Assembly (NCBI GenBank): GCA_022641095.1
Contig: JALCDB010000002.1
Location: 62,792-126,791 of the forward strand
Direction: 5' to 3'
From: Bacilli bacterium
GTDB taxonomy: Bacteria; Bacillota_I; Bacilli_A; RFN20; CAG-826
Length of the DNA stretch: 64,000 nucleotides
Shown here: one piece after another, positions 1 to 64,000 of the stretch
Position numbering within the stretch: position 1 is the first letter of the stretch
Layout of the letters: each line of letters opens with the position of its first letter
Notes under the pieces: generated by a model
What the model saw: only the letters and a program-made list of their open reading frames with translations
Told to the model about the DNA's origin: nothing
Database searches by the model: none
Program-made: the position numbers and the translations under genes

Positions 1-904
1 TGAGGACCCCCTCCCCATGCTGCGGATGTCGATTGCGCCGAAAACGGCAGCGCAAAGAGAACGGCTGCTGGACGCTCTTACGCAACTTGCGGATACTGAC
101 CCGCTTTTGCGCTGCGAGGTGGATTCCATCACCCATGAGATCATTCTTTCTTTTTTGGGCCGGGTGCAGTTGGAGGTTGTTTCCGCTTTGCTGTCGGAAA
201 AATACAAGCTTGAAACAGTGGTAAAGGAACCCACCGTCATTTATATGGAGCGGCCGCTCAAAGCAGCCAGCCACACCATCCATATCGAGGTGCCGCCCAA
301 CCCGTTTTGGGCATCCATCGGACTGTCTGTTACACCACTCCCGCTTGGCTCCGGTGTACAATACGAGAGCCGGGTTTCGCTGGGATACTTGAACCAGAGT
401 TTTCAAAACGCTGTCAGGGATGGTATCCGTTACGGGCTGGAGCAGGGCTTGTTCGGCTGGAACGTAACGGACTGTAAGATTTGCTTTGAATACGGGCTTT
501 ATTACAGTCCGGTCAGCACGCCGGCGGACTTCCGCTCATTGGCCCCGATTGTATTGGAACAGGCATTGAAGGAATCAGGGACGCAACTGCTGGAACCTTA
601 TCTCTCCTTCACCCTCTATGCGCCCCGGGAATATCTTTCCAGGGCTTATCATGATGCACCGAAATACTGTGCCACCATCGAAACGGTCCAGGTAAAAAAG
701 GATGAAGTTGTCTTTACTGGCGAGATTCCCGCCCGCTGTATACAGGCATACCGTACTGATCTGGCCTTTTACACCAACGGGCAGAGCGTATGCCTTACAG
801 AACTGAAAGGGTATCAGGCCGCTGTCGGCAAGCCAGTCATCCAGCCCCGCCGTCCAAACAGCCGCCTGGACAAGGTGCGCTATATGTTTCAGAAGATAAT
901 GTAA
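1..904 (+). CDS. tet(W): Ribosomal-protection tetracycline resistance protein, Tet(W)-like; C-terminal ~295 aa only, 5' end lies outside the window
   Basis: Translation (…[35 protein letters not shown]…[15 protein letters not shown]) aligns colinearly with the C-terminal domains IV/V of TetM/TetO/TetW-family RPPs. The exact allele call (W vs O/32) is from memory of the family. Confidence 0.8.
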
Positions 905-935
905 CGTCTTGCGCAATCGATTTATCACGCACGCA

Positions 936-965
936 TAGACAAAACGGCTCTAAAAGTGCTATAAT
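936..965 (+). promoter_or_regulatory. Near-consensus sigma70-type promoter, TAGACA-18 nt-TATAAT, immediately downstream of the tet(W) stop and upstream of the HTH gene
   Basis: TAGACA at 936-941 and TATAAT at 960-965 with an 18-nt spacer. GGAG ribosome-binding site (RBS) and ATG at 992 follow. Confidence 0.4.
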
Positions 966-991
966 TCTGAATAACAACTACGGAGTTTAAT

Positions 992-1183
992 ATGGACTAC
1001 GCCCGACTAATCAAAGAACTGCGTTCAAAAATGCTTTTATCACAGATGGAGTTCGCTGAGTACCTTGGCGTTTCTTTTTCTGCAGTCAACAGATGGGAAA
1101 AAGGTCGCTATGAGCCAACCATAAAAACAAAGCGTAAGTTGAAAGAGCTTTTTATTAAATATGGATTGGTGGATCGAGACTAA
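992..1183 (+). CDS. XRE-family helix-turn-helix transcriptional regulator (63 aa)
   Basis: MLLSQMEFAEYLGVSFSAVNRWEKG is a classic Cro/CI-type HTH. An RBS precedes it. Confidence 0.7.
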   Translation: MDYARLIKELRSKMLLSQMEFAEYLGVSFSAVNRWEKGRYEPTIKTKRKLKELFIKYGLVDRD

Positions 1184-1184
1184 T

Positions 1185-1841
1185 ATGGACTATAAAAAAA
1201 TAACGGAAAATATAAAAAGCGGATTCACAAAGGATCAACTAAAAAGCTTAGATTTGATCACCGGGTTTGATTCGCTCAAGCTCGCCAATGGTGGCGATAA
1301 TGATGCAGAAGGATATCAGATTTTCACCCCCGCTTTTATCGTGAAAGATATGGTCAAAGCGATAGGGGAGAAAGACGTTTTTAATCCGGATAAAACAGTG
1401 CTCGAACCGACATCAGGTGATGGGGCGTTCACTACTTATATTTTATTAAGAAGATTAGAACGTGCGTTCAAGGAAGATAAAGATGAATTCGAGATCCAGG
1501 CACTAAAGTGCTTGTCTACCATCTATTCTATAGAGATGGATAAGGATCTAATTATCAAGCAAAGAAACAACATCCTGACTGTCTTCACGATATTTGGAAG
1601 GGATCATAAAATCGATTATAGCGATGGGTATCTTGATCTCGTCCGCTGCATGATCCTAACAAATTTTATGTGGGCTATGTTCAATGCGGATATTCCTGCA
1701 ACGTTCTTAATAGTCGAGGTGGCATATAAGATGCCAGAAGCAGAAAAAGGAAAAATGAAGTCGTTAGAATTCCCCGTCTGGGATATATCTGGCAACGGCG
1801 TCACATATCACATGGAAGGAGCGGAGATTAACTATGATTGA
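1185..1841 (+). CDS. Small MTase-fold protein with N6-adenine MTase motifs X and I but no canonical (D/N)PP(Y/F/W) motif
   Basis: FTPAFIVKDMV (motif X-like), LEPTSGDGAF (motif I), YSIEMD (motif II-like). The position expected for motif IV reads ILTNFMW. An alternative in-frame start lies at 1161. The gene overlaps the next one by 8 nt (ATGATTGA). Confidence 0.5.
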   Translation: MDYKKITENIKSGFTKDQLKSLDLITGFDSLKLANGGDNDAEGYQIFTPAFIVKDMVKAIGEKDVFNPDKTVLEPTSGDGAFTTYILLRRLERAFKEDKDEFEIQALKCLSTIYSIEMDKDLIIKQRNNILTVFTIFGRDHKIDYSDGYLDLVRCMILTNFMWAMFNADIPATFLIVEVAYKMPEAEKGKMKSLEFPVWDISGNGVTYHMEGAEINYD

Positions 1842-3567
1842 TAAAAAGAAGAATGATGCTCTTGAAGCCGAACAAACCTATAAAACAGCTGTTGAATCAG
1901 CTAATGACTACATTGAGAACTTCGATATTTTAGAAACCATCACAAATGTTGGTAACGACGAGGTTTTCACACCGAGAAAAACGTGTGATATGATGCTCGA
2001 TTCTCTCCCGGATGAAGTCTGGCATAACCCGAATTATAGATGGCTGAACCCGGCCACCAAAAATGGCATTTTTGAAAGGGAGATCGCAATAAGATTAGAC
2101 GAAGGTTTAAAAGATGTGATTCCGGATCAAGAAAAACGCAGAAAGCATATCTTACAGAACATGATTCATGCTATTGGTCAAACTAAATTTACGGCCAACG
2201 TAGCGAGAAGAACACTTTATTATTGTTCATCCGCAAATAGGGCTTGTGACGGAATACTAGCCGAAGATGGACACTACGTTAATGGATACGCGATTGGAAA
2301 CGGAACGTGGTTTGCTGATGAAGAAGGCAATATTAAAACACCATGTACTGATCATGAATTTGTCGATAGTGCGGGACGAAGAATGCCATCTACATGCAAG
2401 GGCGAGGAAAGAAAAAAATATAAATGTAAATATTGCGGCATCAGTGGAGTCTCAAACTATAACGATGCAAATCAAAGAGAAAAATATGCGTACGAATTAA
2501 TCCATATTAATCATTTGATAATTGGAAAGCACATGAGCAATAGATTCTTTGGAGGTAACAAAGATATGAAATTTGACATTATTATTGGTAATCCACCTTA
2601 TCAACTTAACGATGGCGGTGCACAAGCCTCGGCCAAACCTATTTATCAGCTGTTCGTAGATCAAGCAAAAGCTTTAAATCCACATTATCTATGCATGATT
2701 ATTCCTTCTAGATGGATGGCTGGAGGAAAGGGCTTAGATGACTTCAGAGCATCAATGCTAAAAGATAGGCACATTCGAGTATTACACGACTATACTGATG
2801 CTAAAGAATGCTTCCCAAATAATGAAATAAAAGGCGGAGTTTGTTACTTCCTCTGGAACGGAAAAGAAGAAGGAAAGTGCAAAATTTATAAACATACTGA
2901 TGGCACCATTTCAACAAGCACGAGATATCTCAAAGAGGATGGTGTTGATGTTTTTATTCGTGATGAAAGACTGATTGAAATTTTAAATAAGGTTAAAGCC
3001 AAAAAGTTCAAATCTTTCATGGATATCGTATCGCCAAGAAAACCGTTCGGTTTAGCAGGTGATTTCTTTAAGGATCCAAAGAAATATGATCTCCCACCTA
3101 TTAGTGATAAAAAAATCGAAGGGGGAATAACAATCTGTGGTCTTGATGAACATTTACAAAGAGTAAAAAGATATGTTCCACAGGATTATCCACTCCCTAA
3201 AAAAACCTATTTGCATGGATACAAAATGTTTATGGCTAGAAACCAAGGAAGTGGCACATTCGGAGAACCTTTCTCTGTTCCAATGTTTGCATACGACAAT
3301 GAAATATGTACAGAAACTTTTATTGTTATAGGCACATTTAAAACTGAACAAGAGATGAAAAACTGTTATTCCTATATCAAAACTAAGTTTTTTAGAGCTC
3401 TAGTTGGCATCCGAAAATTAGATCAAAACGCATCTCAAAGCATATATGAATATGCTCCGTTGCTTGATTTTACTAAGCCGTGGAATGATAAAGAACTTTA
3501 TGCAATGTTCGGACTTAGCGATGATGACATCAAATTTATTGAAGAGAACGTTCAGGAGATGAATTGA
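1834..3567 (+). CDS. Gamma-class N6-adenine DNA methyltransferase (577 aa) with a Cys-rich insertion and a C-terminal target-recognition region
   Basis: EVFTPRKTCDMMLD (motif X), LNPATKNGIF (motif I-like), DIIIGNPPYQ (motif IV), then LCMIIPSRWMAGG as in TaqI/Eco57I-like MTases. GGAGG RBS upstream. Confidence 0.7.
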   Translation: MIDKKKNDALEAEQTYKTAVESANDYIENFDILETITNVGNDEVFTPRKTCDMMLDSLPDEVWHNPNYRWLNPATKNGIFEREIAIRLDEGLKDVIPDQEKRRKHILQNMIHAIGQTKFTANVARRTLYYCSSANRACDGILAEDGHYVNGYAIGNGTWFADEEGNIKTPCTDHEFVDSAGRRMPSTCKGEERKKYKCKYCGISGVSNYNDANQREKYAYELIHINHLIIGKHMSNRFFGGNKDMKFDIIIGNPPYQLNDGGAQASAKPIYQLFVDQAKALNPHYLCMIIPSRWMAGGKGLDDFRASMLKDRHIRVLHDYTDAKECFPNNEIKGGVCYFLWNGKEEGKCKIYKHTDGTISTSTRYLKEDGVDVFIRDERLIEILNKVKAKKFKSFMDIVSPRKPFGLAGDFFKDPKKYDLPPISDKKIEGGITICGLDEHLQRVKRYVPQDYPLPKKTYLHGYKMFMARNQGSGTFGEPFSVPMFAYDNEICTETFIVIGTFKTEQEMKNCYSYIKTKFFRALVGIRKLDQNASQSIYEYAPLLDFTKPWNDKELYAMFGLSDDDIKFIEENVQEMN

Positions 3568-3568
3568 T

Positions 3569-6500
3569 ATGAAGGTAGATGTCTATAGATCAACTGAGAT
3601 CAACACTTCTGATAGCGTTAAGATATCTGGCAAGACCAGACAGTTCTTCCTTGACGAAGCAAACGACACCGATCAAGATCTCATTCTCCTATATATGTAT
3701 ATATTGCCTTCCTTCCAGGGCCATGGCGTCAAGGTTGGCATGGCAAAATGCAGACCAGAAGAAACTTTCTGGCACGGCATTAAAGCCAGGATCGCGGAGC
3801 AAAAGCACGAGCTTGCTTTAACTGACGACCAATACAGCAAATATGGCCTCAAACGCGAGGTCGTTTACTGGGGCGTCTGCGTTGATGCCCACAATGAATC
3901 GTTTAAGGATTATCACGTCCACGATGAGATCATGCACAACTGTGCTGGGCTCGCCGAGAAAGAGCAGGAGTGGTTCCAGAACGTTCCTACTGAAGAACTA
4001 ATATCCGCCTTCGAAGCATGCAGAAAAAACGATGTTTCAAAGGATATTTACACGCCTAGAAAAGAACAGGCTAAGGTGATCGAGGATCTGAAGGAGTACT
4101 TCGGCAAATATCCAACCGGTCACAGGTTCCTTTTGAACTGCAAGATGAGGTTCGGGAAATCCTTCACGACCTACAAATATTGTGAGGAAGCCGGTCTCAA
4201 TAAGATCTTGATCTTAACGTTCATTCCGGCGGTTGAGTCCTCTTGGAGAGACGATCTCTGCCATATCAAGAAGGAATATAAGTATTTCACCGACTTCAAT
4301 CTCAGAAAGCCCACGTTCGATCTAAAATCGCACACTGAGCCCTATGTAGTGTTTTTGTCGTTGCAGAACTACTTAGGCAGGGATAGCCAAAGTGCCGATG
4401 TCAAAGCCAAGATCAAGAAACTGCAGGACGTTGATTTCGATCTAGTCGTTCTTGATGAATACCATTTCGGTGCCTGGAACACCAGAACCCAGGACACTTT
4501 CGAGGACCTTGATAAAGATTATCAAAAGAACCTGAAGGACACTAAGGACGTCATCGCCAAGTTTGCGATCAAGACGAAGAAGACGATCTGCCTATCCGGA
4601 ACGCCATTCAGAGCATTGGCCCGCGGCGAATTCAACAACGAGTCCAGCTCGACTTACTCATATTTCGATGAGCAAAGGAACAAATATCCGAAGAGCGAAG
4701 AAAACGACTTCACAGTGGTGGATCCTAAGTATGCCGAATTCCCGGATATGAAGATATTCGGCTATAACATGACGAAGCTATTCGGCAACCTAACCTCCAG
4801 CGTTTTCTCCGATGACAAGATGCTCGGAAACAAATATTTTTCATTGAATAAGTTCTTCGAGACCAAGAAGGACGTCAACTATAACGAGGATTACGTCTTC
4901 ATTTATGAAGAAGAAATAAAACAGTGGCTGGAAATCATCAAGGGTGCCTCTATCCACGGCGACAAATTCCCTTATTCCAACCCTAAGATGAAGCAGAATA
5001 ACAAGCACACCCTTTGGCTCATGCCTACGGTTAGTTCCTGTATAGCGATGGCCAGGTTGCTGAAAGCCGATGATTATTTCTGCAAATATCAAATCATCAA
5101 TCTATCGGACAAAAGCGTGGGGTCCGGAACGGATGCCTATGATTTCTTGATGGATAACATCCAAGCGGCAAAGAACACGAATAAACTCGGGAGCATAGCG
5201 ATCACGGTCAACAAACTGACGATCGGTGTAACGGTGAAGGAGTGGTTCAGTATCTTCGTTTTGAAGGATCTATCCAGCCCGGAATCCTATTTCCAAGCCA
5301 TCTTCAGAATCCAGACGCCATTCAAGAAAAACGGCCAAATTCTCAAAGAGAGTGGTTATGTTTACGACTTCAATATCGACAGGGCCGCTGCCTTGTTATT
5401 GAAATACGCCGAAGAGAGCTCAAGGGACACGAACTATACGAAGCTACAAATTGCTAGATTGATCGTTAAGTACCTGCCTATCTTCGTCAATGGCGACATG
5501 AGTCATCCGATTTCTGACAAGGTCTTCTATGAACTCGCCGAATATGGCGATGCCAGCGGCGTGCCGCTTTCAAGAAAGATCACAGACACTTCAAAAACCA
5601 CAAGGATGATGGATGACGAGGTGATTGCAGAGATGCTTAACGATAAAGAAGTAAGCGAGATCATTAAGCACGTCTTTGCTCATGCGAAATTTGGAAAAAC
5701 AAAAACACGCACAATCCCTCCTAAACCAGAAGACGGATTCCAGACCAAGATCGCCAAGGAAGGCCGCGACAAAGGCTATGCCTTAGGCTTGGAGGATTCC
5801 AAAAAATACGTTGACTTGGACGACAACGAAGTCCAGGCCGCTTTCGAGAAAGCAATCGAGGATTACGTGCTCGAGTATTGCTCCAAAGACTATGATGAAA
5901 ACCAGGTCATCTGGTATACGAACGGCTTCAAGAAAGGATACGAAGGCGGTGTCAACGCCCCGATCAAGAAGATTCAATGCGGAAAAGATGACGGCGTTAA
6001 GTTCGTGGATCAAGTCAAAGGCAAATTCGGACCTAATATCAAATATACGGAGGCTACGAAGCAGCAGATTGAGAACTTCGTCAAAGCCTATCTTAACGAT
6101 ATAAACAACATCCCTAAGGAATATAGGGGAATGCTCTACAAACGCTGGTATTGCGAGTCCTTTAGAAAAGCGGTAAGAAACGTCTTAACCCCGGTAGTGG
6201 ACAGCAAAGATAAGAATTCCGTTGAAGATGCCGATAATGTTATGAAGCATATCTTGGCCAGGCTGTTTGAATTCCTTTATATCTCCGTTTACAGAGAAAC
6301 AACCTTCCAGGAGATCTTCAGTAATGCTGACCCTAACGTTTTCTTAGAGGCTGTCGGTATCACGAAGAAGGACTTCGAGGTTTTGAATAAATATCACATC
6401 TTCCAAGAAGACGTTCTAAATAACTACATCCATGATTTCTTTGTTAACGAATCACTCGGATCAAAACTAGATCTCAATGACGCCAAGATCAAAGCCCAGT

Positions 6501-6907
6501 ACAGAAACAGCTTTGACTGGTTTGGCTTTGGTGTTGATGATGAAGGGGAAATCCATGTGGATGAGAATGTCGGAACTCAGATCATCAAAGATGAAGAACC
6601 CGAAAATGATGAGCAAGATATTGTCGAATCCGAGGTCGCTCCTGAATCTGAATCGATTATGGAAGAGGCCGCTGCAGAACCCGAACCAGAACCCGAGCCC
6701 GATCCGGAAATCGCTCCTGTTCCTGAACCAGTTAAAAAGGATCCGGTCGAACAGATAGAGGAATTGCTCCGAAAGAATCCTAAAGGAATGAAATCCGGCA
6801 AGATCGCCGAGCTTTTAGGCGTTAGCAAACGCGATATTAATAAGATCATGTACGCCAATAAAGACAAGTTTACGGTTGATTTTTTCTTCAATTGGAAACT
6901 TAAATAG
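3569..6907 (+). CDS. 1112-aa multidomain protein: N-terminal T5orf172/GIY-YIG-like domain, SNF2/SF2 helicase core, acidic PE-repeat linker, C-terminal HTH
   Basis: N-terminal LYMYILPSFQGHGVKVGMAK parallels the T5orf172 signature of the next gene. RFGKSFT (motif I), VLDEYH (DExH), LSGTPF (motif III), QAIFRIQT (degenerate motif VI). EPEPEPEPDPEIAPVPEP linker. C-terminal KSGKIAELLGVSKRDINKIMY. Confidence 0.65.
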   Translation: MKVDVYRSTEINTSDSVKISGKTRQFFLDEANDTDQDLILLYMYILPSFQGHGVKVGMAKCRPEETFWHGIKARIAEQKHELALTDDQYSKYGLKREVVYWGVCVDAHNESFKDYHVHDEIMHNCAGLAEKEQEWFQNVPTEELISAFEACRKNDVSKDIYTPRKEQAKVIEDLKEYFGKYPTGHRFLLNCKMRFGKSFTTYKYCEEAGLNKILILTFIPAVESSWRDDLCHIKKEYKYFTDFNLRKPTFDLKSHTEPYVVFLSLQNYLGRDSQSADVKAKIKKLQDVDFDLVVLDEYHFGAWNTRTQDTFEDLDKDYQKNLKDTKDVIAKFAIKTKKTICLSGTPFRALARGEFNNESSSTYSYFDEQRNKYPKSEENDFTVVDPKYAEFPDMKIFGYNMTKLFGNLTSSVFSDDKMLGNKYFSLNKFFETKKDVNYNEDYVFIYEEEIKQWLEIIKGASIHGDKFPYSNPKMKQNNKHTLWLMPTVSSCIAMARLLKADDYFCKYQIINLSDKSVGSGTDAYDFLMDNIQAAKNTNKLGSIAITVNKLTIGVTVKEWFSIFVLKDLSSPESYFQAIFRIQTPFKKNGQILKESGYVYDFNIDRAAALLLKYAEESSRDTNYTKLQIARLIVKYLPIFVNGDMSHPISDKVFYELAEYGDASGVPLSRKITDTSKTTRMMDDEVIAEMLNDKEVSEIIKHVFAHAKFGKTKTRTIPPKPEDGFQTKIAKEGRDKGYALGLEDSKKYVDLDDNEVQAAFEKAIEDYVLEYCSKDYDENQVIWYTNGFKKGYEGGVNAPIKKIQCGKDDGVKFVDQVKGKFGPNIKYTEATKQQIENFVKAYLNDINNIPKEYRGMLYKRWYCESFRKAVRNVLTPVVDSKDKNSVEDADNVMKHILARLFEFLYISVYRETTFQEIFSNADPNVFLEAVGITKKDFEVLNKYHIFQEDVLNNYIHDFFVNESLGSKLDLNDAKIKAQYRNSFDWFGFGVDDEGEIHVDENVGTQIIKDEEPENDEQDIVESEVAPESESIMEEAAAEPEPEPEPDPEIAPVPEPVKKDPVEQIEELLRKNPKGMKSGKIAELLGVSKRDINKIMYANKDKFTVDFFFNWKLK

Positions 6908-6916
6908 GTGACGAAT

Positions 6917-7579
6917 ATGGAACAAGAGAACTTTGGATATATTTATATTCTTACAAACCCGTCATTCCCGGATTACGTGAAGATCGGATACGCGGATGAC
7001 GTCAAATCGAGAGTGGAGCAGCTCAACAGAAGCGAGTGCACCCCATTCGCCTTTAGGATCTACGCCACGTATAAAGTGAGTGATCGCCTTAAAGACATCC
7101 CGGTCCATCAATTGATCGACATACTTAATCCGAGCTTGCGAAGCAAGGATGAAGTGGACGGGAAGCTTAGGGTGCGTGAATTCTATGCCATGCTCCCAGA
7201 GGAAGCATATTCGCTCCTCGAGAAGATTGCCAAGATCAACGGGTTAGAAAAGAACCTGGTCCTTTATAAGAAGACTAAGGCTGACGAGGCAGATGAGAAG
7301 GCCGCCGATAAGATCAGCCAATTAAGCAAGAATCGCCATCATTTCAGGGATTGCGAGTTTTCATCGAGCCTGACTGGGCACACATATATAGGCAAGACGG
7401 GCGATAACGGCACGCTTTGCATCATTGATAAACAAACAGGAGAGGAAGTTCCTAACAATTCCAAGCCTTCGAAAAAGGCTATTGTTAAGCAGGCAGTGGT
7501 GGACCTTGGCGGATCCGCCGATGGCCACGACACCCTCTATCAGCTGTACCATCAACTGACCAAGATCCTGGGGAAGTAG
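6917..7579 (+). CDS. T5orf172 (GIY-YIG superfamily-like, MUG113) domain protein (~220 aa)
   Basis: GYIYILTNPSFPDYVKIGYADDVKSRVEQLN matches the T5orf172 signature. The ORF track starts at a GTG at 6908; the ATG at 6917 has a GGTGA RBS. Confidence 0.6.
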   Translation: MEQENFGYIYILTNPSFPDYVKIGYADDVKSRVEQLNRSECTPFAFRIYATYKVSDRLKDIPVHQLIDILNPSLRSKDEVDGKLRVREFYAMLPEEAYSLLEKIAKINGLEKNLVLYKKTKADEADEKAADKISQLSKNRHHFRDCEFSSSLTGHTYIGKTGDNGTLCIIDKQTGEEVPNNSKPSKKAIVKQAVVDLGGSADGHDTLYQLYHQLTKILGK

Positions 7580-7592
7580 GAAGTGAATATTG

Positions 7593-8591
7593 ATGACCCC
7601 ATTAAACTACTCTCGCTTTTCACACATATTCTTCGATCACGCCATTTATAAGGATGTGACCGCTGTTTGCCGTGCGTTAATCGGAACTTTAGTCAACAAT
7701 GGGAATATAGAAAACTCGAGAGGCGAGATCTATACGATAAACAGCCAAGTAGCTAAGGAGTTCTACGATGGGACAGCCAGCATATATCCGGAATTAGCGT
7801 CCGGTGCTGATTATGTCCTTAGCAAGGATGAAGAATCCGACTCCATGTGCGAGATGATCCTCGAAGATAATGTCGCCGTTGCCCAGAGAAATGGCCTTTT
7901 TGATGACCTTCTCGAAGCCATTAAAGACGATGGTTTAATGAATGCTAGAACAAAGGCTGAGATGATCGGCTTATATGACGCCAAGGAATACGTGAAATTC
8001 TTTAGAGCGGCTTTCGCCTATGCCATGTCCACGGAGAACAAAACGGCTGCAAAAAAGGCGAAAAGAAAGGCACCATCAACTTTAAGTGAAAGAGTGGATG
8101 CGATCAAAGAGATGCTTGAAGAACTAAGACTTAAAAAGCCCGTTTTAATCGTGATTCCAGATGATCTGGAAGATAACGAAGTTATCTATGCAAGCGAGCT
8201 TTTTAAGGCTTACTCAGAGGATGCCATGGTGGCTTTCGCAACGAAGTCTGACCTTGTCGCCTATCCGAAATATGCCCGTGATTTTGAAAGGCAGAGAAAA
8301 GATTTCTATGCTGCCGAATCAATCAGGGTCGGGTTAAGGGACTGCCAATTGGAAGACAGCAACTTTGATGAGCTCAAAAAAGAAATAAATGACGGCGTGG
8401 AAATGACAGCCAGTGCTTTGTATAGTTCCGGCCTTGAAAAGATAAGATCGGTAATGGATAAGGCGGTCACCGTCCCGCTCTCATCTTTGCTGGCTTTGAT
8501 ACCTTCATGGATCGGGCCTTCAGAGAGAAAAGGCGTGGTTCACATGCTCGTCAATGACGGAAAGATAAAATGGGTGGACGAAGATGAATAA
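7593..8591 (+). CDS. Hypothetical 332-aa protein, first gene of a three-gene cassette (LmuA-position, no recognisable catalytic motif)
   Basis: ORF is coupled by an 8-nt overlap to the next gene. No motif recognised by eye. Confidence 0.4.
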   Translation: MTPLNYSRFSHIFFDHAIYKDVTAVCRALIGTLVNNGNIENSRGEIYTINSQVAKEFYDGTASIYPELASGADYVLSKDEESDSMCEMILEDNVAVAQRNGLFDDLLEAIKDDGLMNARTKAEMIGLYDAKEYVKFFRAAFAYAMSTENKTAAKKAKRKAPSTLSERVDAIKEMLEELRLKKPVLIVIPDDLEDNEVIYASELFKAYSEDAMVAFATKSDLVAYPKYARDFERQRKDFYAAESIRVGLRDCQLEDSNFDELKKEINDGVEMTASALYSSGLEKIRSVMDKAVTVPLSSLLALIPSWIGPSERKGVVHMLVNDGKIKWVDEDE

Positions 8592-9024
8592 GTTATATAA
8601 CTCCTCGTTTGAAATGGAACTAAGGACGCTCATGGTCCTTTATATCAGCCCTCTCGAATCCATGTCAGCAGACCAGATCTACTCGTTCGATTTCATCTGC
8701 TGCTACGGGGAGGATTTCGAAGTATCAGAAAATAACCTTCACGGGGACTCCGCGTATAAGTTTGGAGAACTGGCCCTGAGGAAGAGCGTGATCAACGATG
8801 CGGTCAAGGATCTGGTCGTCCGCGGTATGATCGATGTGGTCACCGGAGACGGCTTCAAATACAAGATCAACGATCGCGGGATCGAATTCATATCATCGCT
8901 GGATAACCAATATTCAGATTTATATACAAAGATCGCAGGCGATGCATTCACCAAATATGGGAAGCTCACCGAGCAAGAACTGCTAGCGATCATAAACAAA
9001 GCGGCAATGGGGAGGAATAAGTAA
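8584..9024 (+). CDS. Hypothetical 146-aa protein (middle gene of the cassette, LmuC-position)
   Basis: Translationally coupled on both sides (8591/8584 overlap; 9024/9027). Confidence 0.4.
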   Translation: MNKLYNSSFEMELRTLMVLYISPLESMSADQIYSFDFICCYGEDFEVSENNLHGDSAYKFGELALRKSVINDAVKDLVVRGMIDVVTGDGFKYKINDRGIEFISSLDNQYSDLYTKIAGDAFTKYGKLTEQELLAIINKAAMGRNK

Positions 9025-9026
9025 GT

Positions 9027-10784
9027 ATGCTTAAAATCACGAGATTATGGGCTAAATCAACAGACGGATCCATGTCGGAGATCCCTTTCACCGATGGATT
9101 GAATATTATCCACGGCCCATCAAACACCGGAAAGACTGTCATTGTCGACTGCATCGACTATATCTTCGGCGGCAAATTCACTCCAAATCCAACTCTAAAC
9201 CTCGAAGTGGTGGGAATGGATATGGATGCAAACGGGCATCATTATCACCTAAGTAGGGCATTCAATAGTCCTAACGTCCACGTTGAATCGGACGATGATA
9301 ACATCAAAGACGGAGATTACAGCTCACAGAAAAAACCTTCGCTTGGAGATATATATCTCCGTATGCTTGGAATGGAGCCTCCGATCAAGATCCTGTCATC
9401 GCTTAGCTATACCTTCCAGAACCTAACGTTTAGGGAGTTCTCCCATACCATCGTTTTGAAAGAGGATGACATAAGGGATAGAAAAAGCATTCTTATGCCA
9501 ACCCAGAAGACGTCCGAGACCGTCCTCAAATCGGCGGTACTTTATTTGATAAATGGGCTCACCTACGCGGATCCGAACATCGAGAGCCCTAAGGAGCGTG
9601 CGAAAAGGAAAAAGATCCTGGCGAAATATATCAACGAGAGGATCGGCAAATATAAAACCCTCATAGAACAATATGAGAAGGACAAAAAAGAAGGCTCTGA
9701 TCAGTTCAAGACATCGATTGACGATATTTTGGGCCAAATCGAGTCCACGCAAGGCCAGTTGAACGATAATATCGCCGCTTCGGGAAAACTATCTGGCGAG
9801 TTGATGGAAATCAGCGACAAGATCGCCGAATGCGAGAACCTTGGTGACAAATATACGATTCTTCATTCTCAATATGAGTCCGATCTCCGCAGAATGCAGC
9901 TCATCATAGATGGCGAAACGCATGCGGACGAAGTCGAGAAGATCACTAAGTGTCCGTTCTGCAACGGAGAGCTGCCTAAAGAACAGGAGCAATCCTGCGT
10001 TGAAGCGGCACAAGCTGAATTGCTTAAACTGATCCCTCAAATCAAGGACCTCGAAGATGCTCAGGGTGATCTAGTCAAGGAAAAGGAAGAACTCCAAGCC
10101 AAGAAAGCCGAACTTGAAGGAAAGATAAATGAGCTCGAGGCCAAGATCAACAGCGAGATCAAACCGCTTTTAGCAAAGCTAAGGAATCAACTCAACCTTT
10201 ACAAGGAATCTATCCATAGCGAGGCGGAATATGAAAGCGATAAAAAGATCCTCGCCGATTTGGAGAACCAGCTACGCGAATTGACCGAGGAAAAAGTCGA
10301 GAACGAACGCTTTAATCAGCTCGAGTGCTTCGATGACAGGTTCATCAACACGATAACCAGATATCTCAGAGAGGCATTGGCCGCCTCGAATTACGAGGGT
10401 GCCGAAACATGCATATTTGACATTAATCAGTTCGATGTCAGGGTTAACGGCCAAATGAAACAGCACGAAGGCGAAGGCTACCGCGGATTGCTTAATTCGA
10501 TCACGGCTGTCGCGTTCCACAGGATGCTGCTAGACAACGCCAAATATAAACCTGGATTGCTAATCATGGATTCGCCGATCCTGTCATTGAAGGAAGCGGA
10601 TAGTGTTCCGTTGGACGACTCAATGAAGAAGGGGTTATTCAACTACCTGGCACAGACCGCCGAGAACATGCAGATCATAGTGGTGGAGAACGAGCTGCCT
10701 GAATTCGACAGCGAGAAAGCCAACCTGATCCATTTCACAAAAGACGACAATGGCCGCTACGGCTTCATATCAAACGTCAGATAA
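9027..10784 (+). CDS. SMC/Rad50-like ABC ATPase with a central coiled coil bearing a CxxC hook-like motif (Lamassu LmuB / DUF3732-like)
   Basis: Walker A IIHGPSNTGKTV. Long heptad-rich middle region with CPFCNG. C-terminal GEGYRGLLNSITAVAFHRML…PGLLIMDSPILSLKE (Walker B/D-loop-like). Confidence 0.6.
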   Translation: MLKITRLWAKSTDGSMSEIPFTDGLNIIHGPSNTGKTVIVDCIDYIFGGKFTPNPTLNLEVVGMDMDANGHHYHLSRAFNSPNVHVESDDDNIKDGDYSSQKKPSLGDIYLRMLGMEPPIKILSSLSYTFQNLTFREFSHTIVLKEDDIRDRKSILMPTQKTSETVLKSAVLYLINGLTYADPNIESPKERAKRKKILAKYINERIGKYKTLIEQYEKDKKEGSDQFKTSIDDILGQIESTQGQLNDNIAASGKLSGELMEISDKIAECENLGDKYTILHSQYESDLRRMQLIIDGETHADEVEKITKCPFCNGELPKEQEQSCVEAAQAELLKLIPQIKDLEDAQGDLVKEKEELQAKKAELEGKINELEAKINSEIKPLLAKLRNQLNLYKESIHSEAEYESDKKILADLENQLRELTEEKVENERFNQLECFDDRFINTITRYLREALAASNYEGAETCIFDINQFDVRVNGQMKQHEGEGYRGLLNSITAVAFHRMLLDNAKYKPGLLIMDSPILSLKEADSVPLDDSMKKGLFNYLAQTAENMQIIVVENELPEFDSEKANLIHFTKDDNGRYGFISNVR

Positions 10785-10802
10785 AACGTTATATAAGAAC
10801 AC

Positions 10803-10834
10803 GCCTCATCACGCAAAGTGGTGGGGCTTTTTTC
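10803..10834 (+). terminator. Rho-independent terminator closing the nine-gene block
   Basis: GCCTCATCAC-gcaaa-GTGGTGGGGC hairpin (with G·U pairs) followed by TTTTTTC. Confidence 0.5.
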
Positions 10835-10907
10835 ATGTCCGAAAACAGTCTACTTATTTTCACTTATTTTGCACTTATCCTGGCTTTTTGAGTAATCGAA
10901 ATGACCT

Positions 10908-10941
10908 GGGTTAAGATGGATCCGTGGCCGATATAAAGACC
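10908..10941 (+). promoter_or_regulatory. Copy 1 of a conserved phage regulatory element (GGTTA…GTGGCCGAT(A/T)TAAAG…), upstream of the sigma-like gene
   Basis: GGTTAAGATGGATCCGTGGCCGATATAAAGACC. Compare the copies at 15851 and 40018. Confidence 0.35.
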
Positions 10942-11118
10942 ACATAAAACTTCTCGTTGAAGAGATGGGCCCATCGAAACAGCGGGATGCATCGCGGGTT
11001 CCTGGAAAGGGATCACAGCAATGCCTCCTGTTTTCAAAATGCCTTTAAAAGGCAGAAATAGGCCGATCGCTCCGCTTTGCATCCTGCTCCTCAAACGGGA
11101 GAAAGGACCAGCAAAGCT

Positions 11119-11661
11119 ATGACAAACAACGAAAAACCAAAGATCGTAATTGACGACCCATCATTACTCAAACCGACAGAGGACAGACCTTACCCTTACC
11201 AGCTCGAAGGCACGAACATCATCATCTACTTATCGGAGAAGGACTACACCCCGATCCACCGCATGGAGGAAGCCGAACGAATGGCTTCCAGACGCGAGAG
11301 CAGATGCCTGATCCCCGCCAAAGAGCGTGGCGAATGGATGAGGTGCCAGGGTGACTGCTCACAGTGCCCCCGCACCCGCACAGGTCGTCCTCTTTCTTTA
11401 GATCAGCATGCAGAAGAAACGGGAAACGAGCCGGCAGGGGATGACGATATCGCCGCCGAACTGGACAAAAAGGAGCGTTTAGAGAGCCTTTTGTACGCCA
11501 TCCCTGAATTAGATCCAATCGACCAGAAAATCGTGTCCCTGTACCTGAATTACGCAACCGAGAGCCAAATAGCTGCCGAGTGTGGGGTATCGCAGCCCGC
11601 GATAAACAAAAGACTGAAGAATCTCGTCACCAAGCTCAGGGAAATCATCAAAAAATCATGA
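11119..11661 (+). CDS. Sigma-70 region-4-like / phage transcriptional regulator with a Cys cluster
   Basis: C-terminal IVSLYLNYATESQIAAECGVSQPAINKRLKNLVTKLRE is a sigma region 4 HTH. CQGDCSQCP cluster. The track ORF starts at 11077; the ATG at 11119 is preferred. Confidence 0.5.
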   Translation: MTNNEKPKIVIDDPSLLKPTEDRPYPYQLEGTNIIIYLSEKDYTPIHRMEEAERMASRRESRCLIPAKERGEWMRCQGDCSQCPRTRTGRPLSLDQHAEETGNEPAGDDDIAAELDKKERLESLLYAIPELDPIDQKIVSLYLNYATESQIAAECGVSQPAINKRLKNLVTKLREIIKKS

Positions 11662-11665
11662 TCCA

Positions 11666-11715
11666 GGTTATAAGGCTCCCCCTAGAAGTCCGAATTAAAG
11701 TGAGGCCGATAGATG
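11666..11715 (+). promoter_or_regulatory. Copy 2 (rearranged variant) of the conserved phage regulatory element
   Basis: GGTTATAAGG…AGTCCGAATTAAAGTGAGGCCGATAGATG, followed by AAGGAGG and an ATG (a 48-codon ORF at 11725-11871). Confidence 0.35.
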
Positions 11716-11870
11716 ACCTTAAAGGAGGACCCGAATGGAAGACTTAAAAAGCCCCGCCGATGAGCTTCAGCAAGCAATCGAAGCCTTGGCGGCAATATCT
11801 CTCACCTCTGATCTTCTGGCAAAGAAGCTAATAGGCCTTTCGCTAAAGATAAAGGAGGGCCAAGACCAGA

Positions 11871-12173
11871 ATGAGCGAAAACAATCTTAAAAAGGTTGAT
11901 GAGCTAGTGGTGGACTTGATCGAAAAACTAACCGATCTCCACGAAAAGCTCAACCAACCAAAGAAGGAGAAGCAAGCTCCTGCACCCGAACCTAAGCCGG
12001 AAATCAAACTCGAAGACGTACGCCACGTACTAGCCGAGATTGCCAGGGACGGAAAGGCCGAAGAGGTGCGTAAGTTGCTCGCTAAGCACAATGCTAAGCG
12101 TCTATCCGAAGTAAAACCGGAGGAATACGCAACCTTGCTAGAAGAAGCAAAGGACCTCAGCAATGCCGGCTAA
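11871..12173 (+). CDS. Hypothetical phage protein (100 aa, charged, helical)
   Basis: ORF with RBS; first long gene of the replication module. Confidence 0.4.
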   Translation: MSENNLKKVDELVVDLIEKLTDLHEKLNQPKKEKQAPAPEPKPEIKLEDVRHVLAEIARDGKAEEVRKLLAKHNAKRLSEVKPEEYATLLEEAKDLSNAG

Positions 12174-12345
12174 AGGGCATGCGTTGCTTGGTCCATCGGC
12201 TAGCCATATATGGCTAAAATGTCCGCCTTCAGCCCGTCTATCCGAATTCATCAAGGACCAGGAAACGGAGTTCACGAAGGAGGGCGAAGCGGCACATCAG
12301 CTCGCCGAGAACAAATTAAAGGAGGCGTTATCACATGAAAGATAA
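12163..12345 (+). pseudogene. N-terminal fragment (60 aa) of the Cas4-like DUF2800 nuclease, in a different frame from the main body
   Basis: HALLGPSASHIWLKCPPSARL is the conserved N-terminus of DUF2800/Cas4-like phage exonucleases, including the N-terminal Cys ligand. Confidence 0.45.
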
Positions 12346-13294
12346 TGATCCCCGCAACTCCTCGTTCTATACCGAGGAAATGGAAGAAACCACGTCCAAC
12401 TACGTGTCCTACATCCTTGAGCTTCTTAAAGAGGTGAAGGGCACCTGCCGCGATCCGATCGTGATGGTGGAACAACAGGTCGACATATCAAAGTACGTCC
12501 CTGAGTCATTCGGAACGGTTGACGCGTGCATAGTGGGAAGTGGAATCCTCCATATCGTGGACTTCAAATATGGCAAAGGCGTCCCAGTCAGTGCCATCGA
12601 GAATCCACAGATGAAACTCTACGCCCTTGGGTGTTTGGAGATGTTCGACTGCCTGTATGAAATCGACCAAATCGAGATGCATATCTTCCAGCCTAGACTA
12701 TCCAATCTCAGCAGCTTCTCCATGAAAAAGGAGGAACTGATCAAATGGGCGGAAGAAGTCCTCATCCCGACAGCCAAATTGGCCTACGAAGGCAAAGGCG
12801 AGTTCAACGCCGGCGATCACTGCAGGTTCTGCAAGTCCAGAGCGACATGCCGAGCCAGGGCGGAGAAAAACCTAAAGCTAGCGGACTACGACAACCAGAA
12901 GCCACCTCTATTAACCGATGACGAAATCGAAGAAGTTCTGGAAAAGGTCGATGATCTGACCGCTTGGGCGAACGCCATAAAGGACTACGCTCTGCACGAA
13001 GCCATGAATGGCAAGAAATGGAAGAATTGGAAACTCGTGGAAGGGCGATCCAACCGCAAGTTCTCCGATGACCAGGCTGTGGCCGAAGCCGTAATCGCTG
13101 CTGGCTTAGATCCTTACGAAAAGAAGTTACTCAGTATTACTGAACTTCAGAAAAGGATCGGAAAAACAACCTTCGCCGAAGTGGTGGAGAGATTCGTTAT
13201 CAAGCCAGCCGGAAAGCCAACTTTAGTACCTCGATCCGATCGCAGGGAAGAAATCAACAGTGCCGCATCTGATTTTGCGGACTTAGACAATTGA
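12335..13294 (+). CDS. PD-(D/E)xK Cas4-like exonuclease, DUF2800 family (main body)
   Basis: IVDFKYGKG (PD-(D/E)xK core) and a C-terminal C-x2-C-x5-C cluster (DHCRFCKSRATCRA). Confidence 0.65.
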   Translation: MKDNDPRNSSFYTEEMEETTSNYVSYILELLKEVKGTCRDPIVMVEQQVDISKYVPESFGTVDACIVGSGILHIVDFKYGKGVPVSAIENPQMKLYALGCLEMFDCLYEIDQIEMHIFQPRLSNLSSFSMKKEELIKWAEEVLIPTAKLAYEGKGEFNAGDHCRFCKSRATCRARAEKNLKLADYDNQKPPLLTDDEIEEVLEKVDDLTAWANAIKDYALHEAMNGKKWKNWKLVEGRSNRKFSDDQAVAEAVIAAGLDPYEKKLLSITELQKRIGKTTFAEVVERFVIKPAGKPTLVPRSDRREEINSAASDFADLDN

Positions 13295-13881
13295 AAGGAA
13301 ATGTAACCAACATGACAAAAGTTAACTCCCATCCTACCAAAGTCATTACTGGCAAGGATACCAGATGGTCCTACGCAAACGTGTGGGAACCTCGTGCATC
13401 TGCAGAAGGTGCGACCCCTAAATATTCGATCTCACTCATCATCCCTAAGACTGACACCGTTACGATCGCCAAGATCAACGCTGCCATCGAAGCGGCCTAC
13501 AACGAAGGCCAATTCAAGCTCAGAGGCAACGGGAAGACTGTTCCTCCTCTTGCTTCCTTGAAAACCCCTCTCCGCGATGGAGATGTGGAACGTCCTGACG
13601 ATCCTGCTTATAAAAACGCATATTTCGTCAACGCAAACGGCACACAAGCCCCGGAGATCGTTGATGCGGCTTGTAATCCAATCCTCGTTCATTCCGAGGT
13701 CTACAGCGGCGTTTACGGAAGAGCTTCTATCTCCTTCTACGCTTACTCATCCAACGGTTCCCGCGGTATCGCCTGCGGATTGAATAATCTCCAAAAGATC
13801 CGCGATGGTGAACCTTTAGGTTCCAAATCAACTGCAGAGAGCGATTTCGCTACTGATGAGTCCGAAGACTTCCTCGACTAA
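13291..13881 (+). CDS. Phage protein, DUF2815-like (putative ssDNA-binding), partner of DUF2800
   Basis: Position and size (196 aa) are typical of the DUF2800–DUF2815–PolA module. Confidence 0.45.
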   Translation: MKGNVTNMTKVNSHPTKVITGKDTRWSYANVWEPRASAEGATPKYSISLIIPKTDTVTIAKINAAIEAAYNEGQFKLRGNGKTVPPLASLKTPLRDGDVERPDDPAYKNAYFVNANGTQAPEIVDAACNPILVHSEVYSGVYGRASISFYAYSSNGSRGIACGLNNLQKIRDGEPLGSKSTAESDFATDESEDFLD

Positions 13882-15844
13882 AACCCTGTCGATCGATATC
13901 GAGACTTATAGCAGCAACAATCTAAACGAATGCGGAGTCTACAAATATTGCGAAGCACCTGATTTTGAGATCTTGCTCTTCGGATATTCCGTGGACGGCG
14001 GTGATGTGCAGGTGGTTGATCTTGCTGATGGCGAGGTTATACCGCCGCACATCATTTCTTTAATAAAAAGCGATGACTGCCTCAAATACAGCTTCAATTG
14101 CTCATTCGAAAGGATCTGCCTATCTCGATTCCTCGGCATGAAGACCGGAGAGTACTTGGCTCCGGAAAGCTGGCGATGCACGATGGTGGCTTCAAGCTAT
14201 CTCGGGCTTCCTCTATCTCTAAAAGGCGTAGGTGCAGTTCTGGGCCTTGACGAGCAGAAAATGGAGGAGGGTAAAGAACTAATAAAGTTCTTTTGCACCC
14301 CGGTAAAACCAAGCAAGGCGAACGGTGGAGTCACCAGAAACCTATTCAAATACAACACCTACAAACGCGACATGATGATCAAGTACTGCAAACGCGATGT
14401 CGAAGTACAGATGAACATCCAGAAGCGTCTTGAAAACTACCCACTTCCCGATTGGCTATGGGCCGAATATCACCTCGATCAACGCATCAACGACAGGGGT
14501 GTGTTCCTGGACCAGGAACTCGCCGCTAAGGCGATAAAGATTGATGGAATTATCCATCAAGAGCTCGAAAAAGCCATGACCGAGATCACGGAGATCGACA
14601 ACCCGAACTCCCCAGCACAGATCAAGGTGTGGTTAGCCAAATATGGCGTTGAGCCGGAAGACCTCGGCAAAAAGAGCGTTGCGGCCCTTGAGAAGGAATT
14701 CTCCGGGAACGATATCGGCGATGTCATGAGGCTTCGCCAAATGCTCGCAAAAACGTCAACCAAAAAGTACGAACGAATGATGTCCGCGGTGTGCTCTGAC
14801 GGAAGGATCCGCGGCATGTTCCAATTTTATGGAGCGAACCGTACTGGAAGATTTTCTTCCAGACTGGTGCAGTTGCATAACCTTCCGCAGAACAAAATCC
14901 CGGAAATCGGCGTGGTCCGCGATCTGGTCCTCAAGGAAGACGTGGATTCGATCAAAATCCTCTATGAAAACGTCCCCATGGTGCTTTCGCAGCTCATCAG
15001 GACGGCCTTTATCCCAGCCAAGGGCGGAAAGTTCGTGGTTGCGGATTACGCGGCGATAGAAGCCAGGGTATTGGCCTGGTATGCCGGCGAGGAGTGGAGG
15101 ATGAAGGCGTTCGCCAACAACGAGGACATTTATTGCTCATCGGCAAGCAGGATGTTCGGCGTCCCTGTTGTCAAGAACGGCATCAACGGCGACCTCAGAA
15201 AGAAGGGTAAAATCGCCGAGCTCGCTTTGGGCTATGGCGGTGGAGCCGGTGCTTTGATCGCCATGGGTGCCTTGGACGAAGGATCCGGACTCAAGGAAGA
15301 TGACCTCGACCCATTAGTCAAAACGTGGAGAAACGCCAACCCTAAAATAACAAGATTCTGGCGACAAGTCGGCGACACCATCTTGGAAGTGGTCAAGACC
15401 GGCAAATCACTAAAACAGCCATATTCGGTGACCGTTGGAAGGCTCACTTTCACTTACCGCGGATCGATGCTCTTCATCAAACTTCCAAGCGGGAGATGCC
15501 TCTCCTACGTGAAGCCTAAGGTCGTCATTAACAAATTCGGAAGCGAATCCATCTCCTACGAGGGGATAGGCGACCAGAAGAAATGGGCGAGGCTCGAATC
15601 CTATGGGCCTAAGTTCGTTGAGAACATCGTCCAGGCAACCGCACGAGACCTCCTTTGCTACGCCATGCGTAACCTTAAGGACTACCGCATCGTGATGCAC
15701 GTTCATGACGAAGTGATCATCGAGGATTTCGATGGGGTTTCACACGCTTTCATGGAAAAGGAGATGGCCAAGATCCCGGAATGGGCATCCGGCTTGATCC
15801 TTAGGGCGGACGGCTACGAATGTCCCTTTTATCAGAAAGACTGA
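13856..15844 (+). CDS. Family A DNA polymerase (phage-type, with 3'-5' exonuclease domain)
   Basis: LSIDIETYS (Exo I), KYGVEPEDLGKKSV…, RIVMHVHDEVIIE (motif C). Confidence 0.8.
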   Translation: MSPKTSSTKTLSIDIETYSSNNLNECGVYKYCEAPDFEILLFGYSVDGGDVQVVDLADGEVIPPHIISLIKSDDCLKYSFNCSFERICLSRFLGMKTGEYLAPESWRCTMVASSYLGLPLSLKGVGAVLGLDEQKMEEGKELIKFFCTPVKPSKANGGVTRNLFKYNTYKRDMMIKYCKRDVEVQMNIQKRLENYPLPDWLWAEYHLDQRINDRGVFLDQELAAKAIKIDGIIHQELEKAMTEITEIDNPNSPAQIKVWLAKYGVEPEDLGKKSVAALEKEFSGNDIGDVMRLRQMLAKTSTKKYERMMSAVCSDGRIRGMFQFYGANRTGRFSSRLVQLHNLPQNKIPEIGVVRDLVLKEDVDSIKILYENVPMVLSQLIRTAFIPAKGGKFVVADYAAIEARVLAWYAGEEWRMKAFANNEDIYCSSASRMFGVPVVKNGINGDLRKKGKIAELALGYGGGAGALIAMGALDEGSGLKEDDLDPLVKTWRNANPKITRFWRQVGDTILEVVKTGKSLKQPYSVTVGRLTFTYRGSMLFIKLPSGRCLSYVKPKVVINKFGSESISYEGIGDQKKWARLESYGPKFVENIVQATARDLLCYAMRNLKDYRIVMHVHDEVIIEDFDGVSHAFMEKEMAKIPEWASGLILRADGYECPFYQKD

Positions 15845-15850
15845 TGTTCT

Positions 15851-15885
15851 GGTTATAGGTGGCCGATTAGATGTCCGAATTAATA
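15851..15885 (+). promoter_or_regulatory. Copy 3 of the conserved phage regulatory element, upstream of the primase gene
   Basis: GGTTATAGGTGGCCGATTAGATGTCCGAATTAATA, then GAAGGAGG and the ATG at 15905. Confidence 0.4.
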
Positions 15886-15904
15886 TGAAGGAGGTTCCAA
15901 TCTC

Positions 15905-18172
15905 ATGTTTGCATATAGAGCTGATGTTCTTATGGCAAGCGGGAACTGCAGTTATCCGAACAGGATAGAGCTGACCGATGAAGCTAGTCTACGCGAATTG
16001 GTGGTCAAGGACTACGTCTGTGCTCAATACAAGAGCAATTACCGAAGCAACGATAACTTCATCGGATCGGACTGCCTCGCACTCGATTGCGATAACGATC
16101 ATTCAGAAAACCCCGAAGACTGGGTATCGCCTAAGGACCTCAAAGACTGGTTCCCGGGCGTGAAGATCTTCATTCATTACAGCCGATCGAACATGAAGGA
16201 GAAAAATGGCAGCAAGGCCAGACCTCGCTTCCACGCACTCTTCCCGATCGAATACACGGCCGACAAAGAAGCCTACAGGGACCTGAAGAAGAAGGTTAAC
16301 GCTTACTGCCCATACTTCGATAAGCAGGCCCTTGACGCGGCCCGATTCTTCTACGGAACGGAAAACCCGGAAGTGGAAGTGATCGAAGGCGACATAAACC
16401 TTAATGAATTCCTGGACGAAGAGGAGTTCGATGCACACTTCGGCGAGAAGATCCCGTCCGGAAGCAGGAACTCAACGATGTCCAGATTCGCTGCGAAAAT
16501 CCTCAAAAAGTACGGCGACACCGAGGAGGCACACGATCTGTTTCTCGAAGAAGCGGAGAAGTGCGATCCACCCCTCGAAGACGGCGAGCTTAACGCCATC
16601 TGGGGCAGTGCGTTGAGATTCTTCGAAAAGATCTGTAAGGAAGGCGATTACATCCCTCCGGATCAATTCAACGATGACAACTCGTACAAACCCGATGACT
16701 ATTCGGATGTCGGACAGGCGGAGGTGCTTGCTAAATACTTCTCCAGCGAACTGCGTTATTCGCCGCAGACCCATTTCATCAAATTCCGCAAATATTACTG
16801 GGAGGAAAGCGAGCCGGGAAGCCAGGCGAGTGCCCAGGAACTGACCAGAAGGCAGCTCAAGGAGGCAAAACGCCTCATTGCCCAGACCCATAAGAAATTA
16901 AGGGAGACGGGCACGCTTAAGATCCTGGGGTCCGCCTCGAAGGCAAAAGCGGAAGGGCTCATGAGTGATGACCAGAGGGCCGCGTTGGCGGATTACGATG
17001 ACGCGATGAGGTACCTTGCCTTCGTTATCAAACGCAGGGACAGCAAAAACATAACAGCCACTCTTAAAGAGTGCAGGCCAATGCTAGAGATCAACGTGAG
17101 CGACCTTGACAGCGATCCGTTCCTCCTCAATACGCCTAATGCTACCTATGACCTAAGGCTCGGCCTTGCCGGTGCCAGGGATCACAAAAGCGAGGACTTC
17201 ATCACGAAGATCACCAGCGTATCACCTAGCAACAAAGGCAAAAAGCAGTGGACCGACTTCCTTGAAACCGTCTTCAGCGGCGACAAAGACCTGATCGAGT
17301 ACGTCCAGCTCATCTGCGGGCTGGCGGCGATAGGGAAGGTCTACATCGAGGCTTTGATCATCTCCTATGGAGAAGGCGGCAACGGAAAGTCCACGTTCTG
17401 GAACGCGATCGCTAAGGTGTTCGGGCTCTATTACGGGAACATATCCGCCGACACGCTGACCGTGGGGTGCAAAAGGAACGTCAAGCCGGAAATGGCGGAG
17501 GTAAAAGGGAAAAGGCTCCTGATCGCCTCCGAAAGCCAAGAAGGTGCAAGGCTCAACGACTCAACGGTCAAACAGCTATGCTCCACGGACGATATATTCG
17601 CGGAGAAGAAGTACAAGGATCCGTTCTCTTTCAAGCCATGCCACACACTTGTCCTTTACACGAATCACCTGCCCAGGGTATCAGCCAGCGATGACGGAAT
17701 CTGGCGTAGGCTCATAGTCATTCCTTTTAGGAATAAGCTCACCGGGAAGGGCGATATCAAAAACTACGGCGAGATCCTTTATGAGAACTGCGGGGAATAC
17801 ATACTCTCCTGGATCATAGAGGGTGCCCAGAAAGTCATCTCCCTGGATTTCACGATCCCGGTTCCGAAAGTGGTGCAGGACGCCATAGACGAATACAAGG
17901 AGCAAAACGACTGGTTCCATCATTTCATCGCCGACAAATGCGAGGTGGATCCAAGCTTCAAGGAAAGCTCCAATGCCCTCTACACGGCTTACCGCCTGTA
18001 CTGCACCGAAAACAACGAATTCACGCGAAGCACGACTGATTTCTACGAAGCCTTGGAACGAAACAAGTTCAAAAGGCTCACGTCAAAGCGAAAGAAGTAC
18101 TTTATCGGATTAAGGCTCAAACCCGATGGCGGCGACTTCGATGATGAAACCGAGCCAATACTTACAAAGTAA
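15905..18172 (+). CDS. Phage/plasmid primase (P4-type, D5-N/VirE-like) with C-terminal P-loop NTPase
   Basis: N-terminal primase-polymerase region and YGEGGNGKSTFWNAI Walker A. Typical 755-aa primase-helicase. Confidence 0.7.
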   Translation: MFAYRADVLMASGNCSYPNRIELTDEASLRELVVKDYVCAQYKSNYRSNDNFIGSDCLALDCDNDHSENPEDWVSPKDLKDWFPGVKIFIHYSRSNMKEKNGSKARPRFHALFPIEYTADKEAYRDLKKKVNAYCPYFDKQALDAARFFYGTENPEVEVIEGDINLNEFLDEEEFDAHFGEKIPSGSRNSTMSRFAAKILKKYGDTEEAHDLFLEEAEKCDPPLEDGELNAIWGSALRFFEKICKEGDYIPPDQFNDDNSYKPDDYSDVGQAEVLAKYFSSELRYSPQTHFIKFRKYYWEESEPGSQASAQELTRRQLKEAKRLIAQTHKKLRETGTLKILGSASKAKAEGLMSDDQRAALADYDDAMRYLAFVIKRRDSKNITATLKECRPMLEINVSDLDSDPFLLNTPNATYDLRLGLAGARDHKSEDFITKITSVSPSNKGKKQWTDFLETVFSGDKDLIEYVQLICGLAAIGKVYIEALIISYGEGGNGKSTFWNAIAKVFGLYYGNISADTLTVGCKRNVKPEMAEVKGKRLLIASESQEGARLNDSTVKQLCSTDDIFAEKKYKDPFSFKPCHTLVLYTNHLPRVSASDDGIWRRLIVIPFRNKLTGKGDIKNYGEILYENCGEYILSWIIEGAQKVISLDFTIPVPKVVQDAIDEYKEQNDWFHHFIADKCEVDPSFKESSNALYTAYRLYCTENNEFTRSTTDFYEALERNKFKRLTSKRKKYFIGLRLKPDGGDFDDETEPILTK

Positions 18173-18311
18173 GTAAAACCAAATAGCGACATGGTCTGTC
18201 ATAGTCAAATCCAAAAATCCTCTATAAGGCAGAAAAAACAGCAATATAGAAAAGTTTAGGAAATGAGTATGAACGACCGTGTCATCCAAGCCAAATTAGG
18301 AGGAAAAAATC

Positions 18312-18626
18312 ATGTTATTTCTTGGAAGACCTTATACAGACGAAAACGGGGAAATCGATCAAGCCCTCATGGAGGAGATCAATGACCCGGCGACAATCGG
18401 TCGCGTCCGCGATTGGTGCCTCAAGCACAAGCACCACATTAAAACCATCAATTGGAAGACCTCATCCCTTGACATCATGAAGATGATCAACGAGCAACTC
18501 GGCACCAGCCTCACCCACAACCAGGTCAAGGACGCTTTGGTGGACATCGATGTCTACCCGGTGGATCCCGATTCCTACGAGTGGCATTACTGCCTCAGCG
18601 ATAAATGGCTCAAGAAAAGCTTCTAG
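18312..18626 (+). CDS. Hypothetical phage protein (104 aa)
   Basis: ORF with AGGAGG RBS. Confidence 0.35.
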   Translation: MLFLGRPYTDENGEIDQALMEEINDPATIGRVRDWCLKHKHHIKTINWKTSSLDIMKMINEQLGTSLTHNQVKDALVDIDVYPVDPDSYEWHYCLSDKWLKKSF

Positions 18627-18889
18627 AGCAAAAGCTCATTAAAGCGGTGAGGAAAGTGGGAGGGCTGGCACTCAAATTCGTCAGCCCAGGCTATGCCGGC
18701 ATGCCGGACCGATTGGTGCTTATTGCCTATGGCAAGATAGCGTTCGTTGAGGTCAAATCGCCCGGCAAGAAGCCCAGGAAGATCCAGGCTGCAAGACATA
18801 AGCAGCTGAGTGATCTCGGCTTCAATGTTTACGTCCTGGATCAAGAGGACCAGATAGGAGGGATCATCGATGCAATATCAGCCACATGA
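18605..18889 (+). CDS. VRR-NUC domain nuclease
   Basis: GMPDRLVLIAYGKIAFVEVKSPGKKPRKIQAARHKQL is the VRR-NUC (PD-(D/E)xK) signature. Confidence 0.65.
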   Translation: MAQEKLLEQKLIKAVRKVGGLALKFVSPGYAGMPDRLVLIAYGKIAFVEVKSPGKKPRKIQAARHKQLSDLGFNVYVLDQEDQIGGIIDAISAT

Positions 18890-20249
18890 TTATCAAGCGT
18901 ATGCCACGCATTTCATTGAGGATAACCGCATATCCGCGATTCTCCTGGACATGGGACTTGGGAAGACGGTCATCACGCTTACCGCATTGAACGACCTTCT
19001 ATTTGATAGCTTCGAGATCCACAAGGCTTTGATCATAGCCCCGTTGAGGGTGGCGAGGGATACGTGGCCTAACGAGATCAAGAAATGGTCGCACCTGTCC
19101 GAATTGATCCCGTCTGTGGTGGTGGGGACCGAGAAAGAAAGGATCGCGGCTTTGAAGAGAAAGGCCGACATCTACATCATCAACAGGGAGAACGTCCCGT
19201 GGCTGATCGAGAAAAGCGGCACGCGATTCGACTACGATTTCATCGTCATTGACGAATTGTCCAGCTTCAAAAACCACAGGGCGAAGAGATTCCAGTCGCT
19301 TCTGAAAGCCAGGCCACTCGCATCCAGGATTGTCGGCTTGACCGGCACTCCGGCGGGAAACGGCCTCATGGACCTTTGGGCCGAATTCAGGATCCTTGAC
19401 TACGGAAAAAGGCTCGGCAGGTTCATCACCCATTACAGGAATACCTATTTCTATCCGGACAAAAGGAATGGGATGGTGATCTTCTCGTATAAGCCGCTGG
19501 CCGGTGCCGAGGAGGCGATCTTCGACCAGATCAGCGACATAACGATATCGATGAAGGCGGCCGATCATCTCGACATGCCGGATCTCATATCGACCGAGCA
19601 TAGGGTCTACCTTTCGAAGAAAGAATTCGACAAATACGAGTCATTCAGGAAATCCCTCGTCCTTGAACTAGAGGGGAAGGAGATCACCGCCCAGAACGCG
19701 GCTGTCCTGACGAATAAGCTATCGCAGGTCGCCAATGGTGCCATTTACGGCGATGGCGGGGAATCTGAAGTCATCCACTCCAAAAAGCTAGAGGCATTGG
19801 AGGATATCGTTGAATCAGCGAACGGGAAGCCGATCCTGGTGGCGTACTGGTTCAAGCACGATCTCGAAAGGATCAAGGAAAAACTCGATGAGATGGGCGT
19901 GATATACGATCAGATCGATTCCGAGGAAAGCATAAAGAAGTGGAACCGCAGGGAATTGCAGGTAGGGCTTATCCATCCGGCCAGTGCCGGGCATGGTCTC
20001 AATCTTCAAGAAGGCGGATCGACAATAGTGTGGTTCGGGCTCACTTGGAGCCTTGAGTTATACAAACAGACCAACGCCAGGTTATGGCGACAGGGTCAGG
20101 AATCCGACACGGTAGTGGTGATCCATATCATTGCCGACCAGACGGTGGATGAGATGATCCTTAAAGTCCTTAACGGCAAAGAAACGGTACAGAACGCCTT
20201 ATTCGAGGCGGTAAAAGCGGACATAGGAGGGAAAGATCATGGAAGCTAA
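18870..20249 (+). CDS. SNF2-family helicase (phage replication module)
   Basis: ILLDMGLGKT (motif I), FIVIDELSSF (motif II), LTGTPAGN (motif III), C-terminal helicase domain. Confidence 0.75.
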   Translation: MQYQPHDYQAYATHFIEDNRISAILLDMGLGKTVITLTALNDLLFDSFEIHKALIIAPLRVARDTWPNEIKKWSHLSELIPSVVVGTEKERIAALKRKADIYIINRENVPWLIEKSGTRFDYDFIVIDELSSFKNHRAKRFQSLLKARPLASRIVGLTGTPAGNGLMDLWAEFRILDYGKRLGRFITHYRNTYFYPDKRNGMVIFSYKPLAGAEEAIFDQISDITISMKAADHLDMPDLISTEHRVYLSKKEFDKYESFRKSLVLELEGKEITAQNAAVLTNKLSQVANGAIYGDGGESEVIHSKKLEALEDIVESANGKPILVAYWFKHDLERIKEKLDEMGVIYDQIDSEESIKKWNRRELQVGLIHPASAGHGLNLQEGGSTIVWFGLTWSLELYKQTNARLWRQGQESDTVVVIHIIADQTVDEMILKVLNGKETVQNALFEAVKADIGGKDHGS

Positions 20250-20661
20250 GGAATATCTTCAACAGTATTACTTCGCCAAGCTTAAGCTTGATTCTTTAAA
20301 GACCGAGCTTTTCTATCTCGAAACCCTAGCCGATGGCACCCAGGGCTGCAACTTCGATAAGCCGCGGGTGGACAAAACTCCAACCTTGGAAGCACCGTTC
20401 ATCAAATATCTGGACAGGATCGACAAGAAAAGAAAGCAGATCGATGGCCAGATCACAAAGCTTCTCGAGTTGGAGGAGGAGATAACCGAAGCGATCGCCA
20501 CGGTCGATGATCCGATGATCGAGGTAGTTCTCAGGGAACGATACATCAACTGCCTCTCCTGGGGCGACATAGGGAAGAAGCTCCATTACGCCGAAGCACA
20601 CCTCTACAGACTGCACCGAGAAGGCCTTAAGAAGATCCAAATTAAAGATGATAGCAAATGA
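20239..20661 (+). CDS. ArpU/DUF1492-like phage late transcriptional regulator (sigma region-4-like)
   Basis: LRERYINCLSWGDIGKKLHYAEAHLYRLHREGLKKI HTH at the C-terminus; 140 aa. Confidence 0.5.
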   Translation: MEAKEYLQQYYFAKLKLDSLKTELFYLETLADGTQGCNFDKPRVDKTPTLEAPFIKYLDRIDKKRKQIDGQITKLLELEEEITEAIATVDDPMIEVVLRERYINCLSWGDIGKKLHYAEAHLYRLHREGLKKIQIKDDSK

Positions 20662-20790
20662 GAGTTAAACATAGTTTAAGAGATTTGTAAAAAGGCGGTT
20701 CTTCTGTTAGTGTTAAAATAGGCGAAAGCCATATAGATACGAGTCCGCGGGAGCACCGTGGGCTTTTTCATTTCAATGCTGGAGGATCTT

Positions 20791-21279
20791 ATGCCAAAAC
20801 CAAGAGATACCTTCGAGAATTGGATAAAAAACAATCAATGGCCAAAGATCAGGAGTTTCTTGGTGGATTCGGTTAGATGCCGCATATCACAGAAAGAAAT
20901 ATGTGCACGCCTCGGAGTTACTCAATCTGTATTCTCGAAGCTGAAATCAAAACACCCTGAGATAAACGAAGCCATCGCGGAAGCGAAACTCAATTTAAAA
21001 CTCGACCTGGTCAACAAAGTCTACCAATTAGCCATGGGCTACGAAGACGTGGTGGAAGACCAGATCATCGAAGATAACGGCCAAGGTGCCACCAAAAAGA
21101 GAAAGATCCACAGGATCAAAAGGCAGGTGCCGCCGGATTTGAAGGCGATCCAATATCTTTTAATGCTGCAAGGCGGACGCGAATTCAGCCCACGCAAAGA
21201 AGAACTCGACCTTCAAGAAAAGAAAATAGACAGCAAGGAGGAATGGAACGATGAACCCGGACATGAAGATAGTGAATAA
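20791..21279 (+). CDS. HTH DNA-binding protein (terminase-small-subunit-like or regulator)
   Basis: ICARLGVTQSVFSKLK HTH. GGAGG RBS before the ATG at 20791; the track ORF starts at a GTG at 20758. Confidence 0.4.
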   Translation: MPKPRDTFENWIKNNQWPKIRSFLVDSVRCRISQKEICARLGVTQSVFSKLKSKHPEINEAIAEAKLNLKLDLVNKVYQLAMGYEDVVEDQIIEDNGQGATKKRKIHRIKRQVPPDLKAIQYLLMLQGGREFSPRKEELDLQEKKIDSKEEWNDEPGHEDSE

Positions 21280-22504
21280 ACCTATCGCCGAACTTAAGGA
21301 ATATGAGAACAACCCCAGAAAGAACGAGGCTGCCGTTGACGCGGTCGCCAACTCGATTAGGGAATTCGGCTTCAAGGTCCCGATCATTATTGATAAAGAA
21401 AACGTGATCGTCTGCGGACACACTCGTTTGCATGCGGCACGAAAACTGGGCTACGACTCCGTTCCTTGCATCATCGCCAGCGACTTGACCGATGAGCAGA
21501 TTAAAGCCTTCAGGCTTGCCGACAACAAAACCGCCGAATTGGCCGACTGGGATCTAGACAAACTCACCCAGGAACTCCAATTCATCGACAACATCGACAT
21601 GGAGCAGTTCGGCTTTGATGATCTGAAGATCCTAGAGGACGATATCAAAGATGACGACTTCGATGAGGATGAACTCATCTCTGAGAATCCATATTCGAAA
21701 CGCGGCGATATATTCGTCCTAAAGAACCACCGACTCATGTGCGGGGATAGCACCAAGCAGGAAGAAGTGGATCTTTTGATGAATAAGGAAAAGGCAAGAA
21801 TGGTCTTCACCGACCCGCCTTGGAATGTTAATTACGGTGCTGTCGAAAAGGATAATGCCCAGGGATATAAGCCTAGAGCGATCCTTAACGATTTCATGGG
21901 AACCGAGGATTTTAAGCAGTTCATGTTCAACGCATACAAGTGCATGAATTCCGTATCCGAGGACGGATGCATGACCTATGTCGTCATGTCCGCCCAGGAG
22001 TGGGGGAACTGCATGCTTACTTTGGCCCAGAATGACTATCACTGGTCAAGCACGATCATCTGGAACAAGGATCGCTTGGTCTTATCCAGGAAGGATTACC
22101 ATACAAAGTATGAGCCAATCTGGTACGGCTGGAAGGCCGGATCCAGGCTCTGTCCGTTAGACGATCGTCAGCAAAGCGATGTGTGGGACTTTGAAAGACC
22201 ACGCAAGTCGGATGAGCATCCAACGATGAAACCCGTTCCGTTAGTTGCGAGAGCGGTGGCTAACTCATCCAAGAAAGGCGATCTCATCCTTGACCTCTTT
22301 GGAGGATCCGGGACCACGCTTATCGCCGCCGATCAATGCGGCCGCAGGTGCAACATGATGGAACTCGATCCGAAGTACGTGGACGTCATCGTCAAGAGAT
22401 ACCTACGCCAGACAAAGGACTTCGAAGGGTGCTATCTCATCAGGGACGGCATCGAGATCCCTGTCGACACGATCGATGACTACAAGAACTGCATCGAGCA
22501 ATAA
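21251..22504 (+). CDS. ParB-like nuclease domain fused to a beta-class N6/N4 DNA methyltransferase
   Basis: N-terminal ParB box (VIVCGHTRLHAARKLG). MVFTDPPWNVNYG (motif IV) precedes LILDLFGGSGTTLIAA (motif I), the beta-class order. Confidence 0.75.
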   Translation: MNPDMKIVNKPIAELKEYENNPRKNEAAVDAVANSIREFGFKVPIIIDKENVIVCGHTRLHAARKLGYDSVPCIIASDLTDEQIKAFRLADNKTAELADWDLDKLTQELQFIDNIDMEQFGFDDLKILEDDIKDDDFDEDELISENPYSKRGDIFVLKNHRLMCGDSTKQEEVDLLMNKEKARMVFTDPPWNVNYGAVEKDNAQGYKPRAILNDFMGTEDFKQFMFNAYKCMNSVSEDGCMTYVVMSAQEWGNCMLTLAQNDYHWSSTIIWNKDRLVLSRKDYHTKYEPIWYGWKAGSRLCPLDDRQQSDVWDFERPRKSDEHPTMKPVPLVARAVANSSKKGDLILDLFGGSGTTLIAADQCGRRCNMMELDPKYVDVIVKRYLRQTKDFEGCYLIRDGIEIPVDTIDDYKNCIEQ

Positions 22505-22605
22505 CGACAATAAAAGCAAAAATCTCTCCTTACGCGTGCGAGGTCTAAACAACTTGCTATATCAAAGATATAGAGCGTTACTAGTGGTGTAAGGAGTTAC
22601 GCAAT

Positions 22606-23046
22606 ATGAAAAAACAACTTAACATTCGTGAGTGGTCCATCAACTTCATCATGGGGATCTACAATGATCCATCAAGGGACACTCAAATAAGAGCAGGCTG
22701 GTATGACTGGTTCTGCAAAGAAACGAGCCTCAGAAACAAAACCCGCAAGATGGGAAAGATCGTGGCGAAGATAAAAGGAGAAGGGAAGGTCGACATCGAC
22801 AAGAACTACGTATGGTTCAAAAACAACTGCCCTTTAAACGGACCTTTGTACGATGACTTCAGATTTGCGGACATGGAAGACGGCGAGGTTCAGTTCACCA
22901 TCCAAATCGACTGCTGCTGGAACGATCACAGATTCACGGTCTTCGGAAGGAAAGCCAAAGGCGGCGAATTCAGCGAGGATCCTTTATTCAAGTGCGACAC
23001 GGCAAAAGAGCTGGTCGCCTGGTTCAACGAACCTTGGGATAAATAA
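22606..23046 (+). CDS. Hypothetical phage protein (146 aa)
   Basis: ORF with RBS; no recognisable motif. Confidence 0.35.
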   Translation: MKKQLNIREWSINFIMGIYNDPSRDTQIRAGWYDWFCKETSLRNKTRKMGKIVAKIKGEGKVDIDKNYVWFKNNCPLNGPLYDDFRFADMEDGEVQFTIQIDCCWNDHRFTVFGRKAKGGEFSEDPLFKCDTAKELVAWFNEPWDK

Positions 23047-23087
23047 GCGGCGGTTATTAGATAGTCTTCTTAGAGAAGTCTATCAAT

Positions 23088-23118
23088 AAGGCATTCCGAA
23101 AGGGTGCCTTTTCTGTTT
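23088..23118 (+). terminator. Putative rho-independent terminator, preceded by a 25-bp inverted repeat at 23060-23084
   Basis: AAGGCA-ttccgaaaggg-TGCCTT followed by TTTCTGTTT. Confidence 0.35.
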
Positions 23119-23193
23119 ATATTCATTACTTTGTAATCAATATAAGTTTATCGGAAAAGAAAAAAATAAGGCTTTGCCTTAAAGGAGTCATTT

Positions 23194-23976
23194 ATGTTCG
23201 AAAAGGTTAACCCATCTCACCCAGACAAGATTGCCGACAGAATCGCAGGAGCGATCGTTGACCTCGCGTATCAAAAAGACATTAATCCCAGGATCGCGGT
23301 GGAAGTTTTAATTGGCCACGGCATTTGCCACGTCATTTGCGAAACCTCTGTCCATATCAAGAAGAAGGACGTCAAGGCGGCGGTCGACAGGATCACGGGT
23401 GGGATCGAGCTGGATTACTCCGAGTTCCCGCAGGATGTTCATCTATCCAACAACCAAGCCGGGAAGTTTAGATGCGGCGATAACGGGATCTTCAAAGGGG
23501 TGCCAGTCACCGAAGAACAGAGGAGATTGTCCGATCTGGCCCGTTCGATCTACAAGGAATACCCGTATGATGGGAAATATATCCTCGATGGCTATCGCTT
23601 GATCGTATGTCAAAGCAACGCAGCTAAATCAGAACTTGAATACAAGATCCCTGGAGCGGAGATTAATCCGATCGGGGACTGGACCGGAGGCACTGACGTG
23701 GATACCGGTGCAACGAACAGAAAGCTTGGATCTGATATGGCCGATTCCGTAACGGGAGGAGGTCTTCATGGGAAGGATCTCAGCAAAGCTGACGTGAGCG
23801 TGAACATCTACGCATTCCTCAAAGCACAAAAGACCGGAGAGCCGGTCATCTTATCATGTGCCATCGGCGATGAGTTCATTGACGGGAAGCCTTATGGCGA
23901 GATCGTCTGCATCGCCAGGGAATATATCAAATCGGTCGGAGGGTTCGAGAAGTTCGCAGAGTGGGGATTGGTCTGA
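23194..23976 (+). CDS. Truncated MetK-like protein (S-adenosylmethionine synthetase homolog, 260 aa)
   Basis: SHPDKIADRIAGAIVD matches MetK GHPDKI(A/C)DQISDA. GDNGIFKG and GGGLHGKDLSKADVS match the MetK GG(G)AFSGKDPSKVDRS loop. Confidence 0.5.
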   Translation: MFEKVNPSHPDKIADRIAGAIVDLAYQKDINPRIAVEVLIGHGICHVICETSVHIKKKDVKAAVDRITGGIELDYSEFPQDVHLSNNQAGKFRCGDNGIFKGVPVTEEQRRLSDLARSIYKEYPYDGKYILDGYRLIVCQSNAAKSELEYKIPGAEINPIGDWTGGTDVDTGATNRKLGSDMADSVTGGGLHGKDLSKADVSVNIYAFLKAQKTGEPVILSCAIGDEFIDGKPYGEIVCIAREYIKSVGGFEKFAEWGLV

Positions 23977-24269
23977 TGCTTAGCAAAAGCAAAGCCGTGA
24001 ACCGCTTTTATCGCAGCGAGGCTTGGAAACAGGCAAGGCTGCAGAAGATCGTGGCCGCAAACGGAAGATGCGAGAAGTGCGGTGGAGTCGGGGTTGACGT
24101 CCATCACATCATCCATATCACTCCGGAAAACGTCACGGATCCGGATATCACACTCAATCCTAAGAACCTGATCCTTCTGTGCAAGGATTGCCATAACGCC
24201 GAGCACGAGCGATTCAAAAAAGGAAACGCACCTAAGTTCGACAGCGAAGGGAATCTGATTCCTTATTAA
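23961..24269 (+). CDS. HNH endonuclease (packaging-associated)
   Basis: CEKCGG…HHIIHI…LILLCKDCHNAEH HNH motif, adjacent to the terminase genes. Confidence 0.75.
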   Translation: MGIGLMLSKSKAVNRFYRSEAWKQARLQKIVAANGRCEKCGGVGVDVHHIIHITPENVTDPDITLNPKNLILLCKDCHNAEHERFKKGNAPKFDSEGNLIPY

Positions 24270-24310
24270 TCCCCCCCGGGTCGGGATTGGCGATTCAATC
24301 GAAGGGTACC

Positions 24311-24349
24311 GTGGGCGGGACCTCAGAAAAACGCGGCCCACATTTTTTT
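24311..24349 (+). terminator. Possible weak terminator after the HNH gene
   Basis: GTGGGC…GCCCAC 6-bp stem followed by ATTTTTTT. Confidence 0.3.
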
Positions 24350-24395
24350 CAAAATCCAGGATTCGCAAAAAGGTCCTGTTTTCATCGGAGGTTTT

Positions 24396-24728
24396 ATGGA
24401 ACAAGTCAAAATAAACCAGGAATACGAGCGTTTGCATTCTTTATTTAAAGAAGTTGATGAAAACAAAGCGAAACTGATTGATGAGCTGCTCTGGAAAGCG
24501 GCTTTTTTGAAAGTCGAGCTGGACAACCTTGAGGCCACCGTGAAAAAGGGTGGTGCACTCCAGAAATCCAACAAGGGGAACATCCGATTGAACCCCACAT
24601 ACAAAACATTCCTCAACACGCTGACCGTCTACCAGGGGATCATCAAAACCCTCAACTCGGTGCTGGGGAAGAACGAGCTCGATGAGAATGACGAGTTCGA
24701 TGAATTCTTAAGAAACGCAAATCAGTAA
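24396..24728 (+). CDS. Terminase small subunit (P27-family-like)
   Basis: 110-aa helical protein placed between HNH and the large terminase. Pattern is typical of P27-family TerS (from memory). Confidence 0.5.
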   Translation: MEQVKINQEYERLHSLFKEVDENKAKLIDELLWKAAFLKVELDNLEATVKKGGALQKSNKGNIRLNPTYKTFLNTLTVYQGIIKTLNSVLGKNELDENDEFDEFLRNANQ

Positions 24729-24739
24729 GGAGGTCGCCT

Positions 24740-25876
24740 ATGTCCTATGAAATAAATCTAAAAGTTAACAAAAACGGCAAGCTTGAGCCGCCAAGCAAAG
24801 ACGAGGTCTTGACGATTTCGGTCTTCAAAGAAAGCAAGAGGGTGAAGCTCCTATTCACTGTCGATGAGGAGATTGACGATGAATATCATTATTTGAAATT
24901 CACCAACGCAAGAACCTCCTACCTATATAGAGTCCACAATAACGAATTCGAGATCCCTAAAGCGGTGACTGCATACGAGGGGGTCTGGGAATTGTCGTTC
25001 ATCTGCTGTGACGAACCGGCCAACTCCGATAATACGATCACGGCCGATTATATCTACGCTTCCGAGCTTTTGGCCTGCGTCATCAAACGCGGGAATCTCG
25101 GGATCGTATCCTCAACCGAGGAGCAGAGATTAATCAAGCAGATAGTGGAGGGGACCTTCGATTCTTTCACGATCCCTAACACCTGCTCGTACATCACGTC
25201 CTATTTCTTGAATAACTACACGCAGGAGTTCGGCCTTTATATCCCTGCCTCGGTTACCCTGATCAAAGATCACATCTGCTACAACTCAGGATGCACATCG
25301 ATCACATTCGAAGAGGGATCCAGCCTAACAACGCTGGAAGATTACGCCCTTTATCGAATCTTCAACGTCAGGTCTATCGTGTTCCCTAAGTCGCTATCCT
25401 CATGGGGCAAATATAACTGCGGCTACTGCGGATTCGAGGATATCTCGTTTGAAGCGAACTCAAACCTCCGCAGCCTTACGAGCTATGCCTTCTGGAACTG
25501 CACCGGCCTTAAGAGGCTCACCTTGCCGGATAAGTTGCTAAGCTTCACAGGCAACACGAACGTGATCAAGGACTGCTCGGCACTGGAGGAGATCTGGTTC
25601 CCTAACACGATAACCACAGCGATTCCGCAGAACGCGATCGCCGGGTGCGACTCGTTGACGAACATCCATCTCCAGACGAGTTTCAATATCTCCGCCAACT
25701 TCAGCAACTGCACCAACCTTTCAAGGGAGTCAATCGTTAACATTTTCAACTCATTGAAGGATCTAACTGCTGCGGGGCTCGCCTCGAAGGCACTAGTGCT
25801 TGGGTCCACCAACCTTGCGAAGGTCACGGAGGAAGAGCAAAACATCGCATTAAACAAAGGCTGGTCATTGGCCTAA
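24740..25876 (+). CDS. BspA-type leucine-rich repeat (LRR_5) protein
   Basis: Repeated C-x-x-L-x-x-I-x-(F/L)P..(L/V)..IG..AF motifs (ICYNSGCTSITFEEGSSLTTLEDYAL…FWNCTGLKRLTLPDKL). Confidence 0.6.
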   Translation: MSYEINLKVNKNGKLEPPSKDEVLTISVFKESKRVKLLFTVDEEIDDEYHYLKFTNARTSYLYRVHNNEFEIPKAVTAYEGVWELSFICCDEPANSDNTITADYIYASELLACVIKRGNLGIVSSTEEQRLIKQIVEGTFDSFTIPNTCSYITSYFLNNYTQEFGLYIPASVTLIKDHICYNSGCTSITFEEGSSLTTLEDYALYRIFNVRSIVFPKSLSSWGKYNCGYCGFEDISFEANSNLRSLTSYAFWNCTGLKRLTLPDKLLSFTGNTNVIKDCSALEEIWFPNTITTAIPQNAIAGCDSLTNIHLQTSFNISANFSNCTNLSRESIVNIFNSLKDLTAAGLASKALVLGSTNLAKVTEEEQNIALNKGWSLA

Positions 25877-26040
25877 GGAGGTTATATGGAAATCAAAGAA
25901 GAAAATGGACGTAAAGTCCTATATGCAAGCGAAGGATACGTCCTTCAAAGTGTCACAGATGGTCTTATCATTGGGCCATATCTCATCCTCGGTGCTAATG
26001 ACTCAGCTAAGCATTACCACGAGATCGAGAAGCCCGAAGA

Positions 26041-27681
26041 ATGAGCTATCTCCTCGAATATATAGATGAGATCGAATCTGGCCGCATCGTGGTAGGCCGC
26101 GAGCTGAAGACGGTTCTCGAATCTTTAAAAAGCGATCTATCCAATCCGGATTACGTCTATGACGAAAGACCCGGTCAGCTTAGGATTGATTTCATCGAGA
26201 AATTCTGCAGGCACACAAAATCCCCGTTCAATGGGATGCCGTTCAAGCTTGAACTATGGGAAAAAGCCTTCTTAGAGGCCTCCTATGGCTTCAAAATGGC
26301 TGGGACGGGATTTCGTAGGTTCAACGAAGTTTTGCTTCTCATAGCCCGCAAAAACGGGAAGACAACATTTGTCGCAGCGATCGATCTAGCCGAGTTCTTC
26401 CTGAGCAGCGGTGGGGTCGATATCATCTGTGCCTCAAACACCAACGAGCAGGCTTCGATCCTGTTCGAGGAAATCAACAACATGAGGGAACAAAGCAAAG
26501 CCCTCAGAAACGAGAAAAGATCCAGGAAAAATATCTTCTGCATCTACTCGCCTAAGAACAAGAACAAGATCAAGAAGCTCTCCGCTCAATCAAGAAACAA
26601 AGACGGCTACAACATCGAAGTGGGCTGCATTGACGAGGCCCATGAGATGACCGATGACGTGGTTTATAACGCGATCAAGCAAAGCCAGTCAACAAAGCAG
26701 GAGCCGCTGATCTTCATCATTACCACAGAGGGAACTACCGTTGATGGATTCCTGGACTCGAAGCTCGAGTACTGCAGGAAGATGATCAAAGGGGAAATCA
26801 CCGACATCCACATTCTGCCTTGGCTTTACACCCAGGACAGCGTTGATGAGGTCTTCGAGGATCCATCGACATGGACGAAAAGCAACCCTTCCTTAGGTAA
26901 CATCAAACTCGTCTCATACCTTGATGACGTGATGAACAAGGCGAGAAACGATCTATCGACCAGGGTCACGATGCTGTGCAAGGATTTTAATATCAAACAG
27001 CTCGACAGCGGATCCTGGCTCACTTATCAGGACCTCAACAATGAGGAAAAATACAACCTAGATGACTTGAAGGACAGTTACGCGATCGGCGGTGTTGACC
27101 TATCATCGACCACCGACCTAACCGCAGCGGTCCTTTTGATTATAAAAAACGGCAAGAAATATGTGATCCCGCATTTCTTCATGCCCTCAGAAGTTTTGGC
27201 TCAAAGGGCCAGCGAGGACGGAGTCCCGTACCAGCTCTGGGTCAAAAAGGGATTAATAACACTGACCGATGGGAATCAGAACGATTTCTCGCTGGTCACA
27301 AACTGGTTCTTGGAAAACGTTCGGAAGCACCAGATCAGGCCTCTCTGGATCGGATATGATCCGTGGCAATCCCAGTATTGGGTCAAAGAGATGGAAGATC
27401 AGGGCTTCACGATGGAAAAGGTAAGACAGGGCGTTTATACGCTTAGCGAGCCGATGAAGCAGCTGGAGGCGGATCTCAAAAACAAACTCATTATCTATAA
27501 CAACGATCCGATCCTCAAATGGTGCCTATCCAATACGCAGGCGAAAATAGACGTCAACGGCAACATCCAGCCATCCAAGCTCAATTCAAAGCTGAGAAGG
27601 ATAGACGGGACCGTGGCGTTGATCATCGCCTATGCCGTCCTGAACAGATTCAAGAACGACTATGAAAACATGATTCGATAG
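26041..27681 (+). CDS. Terminase large subunit
   Basis: Walker A LLIARKNGKTTFVA, Walker B VGCIDEAHEM, and a C-terminal nuclease region. Confidence 0.85.
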   Translation: MSYLLEYIDEIESGRIVVGRELKTVLESLKSDLSNPDYVYDERPGQLRIDFIEKFCRHTKSPFNGMPFKLELWEKAFLEASYGFKMAGTGFRRFNEVLLLIARKNGKTTFVAAIDLAEFFLSSGGVDIICASNTNEQASILFEEINNMREQSKALRNEKRSRKNIFCIYSPKNKNKIKKLSAQSRNKDGYNIEVGCIDEAHEMTDDVVYNAIKQSQSTKQEPLIFIITTEGTTVDGFLDSKLEYCRKMIKGEITDIHILPWLYTQDSVDEVFEDPSTWTKSNPSLGNIKLVSYLDDVMNKARNDLSTRVTMLCKDFNIKQLDSGSWLTYQDLNNEEKYNLDDLKDSYAIGGVDLSSTTDLTAAVLLIIKNGKKYVIPHFFMPSEVLAQRASEDGVPYQLWVKKGLITLTDGNQNDFSLVTNWFLENVRKHQIRPLWIGYDPWQSQYWVKEMEDQGFTMEKVRQGVYTLSEPMKQLEADLKNKLIIYNNDPILKWCLSNTQAKIDVNGNIQPSKLNSKLRRIDGTVALIIAYAVLNRFKNDYENMIR

Positions 27682-27689
27682 GAGGTTCT

Positions 27690-28910
27690 ATGGGCATCTT
27701 TAATATTTTCAAGCGAAAGCACAAAACCGTGGAACCGGTCAACTACGACACGAGGGTCTTCAATTCCACGCTTAACGTCTTCTCCGACTTCGGGGACAAC
27801 ATAAACGCAAGCGATGTGGTGAAGATCTGCATCGATCGAATAGCAACACATGCCGCAAAGCTAAAACCGCGATACATAAAGAAGCAGGACGACTCAACGG
27901 TGGTGGAGAAGAAGGGGAGCCTGGCGTTCATCCTTAAGTTCCAGCCGAATCCGATCATGTCGCCTTACGATTTCATCTATCGAGTGGTGACGCTTCTATA
28001 TCTCAACAACAACGCATTCATATATCCCGTCTATGACGAGGCCACATTCGAGCTTAAAGAGCTCTGGCCTATCAAGCCTAACTCAGTGGAAGCGTTGAAA
28101 GACGAGAGTGGGGAGTTGTATCTCCGCTTTTATTTTTCTGACAGGAAGGCGTTCACTCTCCCATACGAATCCATTATCCATCTAAGGAGGTTCTATGGGA
28201 CTAACGATATCTTCGGCGGCTCCGGTGCGATCTCAGATCATTCCGCGATCCTTAAAACGATCAAGATAAACGATTCCGTTCTACAGGGGATTGATAACGC
28301 GATCAAGAGCTCGTTCCAGATCAGGGGCCTTTTGAAAATAAACGGCATGCTCTCCGAAAAGGACAAGAACGCTCAGAAGGCCGAGTTCGACCGTGCCCTT
28401 AAAACATCGGTGGAAGACGGTGGATCATCCATCGTTCCGATCGATCTGAAGAGCGAATACGTGCCGCTGAATGTCGATCCTAAGCTGGTCAACAGCGAAA
28501 CGCTCACATTCTTGCAGAAGAAGGTCATCTCTTACTTCGGCGTGAGCGATGCAATCTACGACAACAAATACGATGAAAACCAGTACAACGCATTTTACGA
28601 AGGATGCATCGAGGGGATCGCCATCGCTTTAAGCGAGGCATTCTCAAAAGCATTGCTAACCAAGAACGCATTAGAACGAGGAGAGGAAATCGTCTTCTAT
28701 TCAGAGAGGCTCCAATATGCCTCCTGGAACACCAAGGTCACCGCGATCGAAAAATTGATGGGCCTCGGGATCCTATCTCTGAACGAGAGCAGATCCTTGC
28801 TAGGCCTTGAGCCGATCGAAGGCGGGGATCGAAGACTACAATCCCTCAACTATGTCGATGCGAACAAGGCTAATCAATATCAAGTCGGCGAGCAACCTAA
28901 GGAGGAATAA
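27690..28910 (+). CDS. Portal protein
   Basis: Size (406 aa) and position after TerL; portal-like sequence. Confidence 0.6.
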   Translation: MGIFNIFKRKHKTVEPVNYDTRVFNSTLNVFSDFGDNINASDVVKICIDRIATHAAKLKPRYIKKQDDSTVVEKKGSLAFILKFQPNPIMSPYDFIYRVVTLLYLNNNAFIYPVYDEATFELKELWPIKPNSVEALKDESGELYLRFYFSDRKAFTLPYESIIHLRRFYGTNDIFGGSGAISDHSAILKTIKINDSVLQGIDNAIKSSFQIRGLLKINGMLSEKDKNAQKAEFDRALKTSVEDGGSSIVPIDLKSEYVPLNVDPKLVNSETLTFLQKKVISYFGVSDAIYDNKYDENQYNAFYEGCIEGIAIALSEAFSKALLTKNALERGEEIVFYSERLQYASWNTKVTAIEKLMGLGILSLNESRSLLGLEPIEGGDRRLQSLNYVDANKANQYQVGEQPKEE

Positions 28911-28913
28911 CCA

Positions 28914-29525
28914 ATGCAAACCAACAATAAAGAAACCAGATTCTCCGCTATATGCAAAAGGGCGGATGAAGACGAAACCAAGATGGTAGTTGAAGGCTAT
29001 GCCATCGTCTTTGACGAAGAAACGCTCATCGGCGATGAAACGCATGGCTTTATCGAAACCATCGACAAGAACGCTTTAAACGGAGCTGACCTAAGCGATG
29101 TTCCATTTAAATACAACCACACGGACAACCACCTGATCCTAGCAAGGACCAGAAACGGATCGCTCTCATTATCTGTTGACGATCACGGCCTAAAGATCCG
29201 TGCGGAATTGCTCGACACTCAATCCAACAGGGACGTTTACAAGTCCATCGAGGCCGGGCTATTAGACAAGATGTCATTTGCTTTCACTGTAAAAAGTCAA
29301 AGCTGGGATAGAAGTGGGGATATACCGAAGAGAACGATCACGGCAATTGATCGCTTATTCGATGTATCTGTCGTGGACTTGCCGGCCTACGATTCCACCT
29401 CGATAACGGCTAGTGCACGTTCTCTAGAGATCGCGGATGCGGAACTAGAGGCATTGGAGAATGCAGAAAACGAAGCAAAAAGAGCAGTGATTAGTCAAAG
29501 ACTAAAAATCAAAACGAAAATATAG
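28914..29525 (+). CDS. Prohead (head maturation) protease, HK97 family
   Basis: VEGYAIVFDEET…YNHTDNHLILARTR…DKMSFAF is HK97-protease-like. Confidence 0.65.
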   Translation: MQTNNKETRFSAICKRADEDETKMVVEGYAIVFDEETLIGDETHGFIETIDKNALNGADLSDVPFKYNHTDNHLILARTRNGSLSLSVDDHGLKIRAELLDTQSNRDVYKSIEAGLLDKMSFAFTVKSQSWDRSGDIPKRTITAIDRLFDVSVVDLPAYDSTSITASARSLEIADAELEALENAENEAKRAVISQRLKIKTKI

Positions 29526-29540
29526 GAGGATTCATTAACC

Positions 29541-30704
29541 ATGAATTTAGAAATTCGCAAAAAAGAAATCAATGACCGTTTGGAAGAAATCCGCGGCCTT
29601 GCTGATTCCGAATCTGACGTCTCCAAACTCGAAGAACTCGACAAGGAAGCAGATTCCCTTATCAGCGAAAGAGCAGCCCTTGATAAGAAGATCGCCCTCA
29701 AAGGCAAATTCGACAGGGCCGCAAAAGTCGACACCCGTACCGCCGTCTCTGATGACGAAGAAATGGAAAAACGCGGTGTCGCACTCAAGGAAGGCAGAAG
29801 CGTAACCATTGCCTCTGACGGGGTCATCCTTCCTAATCACCAATCTAACGAATTAGGTGCCTACCCCTTCAAGGAAGTCTCCACCCTTGTCGATCAGGTC
29901 AAAGTTGTGAACCTCATCGGCGGCGAGACCTACAAGAAATCATTCGTCAAATCCCACGGCACTGGTGGATTGACTGCCGAAGGCGATCCTTACACAACTG
30001 CCGAACCTACCTTCGGTTACGCAACCATCAGCAAAGTCAAGGTCACCGCTTATGCGGAAGTCACCGAGGAATTGGAAAAGCTTCCTGCTCTTCCTTATGC
30101 TCAAGAGGTCTTAAACGGCATTACCATCGCCCTCAAAAAGAAGCTCTCCGAACAAATCCTCAAAGGTGCCGGTACTACCAACACCTTTAAAGGCATCTTC
30201 GCCAACAACGTTGAAGCCTTGGCCGATAACACCGACCTTGAAATCAGCGAAATCGATGCAAACACCCTCGATACCATCATCTATGCCTATGGCGGCGATG
30301 AAGAAGTCGAAGGCGGTGCGGCTTTGATCCTCTCCAAAAACGACTTAAGGGCATTCGCCAACTTGAGAACCAATGAAGGAAGAAAAGTCCACATCATCGA
30401 TTACCTCGCCCATACCATCGATGGCATTCCTTACGTTATCAACTCTAACTGCGGATCCATCGCAGCTTCCGGCACTGAAGCTGGTACCTATTGCATCGCC
30501 TACGGTGCTTTACACAACTACGAAGTGCCTGTCTTCTCCGGTGTCGATATCCAAAAGTCGACCGACTACAAGTTCAAAGACGGAATCATCTGCTACAAAG
30601 CGAGCGTCTTCACTGGCGGTAACGTCACCGGCTATAAGGGCTTCATCAGGGTCAAGAAGGCCGCCGCAAACGCCTCTGCCTCCGAAGAAGTCACCGAAGG
30701 CTAA
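29541..30704 (+). CDS. Major capsid protein (HK97 fold) with an N-terminal coiled-coil delta/scaffold-like segment
   Basis: 387 aa directly after the protease; charged helical N-terminal 100 aa. Confidence 0.6.
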   Translation: MNLEIRKKEINDRLEEIRGLADSESDVSKLEELDKEADSLISERAALDKKIALKGKFDRAAKVDTRTAVSDDEEMEKRGVALKEGRSVTIASDGVILPNHQSNELGAYPFKEVSTLVDQVKVVNLIGGETYKKSFVKSHGTGGLTAEGDPYTTAEPTFGYATISKVKVTAYAEVTEELEKLPALPYAQEVLNGITIALKKKLSEQILKGAGTTNTFKGIFANNVEALADNTDLEISEIDANTLDTIIYAYGGDEEVEGGAALILSKNDLRAFANLRTNEGRKVHIIDYLAHTIDGIPYVINSNCGSIAASGTEAGTYCIAYGALHNYEVPVFSGVDIQKSTDYKFKDGIICYKASVFTGGNVTGYKGFIRVKKAAANASASEEVTEG

Positions 30705-30788
30705 TATTCGCCGAAACACAGGAATGTCTCCCTTCTCCTTGCGGGCGGGGAGCTTCCTGCAAAATAGGTAGGACCAAAGGAGGTAGTT

Positions 30789-31088
30789 ATGCCAAGTGAA
30801 ACAATGTTAGAAAAGGTCAAAAAGGCTTTGCTTATCCCTACGTCAGAAACCTACGCAGATGACGAGCTAACGCTCCATATCGCCTCGTGCCGCCAGTTGC
30901 TGATAACTTCTGGAGTTCCTAGTGAAATCGCTGGGGCGGACACCGATCCTCTAGTGCAAGGACTGATATTAATATACGTGAAGACCTACTTTGGCTTTAA
31001 AAACGATGGGTCCGTTAAGGAGTTGCCTTCGGGCTTCGAGACTCTACTTAGGCAGCTTTGCCTCGTGCAGGCTTCCGAGGAGGTCTAA
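30789..31088 (+). CDS. Head-tail connector (gp6-like)
   Basis: Synteny and size (99 aa). Confidence 0.4.
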   Translation: MPSETMLEKVKKALLIPTSETYADDELTLHIASCRQLLITSGVPSEIAGADTDPLVQGLILIYVKTYFGFKNDGSVKELPSGFETLLRQLCLVQASEEV

Positions 31089-31090
31089 CT

Positions 31091-31441
31091 ATGCTAGCGT
31101 TCCCTAATTCCTATAACGCCGTCTTGATCCTATTCCGTGTTAAAACAGCTGCCGACTCCCTTGGTAACAAGGCATGGCGGTTGGTCGGGTCTAAGGAGGT
31201 GGGTGGAAGCATCTCTTCCATCTCCTCCAAGGAATTTAACATCGCATCAACAACGCAGGTGAAATACGAATTCAAAGTATCGATCCAGTGTTTTCTTTAC
31301 GATGGCAGCAAATATGCCTACTTGCCGCGTGAAGACAAGGTCTACCAGATCGGAAGGACCTACCTGAATGGGCAGTTCCTCGAACTCTATCTGAGCGAAA
31401 CCTCGATTCGATGGGAGGATATCATCAAAGATGGAAGTTGA
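31091..31441 (+). CDS. Head closure / head-tail adaptor protein
   Basis: Synteny. GGAGG RBS before the ATG at 31091; the track start at 31058 overlaps the previous gene. Confidence 0.35.
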   Translation: MLAFPNSYNAVLILFRVKTAADSLGNKAWRLVGSKEVGGSISSISSKEFNIASTTQVKYEFKVSIQCFLYDGSKYAYLPREDKVYQIGRTYLNGQFLELYLSETSIRWEDIIKDGS

Positions 31442-31808
31442 TCAGGTAACAAAAGAAATAGAAAAAGCCGTGGTGGCATATTCAAATGAGGTTGAGGCAT
31501 CGATCGACCAACGCCTCGAAGATACGGCGGATAAAATCATCGAATACATAAAATCGCACGCTCCCAGAAGCGGTGATTCGGAGGCTCTCGCTGATTCGTT
31601 CATCAAGCAGGAGTATGGCAGTGGATCCAACAAGACCATTGTCATTTTTTCTAAAACGAAGAGCGGGATCGTCCATTTGATCGAATTCGGATTCAGGCAC
31701 AGAAGCGGAAAGATGGTGGCGGCCAGGCCTTTTATGAGACCGGCCTACGAAGATCTAACACCGACCATGCTTGATGACATTAAAAAGATAATCGAGAGGG
31801 GTGGTTAG
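31431..31808 (+). CDS. Tail-component protein (HK97 gp10-like)
   Basis: Synteny and size. Confidence 0.3.
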   Translation: MEVDQVTKEIEKAVVAYSNEVEASIDQRLEDTADKIIEYIKSHAPRSGDSEALADSFIKQEYGSGSNKTIVIFSKTKSGIVHLIEFGFRHRSGKMVAARPFMRPAYEDLTPTMLDDIKKIIERGG

Positions 31809-32157
31809 GATGCTGGAAGAATTAAGGCAAGTCTTGCTGCAGGTGAATTCGAAAGTTTTCTATGCGGCCAACGAGTACGACAACGATTCCGTGACCGAAC
31901 CGCCATTCATCATTTATCAGGAAACAACGAAGAGGGCAGGACTCTTCAATGACAACAAGCCTGCGTTTTACGTGAGCGACATTCAAATCACGCTCGTCAC
32001 AAAGAAAAAGGATCCGGATCTTGAACACGTTCTAGAATCGACCCTTCTTCAGAATGATTACACGTTTGAAGTACTGTCCGAGTACAGAAATCCGGACGGC
32101 TCTATAAATAGAGTCTACGAAATTAGGCTGGAGGAATACATCAATGCCAAACAATAA
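31801..32157 (+). CDS. Tail completion protein
   Basis: Synteny and size. Confidence 0.3.
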   Translation: MVRMLEELRQVLLQVNSKVFYAANEYDNDSVTEPPFIIYQETTKRAGLFNDNKPAFYVSDIQITLVTKKKDPDLEHVLESTLLQNDYTFEVLSEYRNPDGSINRVYEIRLEEYINAKQ

Positions 32158-32713
32158 AATTACATTTGGATTACGCAACGTCCATTACTCAATTGCGACT
32201 CAAGACACACAGGGTGCCTGGTCTTTTGCTACTCCTGTAGCCTTGCCCGGTGCTCAAGAGTTCTCTAGCGACATCGTTGGAGGATCAACTTCCGTATATG
32301 CTGACGACATCATCTACTACAATCTCGTCCAAAACGCCGGTCGTACCCTTACCTTGAAACTTACCGAACTCACAGAAGAATTCAAAACTGACGTCCTTGG
32401 CTATCAAAAGCTCGCCAACGGAAACCTCGTAGAAGTGGTCAATGCCACCCCGGTTACCTTTGCTTTGGGCCTCGAATTCCAAGGCGACATCAAGGCACGC
32501 AGGGCATGGTTCTATCTCTGCAACGTTACCCCTGTGAGCGAGTCATCTAAAACCAAAGCGGACAGCATCGAAGCGAATTCTGTCACTTTGAATATCACCG
32601 CACGCCCGATCCAAGTAGGAGATGCCTTGGTGACAAACTGCGTAGCGGCCGTTGGCGATAGCAACTATACCAACTTCCTAACAACCGCTCCGGTTCTCCC
32701 GGACATCGACTAA
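32144..32713 (+). CDS. Major tail protein
   Basis: 189 aa upstream of the chaperone and tape measure genes. Confidence 0.45.
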   Translation: MPNNKITFGLRNVHYSIATQDTQGAWSFATPVALPGAQEFSSDIVGGSTSVYADDIIYYNLVQNAGRTLTLKLTELTEEFKTDVLGYQKLANGNLVEVVNATPVTFALGLEFQGDIKARRAWFYLCNVTPVSESSKTKADSIEANSVTLNITARPIQVGDALVTNCVAAVGDSNYTNFLTTAPVLPDID

Positions 32714-32728
32714 CGGGGTCTGGCGAAC

Positions 32729-33085
32729 ATGGAACGTACAGTAACGCTTAACGGGAAGGAGCTCCGCTTGGCTTCTTCCCTTTTCACAATCATCTCTTAT
32801 AGAGGCATCTTCGGAACCGAGCTATTCGAGGACGTTGATCGCTTGGAAAAAGCGGTGGAGAAGAACCAAAACGAGGTGGGGAGATTCGTTGATATCCTCT
32901 TCAGACTCGTCTATGTCCTCCACAAGCCTTTCACTAACGATTCCTATGATCAGTTCCTTCAGGGCTTCGATTTCTCGGTCCTATCCAACACCGAGGAACT
33001 CACAAACCTCGCTAAGGTGATCGGCGAACTTTTAGGCAGCATCAACTCCGACCATAAGGGGGACACTGCCTCCCCTCAAAAATAG
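32729..33085 (+). CDS. Tail assembly chaperone (G-like)
   Basis: Position immediately upstream of the tape measure protein, with a 200-nt apparent gap that is in fact open in another frame. Confidence 0.45.
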   Translation: MERTVTLNGKELRLASSLFTIISYRGIFGTELFEDVDRLEKAVEKNQNEVGRFVDILFRLVYVLHKPFTNDSYDQFLQGFDFSVLSNTEELTNLAKVIGELLGSINSDHKGDTASPQK

Positions 33086-33272
33086 GCCAAGAGAGAACGT
33101 CACGGCGAATATAATCTTCAACTTGGCCCAGTTAGGGATACCAATCCGTGATAGTGCATTCTTCGACATACAGACCTACCTTGACATAGTCAAATTGCAG
33201 AAATCGATCTATGGCGGCGAGGGGTCAAACAAGCAGGCGAGTCAATCGGATATTGACGCCTTTTTAGGCTAA
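33036..33272 (+). CDS. Start-less overlapping ORF in the +1 frame (candidate frameshift extension of the tail chaperone, GT-like)
   Basis: The +1 frame is open from 33036 to the TAA at 33270-33272 with no ATG. It overlaps the last 50 nt of the chaperone and ends just before the GGAGGG RBS of the tape measure gene. Confidence 0.35.
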   Translation, partial: AASTPTIRGTLPPLKNRPRENVTANIIFNLAQLGIPIRDSAFFDIQTYLDIVKLQKSIYGGEGSNKQASQSDIDAFLG

Positions 33273-33284
33273 GGAGGGAAAGGG

Positions 33285-35588
33285 ATGGCTGAAACCGTTA
33301 AAGGATTAAACATTAAGCTTGGTCTTGATACCACGGAACTTGAAGCTAACATCAAATCCCTCAATTCTGAGCTTAAAGAACAACAAAAAGACCTTGCTGC
33401 AATCAACAAGAACCTACGATACGATTCGGGGAACGTTGACCTCTGGAAACAGAAGCAAGAGAAACTAAACCAAATACTGACGACCACAAAGACGAAACTG
33501 GCTGAGCAAAACAGGCAGCTGGAGGAAGCCAAGAAGGCCGTTGAAATAGGTGCAATGAGTCAGGAGGAGTTCAACAAACTCAAACGATCGGTTCAATACA
33601 CCGAAGCCGAGATCAAAAATCTCAACAACCAGCTAAACCAGACCGGCGAGAAGATCGGGAATCTCTCCAAGATCGACACGGCCGCCTTAGGCAAGGTTGG
33701 TGAATCATTAACAAAATACGTTACGGCCCCCGCGATTGCTGCGGCAACAGCCCTGACTGCGTTGGCGTTAAAAACGTCTGATACGGTCAACGACATGAAC
33801 GATGCTGCCACTTCGCTAGGTGTTTCTTTAGAAACTTTGCAGGAGTGGGAATACGCCGCAAAGCAGCTCGGATCGGAAACCGAGTACATGGATAAGGCCT
33901 TCCAAAAGGTCAACACCGTGCTCGGACAGATCGCGTCTGGCAAAAGCGATGCCGCCGCCGAATCCTTGGCTTTGATCGGACTGACGATCGATGACATTAA
34001 AGGACTGAACGCGGAGCAAGCATTCCAAAAGATCAGAGCCGCACTTGCGAACGTTGAGGACGCCGCAACCAGAGTTGCCGTAGCCAACGCGTTCTTTGGC
34101 GAAAAGCTCGGCACATCACTGGCACCCGTTCTATCCGCAACCGAAGAGGAACTTCAATCGTGGAGGGAAGAAGCACAGAAGGTCGGAATCGTTTCAAGCG
34201 AGGATGCTGACGCGATCGGCGAGTGGGACAACGCTCTTTATTCGCTTAAGCAGGCTACGCTCTCGCTTTCTGCCACCTTCGCAGCAACTTTATTGCCCGC
34301 CCTTCAAAAGATCGTGGAAGCGATCAGGGACCAAATCATCCCTAAGGTCAGACAGCTAATCGAATGGTGGAAAAACCTAAGCGATTCCACGAAAAAGATA
34401 ATTGCAGTGGTAGCCGGCGTGGTGGTATCGCTTGGTCCTTTATTGGTCACGATAGCAAAGCTAGTGCCGTTGGTCAAAAGCCTAAAGATCGCCTTTACAG
34501 CGGTCCAAACGGCCCTCACAGCGGTCAAAACCGGAGTGTCCGCAGCAACAGCCGGGTGGGTCGCTCTCATCGCTATAATCGCGGTTCTATTGCTTCAGAA
34601 CGAGAAGTTCAGGGAAGTGCTGAAAAGGATCTTCGACATCCTCGGAGAACTGATCAGCAAAATCGCCTCGTTCATCGAGCAGATCGTCAACGCCTTAATG
34701 CCGGTCATAGAAGCCATCATGGAAGTTCTTAATGGCCTCATTGACGCATTGGCGGACTCGCTAAATGAGATCCTTGACGCGGTTTGCGAAGTCCTGGGGG
34801 TCATTATAGACCTCATAGAGAAGCTGATCCCGATCCTCAACGAGATTACGGAGATGATCGCTGGGATATTGGTCCCCATCATCCAGATCATCCAGAAGCT
34901 ATTATCGGCGATCTCCAAGATTGTTAAGGCGATAACAAAGTTATTAGTCCAGATAATTGAGGTGATCGTTGAGCTTATTGAATCGGTTCTAGATGCCTTG
35001 GTGGAAATCATCCAGGTCATAGTGGATATCCTCGGAGTGGTGATTAACGTGATCGTTCAGATCCTCGACATCATCATCGAGATCCTTAATCCGATCCTTG
35101 AGATCATCGTGGCTTTGATCCAGCCGATCATCGAAATCATCGGAATCGTCATCGAGATCATCTCAATGCTCATGGATCTTCTAAAACCTCTGCTGGACAC
35201 CCTTCTTTCTCCGATCACGGACATCCTGGGTGTTGTTTTCACGATCATTGAGGCACTTTCGCCTGTCCTGGTCGTGATAGCACAGGTCATCAAAGAAGTG
35301 ATATGCCCGGTTCTCGAGATCCTGTTCCAACTCCTGAAGCCTATCCTGGACATCCTTAATGCCATAATCGAGGCGGTTAAGTGGATCCTAGACAAGGCAT
35401 CCGGCGTTTTTCAATGGATCGGCGATCTTTTCACCGGGAAGCTTTTCTCGAGCGGAAACTCCGTGGAGAAGAACACGAGCAACAACACTACAAACAACAA
35501 CTCAACGACCACAAATAACGTGACCATTAACACGTCTGGTGACGTTGATATTGATTCAATCAATAAAGCTTTAGGAGGTGCTTACTGA
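33285..35588 (+). CDS. Tail tape measure protein
   Basis: 767 aa. Coiled-coil N-terminal half, TM-like segments, extensive I/L-rich helical repeats, Asn/Thr-rich C-terminus. Confidence 0.8.
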   Translation: MAETVKGLNIKLGLDTTELEANIKSLNSELKEQQKDLAAINKNLRYDSGNVDLWKQKQEKLNQILTTTKTKLAEQNRQLEEAKKAVEIGAMSQEEFNKLKRSVQYTEAEIKNLNNQLNQTGEKIGNLSKIDTAALGKVGESLTKYVTAPAIAAATALTALALKTSDTVNDMNDAATSLGVSLETLQEWEYAAKQLGSETEYMDKAFQKVNTVLGQIASGKSDAAAESLALIGLTIDDIKGLNAEQAFQKIRAALANVEDAATRVAVANAFFGEKLGTSLAPVLSATEEELQSWREEAQKVGIVSSEDADAIGEWDNALYSLKQATLSLSATFAATLLPALQKIVEAIRDQIIPKVRQLIEWWKNLSDSTKKIIAVVAGVVVSLGPLLVTIAKLVPLVKSLKIAFTAVQTALTAVKTGVSAATAGWVALIAIIAVLLLQNEKFREVLKRIFDILGELISKIASFIEQIVNALMPVIEAIMEVLNGLIDALADSLNEILDAVCEVLGVIIDLIEKLIPILNEITEMIAGILVPIIQIIQKLLSAISKIVKAITKLLVQIIEVIVELIESVLDALVEIIQVIVDILGVVINVIVQILDIIIEILNPILEIIVALIQPIIEIIGIVIEIISMLMDLLKPLLDTLLSPITDILGVVFTIIEALSPVLVVIAQVIKEVICPVLEILFQLLKPILDILNAIIEAVKWILDKASGVFQWIGDLFTGKLFSSGNSVEKNTSNNTTNNNSTTTNNVTINTSGDVDIDSINKALGGAY

Positions 35589-36412
35589 TGAGACAGTTAT
35601 ATTTAGTCAACGAAGTAGGCACTTCCTATTATTTCGATCATAGGAGCAAAACCTATATTGAAGCCCTCGATGGGCTGGGTTTCGAGTTCGACATCAAATA
35701 TCAGGAATTCGATGCCAGGTTCGTTGAGAGCAAACGATCGATCCCACAGCGTCAGATCTCCGTTGATCTCGTCTTCGAGGACGGATATGTTGGCTTCACA
35801 CGCTGGAGGGAGTTCATAACAAAAAGCAAGCAGCTGAGGCTTTTCTATTCATGCGATGGCGTGAAGTACTGCTACGTGAATATCAGAACGAGCACAAAAA
35901 CCCAGCTCGAATCCGGGATCCTAAGGACTTCCGTGCAGATCGATTGTCTATCTTTATGGCTGGTCAACAAATCGGCGACCATCGATGTGGTGGAGACCGG
36001 CGGCGGGAAGATCTACGAGTACACGTACCCTTACGTTTATTCGGTGTCTTTCAACGGAACCGTCACGGTCACTAACGCGAGTTCACGATCCGTTCCACTG
36101 AAGTTGACTATAGTCGGCAACGTGATGAACCCTAGGATCATAGTGAGACAAAACGGCGAGGATATCGCTTCGTGCAGGCTTTTCATCGATGAGAGGGAGA
36201 GTCCAATGATCGTGATAAATGCCGAGCCAACGGACCAGCACGTGGTGAAGATAGTGGGAAGTGACGAGATCGATATCTATTCGACCCAGGACTTCTCGCT
36301 CGATACCTTCCTGTTTCTCCCTCCCGGCACCAGCGAGATCTTCTTCGATCCAGGCGTAAGGGAACCTTGCACTTGCTATATCGAGTTCAAGGAAGAATAC
36401 ATCGCACATTAG
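35588..36412 (+). CDS. Distal tail protein (Dit-like)
   Basis: Gene directly after the tape measure gene; 274 aa. Confidence 0.5.
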   Translation: MRQLYLVNEVGTSYYFDHRSKTYIEALDGLGFEFDIKYQEFDARFVESKRSIPQRQISVDLVFEDGYVGFTRWREFITKSKQLRLFYSCDGVKYCYVNIRTSTKTQLESGILRTSVQIDCLSLWLVNKSATIDVVETGGGKIYEYTYPYVYSVSFNGTVTVTNASSRSVPLKLTIVGNVMNPRIIVRQNGEDIASCRLFIDERESPMIVINAEPTDQHVVKIVGSDEIDIYSTQDFSLDTFLFLPPGTSEIFFDPGVREPCTCYIEFKEEYIAH

Positions 36413-36421
36413 GAGGGAAAC

Positions 36422-37480
36422 ATGGAAATCATCTTTTTAAACGAACAGGACCTTTCGATAATCGATCATGGCTATGCCACAGATGACTATGAAATAGTTC
36501 TGGATGCCCTGATCCCCCAGAAATCATCGTTCGTGATCAACAAGCCTGGCTTGAACGTTGAGCTTGGCGATTACCTGGTGGTGCGAGATAGGGGATATTT
36601 CTACATCGGAATAATCACCGGAATCGAAAAGCAGGAAGATGAGACCACGAAGGTAAGCACTAAGGACTTCCTTGGAATCCTTGACGTGACGGTCCCTGTC
36701 TCTTCCTTCACCGGCAGCATCTCGCAGTTTCTCATTGACCTTATCAGTAGCCACTTCAAGTGGAGCGGCGATGCATACCAAAACCTGTCCTATCTAACCA
36801 CCCAGATCGATTTCACCAAAACCGGTACGCTCACCTATGATGCTGATGCCACGGCCAATATTCTCGATCTGGTCGAGGAGTTCTCAAAAACCTACGGAAT
36901 AAGACTCGCCTATGAGCTGGTCATCAGCAACGGCAGCATTACCGGCATCTGCGTTAAAGCGGTGGCGGTCACGAAAGGGATCACGATAAGAAGCGATCTT
37001 GGAACAATCACAAATCTGCTGATATCGGACGCAAACGAGAACTCCGTGAATAAAATCATCTTCTTCCCTAAATCGGACAACACCAGCCATACTGGGACGG
37101 TTTCTTACTATCTCTTGACGAATGGAACGGTGTCCACCTTGGCTACATCCCCTTATAGGATCGAGAAGGTTAGATTCAAATATCAGGCATATTCAGACAA
37201 GGACTATATGTCCTTACAGACAAAAGCAACGAGTGCGTTGATAGACTCCTCATTGGAGCACAGCATAACGTTTGACTTCTCATTCGTCACGAATGGGATC
37301 GAGGCACTTGCCGACCTTTCGATCGGTGCATTCGTTGAATTTATAACGCCGCTCAAAACCTACGAAACCCTGGTCACTAAGATCAAATACAAGGGGACGT
37401 TCGATTCCGCGGAAATAACGCTGGGCGAGTATCGAGTCTCGCTAACCGACAAATTGAAGCTACTCGACAGGAGGAAATAA
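36422..37480 (+). CDS. Tail-associated protein (Tal / tail endopeptidase-like N-terminal domain)
   Basis: Synteny; 352 aa. Confidence 0.4.
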   Translation: MEIIFLNEQDLSIIDHGYATDDYEIVLDALIPQKSSFVINKPGLNVELGDYLVVRDRGYFYIGIITGIEKQEDETTKVSTKDFLGILDVTVPVSSFTGSISQFLIDLISSHFKWSGDAYQNLSYLTTQIDFTKTGTLTYDADATANILDLVEEFSKTYGIRLAYELVISNGSITGICVKAVAVTKGITIRSDLGTITNLLISDANENSVNKIIFFPKSDNTSHTGTVSYYLLTNGTVSTLATSPYRIEKVRFKYQAYSDKDYMSLQTKATSALIDSSLEHSITFDFSFVTNGIEALADLSIGAFVEFITPLKTYETLVTKIKYKGTFDSAEITLGEYRVSLTDKLKLLDRRK

Positions 37481-37481
37481 C

Positions 37482-38255
37482 ATGGCCCTTATTAAAATCA
37501 CATTTGATTCCGCATCGGTCACTTCTAAAGAAGATGCTGATGTAAACCATTATCTTGCCGCTGGTCAGAACGGGATCATCGCGGGCTTGCTGAATGCTTG
37601 CTCGGCTTCAACCAGCAATAACTACATCACATTCCAAAGTGGCTATGTCCAGGCCTACGGCAGAAGGGTCTATGTCGAAAGCGGAACGAAAATCTCCGTA
37701 TCCCTTGATGGATCGGCCTATGGCTATGTTGTCGTCAAGATCGACATCGGAAACAACGTGGTCACCTTGGAGAAAAAGGAAAAGACCAGCGGATGGCCAA
37801 CATTGACGCAGCAGGACCTTATCAACGGAGGCTTGATTTACGAACTTCCGTTAGCGAGGTACACGAAAACAACGTCTAGCCTAACGCTTGATACCTCATA
37901 TTCGGTGCCTAAGATCCAGAACTTCGACACCATTGCGACATCCAGGGCATATACACAAAGAACCTACGTTGAAAGTGAATTCGGCCCTAAATGGCAGAGC
38001 ATTGGATCCGTTTCTTATGGAACCACATATATTTTCACCAATATTACAAGTTCTGATGCACCAGGCATCGGCTCTGTGTATGTAGGTGGCTGCACGGTCC
38101 TTTTTGATCTCAGTGCAGTTGGTGGATCTGGCGGCATTGTTTATTATCGCTACAACGGTTCGGACCGCTCATTATCGATGCAATTAACCTCGAGCGGACT
38201 CTATATCCAGGCATCGGACGGGAGCACACCTAAGTATGTCAGAGTCGTTCGATAG
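37482..38255 (+). CDS. Putative tail fiber / receptor-binding protein
   Basis: Synteny; beta-rich Ser/Thr/Gly-rich sequence. Confidence 0.3.
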   Translation: MALIKITFDSASVTSKEDADVNHYLAAGQNGIIAGLLNACSASTSNNYITFQSGYVQAYGRRVYVESGTKISVSLDGSAYGYVVVKIDIGNNVVTLEKKEKTSGWPTLTQQDLINGGLIYELPLARYTKTTSSLTLDTSYSVPKIQNFDTIATSRAYTQRTYVESEFGPKWQSIGSVSYGTTYIFTNITSSDAPGIGSVYVGGCTVLFDLSAVGGSGGIVYYRYNGSDRSLSMQLTSSGLYIQASDGSTPKYVRVVR

Positions 38256-38844
38256 CCTATTCGGCCAAAAAGTCCTAGCGATTTATCGCTGTGGATCAAG
38301 AATCTATGGATTGGAAGGCTCCGATAGTGATGAGGACTACATCGCGGTTCTTGAAGGCGACTTTCTTCCTAACGTCATCAAAGCCGACACGGCCGATTAC
38401 TTCACATACGGGAAGAATCAATTCCAAGAAGCGGTGCAGTTCAAGCCGGGCTATCTGTCATATTTCACGATATGGCTAGACAATACAACGGTTGCCGAAA
38501 AGAACCTCGTCTATATCGATCCGGACTTCAAGGACGAATTCTTAAAGATCTGCAAGGTTGAATGGGAGAAGCATTATCCGGAATGGCTCTCGGCAAACAT
38601 CGACTATTTCGCCTTGAGACTAAGCTTCGATCCGTGCGAGAAAAGCCTATATTCGCTTTATCGCCTGCATTCGATCGTTAAGCGGTACAAGGAAACTGGC
38701 ATATTCGAGTCAGCCTTCAACGATGATGACAGAATCCTGGCGGCCGATTTCAAAAACAACCCGGAAAAACGCAAGGATCACGAAGATCGCTTAAAAGCGA
38801 TTTTTTCTTATCTGCAGGATCAACTAAAGGAGGACGCACCATGA
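38236..38844 (+). CDS. Nucleotidyltransferase-fold protein
   Basis: AIYRCGSRIYGLEGSDSDEDYIAV fits the pol-beta-superfamily NTase motif G[SG]x9-13Dx[DE]. Confidence 0.4.
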   Translation: MSESFDSLFGQKVLAIYRCGSRIYGLEGSDSDEDYIAVLEGDFLPNVIKADTADYFTYGKNQFQEAVQFKPGYLSYFTIWLDNTTVAEKNLVYIDPDFKDEFLKICKVEWEKHYPEWLSANIDYFALRLSFDPCEKSLYSLYRLHSIVKRYKETGIFESAFNDDDRILAADFKNNPEKRKDHEDRLKAIFSYLQDQLKEDAP

Positions 38845-39149
38845 ACGAACTAGATATCGTGCTAACGGTCTTATCCATATCCGGCACGCTTTCATCGATC
38901 CTCTTCGCCTATTTGGCGTTCAGGAGAAACGATCGTGGCGATCACAAGCAGGAAGGGAAGAACGAAGGCGTCCTTATTTCTGACGTTGGCTACATCAAGA
39001 GCAGCATCGACAGGATCGAGAAATCGATCGACAAGCTCGAGGAAGGCCAAAATGCGACCAAGGAACGTCTAACCAAACTCGAAACGGAGGTCCAGGACCA
39101 TATCCGCAACAAAGCTATTCACAACAATATGGGAGGAAACCAAAAATGA
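38841..39149 (+). CDS. Holin-like small membrane protein
   Basis: N-terminal TM helix (IVLTVLSISGTLSSILFAYLAF) followed by a charged tail; 102 aa. Confidence 0.35.
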   Translation: MNELDIVLTVLSISGTLSSILFAYLAFRRNDRGDHKQEGKNEGVLISDVGYIKSSIDRIEKSIDKLEEGQNATKERLTKLETEVQDHIRNKAIHNNMGGNQK

Positions 39150-39523
39150 ACGAGCTTTTATTGAATATTCTATCGGTGGTGGTGACCGCGGTTATCATCC
39201 CGCTCATCTCACTCCTAGGCACTAAGCTTTATCAGCTTATTAACTCAAAGATCAAAGATCAGAAAGGTGCCACGCTCATCAAAAAAGCCACGGATATCGT
39301 GCTGAACGCAGTTCGATCCGTATTCCAGACCTATGTTGAGTCCCTCAAGAAATCCGGCGGATTCGACAGTGCGGCCCAGGCGAAGGCATTCAACATGGCG
39401 AAGACGATCATCGTTTCTCAACTTACCGAGGACGTGAAAGCCTATCTAGCCGAGAACTATGGCGATCTCGAGGAGTGGATCAGCACCCAGATCGAAGCAT
39501 CAATCAACATCCTTAAAAACTAA
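39146..39523 (+). CDS. Holin-like small membrane protein
   Basis: N-terminal TM helix (LLNILSVVVTAVIIPLISLLG); 125 aa. Confidence 0.35.
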   Translation: MNELLLNILSVVVTAVIIPLISLLGTKLYQLINSKIKDQKGATLIKKATDIVLNAVRSVFQTYVESLKKSGGFDSAAQAKAFNMAKTIIVSQLTEDVKAYLAENYGDLEEWISTQIEASINILKN

Positions 39524-39527
39524 CGAA

Positions 39528-39561
39528 CGGCCTAGTGGAGAAATCTGCTGGGCCCTTTTTT
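39528..39561 (+). terminator. Rho-independent terminator after the late (structural/lysis) operon
   Basis: CGGCCTAG…CTGGGCC hairpin followed by CTTTTTT. Confidence 0.45.
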
Positions 39562-39663
39562 AATGCAAATTTTTTTACTACAATGTAGTAATTCCGCCGA
39601 TAAAAAAATATTTTGGAAAAAATCGCATTTTCACACCTATATGTATAAGTAGGAGGACTTTTT

Positions 39664-39996
39664 ATGAAACGCGATATATCAGACGCAAAAATGACGTTCG
39701 GAGCGTTGATGGATAACATCCGCATGCTCTACAACCTTTCTATGGGAAAGGACGAAGAATCGAAAAGGGTCGATGACATCAAGCGATACCTCGATGAAAT
39801 GCACGAGAGTGGCATCATCACCGATTATATAAAGGGCAACATGGAGGATATCTTCGAGAACTGGAATAAGATCTACGGAGAAAACGGCGAAAAATACCTT
39901 AAATTGCTCTCCATGATCAACGAAGAGGTGTGCCAGATGGTCGATGAGAAGGTCAAAGAAGGGAACGAGCATTTCAAACAGACCCTTCTGAGATAA
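39664..39996 (+). CDS. Hypothetical protein (110 aa) preceded by a 15-bp perfect palindrome
   Basis: ORF with AGGAGG RBS; palindrome TACTACAATGTAGTA at 39576-39590. Confidence 0.35.
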   Translation: MKRDISDAKMTFGALMDNIRMLYNLSMGKDEESKRVDDIKRYLDEMHESGIITDYIKGNMEDIFENWNKIYGENGEKYLKLLSMINEEVCQMVDEKVKEGNEHFKQTLLR

Positions 39997-40017
39997 AAAG
40001 CCGATTTATCCGGGTTA

Positions 40018-40049
40018 GGTTATAAGTGGCCGATTAAAAGTCCGAATTA
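40018..40049 (+). promoter_or_regulatory. Copy 4 of the conserved phage regulatory element, upstream of the HTH/Zn-ribbon gene and recombinases
   Basis: GGTTATAAGTGGCCGATTAAAAGTCCGAATTA; 29/32 identical to the copy at 15851. Confidence 0.4.
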
Positions 40050-40067
40050 TGGTGGAGGTGATCCATC

Positions 40068-40436
40068 ATGAATTTGTACGACAAGCAAAAGATCCTTAAG
40101 CTCAGGAGCCAAGGGTTAAGTTACGCTAAGATCGCAGAAGCCACCGGCATACCAAAAGGTACAGTCAAATGGTTTCTGACAAAAAACGCCACCGAAAGGG
40201 ATGAACCTAAATGCAAAAACTGCGGCAAGCCCCTGAAGATAACCCCCGGAAAGAAGGCTAAGCAGTTTTGCTGTGATCAATGCCGCTGGGAATGGTGGCA
40301 TAAGCATAGAAATCTATATAAACCGAAGAAAACGATGACCTGCAATTTCTGCGGGAAGGTTTTCTCGTACTTTGGAAAAAACAGGAAGTATTGCTGCAGG
40401 GCATGCTACCTAAGGGGAAGATATGGAAGTCAGTAA
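40068..40436 (+). CDS. HTH + Cys-rich zinc-ribbon DNA-binding protein (putative recombination/lysogeny regulator)
   Basis: LKLRSQGLSYAKIAEATGIPKGTVKWF HTH; CKNCGK…CCDQCRWEW…CNFCGK…CCRACY. Confidence 0.5.
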   Translation: MNLYDKQKILKLRSQGLSYAKIAEATGIPKGTVKWFLTKNATERDEPKCKNCGKPLKITPGKKAKQFCCDQCRWEWWHKHRNLYKPKKTMTCNFCGKVFSYFGKNRKYCCRACYLRGRYGSQ

Positions 40437-40638
40437 GAAGATCGAATCCTATCTCTCCTCTTTTAAGGTCGCTGAAACCATGTTCAAAAAGGGCGTGATC
40501 AATGATGGGGAACTCAGAAAAATAGAAGCCGAACTAGCCAAGAAATACGGCCTGCCATCGAACTCAATTGTCCGAATTGACTTGCTAAGTTCTCTTACCA
40601 GAGAAAACATGAATTCGGGTGATATAAATGAAAGTTAA
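40423..40638 (+). CDS. Hypothetical small protein (71 aa)
   Basis: ORF overlapping the neighbouring genes. Confidence 0.3.
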   Translation: MEVSKKIESYLSSFKVAETMFKKGVINDGELRKIEAELAKKYGLPSNSIVRIDLLSSLTRENMNSGDINES

Positions 40639-41941
40639 AGCATTAAAAGCTTACAAAAAACTGCCGAGCAAAAGAAGGGTCGCTGCCTATGCCAGGGTCT
40701 CATCCGCCAAGGACACGATGTACCATTCGCTTTCTTACCAGATCAGCTATTACAACGCACTGATCCAGAAAAGAAACGACTGGCTCTTTTGCGGCGTTTA
40801 CGCGGACGAGGCGTTGAGCGGCACCAAGGATACTAGAAAAAACTTCCAAAGGCTGCTCCAGGATTGCAGGGATCACAAAATCGACCTGATCATCACTAAA
40901 TCGATCTCCAGGTTCGCAAGAAATACAGTGACACTGCTTGAAACTGTCAGGGAACTGAAGGATCTCGGGATCGAGGTATATTTCGAAGAGCAGAATATCT
41001 GGTCGCTATCCGGCGATGGGGAGCTGATGCTTTCGATCCTAGCATCCTATGCTCAGGAAGAGGCCCGATCGGTATCCGAGAATATGAAGTGGAGGATCAA
41101 GAAAGACTTCCAGGAAGGGCTCATCTGGGGAGGCGACCATTGCTACGGCTACAAAGTAGTGAACCGCAGGCTGGTGATAAACCCGGAAGAAGTCGAGCTC
41201 GTTAAAAGGATATTTGAAATGTACGTCAGCGGTATCGGCGACAGAGCCATTGCCACGCAATTCAACAAAGAGGGGATCCCGACCCACCAAGGCGGACCTT
41301 GGAAACAGGAAACGATCAGGGGAATCCTAAGGAATAGGAATTACACCGGTGATCTCATCCTCCAGAAAACCTATAGCTCGGACTACATAAACAAGACCAA
41401 TAAATACAATCGCGGCGAAAAGGACCTATATATCGTTGAAGATGACCATGAACCCATTATCTCTAAAGAGATGTTCGCCAAGGCCGCGGAGGTACGCAAG
41501 AACCGAGTCGAGAAAAAGCACGGCGGACTAAGAACGAAAATTAAGAGGCCATTCGATGACCTGATCGTTTGCGGAACCTGCGGAAAAGGCTACCGATTCA
41601 GGACGGGACCATACAGGGATAGCTATATCTGTAGGAACTTCGCTGATTACGGAAAATCGGCATGCCAAAGTAAGCAAATCCCGGATCGAGTCTTAAAAAA
41701 AGTGACCGCCGAGGTGCTTTCGATACCTGAATTCGATGAAAGCGTCCTTAGGGCGAATATATGCAAGATAGTGGCCAAGAACGGAAATTTGCTCGAATAC
41801 CACTTCATAAACGGCGATGTTAAAGAAATCCACTGGGACGACCCTAAGCGATCCGATGGGTGGACCGAAGAAATGAAAGCCGCAGCAAGACTCAAAGCGA
41901 AAGAAAGACAAGAAAGGAAGGAAAAAGAATGCCAAAAGTAA
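40628..41941 (+). CDS. Large serine recombinase (resolvase/invertase N-terminal domain + recombinase domain + zinc ribbon)
   Basis: VAAYARVSSAKD with catalytic Ser, …ITKSISRFARN…, and a C-terminal Cys cluster (CGTCGKGYRF…). Confidence 0.85.
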   Translation: MKVKALKAYKKLPSKRRVAAYARVSSAKDTMYHSLSYQISYYNALIQKRNDWLFCGVYADEALSGTKDTRKNFQRLLQDCRDHKIDLIITKSISRFARNTVTLLETVRELKDLGIEVYFEEQNIWSLSGDGELMLSILASYAQEEARSVSENMKWRIKKDFQEGLIWGGDHCYGYKVVNRRLVINPEEVELVKRIFEMYVSGIGDRAIATQFNKEGIPTHQGGPWKQETIRGILRNRNYTGDLILQKTYSSDYINKTNKYNRGEKDLYIVEDDHEPIISKEMFAKAAEVRKNRVEKKHGGLRTKIKRPFDDLIVCGTCGKGYRFRTGPYRDSYICRNFADYGKSACQSKQIPDRVLKKVTAEVLSIPEFDESVLRANICKIVAKNGNLLEYHFINGDVKEIHWDDPKRSDGWTEEMKAAARLKAKERQERKEKECQK

Positions 41942-43509
41942 CGATTATTCCATCAACGATCAACCAAAAAACGAGAATGCCTAAGTTATCCAAGGCAAAA
42001 AGGCGTGTTGCCGCTTACGCTCGTGTTTCAACGGATAGCGATGAGCAGTTCACATCCTTCGAGGCACAGGTTGATTATTACACCAAATTCATCATGGCCA
42101 ATCCGGACTGGGAATTCGTCAAGGTATATGCCGATGAGGGCATCACCGGAACCAACACAAAGAACCGCGTCCAATTCAACAAAATGGTGGATGACGCACT
42201 GAACGGGAAGATAGATCTCATCGTGACCAAATCGGTGAGCAGATTCGCCAGAAACACAGTGGATAGCCTTACAACGATCCGCAAATTGAAGGATAAAGGA
42301 GTGGAGTGCTTTTTTCAAAAAGAGAACATCTACACCTTCGATAGCAAAGGGGAGCTTCTTCTTACGATAATGGCATCCCTCGCCCAGGAGGAATCGAGAT
42401 CCATATCCGAGAACGTAACCTGGGGTACAAGGAAGTCGTTCAGCGATGGAAAAGTCCACCTTGCATACAAGCACTTCCTTGGATACAGAAAAGGACCGGA
42501 CGGAAGACCCGAGATCGTGGAGGAAGAAGCCGTGATCGTCAGGGCGATTTATAGAATGTTCCTTGAAGGATGTTCCTATTCCCAGATCGCGGATGAACTG
42601 ACAGCTAGAGGCTTCAAAACAACGAGGGGTAAGGATAAATGGAATCTATCGACAATAAGGTCCATTCTAAAGAATGAGAAATACAAAGGCGATGCCATAC
42701 TCCAGAAAACCTTCACCACGGACTTCCTTACGCACAAGCACAAGATCAACGAGGGCGAAGTCCCGCAATATTACGTTGAAAACAGCCACGCTGCGATCAT
42801 TGACCCGGAAGAATGGGATTTAGTTCAACTGGAGATCAAACGCCGCGAGGATCTGGGCAAAACGTATAGTGCGAAAGGCCCATTCGCATGCAAGATTGTA
42901 TGCGGTGAGTGCGGTGGCTTTTATGGCCTCAAGGTTCTCCATTCAACGGATCCATATAAAAACTCAAAATATATCTGCAACGGCAAATATAAAGGTGATC
43001 ACGTATGCGAGACTCCATCGCTTACCGAAGATCAGATCAAAGCGGCATTCGTCAAAGCATTTAATAGGTTAAACGAAAACAAGGATTCGATTCTTGAAGA
43101 TTGCGAGATGATGTATCGCTTGCTCGATAACACCGAGGAGATCGATAGGGCTATCGCCGAAACGAATGACGAGATCGAAGTGGTGACCGGGCTGACCAGT
43201 AACCTGATAAAGGAAAACAGTGCCACAGCACAGGATCAGGTCGAATATAAAAAGAAATACGATCGCCTCTGTGCCAGATACAATAGGCTCCTTGATAAAC
43301 TCTCCGACCTAACCAAAGAAAAGGAACGTAAGGCCGCACAAAAGGGCTCGTTCAGGCTATTTGCGGAAATATATAGAAGGCAACCGGAAGTCCTTGATGA
43401 ATGGGACGAGAAAGTATGGACACTGACGGTGGATCGAGTGGTGGTCAATAAGGATCGAACGCTAACCTTCGCCTTCTACTCAAATCAGAAGATCACGGTC
43501 GAGATCTGA
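41929..43509 (+). CDS. Large serine recombinase, second tandem copy
   Basis: VAAYARVSTDSDEQ…VTKSVSRFARN…CGECGGFYG. Preferred start MPKVTII at 41929; the track start is 41860. Confidence 0.85.
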   Translation: MPKVTIIPSTINQKTRMPKLSKAKRRVAAYARVSTDSDEQFTSFEAQVDYYTKFIMANPDWEFVKVYADEGITGTNTKNRVQFNKMVDDALNGKIDLIVTKSVSRFARNTVDSLTTIRKLKDKGVECFFQKENIYTFDSKGELLLTIMASLAQEESRSISENVTWGTRKSFSDGKVHLAYKHFLGYRKGPDGRPEIVEEEAVIVRAIYRMFLEGCSYSQIADELTARGFKTTRGKDKWNLSTIRSILKNEKYKGDAILQKTFTTDFLTHKHKINEGEVPQYYVENSHAAIIDPEEWDLVQLEIKRREDLGKTYSAKGPFACKIVCGECGGFYGLKVLHSTDPYKNSKYICNGKYKGDHVCETPSLTEDQIKAAFVKAFNRLNENKDSILEDCEMMYRLLDNTEEIDRAIAETNDEIEVVTGLTSNLIKENSATAQDQVEYKKKYDRLCARYNRLLDKLSDLTKEKERKAAQKGSFRLFAEIYRRQPEVLDEWDEKVWTLTVDRVVVNKDRTLTFAFYSNQKITVEI

Positions 43510-43523
43510 ATCCGATCAAAACG

Positions 43524-43556
43524 CAGGGCATCGAGATAGGGTGCCCCTTTTTCTTT
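43524..43556 (+). terminator. Rho-independent terminator after the recombinase pair
   Basis: GGGCA-tcgagataggg-TGCCC followed by CTTTTTCTTTT. Confidence 0.45.
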
Positions 43557-43575
43557 TATATAATATAAATATAGG

Positions 43576-43650
43576 GGTGGTTGGAACCTTGGCCGATTTG
43601 ATAAAAGGTGGTTGGAATATTGGCCGATTTGATAAAAAGTGGTTGGATTG
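43576..43650 (+). repeat. Tandem direct repeat, 2.4 × 31 bp (GGTGGTTGGAAyvTTGGCCGATTTGATAAAAr); candidate att/recombination or protein-binding site at the element's right end
   Basis: Copies at 43576-43606 and 43607-43637, partial at 43638-43650. They contain TGGCCGATT, shared with the four regulatory-element copies. Confidence 0.6.
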
Positions 43651-44583
43651 TATTAAAACACAGCATTACAGCCAAATGTCATAAGCGCTCGACAAAACGG
43701 GCGTTTTTGTTTTCTTTGATTACCAAAGGATCTCAGCCGATGATGTCCGAAAGCGCGTCGATCGGAGACGTCCCGGAAGCCATCGGGCAACGCGAATGCG
43801 TGTCCATGGTTTCTTTGAGCTTCCCGTGGACAAGCCCTTCAGGGACCGCCTCGAATGGATGGGGAACTTCTTGGTTTCGAGTGACTAATCGCGTTGTCGG
43901 TCCCCGCAAAGAGCGAGGACGCCGGCTCTGGCGGGACCGAGGAGTACGAGTACTATGTGATCTACCGCAAGATGAGGGCCTACACGTACAGGACCGACGC
44001 CTTCCCCGCGCTAGTGGGGCAGAAGTCGCTCGGGTCGCCCGAGGGCTACCTCGAGGCGCCGCACTACAGGGAGCTCGAACCCTCCGCGGGTGACTACGAG
44101 AGCTCGGCGAATTACATAGTCAAGACCATGGTAGACTGCATGTCCGGGTACAGGGACGCGGCGAACGGGAAGGGCGACGAAATCAGGAAAATGGCGGAAA
44201 AGGGTATCGGCGACGGACGCTGAGATCGTTCTCGCAACCATGTATGCGTTCTTTATCCACCCTAGTCTGCACATTGACACCATGGGTTGCCTTTCCTTCT
44301 GCTCCTATTATCTTGATTGCGATAAGCGATTTCTTCTCCCCCAGATTCAGCGTTAGCGAGTCAAACCAATTCTTATAGCGTTGACGACCACGTGGATTTG
44401 GCCAAAGCCATATTACACCAGTCTTCCGGCAACGAATCGACCCTGACATACGATGTCAGCGAAGAGGTCAAGATTCTCTACCCGAGTGTCTCATACATTG
44501 AAGCCCCGCTTAGTTATAGCGTTGAGACAAAACAAAGAACTATTTAGCTTTTGTTTTAAGCCGATAAGATTAAAATAAGTACA

Positions 44584-45945
44584 ATGTGTGGTATGGAACT
44601 AACTTCGCCTTTCCCTTCAATTGACATCTCAAGCAGTTCATCTCTTGCCTCTTTGGTTGTGCAGTCGAAGGCGTTCCGCAGGATGAGCGGGAAAACACAG
44701 CTTTTCAGTTCATACACAAACGATCACTATCACAATAGGCTGACGCACACCCTGGAGGTTTTTTCGGTTTCATTGAGAATGGCAGACATTTTAGATTCGG
44801 CGTCGAAAAAGTCTTCTGATAAGAAAATAAACCGTGGTTACATCGAAGCAATTTCCATAGCGCACGACCTTGGTCACACTCCTTTTGGCCACGCCGGGGA
44901 AAGATGCATCAACGAAGTGCTTATGGGAATAGACAATCTTGGCGGTCTTATCGACACTCAATTTTTGGAGCCTCTCATCTTTAAACACAACTTTTACTCA
45001 GTGAAAGTTTTGCTTGGAATCGTGAAAAATAATGACATAGATGAAAAAATTTTGACCGGTATTGTTCTTCATACGGGCCTCATTCCCAAGGATGTTGACT
45101 TAAAACGATTTTCGGACAACTTATTGTCCAACTCTCTGAATTATTATTTTGCTAACTCGAGAATTAAAGATTGTCATAGTGAAACTGATTTCGGCAAAAA
45201 TCAATCCGTTGAGGGAAAAATAGTTGCCGAAGCGGATGAGATTGCCCAGCGCGTTTCGGATCTTGACGACGCTCTCCAATCGAAGATAATCGTTGCGGAC
45301 GAGAATTTCGTAAAAAACGCGTTGCCTGATGAGCAAGACGTTTCTGTTTTTTTCAAAGAAAAAAAGCTTTTGATAACCCGTTTTCTAATCGAAGTTTCAT
45401 CGGTTATGATAGGGGGCGTTTCTTTGAAAGATGGCAATGTCTGTCTTTCTGAGTCAGGGAAAAAGACCTACGATTTTATCAAAAAACAGATTAACGAAAA
45501 GATAACACACTCCTATTTGATTCGTAGTTTCGATGAAAAGGGCAGGTTTTTTATAAGGCAACTTGCAAAGGCATTCTATAAGCACCCCAATCAGTTGGAG
45601 GATGAGACGATCGAAAAAATCTATGCCGACATTCGTATTACGCTTTTGAGCAGTTCTGAAAGTAAGTCAGAACCTCTTAGAAAAGATCCGAGGTTTTCTT
45701 GTTTCCTGCATCGCGATGATGAGACTTTTTCCGTTTATGAGAAAAGTCAGATACTCGATTCTATCTCAGAACTGGCCCTTAGAAACGAGCATTCTCCCGA
45801 AGACGAAAAATCCTCGTCAATAAAGGGGAAGGTTTTTAAGATTATTAACACGGTTTTTTTGCGTGATATAATGCTGTCGATCGCAAACATGACGGATCGC
45901 TATGCTGTTAAAAAGCACCATTCCCTGTATGAATCGGAGAGCTGA
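44584..45945 (+). CDS. dGTP triphosphohydrolase (Dgt)-like HD-domain phosphohydrolase
   Basis: KAFRRMSGKTQLF…HYHNRLTHTLEV…IAHDLGHTPFGHAGE matches the Dgt-family N-terminal and HD motifs. The gene is AT-rich relative to the host. Confidence 0.7.
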   Translation: MCGMELTSPFPSIDISSSSSLASLVVQSKAFRRMSGKTQLFSSYTNDHYHNRLTHTLEVFSVSLRMADILDSASKKSSDKKINRGYIEAISIAHDLGHTPFGHAGERCINEVLMGIDNLGGLIDTQFLEPLIFKHNFYSVKVLLGIVKNNDIDEKILTGIVLHTGLIPKDVDLKRFSDNLLSNSLNYYFANSRIKDCHSETDFGKNQSVEGKIVAEADEIAQRVSDLDDALQSKIIVADENFVKNALPDEQDVSVFFKEKKLLITRFLIEVSSVMIGGVSLKDGNVCLSESGKKTYDFIKKQINEKITHSYLIRSFDEKGRFFIRQLAKAFYKHPNQLEDETIEKIYADIRITLLSSSESKSEPLRKDPRFSCFLHRDDETFSVYEKSQILDSISELALRNEHSPEDEKSSSIKGKVFKIINTVFLRDIMLSIANMTDRYAVKKHHSLYESES

Positions 45946-46051
45946 TTAAGAATGAGGTTATCGTTTCCCTTGCGAAAGCCGTTGTGCGTTCTATAATATA
46001 GTCATAATAAGAACGGGTCGTAGACCCAAGAGTTTAAGAAACTCATTGATT

Positions 46052-46077
46052 ACACCCAAAAGGGTGTTTTCTTTTTT
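46052..46077 (+). terminator. Rho-independent terminator downstream of the dGTPase-like gene
   Basis: ACACCC-aaaa-GGGTGT followed by TTTTCTTTTTT. Confidence 0.5.
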
Positions 46078-46579
46078 AATGCGTTGTGCCTATCGTCTTG
46101 CTCTACGTCGTTTAATAAACATATGATTATCATCGGTGTTGTCAAATCACCTTTTGCGATTGCATCATGACGATGAGTTAGGCGCGAACGAAGATGGTTC
46201 CTCAGTTTTCCGCGTTCGCTTTGAATCGCAAACATCGCAACGATCTTTAACGTAATGTTTCAAAAATAAGACATGCGAATAGGGGGCTGAACGCATACTA
46301 TTTCAATTCATGCCAATCTTAGGATTTATCGATGTTTTTCAACAATAGATGGCAGCAAAAACAAAAACCGTTGATTTTTGATTTCCGCAAAATAAAATAA
46401 AACAAAAGGGTTAGCATATGCTAAGAAATAATATTCTTTTGGTAAAAGGCGTTAATAAGAGACGCGTTCTTTGGTGGGGCGGCCGCAGCGGTCGTGGATT
46501 TGCGGATTGTGGCTGGATTGAGGTTCCGCATGGTTTTCTCGAGCCCGCCGCAAATTAAAGAGAGTTTTGCAAAATCGCA

Positions 46580-48532
46580 ATGGATAAAACGAAGATAAAG
46601 GCTTTGCTCCGACTAAGCCATGGGTTTTCAGGTCATCACGGCCGTTTGGCGATGTTCTTTTTGTTAGTGGCATCAGCAATATCAAGCGTTTGCACGGTTT
46701 TGATTCCGTTTTTCGAAAAAGCCATTTTGGATGGAATTGGAACCGGAAACGGGCAGACAAGGAACATCGCCGCTTTGATCTGCGTTTGCGTGGCCTCGGC
46801 CATCGCTTTGTTTCTTTGCGCTTTCATAACCACAAAACTGTATTACTCGTTCAAGAAGGAACTTGAGTACGTTCTTCTTCATTCGCTTTCCCAGCAGGAG
46901 AGCAAAACCGTTTCCACAAAAGGCTCCGGCGCCTTCCTTGGCGCCGTTTTTGGCGATTCCGAGCAAATCGCCAGCGTGGTGGCGGTCAATTATTTCTCAA
47001 TCGCTTTCACCCTCGTCGCCTCCATCGCCTCAATTGTCATTTCGGCGGTTTGGAGCTTGACGTTCCTTTTCATCGCGGGCGTTTCCTATTTGCTTATTCT
47101 GGTGGTGATTTTCTCCGCAAACAGAATTTATCTGTCCAATCTGAAAAAAGGAAAGGAAGAGATTTATTCCCTGAATCCCAAAGTGCTGGAGTTCATAGAA
47201 AACAAGAATTCCATTCTTTCCTACAGTTCGTTTGACGCATACGAACAAAGCATGTTCGCCGGCTTCACGAGGCGCGATTCGTTTTTTATCAAAGCGAATC
47301 TTGCAAGCGACATCTCCAAGATTTCGATTTCCGTCATTCAAAGCGTGGCGTTGGCTGTTTTTTTTGCGTTCGCCGCGTTCGATTTGGAGGCCGGAAGGCT
47401 TGATGTCAGCACTTTGGTGGCCCTCATTTCATACTTCTCCGTGATTTTCCTTCCGATCGGCAGCGTGAAAGAGATGTATGAGAATATTCAAAAATTCAAT
47501 GTCTTTTTCGAGAAAGTCAAAGAGCCGCTATGCGCCAGGACGAATCTATGCATTCCTAGGGATGGCCTGATTTGTTTCGATGGGGTTTCCTGCTCTTATG
47601 GAGGGAAAGCCGTTCTTCGCGACATCACTTTCCCAGTTGATGGGAAAATCGCGCTGATCGGTCTTTCGGGCGAGGGGAAGACGACACTGATAAAACTGCT
47701 TTTCGGTTCGGCGAAACCCACCGCTGGCCAAGTCAGCATCGGTCAGCGGAAAAGCGAAAGCGTTTCGAGGAATCTGTTGTTTTCGTGCGTCCGTTATTAT
47801 TCTCAGGATCTCGAGATATTCGACGATGATTTGCTTTTCAATATAACGCTTGGGAAAAAAGGCCTTCCCGTTGAAAAATACCAAAAGGAGCGCGAACGGT
47901 ACGCGCAACGGGTTTTTGACGCTTTCTCAAAAGTGGTTGGAAACGCCGCTTTCTCCAGGAAAAACATCGCTGAGACCACTTCCGTTCTTTGCGACATCTA
48001 CGCGATCGACCCAAAGGATTTGAAAGACAAACGAATCCAGAATGAGGTTTTTTCCGCCATTTCGGCCATCGATGACATTCGGGGAACATCCAGGTTTGTT
48101 TCAGACTGCATTTTCCCCAAGAAGTTTTATTCGACGGAAAGGCTCAATCGAATCATCGCCGATCTTGAGCTGGAGAAACTTGAAGGCAGAAAATTCGGCC
48201 AAAGAGGCTCGAATATTTCCGGCGGGGAAAAAGCCAGGGTTTCGTTGGCCCGGTTTCTGTTGCCCCTCAGTGAGAATTCGTTCGTTCTGGACGAACCGCT
48301 CCTTAGCCTCGATCTTCTTGCGCAGCAGAAACTCACAAAGGTCTTAAAAAGGTATTTGGGCAGTCAAAACGGCATCATCATTACGCATGACTTGGGAATC
48401 GCGAAAGCGCTGTCCGAAAAGATTTTCATCCTCGATGACGCGACCATCAAGTGCCGTGGCACCCATGAGGAATTGCTGGCTGAATCGACCGTTTACAAAG
48501 ACCTGTATTCGGCTTATTCGAATCAAAAATAG
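46580..48532 (+). CDS. ABC transporter, fused permease + ATP-binding protein (exporter type)
   Basis: N-terminal TM helices; Walker A GLSGEGKTTL, signature ISGGEKARVSLAR, Walker B FVLDEPL. Confidence 0.8.
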   Translation: MDKTKIKALLRLSHGFSGHHGRLAMFFLLVASAISSVCTVLIPFFEKAILDGIGTGNGQTRNIAALICVCVASAIALFLCAFITTKLYYSFKKELEYVLLHSLSQQESKTVSTKGSGAFLGAVFGDSEQIASVVAVNYFSIAFTLVASIASIVISAVWSLTFLFIAGVSYLLILVVIFSANRIYLSNLKKGKEEIYSLNPKVLEFIENKNSILSYSSFDAYEQSMFAGFTRRDSFFIKANLASDISKISISVIQSVALAVFFAFAAFDLEAGRLDVSTLVALISYFSVIFLPIGSVKEMYENIQKFNVFFEKVKEPLCARTNLCIPRDGLICFDGVSCSYGGKAVLRDITFPVDGKIALIGLSGEGKTTLIKLLFGSAKPTAGQVSIGQRKSESVSRNLLFSCVRYYSQDLEIFDDDLLFNITLGKKGLPVEKYQKERERYAQRVFDAFSKVVGNAAFSRKNIAETTSVLCDIYAIDPKDLKDKRIQNEVFSAISAIDDIRGTSRFVSDCIFPKKFYSTERLNRIIADLELEKLEGRKFGQRGSNISGGEKARVSLARFLLPLSENSFVLDEPLLSLDLLAQQKLTKVLKRYLGSQNGIIITHDLGIAKALSEKIFILDDATIKCRGTHEELLAESTVYKDLYSAYSNQK

Positions 48533-48681
48533 TCAGCAGTTCGTTTTCTGCCGTTTTTCAAAAGGCCTCTTGCTTGATCTTTGTCGCTTTGTCGGTGTTT
48601 CTTTCGGCTTTTGTATTTTAAAAAAAGAGGTATCTGACGAAAGACGACTGAACTTCCGGGGGTTGACGACATGACGGATCG

Positions 48682-49197
48682 TCAAAACCTGCCGTAGTGG
48701 ATTTTGGCTTTCTCGAAACGGTCGCGGTCCTGCGCGACGTTCCTTTCCCCGGCCTTTCCGATGATGAGAAGGCTGACCGGCATATAACCATCAGGCAATT
48801 TGAAGTAACTTATGAGCTCTTTATAAAAGTCGCTGCCGAACTTGATGCCGCACCAAAGCGATCCATACCCCAAGTCATAAGCGGCCAAAAGGATATTTTG
48901 GCTAACGTTGGAGCAATCCTCGATCATGAATTCCGGCGTTGGGTTTTTGTTGCTGTCCCCGACGACGAGAACGCTCAAAGCGGCTTCGGCGGCGATGTCG
49001 CAGGTGGGTTTGGCTTTCGCAAAACCCCTCCAAAAAGCGTTGTCGACGTTGACGACGAGCTCATACGGCCGCCGATTCATGGCGCTCGGGGCTTCCAGGC
49101 CCGCCTTCAGAATAGCGTCGACGTCCTTTTGCGGGATTTCCGCCTCGACGTATTTACGGACGCTTTGGCGGCCTTCGATGCATTTCAACGTTTCCAT
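48682..49197 (-). CDS. Nitroreductase-family protein
   Basis: CIEGRQSVRKY…APSAMNRRPYELVV…GSLWCG are nitroreductase fold motifs. Confidence 0.7.
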   Translation of the reverse strand: METLKCIEGRQSVRKYVEAEIPQKDVDAILKAGLEAPSAMNRRPYELVVNVDNAFWRGFAKAKPTCDIAAEAALSVLVVGDSNKNPTPEFMIEDCSNVSQNILLAAYDLGYGSLWCGIKFGSDFYKELISYFKLPDGYMPVSLLIIGKAGERNVAQDRDRFEKAKIHYGRF

Positions 49198-49327
49198 GCG
49201 GATTCCTCCAATTTCTTAATAATTATAGCATTTTTCTGCGCTTTCCGCTCACTTTTCCTTCCTTTCCTTTAGGGTACACGCGCTCGCTCTCGCGTGCTAG
49301 AATACATGCACAGGAACCAGACAGCTT

Positions 49328-50197
49328 ATGAAAATTGCCCTCTCCGCCGAAAGCACGATCGATCTTCAGGACGATCTGCTTGAAAAATACGATATTCATA
49401 CCATTTCCTATACATTGGTCTTGGGGGACAAAACCATTCCCGACGAGGAAGTGAAGGGCGAGGAGATCTTCGCCTATACCGCCAAGACCGGCATTTTGGC
49501 CAAGACGACCGCCGTCAACGTCGCCGAATTCGAAAGGCATTTCCGAAAGCTTCTCGAGAGCCATGACGCTGTCATCCATTTCTCTCTGTCGAAGACGCTG
49601 TCATCGTCCTACAACAACGCCTGCTTGGCCGCCAAAGGGCTCAAGAACGTTTACGTCATCGATAGCGCGGAACTTTCGACCGGGATCGCCCTTGAGGCCA
49701 TTTACGCCCGCAAACTGATCGACGCCGGCAAAAAAGCCGATGAGATCGTTGGCCTTGTGAAAAGGAGAATCCCCTCGGTCCAGGCTTCCTTCTCCCTCGA
49801 GCACGTCGACTACCTTTATAAGGGCGGCCGCTGCAACGCGATGGCGCTTCTCGGCGCCAATATCCTTAACATAAAACCGGAGATCATCGTCAAGAACGGC
49901 GTCATGGTGGCCGGCAAAAAAGACCGGGGCCCGATGGAGAAGGCCACGATGAGCTATGTCGAAAACACCCTCGCGGAGTTCTCCAATCCTGATCCGGAGG
50001 AGGTTTTCGTCACTTTTTCGAGCAGTTACGAGTTACCCGAGATCAAAGCCTTGGTCGACAAAGTCGCTTCGGTTCTTAGGGCGCGCGGCTTCAAGAACGT
50101 CCACATCACCCAAGCCAACGCCACGGTTTGCTGCCACTGCGGGCCCCACACCCTCGGCATTCTCTATATTAACGACGGTCCGCACCCCATCGTTTGA
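49328..50197 (+). CDS. DegV family fatty-acid-binding protein
   Basis: MKIALSAESTIDL…YVIDSAELSTG are DegV motifs. Confidence 0.8.
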   Translation: MKIALSAESTIDLQDDLLEKYDIHTISYTLVLGDKTIPDEEVKGEEIFAYTAKTGILAKTTAVNVAEFERHFRKLLESHDAVIHFSLSKTLSSSYNNACLAAKGLKNVYVIDSAELSTGIALEAIYARKLIDAGKKADEIVGLVKRRIPSVQASFSLEHVDYLYKGGRCNAMALLGANILNIKPEIIVKNGVMVAGKKDRGPMEKATMSYVENTLAEFSNPDPEEVFVTFSSSYELPEIKALVDKVASVLRARGFKNVHITQANATVCCHCGPHTLGILYINDGPHPIV

Positions 50198-50198
50198 T

Positions 50199-51233
50199 AT
50201 GCCCTTCGCGAATTTTCGGCATATCGGCTCCTGGCTTCTTTTGCTGGGGGCTTTTTGCGCCGGGTGCGCGCCCGCCAAAGAGGAAGGGCCCGCCCTTGGC
50301 GATTATGTGAGCGAACTTCCTTTTCGCGAAGGATACGCGATCCTTCAATTGAGCGACCTCCATTTTGGGTGCGAGACCGATTTGCCGCACGAGTTGGCGT
50401 ATCTCGACGCGGTGGTCGCCGCCGCGAGACAACCCGATTTTCTCATGCTGACCGGCGATTGCTTCCTTTTGGGCAATGAGAGAATCGCCTCCGCCCTTTT
50501 CGCGCGGATTCGCTCGTATGGGGTTCCCTATGGGGTCACGTGGGGGAATCACGACGCCGACGGGTATTACCGTTTCTCGTGGCTGGAGGAGTTGGTTCAA
50601 GAAGGGGCCGGCGTTTACCGCCATCCGAAAGGCTCCCCGCTTAGCGGCGCCAGCAATTACGTGGTGAACCTCGTTCAAGGCGGGAAACCCGTTTGGCAGC
50701 TCTATTCCCTCGACAGCCACAGTTGCGTCCAGACGAGCCCCTTCCGTTACGAGCACCCGCCGATCGACGAAGGCCAGGTCTCATGGTACGAAAGCGAATG
50801 CGAAGCCGCGAAAGGATCTGACGGGTCTTACGTTCCGTCCATCGCCTATTTCCACATTCCGCTCCGGGAGACGGCGAAGGCTTACGCCGACGAGGGCGGG
50901 CTCACCACCTACCTGAAGTGGGAGAAGCACGAATCCATTTCACCGTCCTACAGGGGATCCTCTTTCTTTTCCTCCGCCAAAAAACGGAATGCCAAGGCTC
51001 TTTTCTATGGCCATGACCACGGCAACGATTTCGTGGCCGATTACGATGGGGTGACCTTGGGGTACGGGGTCAAAACGGACAAGGAACTCTATTACGCGAG
51101 AAGCGAGAAGCGGGGCTACGACCTCATCGGCGGCTCCCTTCTCACGCTCCATGAGGACGCGACGTTCGACCTGACGCACCTTTACGTTCAGGACGACGCG
51201 GTTCATACGACCTATCGGGAGGGTTACAAATGA
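50199..51233 (+). CDS. Metallophosphoesterase (calcineurin-like) lipoprotein
   Basis: Lipoprotein signal LLLLGAFCAGC; GDCF…GNHD phosphoesterase motifs. The ATG at 50199 is preferred over the track start at 49956, which overlaps degV. Confidence 0.7.
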   Translation: MPFANFRHIGSWLLLLGAFCAGCAPAKEEGPALGDYVSELPFREGYAILQLSDLHFGCETDLPHELAYLDAVVAAARQPDFLMLTGDCFLLGNERIASALFARIRSYGVPYGVTWGNHDADGYYRFSWLEELVQEGAGVYRHPKGSPLSGASNYVVNLVQGGKPVWQLYSLDSHSCVQTSPFRYEHPPIDEGQVSWYESECEAAKGSDGSYVPSIAYFHIPLRETAKAYADEGGLTTYLKWEKHESISPSYRGSSFFSSAKKRNAKALFYGHDHGNDFVADYDGVTLGYGVKTDKELYYARSEKRGYDLIGGSLLTLHEDATFDLTHLYVQDDAVHTTYREGYK

Positions 51234-52111
51234 GGCGGAGCCCGGTTCGCGCGACCCTGCTTTCGCTGGCTTTGGTTTACGCGGGCTGGTGCCTTTCGAA
51301 CCTCTTGCTTTCCCTCGCTCAGGAAATCCCGAATTTCTTTCGCTTCGCCCTCCCCTATTGGATGGGCGAGGTCTACGCGCTGGGGGTCGTCGTTTTCGCC
51401 CTCCGTCTCCTCAAGTCCGCTTTCGAGGGCATCTCCTCACGGAAGGCGAAGCGGTGGGCTTTGGCGATGGTCTTAGTCGCGTTCGCGGTGATATTGGGGA
51501 TTTGCCTCGAGGTTTCTTTCGGGGTCCTCGGTTGGTTCGCGGGGGGCTTCGACCCGCTCTATCCGCTTGAGCCCTTAATCGGCTCGTTTCTGATGCTCGC
51601 CCTCGGCTCTTGGCTTTACTTTCGGAAGCTTAACGGAGGGGACTCGCCCCAGAAAGCGCCGTCCCGTCCGTGGTGGGAGCGTTGCGGGAAGGGAATCTTC
51701 GCCCTCTTGGCCATCGCTTTCTTCGGTCTCTTCCTTAACGGCGTTTGGTTCCTCGACCCCGAAGGCGGGCATCTCCCCGGCCTCATCGGCTTTTGTCTTT
51801 ACATGGCGCTCCCTTTCGCGATGATGGTCGCTTATCTCTATCTGTCCGCCGAAGGAGGGTCTTTGCCCAAAAAGGCCGTCCCCGTCTTCTGCGGCGTCTA
51901 TTTGGCCCTTGGCCTTCTCCTCGCCCTTTGGCGTTGGATCGCCCTTGGGCTCGACCCCCTCTACCTCGCCGAAGGGGGCGCGATCCTTCTCCCCTACGAT
52001 TACATGAACCGCCTCGCCTATGGGACCGTTTTCCTTTTCGTCATCAACGTCATCGTCCCCGCCGGGGGCCTTCTCCGCTCTTGCATACGCCCGCGTAAGC
52101 GTGTATCTTAA
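51230..52111 (+). CDS. Integral membrane protein (multi-pass, unknown function)
   Basis: Multiple hydrophobic helices; ATGA overlap with the upstream gene. Confidence 0.5.
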   Translation: MRRSPVRATLLSLALVYAGWCLSNLLLSLAQEIPNFFRFALPYWMGEVYALGVVVFALRLLKSAFEGISSRKAKRWALAMVLVAFAVILGICLEVSFGVLGWFAGGFDPLYPLEPLIGSFLMLALGSWLYFRKLNGGDSPQKAPSRPWWERCGKGIFALLAIAFFGLFLNGVWFLDPEGGHLPGLIGFCLYMALPFAMMVAYLYLSAEGGSLPKKAVPVFCGVYLALGLLLALWRWIALGLDPLYLAEGGAILLPYDYMNRLAYGTVFLFVINVIVPAGGLLRSCIRPRKRVS

Positions 52112-52208
52112 ATGGTGCGGAAGACCCTCGAGCAGGCTCCGCCCAAGCTCAATAGTCGAATGTGAGTGGCCTTCTATTGGAGCCACTCTTTCTTTTGGGG
52201 AGGCAGGG

Positions 52209-52667
52209 ATGGACGAAATATCCAAAGTGACGGCGCTTCTTGAGGCGCCTTTGGCCAAAGCCGGGTACGATTTGGCCTCAGTCAAACTGACGCGCGACAG
52301 GGATGGGCTCACGCTTCATGTGGCGGTCGATCGCCTCGCGCCCATTTCGCTCGACGACATCGTTGAAGTGAGCGATCTCATCAATCCGCTTCTTGACGCC
52401 GCCGACCCCATCGAGGGTCCTTACACGCTCGACGTCAGCAGCCTCGGGGCCGAGAAGCCGATAAAGCCCGAAAGGCTCGGCGATTACGTGGGCCGTTACG
52501 TCAATCTTCACCTCTCTTGCCCTTGCCAAGGCGAGAACGTCCTTGAGGGCGTCATCGCCTCCGTCGGGGACGACATCGTCATCCGGGTCAAAAACAAGAC
52601 CCACTTCCGGGAATTCGCTTTCCCGGCCAAAAACGTCGATAAGGCCAGACTGGCCATCGAACTATAG
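52209..52667 (+). CDS. rimP: Ribosome maturation factor RimP
   Basis: MDEISKVTALLEAPLAKAGYDLASVKL… and its position upstream of nusA. Confidence 0.75.
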   Translation: MDEISKVTALLEAPLAKAGYDLASVKLTRDRDGLTLHVAVDRLAPISLDDIVEVSDLINPLLDAADPIEGPYTLDVSSLGAEKPIKPERLGDYVGRYVNLHLSCPCQGENVLEGVIASVGDDIVIRVKNKTHFREFAFPAKNVDKARLAIEL

Positions 52668-52693
52668 AAGAAAGAAAAAGAAGGAAAACAGTT

Positions 52694-54430
52694 ATGGATG
52701 CACAAGCATTCGCCAGCGCGATTCACGAAATCGCGGAATCCAAGGGTCTCACCGACGAGGCCGTCGTAAACGCCCTCAAGGACGCCCTCCAAAAAGCCTA
52801 TCTCCATTATTTGGCCCAAGGACTCGCGATTGGCGACGACGCCGTCGTGACCGTCGATATCGACATGTCCAAAGGCGAGATCGTCCTCGCTCAGGTCAAG
52901 AAGGTCGTCGACGAGGTCCAGGACGATTACCTCGAGATTAGCGTCGCGGACGCCAATAAGGGCCTTAAGAAGAAAAAATACAAGGCCGGCGACGATTTCC
53001 CCATCCCATGCCCGGCCGAGGAACTCAGCAAAATGACCGCTCAGGCCGTCAAAACGATCCTCCGTCAGAAGATCGCCGAAGCTGAGCGCGTCGCCCTTTA
53101 CGACGTTTACAAGGATCACATCGGCGAGATGATAACCGGCACCGTCGAGAAGGCGGACGACCGGAGCGTCACCGTCAACATCGGCCGTACCATGGTCGAG
53201 CTCGGCCGTCGCGAGATGATCGGCGACGAATACTTCAAAGTCGGCGACCCGATCAAGGTCTACATCCAGGAAGTCAAGGAAGCCCAGCAGGAAGGCAAAC
53301 CATCCCACGGCCCCCAGATCGAAGTCACCCGCAGCAGCGAGGGCTTCCTTAAGCGCCTCTTTGAGGAGGAAATCCACGAAATCTACGACGGCACCGTCCT
53401 CATCAAGGGCATCGCCCGCGAAGCCGGCGTGCGCAGCAAAGTCGCCGTCATGAGCACGAACGAGGACGTGGACGCTACAGGCGCCTGCATCGGCCCGAGC
53501 GGCAGCCGCATCCAAAAGATCGTGAGCCAGCTCGGAAATGGGAAGGACAAAGAGAAAATCGACATCATCGCCTATAGCGACAACCCCGGCCTTTACGTCG
53601 CGGAATCGCTTCGCCCGGCCCAGGTCCTGGGCGTGGCTTTGCAACCCGTCGACCCCGCTTCGCCGTACCAAAAGGCCATCGCCGTCGTCAAAGACGAGCA
53701 ACTGAGCCTTGCTATCGGCAAGAAAGGCGCCAATGCCCGGTTGGCCAATAAACTGACCGGCTTCAGCATCGACATCATGGAGGAGAGCGAAGCGCAGGAG
53801 GAAGCCCTCGAATACGCCACGATGGAAGAGCTTCAGAAGCAGGCCGACGACGAAAAGAAGGTCTTGGAGCGGCAGGCCTACGCCGAAAAGAGCCAGGAAG
53901 AGGCGAGAAAGCGAGCCGAGGAGGCCGCCTTGGCCGCCACCTTGGCCGCCCCGGTCGCCAAAGCCCATGAAGAAGAGGCCGATTCGCCCATCCCTGAAGC
54001 GCCGGTCGCGCAAACGGTCGCGCCCCTCCCTTCTCCGGAGACTCAAAAAGCCTCCACGAAGGAAGAGGAAATCGCGCCGGCCCCCGCCCCAATCGAGGAA
54101 AAGCCAGTCATGCCCACGCTCGTCAAGACCACCAAGACCCTCGACGAACTCGAGAAGGAGCTCGAAGAGGAGAAAAAACGCGTTCCCGAGCCGAGCGGCA
54201 AGCCTTACGAGAAACGCAAATACGGCAAGCGCCCTCGGAAGATCACTGATGAGGAGCAGGCTCACGCCAAACCGACGGAGGTCGTTCCCTCAGCCAGCGC
54301 CATGCCGATCTACTCGCAAGAGGAACTTGACGAAATCGCCAAAGAGGAGGAGGAGGCCTCCGCCGACGCCAAATCCGATGTCGAAGACCTCGATAACGAG
54401 GATTTCGACAAATACTACGATGACAAGTGA
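52694..54430 (+). CDS. nusA: Transcription termination/antitermination factor NusA with a long acidic C-terminal extension
   Basis: S1 domain (GEMITGTVEK…) and two KH domains (IGPSGSRIQKIV…; AIGKKGANARLA). A 170-aa Glu/Ala/Pro-rich tail. Confidence 0.85.
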   Translation: MDAQAFASAIHEIAESKGLTDEAVVNALKDALQKAYLHYLAQGLAIGDDAVVTVDIDMSKGEIVLAQVKKVVDEVQDDYLEISVADANKGLKKKKYKAGDDFPIPCPAEELSKMTAQAVKTILRQKIAEAERVALYDVYKDHIGEMITGTVEKADDRSVTVNIGRTMVELGRREMIGDEYFKVGDPIKVYIQEVKEAQQEGKPSHGPQIEVTRSSEGFLKRLFEEEIHEIYDGTVLIKGIAREAGVRSKVAVMSTNEDVDATGACIGPSGSRIQKIVSQLGNGKDKEKIDIIAYSDNPGLYVAESLRPAQVLGVALQPVDPASPYQKAIAVVKDEQLSLAIGKKGANARLANKLTGFSIDIMEESEAQEEALEYATMEELQKQADDEKKVLERQAYAEKSQEEARKRAEEAALAATLAAPVAKAHEEEADSPIPEAPVAQTVAPLPSPETQKASTKEEEIAPAPAPIEEKPVMPTLVKTTKTLDELEKELEEEKKRVPEPSGKPYEKRKYGKRPRKITDEEQAHAKPTEVVPSASAMPIYSQEELDEIAKEEEEASADAKSDVEDLDNEDFDKYYDDK

Positions 54431-54465
54431 GACCGTAAACGCCCTTGCTCAGGGGAAGACACCGA

Positions 54466-54761
54466 ATGGGTAAGAACGAATTAGGATTTCTAGGTCTCTT
54501 ATATAGGGGCCATCAAGCCTTCATCGGCAAGGAAGCCAAGGCGGCGTTGGCGGGGATTTCGCTCCTCGTCGTCGCCTCCGATGCCTCGCCAAGAATAGCC
54601 GGAGAATACGTTTTGCGGGCGGAGAAACGGGGCGTTCCCGTCCTCCGCGACGTGAGCAAAGCCGACTTGGGGCGCGCCCTGGGACGGAAAGAGGTCAGTT
54701 GCCTCGCCATTCTTGGCAAGAAGGCGGCGGAAAGCCTCCTAGCGAAACGAAAGGAGAATGA

Positions 54762-54765
<4 letters not shown>
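54466..54765 (+). CDS. L7Ae-family ribosomal-protein-like protein (YlxQ-like)
   Basis: LGLLYRGHQAFIGKEAKAALAGISLLVVASDASP is L7Ae/YlxQ-like; sits between nusA and infB. Confidence 0.6.
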
Positions 54766-56624
<1,859 letters not shown>

Positions 56625-56627
56625 CGT

Positions 56628-56990
56628 ATGGCGAACCGCCAAGGGCGCGTCAAGGCCCTTATCCAAAAAAACCTGAGCGACATCCTCACGCGCGAACTCC
56701 ATAATCCGCGCGTAGGGTTGCCGTCCATCAGCGAAGTCGCGGTCAACAGCGATTACAGCCTCGCCAAGGTCTATGTGAGTTTCCTCGGCGCCAAATACCC
56801 CCGCCAATGCCTTGAGGAACTGAACCGCTGCAAAGGCTACGTCCGTTCGTCTTTGGCCAAGAAAATGGACATCTACAAAATTCCGGATATCGTTTTCGTC
56901 TATGACGACCAGTTCGATAAGGCCGCCCGACTCGAAGAGGCTCTGGCCCGCGAGGAGAAAAGCCTCAAAGACGCCAAAAAAGGCAAATGA
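56628..56990 (+). CDS. rbfA: Ribosome-binding factor A
   Basis: RVKALIQKNLSDILTRELHNPRVG is RbfA-like and sits after infB. Confidence 0.8.
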   Translation: MANRQGRVKALIQKNLSDILTRELHNPRVGLPSISEVAVNSDYSLAKVYVSFLGAKYPRQCLEELNRCKGYVRSSLAKKMDIYKIPDIVFVYDDQFDKAARLEEALAREEKSLKDAKKGK

Positions 56991-57034
56991 AAGAAAGGGG
57001 ATCCGGAGCAAACCGGGTCTTTTTTTCATCGCCC

Positions 57035-58150
57035 TTATTTCTCGATTCGCCTCAGGTAGCGCTCCGTTTTGCGGCCCGGCTCTTTCCTTTTAACGAATCC
57101 CGCTTCCAATTTGGTTCGCTTCGAGCAGCCTAGAAGCACGAAAGTGACGGGATTCGCCGTTTTGCCGACGATATCCACGACTTCCTGAATCGCGATGGCT
57201 TGGGCCCTTTGCGGCCCCGAAAGCCCCTCGATGGCGAAGCGATGGCCGCTGAGGCGGCGATAGGCCACGGTCCCCACGCGCTCGTGCCGGCGCAAAACGA
57301 GATAGAGGGCCTCCCCTTCCTTAGGGGGCTTGTTGGCGAAAGGCGTTCCGACGATATCCTGAGCCGATATGATAGGTTTCAAAGCGTATGAGTGATCGCG
57401 GGCGCTTTCGAACTCAAGCGAGGAGAAATAGAGTTTGAAAGGGGCGAAATTCGTGAGCATGCTTCGGAAATTCCCCTTGGCTTCCGGCCATTGCGCGTAG
57501 ATGGATTTCAGGAGGTTTTTCGTGGCTTGGCGGTCCGTGAAGCCATTGGCTGGGCACTGGCTTTTCAAAACGGGCAGCCTCTCCTCCTCGGCGAGGAGGC
57601 TCAGGTCCCTCTCGTAGCAATAGATAAGGGGCCGAATGAAGGTCACGTGGGCCCGCTCCAGCCGCATCTTGGGTTCGAAGGTGGCGACCCTTCCCCCGTG
57701 GATCATGTTCATGAAAAGCGTTTCCGTCGCGTCGTCGCTATGATGGGCGAAGGCCACTTTGTTGTAACCAAGCTCTTTGGCGATGCCGTTCATGGCCGCC
57801 TTCTTCATCCGCGAGCAGATGCTGCAGGGAAGATGGCGGCCGGGTTTCGCGTGGGCCTTCAGGATATCATAGACGAAACGGGAATCGCTGACGTAGAGCT
57901 CGCTCCCTAACGAATGGCAGAATCCCCTGAGCGGGGACAGGTCGGGATTTCCGAAACCCAGGTCGAGATAGACCGGTTTCACTTCGAAGTTCTTCGCGGC
58001 GAAGCGGCCGTAGAGAGAAAGGGCGCGCAGCAGGCAAAGGCTGTCTTTGCCGCCCGAAAGGCCAACGAGGATTTTATCCCCCTCATCGATGAGCGAGAAG
58101 TCGCGGTCGGCTTTCCGCAGGGCCGCAAGGACGTGTCGAATGTATTTCAT
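57035..58150 (-). CDS. PP-loop ATPase, TtcA/TilS-like tRNA-modifying enzyme with a C-terminal extension
   Basis: LVGLSGGKDSLCLL PP-loop; CSICSRMK. Preferred start MKYIRHV with a GGAGG RBS; the longest ORF extends to 58354. Confidence 0.55.
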   Translation of the reverse strand: MKYIRHVLAALRKADRDFSLIDEGDKILVGLSGGKDSLCLLRALSLYGRFAAKNFEVKPVYLDLGFGNPDLSPLRGFCHSLGSELYVSDSRFVYDILKAHAKPGRHLPCSICSRMKKAAMNGIAKELGYNKVAFAHHSDDATETLFMNMIHGGRVATFEPKMRLERAHVTFIRPLIYCYERDLSLLAEEERLPVLKSQCPANGFTDRQATKNLLKSIYAQWPEAKGNFRSMLTNFAPFKLYFSSLEFESARDHSYALKPIISAQDIVGTPFANKPPKEGEALYLVLRRHERVGTVAYRRLSGHRFAIEGLSGPQRAQAIAIQEVVDIVGKTANPVTFVLLGCSKRTKLEAGFVKRKEPGRKTERYLRRIEK

Positions 58151-58178
58151 GGGGTAAAAGCGCCTCCGAGACATTATA

Positions 58179-59039
58179 ATGTCTACAAGTATGGAAAGCG
58201 GCCTTTTATTGCTCGACAAAGAGGCGGGGATGACTTCCCGCGCCGTCGACAACCGATTGCAAAAAGAATTCGGGACGAAGCGGGTGGGGCATTTGGGCAC
58301 CCTCGACCCTTTCGCGACCGGCCTTTTGCTCGTGGGGGTAGGTCGGGGAACCAAGTTCCTGCCCTATATCGACGATTCGAGAAAAAGCTATTTGGCGACT
58401 TTGAAACTGGGCGAGACGACCTCCTCGCTTGACCCCGACACCCCTGTGATCGCTAAGAAGAGCGTCCAGAGTCTCACGAACGGGGATATCGTCGAGGCTT
58501 TTTCTTCTTTTAAGGGGAAAGGCGAGCAGATTCCGCCGATGACGAGCGCCATAAAAGTGAACGGGGAACCGCTCTACAAAGCCGCCCACGAGGGCAAAGT
58601 CGTCGAACGGAAGCCGCGAAGCGTCGAGATTTTCTCGCTGAATCTCATCGAAATGAAAGATAACCTCATCGTCTTTTCGACCACGGTTTCGAGGGGAACC
58701 TACATCCGCGTTTTGGGAAGCGATATCGCCGAGCGGCTTGGCACGGTAGGGTATCTCACGTCTTTGCGGCGCCTTTCTCTCGGGCCTTTTCTCGTCGCCG
58801 ACGCCAAGAAACTCGACGCCATCGGGAAAGAGCCCTTCATCGACGGGACTTTAGCCATCACCACGATGAAACACGTCGAGATCGATGAGGAAGACCTTAA
58901 TCGCGCCAGGAACGGGGCGCCCTTCGACCTCGCCGAGGATTACGGGGCGAAGGTGCTGCTCACGCTCCATGGGGAGGCCATCGCCGTTTATAGGCGCTTC
59001 GCGGATACCCATTACCGGGCCGAAAGGGGGCTTTTCTAG
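58179..59039 (+). CDS. truB: tRNA pseudouridine(55) synthase TruB
   Basis: GLLLLDKEAGMTSRAV…GHLGTLDPFATGLL catalytic Asp motif. An alternative start lies at 58191. Confidence 0.85.
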   Translation: MSTSMESGLLLLDKEAGMTSRAVDNRLQKEFGTKRVGHLGTLDPFATGLLLVGVGRGTKFLPYIDDSRKSYLATLKLGETTSSLDPDTPVIAKKSVQSLTNGDIVEAFSSFKGKGEQIPPMTSAIKVNGEPLYKAAHEGKVVERKPRSVEIFSLNLIEMKDNLIVFSTTVSRGTYIRVLGSDIAERLGTVGYLTSLRRLSLGPFLVADAKKLDAIGKEPFIDGTLAITTMKHVEIDEEDLNRARNGAPFDLAEDYGAKVLLTLHGEAIAVYRRFADTHYRAERGLF

Positions 59040-59929
59040 TGGAACGGATCTATCTCGATTATGGCAGGATTCAGCCCCGCGAGGGCAAGCTCACCCTCCT
59101 TCTAGGCAATTTCGATGGGGTTCATCGCGGGCACAGGCGCCTGATTGAGGAAGGCAAAAAAGCCGCCGAAGGCGATTTGGGGGTCTTGCTTTTCGCCGAG
59201 AATCCGGCCGCTTTCCTGCCAAGCGGGAAAAGCCATGACGTTCTGACGAGCCTTGAGGACAAACTCCGCCTTTTTGAAGCGGAGGGCCTCGACTGCGCCT
59301 TCCTCCTCAAGGTTGACGGCGCTTTCTTCGATCTGTCCCCGGAGGCCTTCCTCGAGCGGGTCCTTAAGCCCCTTCATCCGGAGACTGTGGTCGTGGGCGA
59401 GGATTACACGTTCGGACGCGGGGGCTTGGGCCGCGCGGATCTTCTTTCGAAATCTTTCGCGGTCGCGGAGGTTCCGCTTCTTGATTACCGGGGGGCGAAA
59501 GTCTCCACTCAGCGCATCATCGCCGATTTGGCGAACGGGGACATCGCCTCCGCGAACCGCCAATTGGGGCGCGATTACGAGATCCATGGCACGGTGGGGC
59601 ACGGCTACGAGAACGGGCGCCGGATCGGCTTTCCGACGGCGAACCTTGAGATGAGAACCCCATACGCCCTTCCAAAAGCCGGCGTTTACGGGGGTCTTGT
59701 CTTCCTGCGGGGCCGCCCTTATAGATCCCTGATCAACATCGGGACCAATCCGACCGTAGGGTTATTGACTCGACCGCGGGTCGAGTGCTACCTCAAGGGT
59801 TTCGAAGGCTCGATTTACGGCGAGACGATTTACGTTTCTTTCCATGAGCGGATCCGCGATGAGATAAAATTCGCCTCCTTGAGAGATCTCGAGAGGCAAC
59901 TTAAGAAAGATATCGTCTCGCTTGAATAG
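59039..59929 (+). CDS. ribF: Bifunctional riboflavin kinase / FAD synthetase
   Basis: LLLGNFDGVHRGH (FAD synthetase) and a C-terminal riboflavin kinase region (…GFPTANLE…). GTG start overlapping the truB stop. Confidence 0.85.
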   Translation: MERIYLDYGRIQPREGKLTLLLGNFDGVHRGHRRLIEEGKKAAEGDLGVLLFAENPAAFLPSGKSHDVLTSLEDKLRLFEAEGLDCAFLLKVDGAFFDLSPEAFLERVLKPLHPETVVVGEDYTFGRGGLGRADLLSKSFAVAEVPLLDYRGAKVSTQRIIADLANGDIASANRQLGRDYEIHGTVGHGYENGRRIGFPTANLEMRTPYALPKAGVYGGLVFLRGRPYRSLINIGTNPTVGLLTRPRVECYLKGFEGSIYGETIYVSFHERIRDEIKFASLRDLERQLKKDIVSLE

Positions 59930-60015
59930 AAAGTCAGCCCCTTGATTGCGGGCTTACGGCAGGCATGGCGGCCGATGTTAGGAAAACGCGCCAATAAATG
60001 GTAATATAAAAAATT

Positions 60016-61290
60016 ATGAAAACATTGTTCACTGGCGCGAAGATCCTCACGATGAAGGACGGGGAAGGCGTATTCGACGGCGAGCTTCTCGTCGATGGGG
60101 AAAGGATTTCCTACGTGGGAAGAGGGGCCCCGCGCGAAAATATCGACAAGACGATCGATTGCCGGGGGAACCTTCTGATGCCGGGCTTTAAGAACGCCCA
60201 CACCCACAGCGCGATGAGCTTCGCCCGCTCGCTAGCCGACGATTTGGCCCTTCACGACTGGCTCTTCGAGCGCATTTTCCCGCTTGAGGGGAAACTCCGG
60301 CCCGATGACCAGTATCACCTTAACAAAGTTTCGATCCTCGAATACCTCACGAGCGGGATGACCGCCTGCTTCGACATGTATTACAACCCCGACGAGATGG
60401 CGCGGGCGGCTCAGGAGATGGGCTTTCGGACGGTCCTTCTCGGCACAGTCACCAAGGATCGCGAGTCGGTCGAGGAAATGAAAGCCTCTTACCGCCGCAT
60501 CAACGGCCGCTGCCCCCTCGTCAGCTATCGCCTTGGCTATCATGCCGAATACACGTGCACGGAGGGGATTCTGCGGGCCCTTTCGGAGGCTAGCCACGAG
60601 CTTAAATGCCCGGTTTTCACCCATATCAGCGAAACCGCGAGCGAGGTCGAGGGATGCAAAAGGCGCCATGGCGGTCTCAGCCCCGCCGAGTATATGGAAA
60701 GCCTCGGGCTTCTCGATTATGGGGGCGGCGGTTTCCATTGCGTCCATTTCAGCGACAAGGACATCGGCATCTTCAAAAAGCACGCCGCGAGCGCCATCAC
60801 TTGCCCCGGCAGCAACAGCAAACTCTCCTCCGGGATCGCCCCCTTGACGAAATTCGTCGACGCGGGGCTTAATCTCGGCATGGGAACCGATGGCCCGGCG
60901 AGCGACAACGGACTCGACATGTTCTACGAGATGCGCTTGGCTTGCGTGCTTCAGAAACTGCTTCGGAAGGATCCCTCCGCCTTCGATGCCTGGACGTCGC
61001 TAAAGGCCGCGACCGTCGGGAGCGCCAAAGCCATGGGGCTCACCGATTGCCTCTATCTTGAGGCGGGCCAAAAAGCCGATCTCATCATGATCGACCTCAT
61101 GAAGCCGAACATGCAGCCGATCAACAACATCGCCAAGAACGTGGTCTATGCCGGCGCCAAGGATGACGTCAAGATGACCATGATCGACGGCATAATCCGC
61201 TATATGGATGGAACTTTCCACGTCGGCGAGGACATAAAGGGCATCTATAGGGAAGCCCAGGGGATCACCGATCGCCTGAAAGCGGCGTAG
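60016..61290 (+). CDS. Amidohydrolase-family deaminase (MtaD / 5-methylthioadenosine–S-adenosylhomocysteine deaminase-like)
   Basis: LMPGFKNAHTHSAMS metal-binding HxH and …HISE…, …GTDG… amidohydrolase motifs. Confidence 0.65.
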   Translation: MKTLFTGAKILTMKDGEGVFDGELLVDGERISYVGRGAPRENIDKTIDCRGNLLMPGFKNAHTHSAMSFARSLADDLALHDWLFERIFPLEGKLRPDDQYHLNKVSILEYLTSGMTACFDMYYNPDEMARAAQEMGFRTVLLGTVTKDRESVEEMKASYRRINGRCPLVSYRLGYHAEYTCTEGILRALSEASHELKCPVFTHISETASEVEGCKRRHGGLSPAEYMESLGLLDYGGGGFHCVHFSDKDIGIFKKHAASAITCPGSNSKLSSGIAPLTKFVDAGLNLGMGTDGPASDNGLDMFYEMRLACVLQKLLRKDPSAFDAWTSLKAATVGSAKAMGLTDCLYLEAGQKADLIMIDLMKPNMQPINNIAKNVVYAGAKDDVKMTMIDGIIRYMDGTFHVGEDIKGIYREAQGITDRLKAA

Positions 61291-61503
61291 CCGTTGGGCG
61301 TCTTAGTTTTCTTTTCGGGCGGCCTTTTGCCCTCGAAAAAAAGCGATTTCATGCGCTTCGGCCAAGACCGATCGGTTTACGAAACCCTTTTCCTGCCTTA
61401 TTAAGTTAATTTAAGGTTACCGCCCGTTGACTTTTCGCGTTCGCGTCCCTAAAATCAAAAATAATGAATAGCGGTAAGCGCTTACTGCAACTAGGGGGAA
61501 TTT

Positions 61504-62784
61504 ATGAAAAAACTCAAATTGCTATGTTTGGCCGGGAGCCTTTCGCTCGCGGTGGCCGGGGCGGGGGCCATCGGGGCGGCTTTCTCCGCCAAGAAGGCGG
61601 CGGAGCCCGTCAAAGCGGGCGCGACGGCCCAAACGTTCTCATGCAAGGTCATGAAGAACGAGGCGATCGCCTCTTTGCCCACGACGATGTACGCCTACGC
61701 TTGGAACGCGGGGACCGATCCCGTCGAATCTCTCACGAGTCAGATGTATCGTAGCGAGGATAGCACCAGCGATTTCGCGCTGTTCGACGTGAGTTTGCCG
61801 GTCGCATACGATTCCGTCCTCTTCAAAACGGAGCAAGGGTGGTTGGGGACCCAGACGGTCGATCTCAGCGCGACCTACAAAACGGCGGTGGAAAGCGCCG
61901 GATATTCGACGATGTTCGTCGTCAGCGCGTTTAATGGCGATCATAAATGGACCGGCGATTGGGAGGTTTCCAGCCCCGAGCCCACTTTCACGAGTTCCTA
62001 TTTGCGGATGTGGCTCGATCCCACCGCGGTGTCCGCCTACTCCTATGGGCATGCCTGGACGATTCACTATTGGAAAGACGACGGGACCGTCGATGCCGAG
62101 ATTCCGCTCGATAGTTGGATCAACATCGCCGCCTCGGGGGACCGTTACGTCGTCTACGCCGATGTCCCGACCGCGATCGTCGGCTGCTTCTATCAGATTA
62201 AGATTTATAACGATATCGGCACATACGCCGATGCGGCGACCAACAAAGACGATTTGGGCGCCGATCAGGTTTACGCGACGGGGGATAACGCGGAACTCTA
62301 TTATCTCAGCGGATCCGCCGGCTCGCTCGTTTTGTCCAAAGGCATCGCCGCCAAGGACAGCGCCGAACAAACGATCGCGGTGGCCGCTTTGGAGCAAGTC
62401 ATGACCGGTTACTTCTCCTGCGCCGCCAGCGCCGATAACGGCTATGGCAATTTCAGGACCCTTGTCACCACATGGATCCATAATTTCGAAGATCCGCAAA
62501 AATGGTGGATTTCCGGCGACATGACGAGCGTCACCATGAACGACTTCTCCGGAAGCGGCACCGATCTTTATGGTAGCGGCCTTCCGCGCGAGACCACGGT
62601 CACGGTCCAAGCGAAATATGATGAGATGTCGTCGCTTTACGCCAACGCCAACCCCGAGTCCTCGGTTTTCCTCAACGCGACCGAAAGGAGCGCCGTCGTT
62701 CTTCCGACGGTCCTCGTCGCCGGAGGGGCTCTTCTCGTCGGTCTCTTCTTCCTCTTGCGGAAGCGGAAGGCCAACCTCGCCTAA
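61504..62784 (+). CDS. Secreted, C-terminally membrane-anchored surface protein
   Basis: Signal peptide MKKLKLLCLAGSLSLAVAGAGA; C-terminal hydrophobic helix plus LRKRKANLA. Confidence 0.5.
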   Translation: MKKLKLLCLAGSLSLAVAGAGAIGAAFSAKKAAEPVKAGATAQTFSCKVMKNEAIASLPTTMYAYAWNAGTDPVESLTSQMYRSEDSTSDFALFDVSLPVAYDSVLFKTEQGWLGTQTVDLSATYKTAVESAGYSTMFVVSAFNGDHKWTGDWEVSSPEPTFTSSYLRMWLDPTAVSAYSYGHAWTIHYWKDDGTVDAEIPLDSWINIAASGDRYVVYADVPTAIVGCFYQIKIYNDIGTYADAATNKDDLGADQVYATGDNAELYYLSGSAGSLVLSKGIAAKDSAEQTIAVAALEQVMTGYFSCAASADNGYGNFRTLVTTWIHNFEDPQKWWISGDMTSVTMNDFSGSGTDLYGSGLPRETTVTVQAKYDEMSSLYANANPESSVFLNATERSAVVLPTVLVAGGALLVGLFFLLRKRKANLA

Positions 62785-62955
62785 ATACCGCGAATCGAGA
62801 TTTTGATCAGGAAGGAAGGCCGGGCGGAACCGGCTTTCTTTTTTTCCCGTTTTCGAATATTCTCCATTTGTGGGTTTGGGAGAGAATATAATAAGGCATC
62901 GGAAGATTTCGTCGATCGATCGCCTGCCTTTTCGGAAGCCGAAGGAGGAACCCTC

Positions 62956-64000
62956 ATGAAAACATGCCCCGAGTGTGGCCGCCGTTTCCCAGACGGGGTC
63001 GTGACTTGTCCCGATTGCGGGACAAAATTAAGCGACGAACCATTCGATCCCGAACGGGGCTTCCGAAAGAAGAAACCGCTTGCGATCGTCATGGTCCTCT
63101 TGATTTTGGCCTTGGCTGGGCTTTTTGCCTATCTTGCCTATTTCGATGCGGCGCTCTTGTCCCTCGGCAATCCGTTTTTCGTGGGGGCCACCCTCGCTTT
63201 TCTCGTTCTTTTCCTTCTTCTTCCCCGCGCCCGCGATGAGAAGCCCTTGGGTTTGGCGACCCTTGGCGTTCTGACTATCGCCATCGCCTTCATCGTTTAC
63301 GGCCTCGTTCTCGACTACGAGGTTCAGATCGCGATCATGGTCGCTTACTTTCGCTCCTTGTTCTCGGGAGGGGTTTTCTCCATCGTCGAGTTCCTTGGTA
63401 ACTCCCTTCCGTTTTTCTACCTTTTGGGCCTTCTTTTCGCCTTCATCGCTTTTGGGGCGGTGGCAAAAGGCCTCGCCCAAATCAAGGGATCGCTTCCTCC
63501 GTGTCCGCCTGAGGTTTGCTTAGCGAAGGAAACCGAATCGGCCTCGGAAGCGGAGGCCACGATCGAAACCGCCGCGGCCGTTGTCACGCCCCCAACGGGG
63601 GTCGAGGAAGCCCCAAAACGGAAAGCGCGGGCTGCCATCGTTCTTTACTCGTTGGCTCTTTTTCTCCTCGCTTGCGGGTTCGCCTATGGCTATTTCCTTT
63701 TCTTCACGGGCCGCGACCGCAGCCTCTTCCTTCTGCTATCGCTCCTTCCTTTTCCGACCATGGCTTTGGCTTTCGCCTTCCTTTTCCCCTCGAGATCCGG
63801 CAAAAAGGCTTTTCGCGTCCTTGGCGGCGCCTTTGGGTTCATCTCCGCCGTTTTCGCTTTGGCGGTGGCTGGCCTTTTCGCATATGAGGCCTATCTTCGT
63901 CGCCCTGCTTCCTGGTCCTCTTTTCCTTCGTTTTCCCCTTATATCGGCCTTGGGCTTTTCCTTCTCGGGGGCTTGGCGGTTTTGATCGGCGCTTTCCCCG
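62956..64000 (+). CDS. Zinc-ribbon + multi-pass membrane protein (partial; 3' end outside the window)
   Basis: GAAGGAGG RBS. MKTCPECGRRFPDGVVTCPDCG zinc ribbon followed by ≥8 hydrophobic helices. The frame stays open to the window end and is absent from the ORF track because no stop falls inside the window. Confidence 0.5.
   Translation, partial: MKTCPECGRRFPDGVVTCPDCGTKLSDEPFDPERGFRKKKPLAIVMVLLILALAGLFAYLAYFDAALLSLGNPFFVGATLAFLVLFLLLPRARDEKPLGLATLGVLTIAIAFIVYGLVLDYEVQIAIMVAYFRSLFSGGVFSIVEFLGNSLPFFYLLGLLFAFIAFGAVAKGLAQIKGSLPPCPPEVCLAKETESASEAEATIETAAAVVTPPTGVEEAPKRKARAAIVLYSLALFLLACGFAYGYFLFFTGRDRSLFLLLSLLPFPTMALAFAFLFPSRSGKKAFRVLGGAFGFISAVFALAVAGLFAYEAYLRRPASWSSFPSFSPYIGLGLFLLGGLAVLIGAFP

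What the first reader, a model, noticed from the sequence alone, without database searches (positions are those of the whole stretch)
1185..3567. Adjacent MTase-fold genes with complementary motif content (short paralog lacking NPPY; long paralog with a lysine-substituted motif I and a Cys-rich insert)
The 218-aa protein has FTPAFIVKDMV / LEPTSGDGAF / YSIEMD (motifs X, I, II), but the motif-IV position reads ILTNFMW. The 577-aa protein has FTPRKTCDMMLD / LNPATKNGIF / IIGNPPYQ, plus an inserted CTDHEF…CKGEERKKYKCKYCG cluster that may bind zinc. The genes overlap by 8 nt (ATGATTGA) and each has its own RBS, so this is not a simple frameshift of one gene. The pattern suggests either a regulatory SAM-binding paralog or a two-subunit arrangement.
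Basis: seen in the sequence. Interest (0 to 1): 0.55.

Follow-up and report, generated by a model that had tools for sequence, protein, structure and literature searches.

The report
Split adenine methylase in restriction system
The small gene encodes only the cofactor-binding half of a DNA adenine methyltransferase and is a conserved separate partner of a larger methylase and a helicase-nuclease, together a restriction-modification defence enzyme whose methylase is apparently assembled from two proteins.

Summary
The genes, coordinates, 8-nt overlap and quoted motifs are real. Two details are wrong. 'ILTNFMW' is motif III, not a degenerate motif IV: the 218-aa protein stops before motif IV. 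The conserved cysteines are C131, C138, C198 and C201, not those in the variable loop.

The short protein is not a gene fragment. It belongs to a large unannotated family of stand-alone 'N-half' proteins (motifs X, I, II, III; 1234 clusters) that keeps the AdoMet-binding residues almost invariantly.

The 577-aa protein is N'C. It carries a degenerate copy of that half (first motif-I Gly replaced by Lys, motif-II acid replaced by Gly/Ala) fused to the NPPY catalytic half and a variable, CamA-like target-recognition domain.

All 39 related genomic loci have an N-half gene directly upstream, and every complete one has a T5orf172-SF2 helicase gene downstream. Two-gene and one-gene relatives carry the same five modules. 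Fused N-C methylases are collinear with short plus the long C-half. N' appears only where the helicase does.

Best reading (about 0.6): a Type ISP/III-like ATP-dependent restriction-modification system. Its methylase domain is completed in trans by the short AdoMet-binding subunit, and N' serves as a pseudo-half adaptor. This is a new variant of a known kind.

The parts
936..965 (+). Promoter-like site (TAGACA, 18 nt, TG-TATAAT; 11/12 matches) upstream of the HTH gene. It is the likely operon promoter.
   Evidence: Best-scoring site in the consensus scan. This is a consensus match only.
992..1183 (+). 63-aa XRE-family HTH protein, a probable controller (C-protein-like) of the operon. Its stop codon lies 1 nt before the short gene's ATG.
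   Evidence: Pfam HTH_3 E 1.3e-10. Homologues lie directly upstream of the N-half gene in 15 related loci.
1185..1841 (+). 'N-half' subunit (218 aa): the AdoMet-binding half of a gamma-class N6-adenine MTase, followed by a C-terminal beta-hairpin (PVW). Motif X is FTP (nt 1323-1331), motif I LEPTSGDGAF (1401-1430), motif II IYSIEMD (1521-1541), motif III NFMWAMFN (1662-1685). There is no motif IV.
   Evidence: Family and invariant residues. AF2 model with pLDDT 83 and pTM 0.83. Foldseek hits to CamA, LlaBIII, BsaXI, MmeI and PglX. No Pfam family.
1834..3567 (+). 'N'C' subunit (577 aa). N' is the degenerate N-half paralogue (aa ~25-240), with motif I' LNPATKNGIF at nt 2044-2073 and motif II' AIGQT lacking the acid. 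A putative Zn site is formed by C131/C138/C198/C201 (nt 2224-2436). The NPPY catalytic half starts at FDIIIGNPPYQ (NPPY at nt 2590-2601). A variable target-recognition domain covers aa ~340-577.
   Evidence: Pfam Eco57I E 3.7e-29. PADLOC MTase_II matches from residue 245 on. Alignment A2. AF2 plus Foldseek: CamA E 4e-13, also BrxX, M.TaqI and MmeI. N' is 77% identical among loci against 43% for the C part.
3569..6907 (+). Restriction subunit (1112 aa). It has an N-terminal T5orf172 (GIY-YIG-superfamily) domain (aa ~42-149, nt ~3692-4015), an SF2 helicase/translocase (Walker A MRFGKS, DEYH; aa ~164-640), an acidic Pro/Glu-rich linker, and a small conserved C-terminal domain (aa ~1059-1112).
   Evidence: PADLOC REase_MTase_IIG profile positions 159-595. 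29% identity to P0353 residues 66-564, E 2e-56. T5orf172 is hit by 8/15 homologue N-termini, best E 6.7e-7; the window copy scores E 0.065. A homologue lies downstream of every complete locus, mostly with a 1-nt gap.

Best explanation
Genes 992-6907 form one operon: an HTH controller, N-half, N'C and T5orf172-helicase. It encodes an ATP-dependent restriction-modification enzyme that works like a Type ISP/Type III system but is built from three polypeptides.

The 218-aa protein (N) is the AdoMet-binding half (beta1-beta3, motifs X, I, II, III) of a gamma-class N6-adenine methyltransferase. The 577-aa protein supplies the catalytic half (beta4 onward, NPPY) and the DNA target-recognition domain.

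N docks onto that catalytic half in trans to form the complete Rossmann-type methylase domain. That domain methylates, and reads the methylation state of, an asymmetric target site.

The long protein's own N-terminal region (N') is a duplicated N-half. It has lost the glycine loop (Gly replaced by Lys76) and the ribose-binding acid (replaced by Gly115), and it carries a Cys4 insert. It now serves as a pseudo-domain that couples the methylase to the T5orf172-helicase subunit.

On unmethylated foreign DNA the helicase translocates and the GIY-YIG-type T5orf172 nuclease cuts.

Shown: the domain content, the paralogy, the motif complementarity, the obligate synteny, the fusions and the link between N' and the helicase. 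Inferred: physical docking of N on C, AdoMet binding by N only, the adaptor role of N', and the restriction mechanism.
For: 1. Obligate partnership. All 39 loci found with the long protein carry an N-half gene directly upstream: 21 of the 215-aa type and 18 of a 330-aa type. In the two decayed loci the neighbouring genes are decayed too. Junctions overlap by 4-8 nt or leave at most a 3-nt gap, and the long-to-helicase gap is mostly 1 nt. Five further contexts of closer and more distant small homologues show the same neighbours.

2. Fusions. P0364 (516 aa) and L058 (521 aa) are N fused to C. P0364 residues 49-119 match short 62-130 (36%, E 3e-10) and residues 187-515 match long 247-576 (29%, E 8e-26). 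P0353 (1470 aa) is T5orf172-helicase-N'-N-C in one gene, with no separate N gene beside it. L010 and L054 are two-gene forms (N, then nuclease-helicase-N'C). Every form has exactly one copy of each of the five modules.

3. Complementary motifs across the family. In 54 diverse small proteins, motif-X Thr is present in 54/54, motif-I Glu in 53/54, the first Gly in 54/54, the second Gly in 53/54, and the motif-II acid in 54/54. In 16 diverse N' regions the first Gly is always Lys, and wherever motif II' aligns (nine of them) the acid is Ala or Gly. NPPY occurs only in C.

4. N' tracks the helicase, not methylation. All 11 N'-bearing proteins in viral contigs with enough downstream sequence have the helicase homologue downstream. 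The seven loci with C or N-C proteins but no detected N' have none.

5. N+C two-gene methylases without N' exist (L060-62, L099), as does the reverse order C then N (L063). C matches only Eco57I model positions 73-171, and two of the three N-halves match the first part of N6_Mtase.

6. The AF2 model of the long protein is confident in the C part (pLDDT 77-98) but poor in residues 111-172 of N' and only 58-68 around beta4/NPPY. This fits an incomplete catalytic domain. It is soft evidence, because the alignment was shallow.
Against: No complex was modelled or measured, so docking of N on C is inference. N' sits in the canonical position directly before beta4 and still has motif X (FTP) and Gly-x-Phe of motif I. 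It is the most conserved part of the protein (77% identity). It could therefore fold with C in cis and bind AdoMet in an unusual way; M.TaqI, from my own knowledge, also lacks the first Gly (ACAHG).

The short protein's AF2 model is a confident self-contained fold (pTM 0.83) with its own C-terminal hairpin. It need not pair with C.

The window's subfamily has Met165 where most members have the motif-III Asp/Asn.

The one-gene fusion P0353 is a single sequence. The L099-type N+C split is rare among its mostly fused relatives. The profile-profile comparison of the two families (A1 vs A2) gave only 4.8% probability. No experimental data exist for any member.
Confidence: 0.6

Rival explanations
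1. The long protein is a self-sufficient methyltransferase. N' folds with C in cis and binds AdoMet non-canonically. The short protein is a separate AdoMet-binding regulatory or sensor subunit. It might gate methylation against restriction according to AdoMet level, or guard against phage SAM-degrading enzymes.
For: N' occupies the canonical place before beta4, keeps FTP and G-x-F, and is 77% conserved. The whole-protein model aligns end to end with the single-chain methylase CamA (E 4e-13, TM 0.5). The short protein is predicted as an autonomous fold. Strict conservation of AdoMet-binding residues in N fits a sensor as well as a catalytic half.
Against: N' has lost the motif-II acid, which all 54 small family members keep, and has a Lys in the glycine loop in every lineage. 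N-C fusions and N+C pairs without N' show that N is the working cofactor half for this C family. In P0353, N and not N' sits next to C. N' correlates with the helicase, not with the presence of C.
Confidence: 0.27
2. The short gene is a remnant of a methylase gene broken by a recent deletion or frameshift. It would be a pseudogene fragment with no function of its own.
For: It is collinear with the N-terminal half of fused relatives. Some C-only genes, such as L099, look like young fissions among mostly fused relatives.
Against: There are 268 homologues of uniform length (210-229 aa) at 50-73% identity, with 44 invariant positions concentrated in the cofactor motifs. A start codon, an RBS and translational coupling are conserved. 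The gene is present in 39/39 loci and decays together with its partners. A second, alternative N-half class sits at the same position.
Confidence: 0.02
3. The short protein is a second, independent methyltransferase, for example for the other DNA strand, as in some Type IIS systems. Under this reading 'NFxW' is a variant catalytic motif IV.
For: N160, F161 and W163 are invariant and superficially resemble N-P-P-W.
Against: The alignment with distant members and with fused enzymes places this segment at motif III, with the real FDxxxGNPPY following in the fusions. The protein has no beta4-beta7 and no target-recognition domain. In most of the family the segment reads NIIxGDxL.
Confidence: 0.03

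Closest known systems
Type ISP restriction-modification enzymes (LlaGI, LlaBIII)
   Same: The functional modules are the same: nuclease, SF2 helicase/translocase, gamma-class N6-adenine methylase and target-recognition domain. The PADLOC profile PDLC03626 for a fused helicase-methylase enzyme matches both the helicase protein and the long protein. LlaBIII and LlaGI appear among the Foldseek hits of the short protein. One-gene relatives exist (P0353).
   Different: Here there are three polypeptides instead of one. The nuclease is T5orf172/GIY-YIG-like instead of Mrr/PD-(D/E)xK. The methylase cofactor half is a separate protein and a degenerate duplicate (N') is present; neither feature is described for LlaGI or LlaBIII in the papers found (PMC3553950, PMC2790908).
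DnmA(YeeA)-YeeB-YeeC cluster of Bacillus subtilis and Vibrio
   Same: It is a conserved operon of an adenine methylase for a non-palindromic site, an SF2 helicase and a T5orf172 protein. It is found in defence islands, and the Vibrio homologues affect phage sensitivity (PMC9973331).
   Different: DnmA is an MmeI-like single-chain methylase, and the paper reports no separate cofactor half. T5orf172 is a separate protein there, whereas here it is fused to the helicase. No sequence comparison with DnmA was made here.
CamA (Clostridioides difficile orphan adenine methylase) and other Eco57I/M.TaqI-like gamma-class MTases
   Same: CamA is the best structural match of the long protein (E 4e-13, TM about 0.5). 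Both have a methylase core plus a C-terminal DNA-recognition domain. The long protein hits Pfam Eco57I.
   Different: CamA is a single self-sufficient chain (my knowledge). The long protein has Lys in the glycine loop, no motif-II acid, a Cys4 insert and an obligate separate N-half partner.
Naturally split DNA methyltransferases (M.AquI and M.EcoHK31I alpha/beta subunits; from my own knowledge, not checked here)
   Same: One methyltransferase catalytic domain is encoded by two adjacent or overlapping genes.
   Different: Those are C5-cytosine enzymes, split later in the fold and without a retained pseudo-half. They are isolated cases, not a family of more than 1000 clusters tied to a helicase-nuclease.
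Type III restriction-modification (Mod + Res, e.g. EcoP15I)
   Same: The gene order is methylase/recognition subunit followed by an ATP-dependent helicase-nuclease subunit. Asymmetric sites are likely.
   Different: From my own knowledge, Mod is a beta-class methylase acting as a homodimer, and Res carries a C-terminal PD-(D/E)xK nuclease. Here the methylase is gamma-class, split and carries a pseudo-half, and the nuclease is an N-terminal T5orf172 domain.

Membership tests
Gamma-class N6-adenine DNA methyltransferase (Eco57I family, PF07669) | Catalytic motif IV (N/D)PPY following beta4 | tested here: met
   The long protein has FDIIIGNPPYQ (aa 247-257), invariant in 31 homologues. Pfam Eco57I E 3.7e-29. 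The short protein has no motif IV.
Gamma-class N6-adenine DNA methyltransferase (Eco57I family, PF07669) | AdoMet-binding motifs in the same chain: motif I (D/E)PxxGxGxF and the motif II acidic residue | tested here: not met
   The long protein has NPATKNGIF and AIGQT: the first Gly is Lys and the acid is Gly, in all homologues. The canonical motifs are on the separate 218-aa protein: LEPTSGDGAF and IYSIEMD. The pair meets the definition only taken together.
Gamma-class N6-adenine DNA methyltransferase (Eco57I family, PF07669) | Fold: Rossmann-type methylase core plus a C-terminal target-recognition domain | tested here: inconclusive
   The long model matches CamA, BrxX, M.TaqI, BseCI and MmeI (E down to 4e-13). 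The N' part (residues 111-172) is low-confidence. The short model matches the same enzymes only weakly (E 0.05-1, TM 0.3).
Gamma-class N6-adenine DNA methyltransferase (Eco57I family, PF07669) | Methyl transfer to adenine N6 at a specific DNA sequence | not testable with these tools
   This needs methylome data or an enzyme assay.
Type ISP restriction-modification | Single polypeptide carrying nuclease, helicase, methylase and TRD | tested here: not met
   There are three genes here. A one-gene relative exists (P0353).
Type ISP restriction-modification | Mrr-like PD-(D/E)xK nuclease domain at the N-terminus | tested here: not met
   The N-terminus is T5orf172 (GIY-YIG superfamily). 8/15 homologue N-termini hit PF10544, best E 6.7e-7; the window copy scores E 0.065.
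Type ISP restriction-modification | SF2 helicase-like ATPase coupled to a gamma-class methylase/TRD | tested here: met
   PADLOC PDLC03626 matches the helicase part of the 1112-aa protein (E 1.4e-29) and the methylase/TRD part of the long protein (E 1.9e-31). ResIII hits occur in homologues.
Type ISP restriction-modification | ATP-driven translocation and cleavage on collision of enzymes from head-to-head unmethylated sites | not testable with these tools
   This is biochemistry only.
Type III restriction-modification | Beta-class Mod methylase and a Res subunit with helicase followed by a C-terminal PD-(D/E)xK nuclease | tested here: not met
   The motif order X-I-II-III-IV and the Eco57I hit show a gamma-class enzyme. 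The nuclease domain is N-terminal T5orf172.
Stand-alone 'N-half' protein family (defined here, no database entry) | A protein of about 130-330 aa with motifs X, I, II and III and no motif IV, encoded next to a gene carrying the NPPY half | tested here: met
   No Pfam family for the window protein. Sources name it 'hypothetical protein'.

The most novel reading that the evidence does not exclude
The AdoMet-binding half is a deliberately detachable, exchangeable subunit. It acts as a checkpoint that ties both methylation and restriction to AdoMet loading. It can be swapped between two unrelated-looking classes (215 aa and 330 aa) on otherwise 70%-identical enzymes.

Phages may exploit this. The roughly 55 orphan N-half genes of 130-200 aa in viral contigs, which lack any NPPY partner within 6 kb, would be mimics. 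They would dock on host N'C subunits to poison restriction or to force methylation of phage DNA. That would be a new class of anti-restriction protein and a new target for it.
Probability: 0.12. Interest if true: 0.85.

Novelty: new variant of a known kind. Interest (0 to 1): 0.62.

Why it matters
If correct, a large clade of ATP-dependent restriction-modification enzymes builds its methyltransferase active site from two polypeptides and keeps a dead copy of the cofactor half as an adaptor. Seven text searches of the open literature held here turned up no description of such an arrangement.

This has three practical consequences:
- It gives a function to an unannotated family of more than 1000 sequence clusters of small 'hypothetical' proteins.
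- It warns annotation pipelines and REBASE-type predictions that the 'Eco57I-domain methylase' in these systems is probably inactive without its small neighbour.
- It offers a natural, evolution-tested split site for engineering split adenine methylases.

The orphan N-halves in phages suggest an untested route of phage counter-defence.

Tried and rejected
- Megablast of 950-7600 against plasmid and phage collections found no match.
- Sequence searches of the PDB with the short protein, the long protein and the A1 and A2 profiles found nothing significant. Only the broader family profile A4 reached HsdM structures.
- hhalign of the two families (A1 vs A2) gave low probability (4.8%, E 0.008). 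A repeat with A4 failed internally. The paralogy claim therefore rests on pairwise BLASTP, on hmmalign of N' regions to the N-half profile and on P0353.
- I considered 'NFxW' as a variant motif IV and rejected it after aligning distant members.
- I considered the downstream T5orf172 gene (6908-7579) and the Lamassu genes as parts of the system. I rejected this because they accompany only 2 related loci each.
- No inverted repeat that could serve as a controller-protein operator was found in 880-1000.
- Text searches for Type ISP plus T5orf172/GIY-YIG and for split methyltransferases found no paper describing this arrangement.
- My first hmmalign column mapping was wrong because of trimming, and I redid it.
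Full report
OBSERVATION. They sit in a tight + strand series:
- a promoter-like site at 936-965;
- a 63-aa XRE HTH gene at 992-1183, whose stop is 1 nt before the short gene;
- the short gene and the long gene;
- a 1112-aa gene at 3569-6907 that starts 1 nt after the long gene's stop.

The quoted motifs are present. Pfam finds nothing in the short protein and finds Eco57I (E 3.7e-29) in the long one.

THE SHORT PROTEIN IS A CONSERVED FAMILY, NOT A FRAGMENT. A search of 5.8 billion proteins gave 268 homologues. All of the 120 listed are 210-229 aa and 51-73% identical apart from the window's own 100% match, and where a name is given it is 'hypothetical protein'. Forty-four positions are invariant, clustered in QxFTP, LEPTSGDGAFT, YSxEMD, QRxN and NFxW.M.N.

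A profile search of 1.84 billion cluster representatives found 1234 hits (164 below 1e-10). Nearly all are stand-alone proteins of 150-280 aa that match profile positions 45-170. The AF2 model is confident (pLDDT 83, pTM 0.83). All its Foldseek hits down to E 1.1 are gamma-class adenine methylases: CamA, LlaBIII, LlaGI, BsaXI, MmeI and PglX. The scores are weak (E 0.05-1.1, TM 0.3), as expected for half a domain. A profile of 54 diverse members matches HsdM structures over motifs X and I (E 6e-5).

MOTIF ASSIGNMENT. Distant members read GEVFTP / LEPACGNGNF / IYGIDI / NIIxGDxL. The window's N160-FMWAMF-N167 aligns with NIIxGDxL, which is motif III. In fused relatives FDxxxGNPPY follows about 35 residues later. 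So the short protein is motifs X-I-II-III plus a beta-hairpin (PVW) and then ends. It does not have a degenerate motif IV.

Across the 54 diverse members the AdoMet signature is almost invariant:
- motif X Thr 54/54;
- motif I Glu 53/54, Gly 54/54, Gly 53/54, Phe 52/54;
- motif II acid 54/54;
- motif III Asn 53/54.

The window's subfamily has Met at the motif-III Asp/Asn position.

THE LONG PROTEIN IS N'C. Its N-terminal region is a paralogue of the short protein (28% over 67 aa, pairwise E 6e-5; hmmalign). In 31 close homologues and 16 diverse lineages the first motif-I glycine is Lys (NPxTK[NSTD]GxF). Wherever motif II' can be aligned, the motif-II acid is Ala or Gly. This is a conserved variant, not decay.

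Between N' motif III' and beta4 lies an insert. Its invariant cysteines are C131, C138, C198 and C201. From FDIIIGNPPYQ onward the protein matches profiles that begin at NPPY (PADLOC MTase_II, residues 245-548).

The whole model resembles CamA (E 4e-13), BrxX/PglX, M.TaqI, BseCI and MmeI. Confidence is high in the C part and poor in residues 111-172. Among related loci N' is 77% identical and the C part 43%, the pattern expected when target-recognition domains diversify.

THE THIRD GENE. The 1112-aa protein has a T5orf172 (GIY-YIG superfamily) N-terminus. Of 15 homologue N-termini, 8 hit PF10544 (best E 6.7e-7); the window copy scores E 0.065. It also has an SF2 helicase that matches a fused helicase-methylase restriction-enzyme profile (PADLOC PDLC03626), and it is 29% identical to P0353 (E 2e-56).

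SYNTENY.
- Searching one genome per species with the long protein gave 40 loci, mostly gut Bacilli, Mollicutes, Erysipelotrichaceae and Clostridia MAGs.
- Leaving aside a 28-residue fragment, all 39 have an N-half gene directly upstream. 21 are of the 215-aa type. 18 are of a 330-aa type that also carries EVFTP, a G-containing motif I, an IYGYE motif II and an NIWQMDG motif III, plus a CxxC hairpin. The 330-aa type is 24% identical to the short protein (pairwise E 4e-4).
- Every locus with enough downstream sequence has the helicase homologue, apart from the decayed L049. In two loci the neighbouring genes are decayed together.
- Junctions are overlapping or nearly so.
- The HTH recurs upstream in 15 loci.
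- Contexts of more distant small proteins show the same logic: 231 aa + 553-aa Eco57I (LNPCDKNGVF) + 1005 aa (L008), and 267 aa + a K-variant gene (L052).

FUSION AND FISSION SERIES.
- Two-gene form: a 244-aa N-half overlapping a 1379-aa T5orf172-like-helicase-N'(FFDPDAKSGLF)-NPPY protein (L010). L054 is similar.
- One-gene form: P0353 (1470 aa). Its order is T5orf172, ResIII helicase, N' (LDLYMKSGMF), then a canonical N module (LEPTFGEGVF, IYGIELQ, NFLQGDFL, hairpin), then FIIVGNPPYQ and the recognition domain. No separate N gene lies beside it.
- Plain N-C fusions without N' and without a helicase: P0364, L058, and most relatives of the L099 C-half.
- N+C two-gene pairs without N': L060-62 (126 aa + 297 aa starting MFDVIVGNPPYQ) and L099. 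The reverse order occurs in L063.

In viral contigs, all 11 N'-bearing proteins with enough downstream sequence have the helicase homologue downstream. None of the seven loci whose C or N-C protein lacks a detectable N' does.

MECHANISM. The comparative pattern says that N, N', C, the helicase and T5orf172 make one enzyme. It also says N is the working cofactor half for this C family, and that N' is tied to the helicase-nuclease, not to methylation.

The AdoMet pocket and the NPPY loop must lie in one Rossmann sheet (established knowledge of class I methyltransferases). The most economical model is therefore that the short protein docks by beta1 on beta4 of the long protein and completes the catalytic domain. 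N' would be a pseudo-half that couples the methylase to the translocase-nuclease. The enzyme as a whole should then behave like a Type ISP or Type III system.

I put this at about 0.6. The main rival (about 0.27) is that N'C folds in cis and is self-sufficient, with the short protein acting as an AdoMet-binding regulator. N' sits in the canonical position, keeps FTP and is very conserved, and the short protein is predicted to be an autonomous fold. None of this was tested physically.

COMPARISON AND NOVELTY. The system works like Type ISP enzymes (LlaGI/LlaBIII). It resembles the DnmA-YeeB-YeeC cluster in parts list (PMC9973331). It fails Type ISP membership on single-polypeptide organisation and on nuclease type, and it fails Type III membership on methylase class.

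Naturally split methylases are known for C5 enzymes (M.AquI and M.EcoHK31I, from my knowledge). I found no description of a separately encoded AdoMet half plus retained pseudo-half in adenine methylases or in ATP-dependent restriction enzymes. REBASE could not be consulted. I rate it a new variant of a known kind, with interest 0.62.

CONTEXT. The operon lies in a defence island on what looks like a mobile element:
- the 3' part of a tet(M/W/O)-family gene at 17-904;
- a PDC-S57-type T5orf172 gene at 6908-7579;
- a complete Lamassu system at 7590-10784;
- a PolA-like polymerase and a P4-type primase at 13856-18172.

Noticed in passing
L059, L064-L067, L069-L074, L076-L083, L085-L098 and others (IMG/VR viral contigs; N-half ORF at about 5900-6400 in each locus): About 55 viral contigs carry orphan N-half genes of 130-200 aa. 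They have intact motifs X, I, II and III, but no NPPY-bearing gene lies within 6 kb. They fall into two sequence families. In at least two loci (L067, L081) the neighbouring gene looks by eye like a terminase small subunit; this was not searched. Their function is unknown. They may be decoys for host split methylases.
   Followed up: partly
L013-L016, L020, L021, L026, L030, L031, L033, L035, L038, L040, L041, L043, L046, L048 (e.g. L015:5010-5999): A second class of N-half partner (about 330 aa) occupies the same position as the 215-aa type. It has an N-terminal extension, an insertion before motif I and a CxxC hairpin. It occurs upstream of long proteins up to 70% identical to the window's, which suggests the cofactor subunit has been swapped.
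   Followed up: partly
window 17-904 (+): The C-terminal 295 residues of a TetM/TetW/TetO/TetS-family ribosomal protection protein (NCBIfam NF033148, E 3e-187) run in from the window's left edge. A tetracycline resistance gene therefore lies right beside the defence island.
   Followed up: partly
window 6908-7579 (+): A stand-alone 223-aa T5orf172 protein matches the PADLOC candidate system PDC-S57 (E 6e-59). It starts right after the helicase gene's stop, but it accompanies only 2 of the related loci (L020, L029). It is probably a separate defence gene.
   Followed up: partly
window 7590-10784 (+): A complete Lamassu / ABC-3C system is present: LmuA-like (CTD6) at 7590-8591, LmuC-like (MC2) at 8584-9024 and the LmuB SMC-type ATPase at 9027-10784. 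The strongest terminator-like hairpin of the region follows at 10803-10827.
   Followed up: partly
window 13856-18172 (+): A PolA-like DNA polymerase fragment-type protein (13856-15844) and a P4-family primase (15905-18172) suggest that the island sits on an integrative mobile element or prophage-like element.
   Followed up: no
window 6560-6904 (+), C-terminus of the 1112-aa protein: An acidic Pro/Glu repeat (EPEPEPEPDPE) is followed by a small C-terminal domain of about 55 residues. That domain is separately conserved in many helicase homologues. Its only Pfam hit is a weak one to ORF6N. It may be a DNA-binding winged helix.
   Followed up: no
L044 and L049 (genome loci): In these two loci the cassette is decayed by frameshifts and stops. 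In L044 the N-half, N'C and helicase genes are all fragmented. In L049 the N-half and N'C genes are fragmented and no helicase homologue was detected. This fits loss of the cassette as a unit.
   Followed up: partly

Follow-up and report, generated by a model that had tools for sequence, protein, structure and literature searches.

A short-type Lamassu cassette with an all-alpha N-terminal LmuA domain in a Heliusvirales-like prophage

ABC-3C systems were reportedly defined in a paper by Krishnan et al. in 2020. The labels ABC-3C and type II Lamassu denote one family (10.1101/2025.06.23.660979; PMC10586767), so the choice between the two that was posed in a preliminary description of the locus studied here is not a real one. 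Short Lamassu are those in which the ATPase LmuB has ~600 aa, a Walker B motif of the form hhhhD[Q/S/T/E] and between zero and two CxxC hooks (Haudiquet et al. 2025, PMC12663957), and a zinc hook is a known trait of many LmuB proteins (PMC12663957; PMC10586767; 10.1101/2025.06.23.660979). Cryo-EM of Lamassu from V. cholerae, Bacillus and Salmonella has led to a sequestration-and-release model (PMC12663957; 10.1101/2025.06.23.660979), and prior mechanistic work has all been carried out on systems with nuclease or lipase effectors. Here, we describe a cassette of ~3.2 kb from a 64,000-nucleotide stretch of DNA (the window). It represents a large and widespread Lamassu subtype, in which the sensor subunits are intact and the effector slot is occupied by a folded domain without an enzymatic signature.

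The cassette and its setting

The preliminary description had proposed three tightly coupled genes of 332, 146 and 585 codons in the Lamassu order, and both the open reading frames and the architecture were borne out (Table 1). The genes lie in the order lmuA-lmuC-lmuB; the first two overlap by 8 nt, and the last two are separated by 2 nt. The lmuA gene can be read from a TTG at 7590 (333 aa) or from the ATG at 7593 (332 aa), the latter being the start used in an identical database protein (P0001) found on five contigs. The profile searches that had been proposed gave strong PADLOC matches for all three products, together with Pfam matches for CTD6 in LmuA and MC2 in LmuC. Since the HMM E-values across the cassette range from 1e-37 to 1e-163 and the gene order is repeated at ~45 loci in many phyla, the finding of these three genes together is not due to chance. 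The Lamassu identity rests on these PADLOC and Pfam results, which identify the genes as LmuA, LmuC and LmuB of a short-type Lamassu (ABC-3C) system. As standard tools such as PADLOC already annotate it as Lamassu, the cassette itself is no discovery; its subtype is catalogued, and the PADLOC LmuA model already spans the N-terminal domain.

Table 1. Features of the cassette and its surroundings in the window (residue numbers refer to the protein concerned)
Feature	Position	Strand	Evidence or remark
RM-like module: split Eco57I-like methyltransferase (1161-1841, 1834-3567) and 1112-aa helicase/type IIG-like protein (3569-6907)	1161..6907	+	Pfam Eco57I E 3.7e-29; PADLOC MTase_II E 1.4e-52, REase_MTase_IIG E 1.4e-29
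T5orf172 (GIY-YIG-type) gene directly upstream of lmuA	6908..7579	+	Pfam T5orf172 E 6e-11; PADLOC PDC-S57 E 5.8e-59
lmuA, effector-slot subunit, 332 aa from ATG	7593..8591	+	PADLOC LmuA PDLC03857 E 4.4e-54, residues 23-333
LmuA N-terminal all-alpha domain, eight helices, residues 1-150	7593..8042	+	AF2 model
LmuA Lys-rich linker and one helix, residues 151-195	8043..8177	+	Between N-domain and C-terminal domain
LmuA C-terminal domain, CTD6 of ABC-3C systems, residues 196-327	8178..8573	+	Pfam PF20282 E 5.7e-37
lmuC, middle component MC2, 146 aa	8584..9024	+	Pfam PF20288 E 3.6e-37; PADLOC LmuC PDLC03875 E 2.5e-45
lmuB, short-type SMC/Rad50-like ABC ATPase, 585 aa	9027..10784	+	PADLOC LmuB PDLC03867 E 4.8e-163, residues 4-584
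LmuB Walker A GPSNTGKT, residues 30-37	9114..9137	+	GpSnTGK[ST] conserved in 32 orthologues
LmuB CPFC zinc-hook motif, residues 309-312, coiled-coil midpoint	9951..9962	+	Sequence reading
LmuB GEGYRG, signature-like, before Walker B, residues 482-487	10470..10487	+	Orthologue consensus GkGyra
LmuB Walker B LLIMDS (hhhhD-S), residues 511-516	10557..10574	+	D515, S516, P517 conserved in orthologues
Intrinsic-terminator-like hairpin and T-run	10803..10836	+	19 nt past lmuB stop codon; 10-bp stem, 6 GC pairs, TTTTTT tail

LmuB has the hallmarks of the short type, namely a length of 585 aa, a Walker B sequence that agrees with the short-Lamassu consensus (PMC12663957), and one CPFC motif at residue 309. 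The Walker A motif and the Rad50-like hook that had been noticed earlier are both present as described, and a CxxC occurs in all 32 aligned orthologues (as CPxC in 31), always as the sole CxxC near the midpoint. Judging from its position, GEGYRG may be the ABC signature motif. In addition to the PADLOC match, LmuB gave weak Pfam matches to AAA_23 and SMC_N and NCBIfam matches to SMC/Rad50 coiled coils at residues 195-427; a sequence search of solved structures with LmuB found no detectable relative. The supposed likeness of its C-terminus to DUF3732, which would make it a LmuB of type I Lamassu, was not upheld, as the Pfam scan of the third gene gave no DUF3732 match at E ≤ 0.1. Thus, the locus has an ATPase with a coiled coil, a lmuC gene between lmuA and lmuB, and a LmuA C-terminal domain. 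Its one unusual trait is the effector slot, usually occupied by a nuclease or another killing enzyme, as LmuA lacks a recognised effector domain. This does not speak against membership, since one clade of the published family is effector-less.

The cassette stands behind tet(W), the RM-like module and the T5orf172 gene, the last of these 10 nt upstream of lmuA. With a promoter-like site at 936-965 and the hairpin, which is the top terminator candidate within 850-11200, the RM-like, T5orf172 and Lamassu genes form one co-directional, terminator-bounded array. From ~11 to 43.5 kb the window holds a siphovirus-type prophage; the phage is temperate and Heliusvirales-like, has integrated into the genome of a Bacillota host, and carries the cassette in its variable, or accessory, region. 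Within Ca. Heliusvirales, the complete phage genome PV036421.1 has a syntenic cassette with the same sigma-like/exonuclease/SSB/PolA module immediately downstream, and the cassette adjoins this replication module in L007-L012, L017, L021 and L024 as well. Another Heliusvirales phage has a type III methyltransferase and a cassette of another kind in the same slot; in gut phages of the Heliusvirales type, this slot next to the replication module is exchangeable. An association with defence genes and mobile elements is seen in the RM-like genes, the PDC-S57/T5orf172 gene, the prophage location and the exchangeable slot. A megablast search of 1100-11100 against a phage collection gave no match, and defence cargo goes unmentioned in the main description of Heliusvirales (PMC11283538).

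The domains of LmuA

In a representative library, a search with LmuA gives 1325 relatives at E<1e-3; full-length alignments are seen for more than 100, counted as clusters at 50% identity. The C-terminal CTD6, which is presumed to be a docking and oligomerisation module, is nearly invariant at E196, Y199, R235, A241, E242, G314, C316, H317 and W327. The linker that precedes it is modelled with lower confidence (pLDDT 72-91) and is the most variable region, with a pairwise identity of 16%. The best three Foldseek hits of LmuA in the PDB were solved LmuA chains (9nxx_D, 9uxh_C and 9uxl_C), at a non-significant E of ~0.4, and a sequence search of solved structures with the LmuA family profile found no detectable relative.

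The AF2 model of the N-domain, based on 97 sequences, is entirely helical with a mean pLDDT of 94.9, and its hydrophobic core is conserved. The structure prediction that had been suggested for the 332-aa protein thus yielded a confident all-alpha fold for the N-domain, but Foldseek searches against the PDB and BFVD gave no significant match for this domain. As already noted for the window protein, no Cap4, Mrr, Sir2 or protease domain could be recognised: residues 1-195, and the N-region of 97 relatives, gave no Pfam or NCBIfam match and no other PADLOC domain. Both libraries presumably contain a SMEK model, and neither gave a SMEK match with the window protein or the 97 relatives. SMEK is also described as a nuclease domain (PMC10810196), in contrast to the all-alpha domain found here. 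A HEPN domain was rejected for lack of an Rx4-6H motif (by inspection only), and a REase fold for lack of a beta-sheet. A homotypic adaptor of the EAD type was rejected because no second copy of the domain is present at any locus examined.

The N-domain is present at ~30 of 48 CTD6 loci, always with intact LmuC and LmuB, and it is not confined to Lamassu. Twenty of the 97 relatives match the PADLOC HamA model PDLC00164 with this domain, at model positions 1-155 (best E 6e-11), and these matches stay within positions 1-161 and never reach the DUF1837 part; the window LmuA does not reach E 1e-3 with this model. The domain also heads a 460-aa first-gene protein in a different LmuB-like cassette of phage PV036457.1 (PDLC00164 E 3.3e-29; N-domain HMM E 7e-13). 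It therefore occurs at the N-termini of Hachiman-type and other ABC-3C-like effector subunits, and in these two other architectures a further domain comes after it, DUF1837 in one and a Cys-rich region in the other. Searches for additional architectures returned a single 100-aa fragment (N-domain profile, 5.8-billion protein set), no match in plasmids (tblastn) and one weak but informative match in phages (tblastn); a sequence search of solved structures with the 460-aa protein (L056) gave nothing useful. The high pLDDT, the conserved core, the occurrence at these loci and in more than 100 clusters, and the recurrence in other effectors all argue that the N-domain is a folded module under selection. 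The suggestion that the first protein carries a new effector domain stands insofar as no recognised domain was found. The domain is, however, already in the databases, since the 2023 PADLOC LmuA model covers it and the full architecture recurs in more than 100 cluster representatives.

Proposed mode of action and its alternatives

Our main reading, to which we give a probability of roughly 0.8, is that the locus is a short-type, single-zinc-hook Lamassu (type II/ABC-3C, CTD6-MC2 clade) on a Heliusvirales-like prophage and that it works along the lines of the sequestration-and-release model. The coiled coils and the CPFC hook would join two LmuB chains into a pair, and LmuC and the CTD6 of one LmuA would dock on the pair, so as to keep LmuA an inactive monomer. 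Once the LmuB heads bind the DNA ends or replication intermediates of an invader, be it a phage or a plasmid, LmuA would be released and may then oligomerise through its C-terminal domain. The N-domains clustered in this way would act stoichiometrically to stop the infection or the cell. For this cassette, defence, the formation of a complex and the sensing of DNA ends are extrapolated from subfamilies other than CTD6/MC2, as the solved systems behind the model have a CTD7 or CTD12 LmuA with Cap4, and an MC3 LmuC.

The acidic, fast-evolving, eight-helix N-domain is most likely a non-enzymatic effector, and its target is probably a protein rather than DNA. We read it in this way because it has no invariant polar residue, an all-alpha fold and a pI of 4.6. 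A fuller version, which we put forward tentatively, is that this effector has been swapped among CTD6 Lamassu, the PDC-M68-like system of PV036457.1 and Hachiman HamA; that it is activated by clustering, binds and neutralises a host or phage protein and has diverged in an arms race; and that it serves Heliusvirales in the gut as a swappable inter-phage weapon.

Rather unlikely, in our view, is that the system has no effector, or that sensing is itself the output, with protection coming from the capture or block of the invader's DNA ends and replication intermediates by LmuB-LmuC-LmuA and with no killing domain involved. The N-domain could then be accessory or regulatory (for example, stabilising bound DNA ends or mediating autoinhibition), leaving LmuA without an output, because in the Hachiman-type and PV036457.1 proteins a separate nuclease-type or Cys-rich domain follows it. 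The lack of catalytic residues fits such a role, as do the short-Lamassu clade of Haudiquet et al. that has seemingly lost its effector domain while LmuB and LmuC stay intact, and the BcLmuAB-DNA structure, in which the LmuA N-terminal domain touches the DNA end. However, an acidic domain (family median pI 5.3) is poorly suited to binding DNA ends, the conserved fold has been kept in more than 100 clusters, and the catalytic residues of the effector were required for defence in every Lamassu tested (10.1101/2022.05.11.491447; PMC12663957). That the domain is instead a cryptic enzyme or a pore-forming toxin, of a fold class without a linked activity and activated by oligomerisation, seems unlikely to us. 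It does take the position of the nuclease, Sir2, protease and lipase domains of other LmuA proteins, D113 and N149 reach at least 90% conservation within one subfamily, and with no fold relative found, its function cannot be read from the structure. Yet among the 97 sequences no column of the domain is invariant or at least 90% conserved, the mean pairwise identity is 20%, with divergence faster than in the C-terminal domain, and no hydrophobic transmembrane-like segments were seen by inspection; the place of N149, where the last helix ends, points to a capping role.

We consider it equally doubtful that the N-domain serves as an adaptor for an enzyme encoded by another gene, which would be the actual effector. 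The candidate would be the GIY-YIG-type T5orf172 protein, the gene of which shares the terminator-bounded array with the Lamassu genes and adjoins the same LmuA type also in L005/L006, in a diverged copy, and in M. imitans (L013). In contrast, an HMM search of ~8 kb around the other ~25 loci with this LmuA type found no T5orf172 gene, and no locus offers a second N-domain as a homotypic partner. In L005/L006 the T5orf172 gene travels with an RM-like module nearly identical to that of the window, whereas the Lamassu genes are only ~36% identical; this pattern suggests that T5orf172 belongs to the RM-like module or is a system of its own, the latter being implied by the PADLOC candidate PDC-S57. 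Very improbable, finally, is that the cassette is not a defence system but a phage-owned SbcC/Rad50-like accessory of recombination or replication. LmuB is descended from SbcC-like proteins (PMC12663957) and the cassette always adjoins the exonuclease-SSB-PolA module in related phages, but a nuclease partner of the Mre11/SbcD type is missing, Lamassu-specific models match each of the three proteins, and RM-like genes flank the cassette. Furthermore, the slot is variable among Heliusvirales phages, and the same cassette occurs in loci with a Mrr-type LmuA.

Comparison with known systems

The closest described relatives are the short type II Lamassu, among them V. cholerae DdmABC (LmuACB with Cap4) and the E. 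coli Lamassu-Lipase with its zinc hook. In these as in the window cassette, the operon runs A-C-B, LmuB has ~600 aa, a coiled coil, a Walker A motif and a Walker B of the form hhhhD[QSTE], LmuC is small, and LmuA joins an N-terminal output domain to a C-terminal docking domain; the Lipase clade likewise has a single CxxC hook. The differences lie in the subfamilies, as VcLmuA has CTD7 and VcLmuC is MC3, whereas the window proteins have CTD6 and MC2, and in the N-domain, which is all-alpha and without a catalytic signature where others have Cap4, Mrr, Sir2, protease, lipase, HNH or SMEK. We found no experimentally tested member of the CTD6/all-alpha subtype in the literature searched. The cassette is a compact test case for immunity by an SMC-like sensor without a recognisable enzyme.

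Clade O of the short Lamassu (Haudiquet et al. 2025) likewise combines intact LmuB and LmuC with a LmuA that has no recognised effector, in many species. The window LmuA is full-size, with a folded 150-residue N-domain, and is not truncated; it was compared with Clade O by description only, and its family may or may not be that clade. With Rad50/SbcC, the window LmuB shares the split ABC head, the antiparallel coiled coil and the CPxC apex hook, but its coiled coil is much shorter, it has no Mre11/SbcD partner, and the HMM similarity is weak and sub-threshold.

The remaining likeness is to Hachiman. Without a DUF1837 match or a HamB-like neighbour, the window LmuA is not itself a HamA, and the similarity is that of a shared N-terminal module. 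HamA has a DUF1837 domain of the PD-(D/E)XK fold after this module, which the window LmuA does not, and the Hachiman sensor is the HamB helicase as opposed to an SMC-like ATPase; a published Hachiman "X" class has an inactive DUF1837 (PMC11914072). In the HamA variants with an extra N-domain (types I-B, I-C and I-D; PDLC00164), the N-terminal 155-180 model positions are homologous to the N-domain of LmuA; both are DNA-sensing NTPase systems, and in each it is the effector subunit that begins with this domain.

A short Lamassu cassette

The product of gene 1 carries the CTD6 domain of ABC-3C systems at residues 196-327 (Pfam, E 5.7e-37) and that of gene 2 is the ABC-3C middle component MC2 (Pfam, E 3.6e-37). 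Gene 3 gave weak Pfam matches to AAA_23/SMC_N and, in NCBIfam, only sub-threshold SMC/Rad50 matches to its coiled coil and P-loop. PADLOC identified the three proteins as LmuA (PDLC03857, E 4.4e-54, residues 23-333), LmuC (E 2.5e-45), and LmuB (PDLC03867, E 4.8e-163, residues 4-584). The cassette clearly belongs to a defence family already known, and PADLOC has a model of its subtype. The preliminary description had left a choice between Lamassu and ABC-3C; however, the names ABC-3C, DdmABC, and type II Lamassu all denote one family (PMC10586767), so this is no real alternative. Its proposal that gene 3 resembles DUF3732 was not borne out, as no DUF3732 match was returned by the Pfam scan. The three genes lie at the coordinates it gave, and the sequence features that it quoted were all found.

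Genes 1 and 2 overlap by 8 nt, and 2 nt separate the stop of gene 2 from the start of gene 3 (Table). An alternative ATG start for gene 1 at 7593, giving 332 aa, is the one used by the identical database protein P0001. LmuB contains the Walker A motif GPSNTGKT (residues 30-37), CPFC at the exact midpoint of the protein (309-312), GEGYRG (482-487), and LLIMDS (511-516). Alignment of 32 orthologues from the fetched loci showed a CxxC at the midpoint in all 32, with CPxC in 31, and conservation of Walker A, the D-S-P of Walker B, and a QxIxxEN motif. The Lamassu family has been divided into long and short types (Haudiquet et al., PMC12663957), the short LmuB having ~600 aa, a Walker B of the form hhhhD[Q/S/T/E], and 0-2 CxxC hooks (PMC12663957). 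With 585 aa, LLIMDS, and one CPFC, the window LmuB fits the short type.

Scanning genomes with the LmuA alignment yielded 50 loci from Bacillota, Mycoplasmatota, Bacteroidota, Desulfobacterota, Pseudomonadota, Spirochaetota, and further phyla, and LmuA-LmuC-LmuB kept their order and spacing in ~45 of them. Two loci show apparent decay or disruption. In Mycoplasma imitans (L013, 7158-8846) the remnant is a 167-aa CTD ORF, with LmuC and LmuB not detected; in L042 (8446-12336) LmuC is truncated and an insert of ~1.7 kb lies ahead of LmuB.

Coordinates of features in the window and in comparison loci
Feature	Window	Other loci	Strand	Description
tet(W) 3′ end	17-917			99.9% identical to plasmid copies
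Promoter-like site	936-965			
RM-like module	1161-6907	L005/L006 1206-7289		Split two-gene Eco57I-like methyltransferase and 1112-aa helicase/type IIG-like protein
T5orf172 gene	6908-7579	L005 7304-7999; L013 7158-7832		GIY-YIG-type; PADLOC candidate PDC-S57
Gene 1 (lmuA)	7590-8591		+	ORF list; 333 aa from TTG
Gene 2 (lmuC)	8584-9024		+	ORF list; 146 aa
Gene 3 (lmuB)	9027-10784		+	ORF list; 585 aa
Terminator-like hairpin	10803-10836			Array end; strongest of region
SAM-synthetase-like gene	23194-23976			Prophage
BspA-type LRR protein gene	24740-25876			Prophage
Two tandem large serine recombinases	40628-43509			Prophage
Three-gene cassette and type III methyltransferase		L056 (PV036457.1) 4995-10450		Same phage hotspot as window cassette

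Defence gene array and phage slot

The cassette closes a series of seven co-directional, abutting genes that follow the promoter-like site, in the order RM-like module, T5orf172 gene, and lmuA-lmuC-lmuB. Directly upstream of this array, in the same low-GC element, lies the end of tet(W), whose similarity to plasmid-borne copies from Corynebacterium and Limosilactobacillus ends at 917, 13 nt past the stop codon. The 1112-aa protein of the RM-like module has an acidic PEPEPE tail. An Erysipelotrichaceae MAG (L005/L006) has a nearly identical module (E 0 to 2e-191) in which the methyltransferase is likewise split into two genes, whereas the adjoining Lamassu is only ~36% identical, which indicates modular exchange within the defence island. 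T5orf172 stands immediately 5′ of an N-domain-type lmuA in the window element (L001-L003), in M. imitans L013, and, in a diverged form, in L005/L006, where it accompanies the near-identical module beside the ~36% identical Lamassu proteins. It is absent from ~25 other loci with N-domain-type LmuA. We treated T5orf172 as a neighbour of the cassette, not a component.

Downstream, from about 11000 to 43600, is a prophage of siphovirus type that resembles Ca. Heliusvirales. Its products include a sigma-like protein, exonuclease, Gp2.5-type SSB, PolA, primase-helicase, SNF2, and ParB-methyltransferase, as well as TerL, portal, major head, and tape measure proteins. The recombinases are followed, ahead of the host genes, by genes for an HD-domain (dGTPase-like) protein and for an ABC transporter (44584-48532); since their GC is still low, these may represent additional cargo or a second islet. 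The host genes DegV and NusA, together with a GC jump from ~0.46 to 0.58, appear at about 49-50 kb.

Homologous LmuA (N-domain and CTD6), LmuC, and LmuB (CPFC) are encoded by the complete Ca. Heliusvirales phage PV036421.1 of [Clostridium] innocuum, directly 5′ of the sigma-like/exonuclease/SSB/PolA module, as in the window. In L007-L012, L017, L021, and L024 the cassette divergently adjoins a common DUF2800/Enc34-type SSB/PolA module. Based on these placements, we conclude that a family of temperate phages has an exchangeable slot next to its replication module and that the cassette sits in this slot. This is the defence-island association whose absence from homologue neighbourhoods would, according to the preliminary description, have counted against a defence role.

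The N-domain of LmuA

When all 1.84 billion cluster representatives were scanned, 1325 LmuA relatives emerged at E<1e-3, and >100 representatives could be aligned over the whole length. Among 97 aligned sequences, the conserved columns fell almost entirely within the CTD; the N-terminal 190 residues held no invariant or 90%-conserved column, and no member had a Pfam or NCBIfam match other than CTD6. The N-domain, which is acidic (pI 4.6, against a family median of 5.3), has a mean pairwise identity of 20%, compared with 37% for the CTD. An AlphaFold2 model from the 97-sequence alignment (mean pLDDT 94.9) has eight helices in the N-domain (6-146) and one in the Lys-rich linker that follows, and its CTD is likewise helical. 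Foldseek found no significant match to LmuA in the PDB (E about 0.4-2); the solved LmuA chains 9nxx_D, 9uxh_C, and 9uxl_C ranked as the top three and 9hqx_A eighth, presumably through the CTD. The first-gene domain, earlier called unrecognisable, is already covered by a PADLOC model, although it has no known function.

An N-domain HMM recognized LmuA in ~30 of 48 CTD6 loci, making this domain the commonest CTD6 partner; in some of the remaining CTD6 LmuA proteins (P0017, L016) the match was instead a weak one of Mrr type. Four relatives (P0019, P0021, P0022, P0023) also align with another PADLOC LmuA model, PDLC03852, starting at residue ~100-140, ahead of where CTD6 begins in Pfam. The linker and the final helices of the N-domain may therefore be common to LmuA with other effectors, and the variable module proper may be confined to residues ~1-100.

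The N-domain also occurs outside Lamassu. Twenty of the 97 relatives matched the 490-position HamA model PDLC00164 ("HamA1|HamA, DUF1837"; PADLOC, best E 6.1e-11), colinearly in the per-protein tables (residues 1-156 versus positions 1-155), and in none did the match reach the DUF1837 part. HamA variants with an extra N-terminal domain carry Cap4, a peptidase, or an unidentified "X", and their DUF1837, which lacks catalytic residues, is a proposed scaffold (PMC11914072). A second Heliusvirales phage, PV036457.1, was reached through a weak tblastn match. The 460-aa protein that it encodes was matched by PDLC00164 (positions 3-180, E 3.3e-29) and by the N-domain HMM (E 7e-13), and continues into a Cys-rich region, which looks HNH-like by eye only, and a helical C-terminus. 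Genes for a 79-aa protein and a 557-aa LmuB-like ATPase (PDC-M68B, 1e-18; LmuB, 3e-13) complete this three-gene cassette, which looks like an uncharacterised Lamassu-like variant; the next gene encodes a type III methyltransferase. Given its presence in CTD6 LmuA, the HamA model, and the PV036457.1 protein, the N-domain is a mobile module located at the N-terminus of effector subunits in at least three architectures.

Proposed output of the cassette

Three points give the cassette its interest: a widespread Lamassu subtype has an output domain of no known function; effector subunits of Hachiman type, and others that are ABC-3C-like, share this domain; and Heliusvirales-like gut phages carry it in a variable slot. 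The analysis itself establishes the family identity, the motifs, the gene order, and the phage context, together with the fold class of the N-domain and its pattern of conservation. Since the N-domain is acidic, without catalytic residues, and quick to diverge, we favour the reading that it would bind a protein target stoichiometrically. The same domain could instead be a cryptic enzyme, although its columns vary throughout, or the cassette could be a sensor-only or effector-less system. That the effector is supplied in trans by T5orf172 is a minor alternative: the gene adjoins lmuA in the window, but is missing from most loci with the N-domain. Least likely is a phage recombination function for a cassette lying beside a replication module.

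Stoichiometric binding by the N-domain would take its place in a known cycle. In other Lamassu subtypes, an LmuB dimer and LmuC sequester monomeric LmuA via its CTD; DNA-end binding then leads to LmuA release and CTD tetramerisation, whereupon the N-terminal domain is active (PMC12663957; 10.1101/2025.06.23.660979). By analogy, the window cassette would follow the same sequestration and release as the solved subtypes, its output being the clustered helical N-domain.
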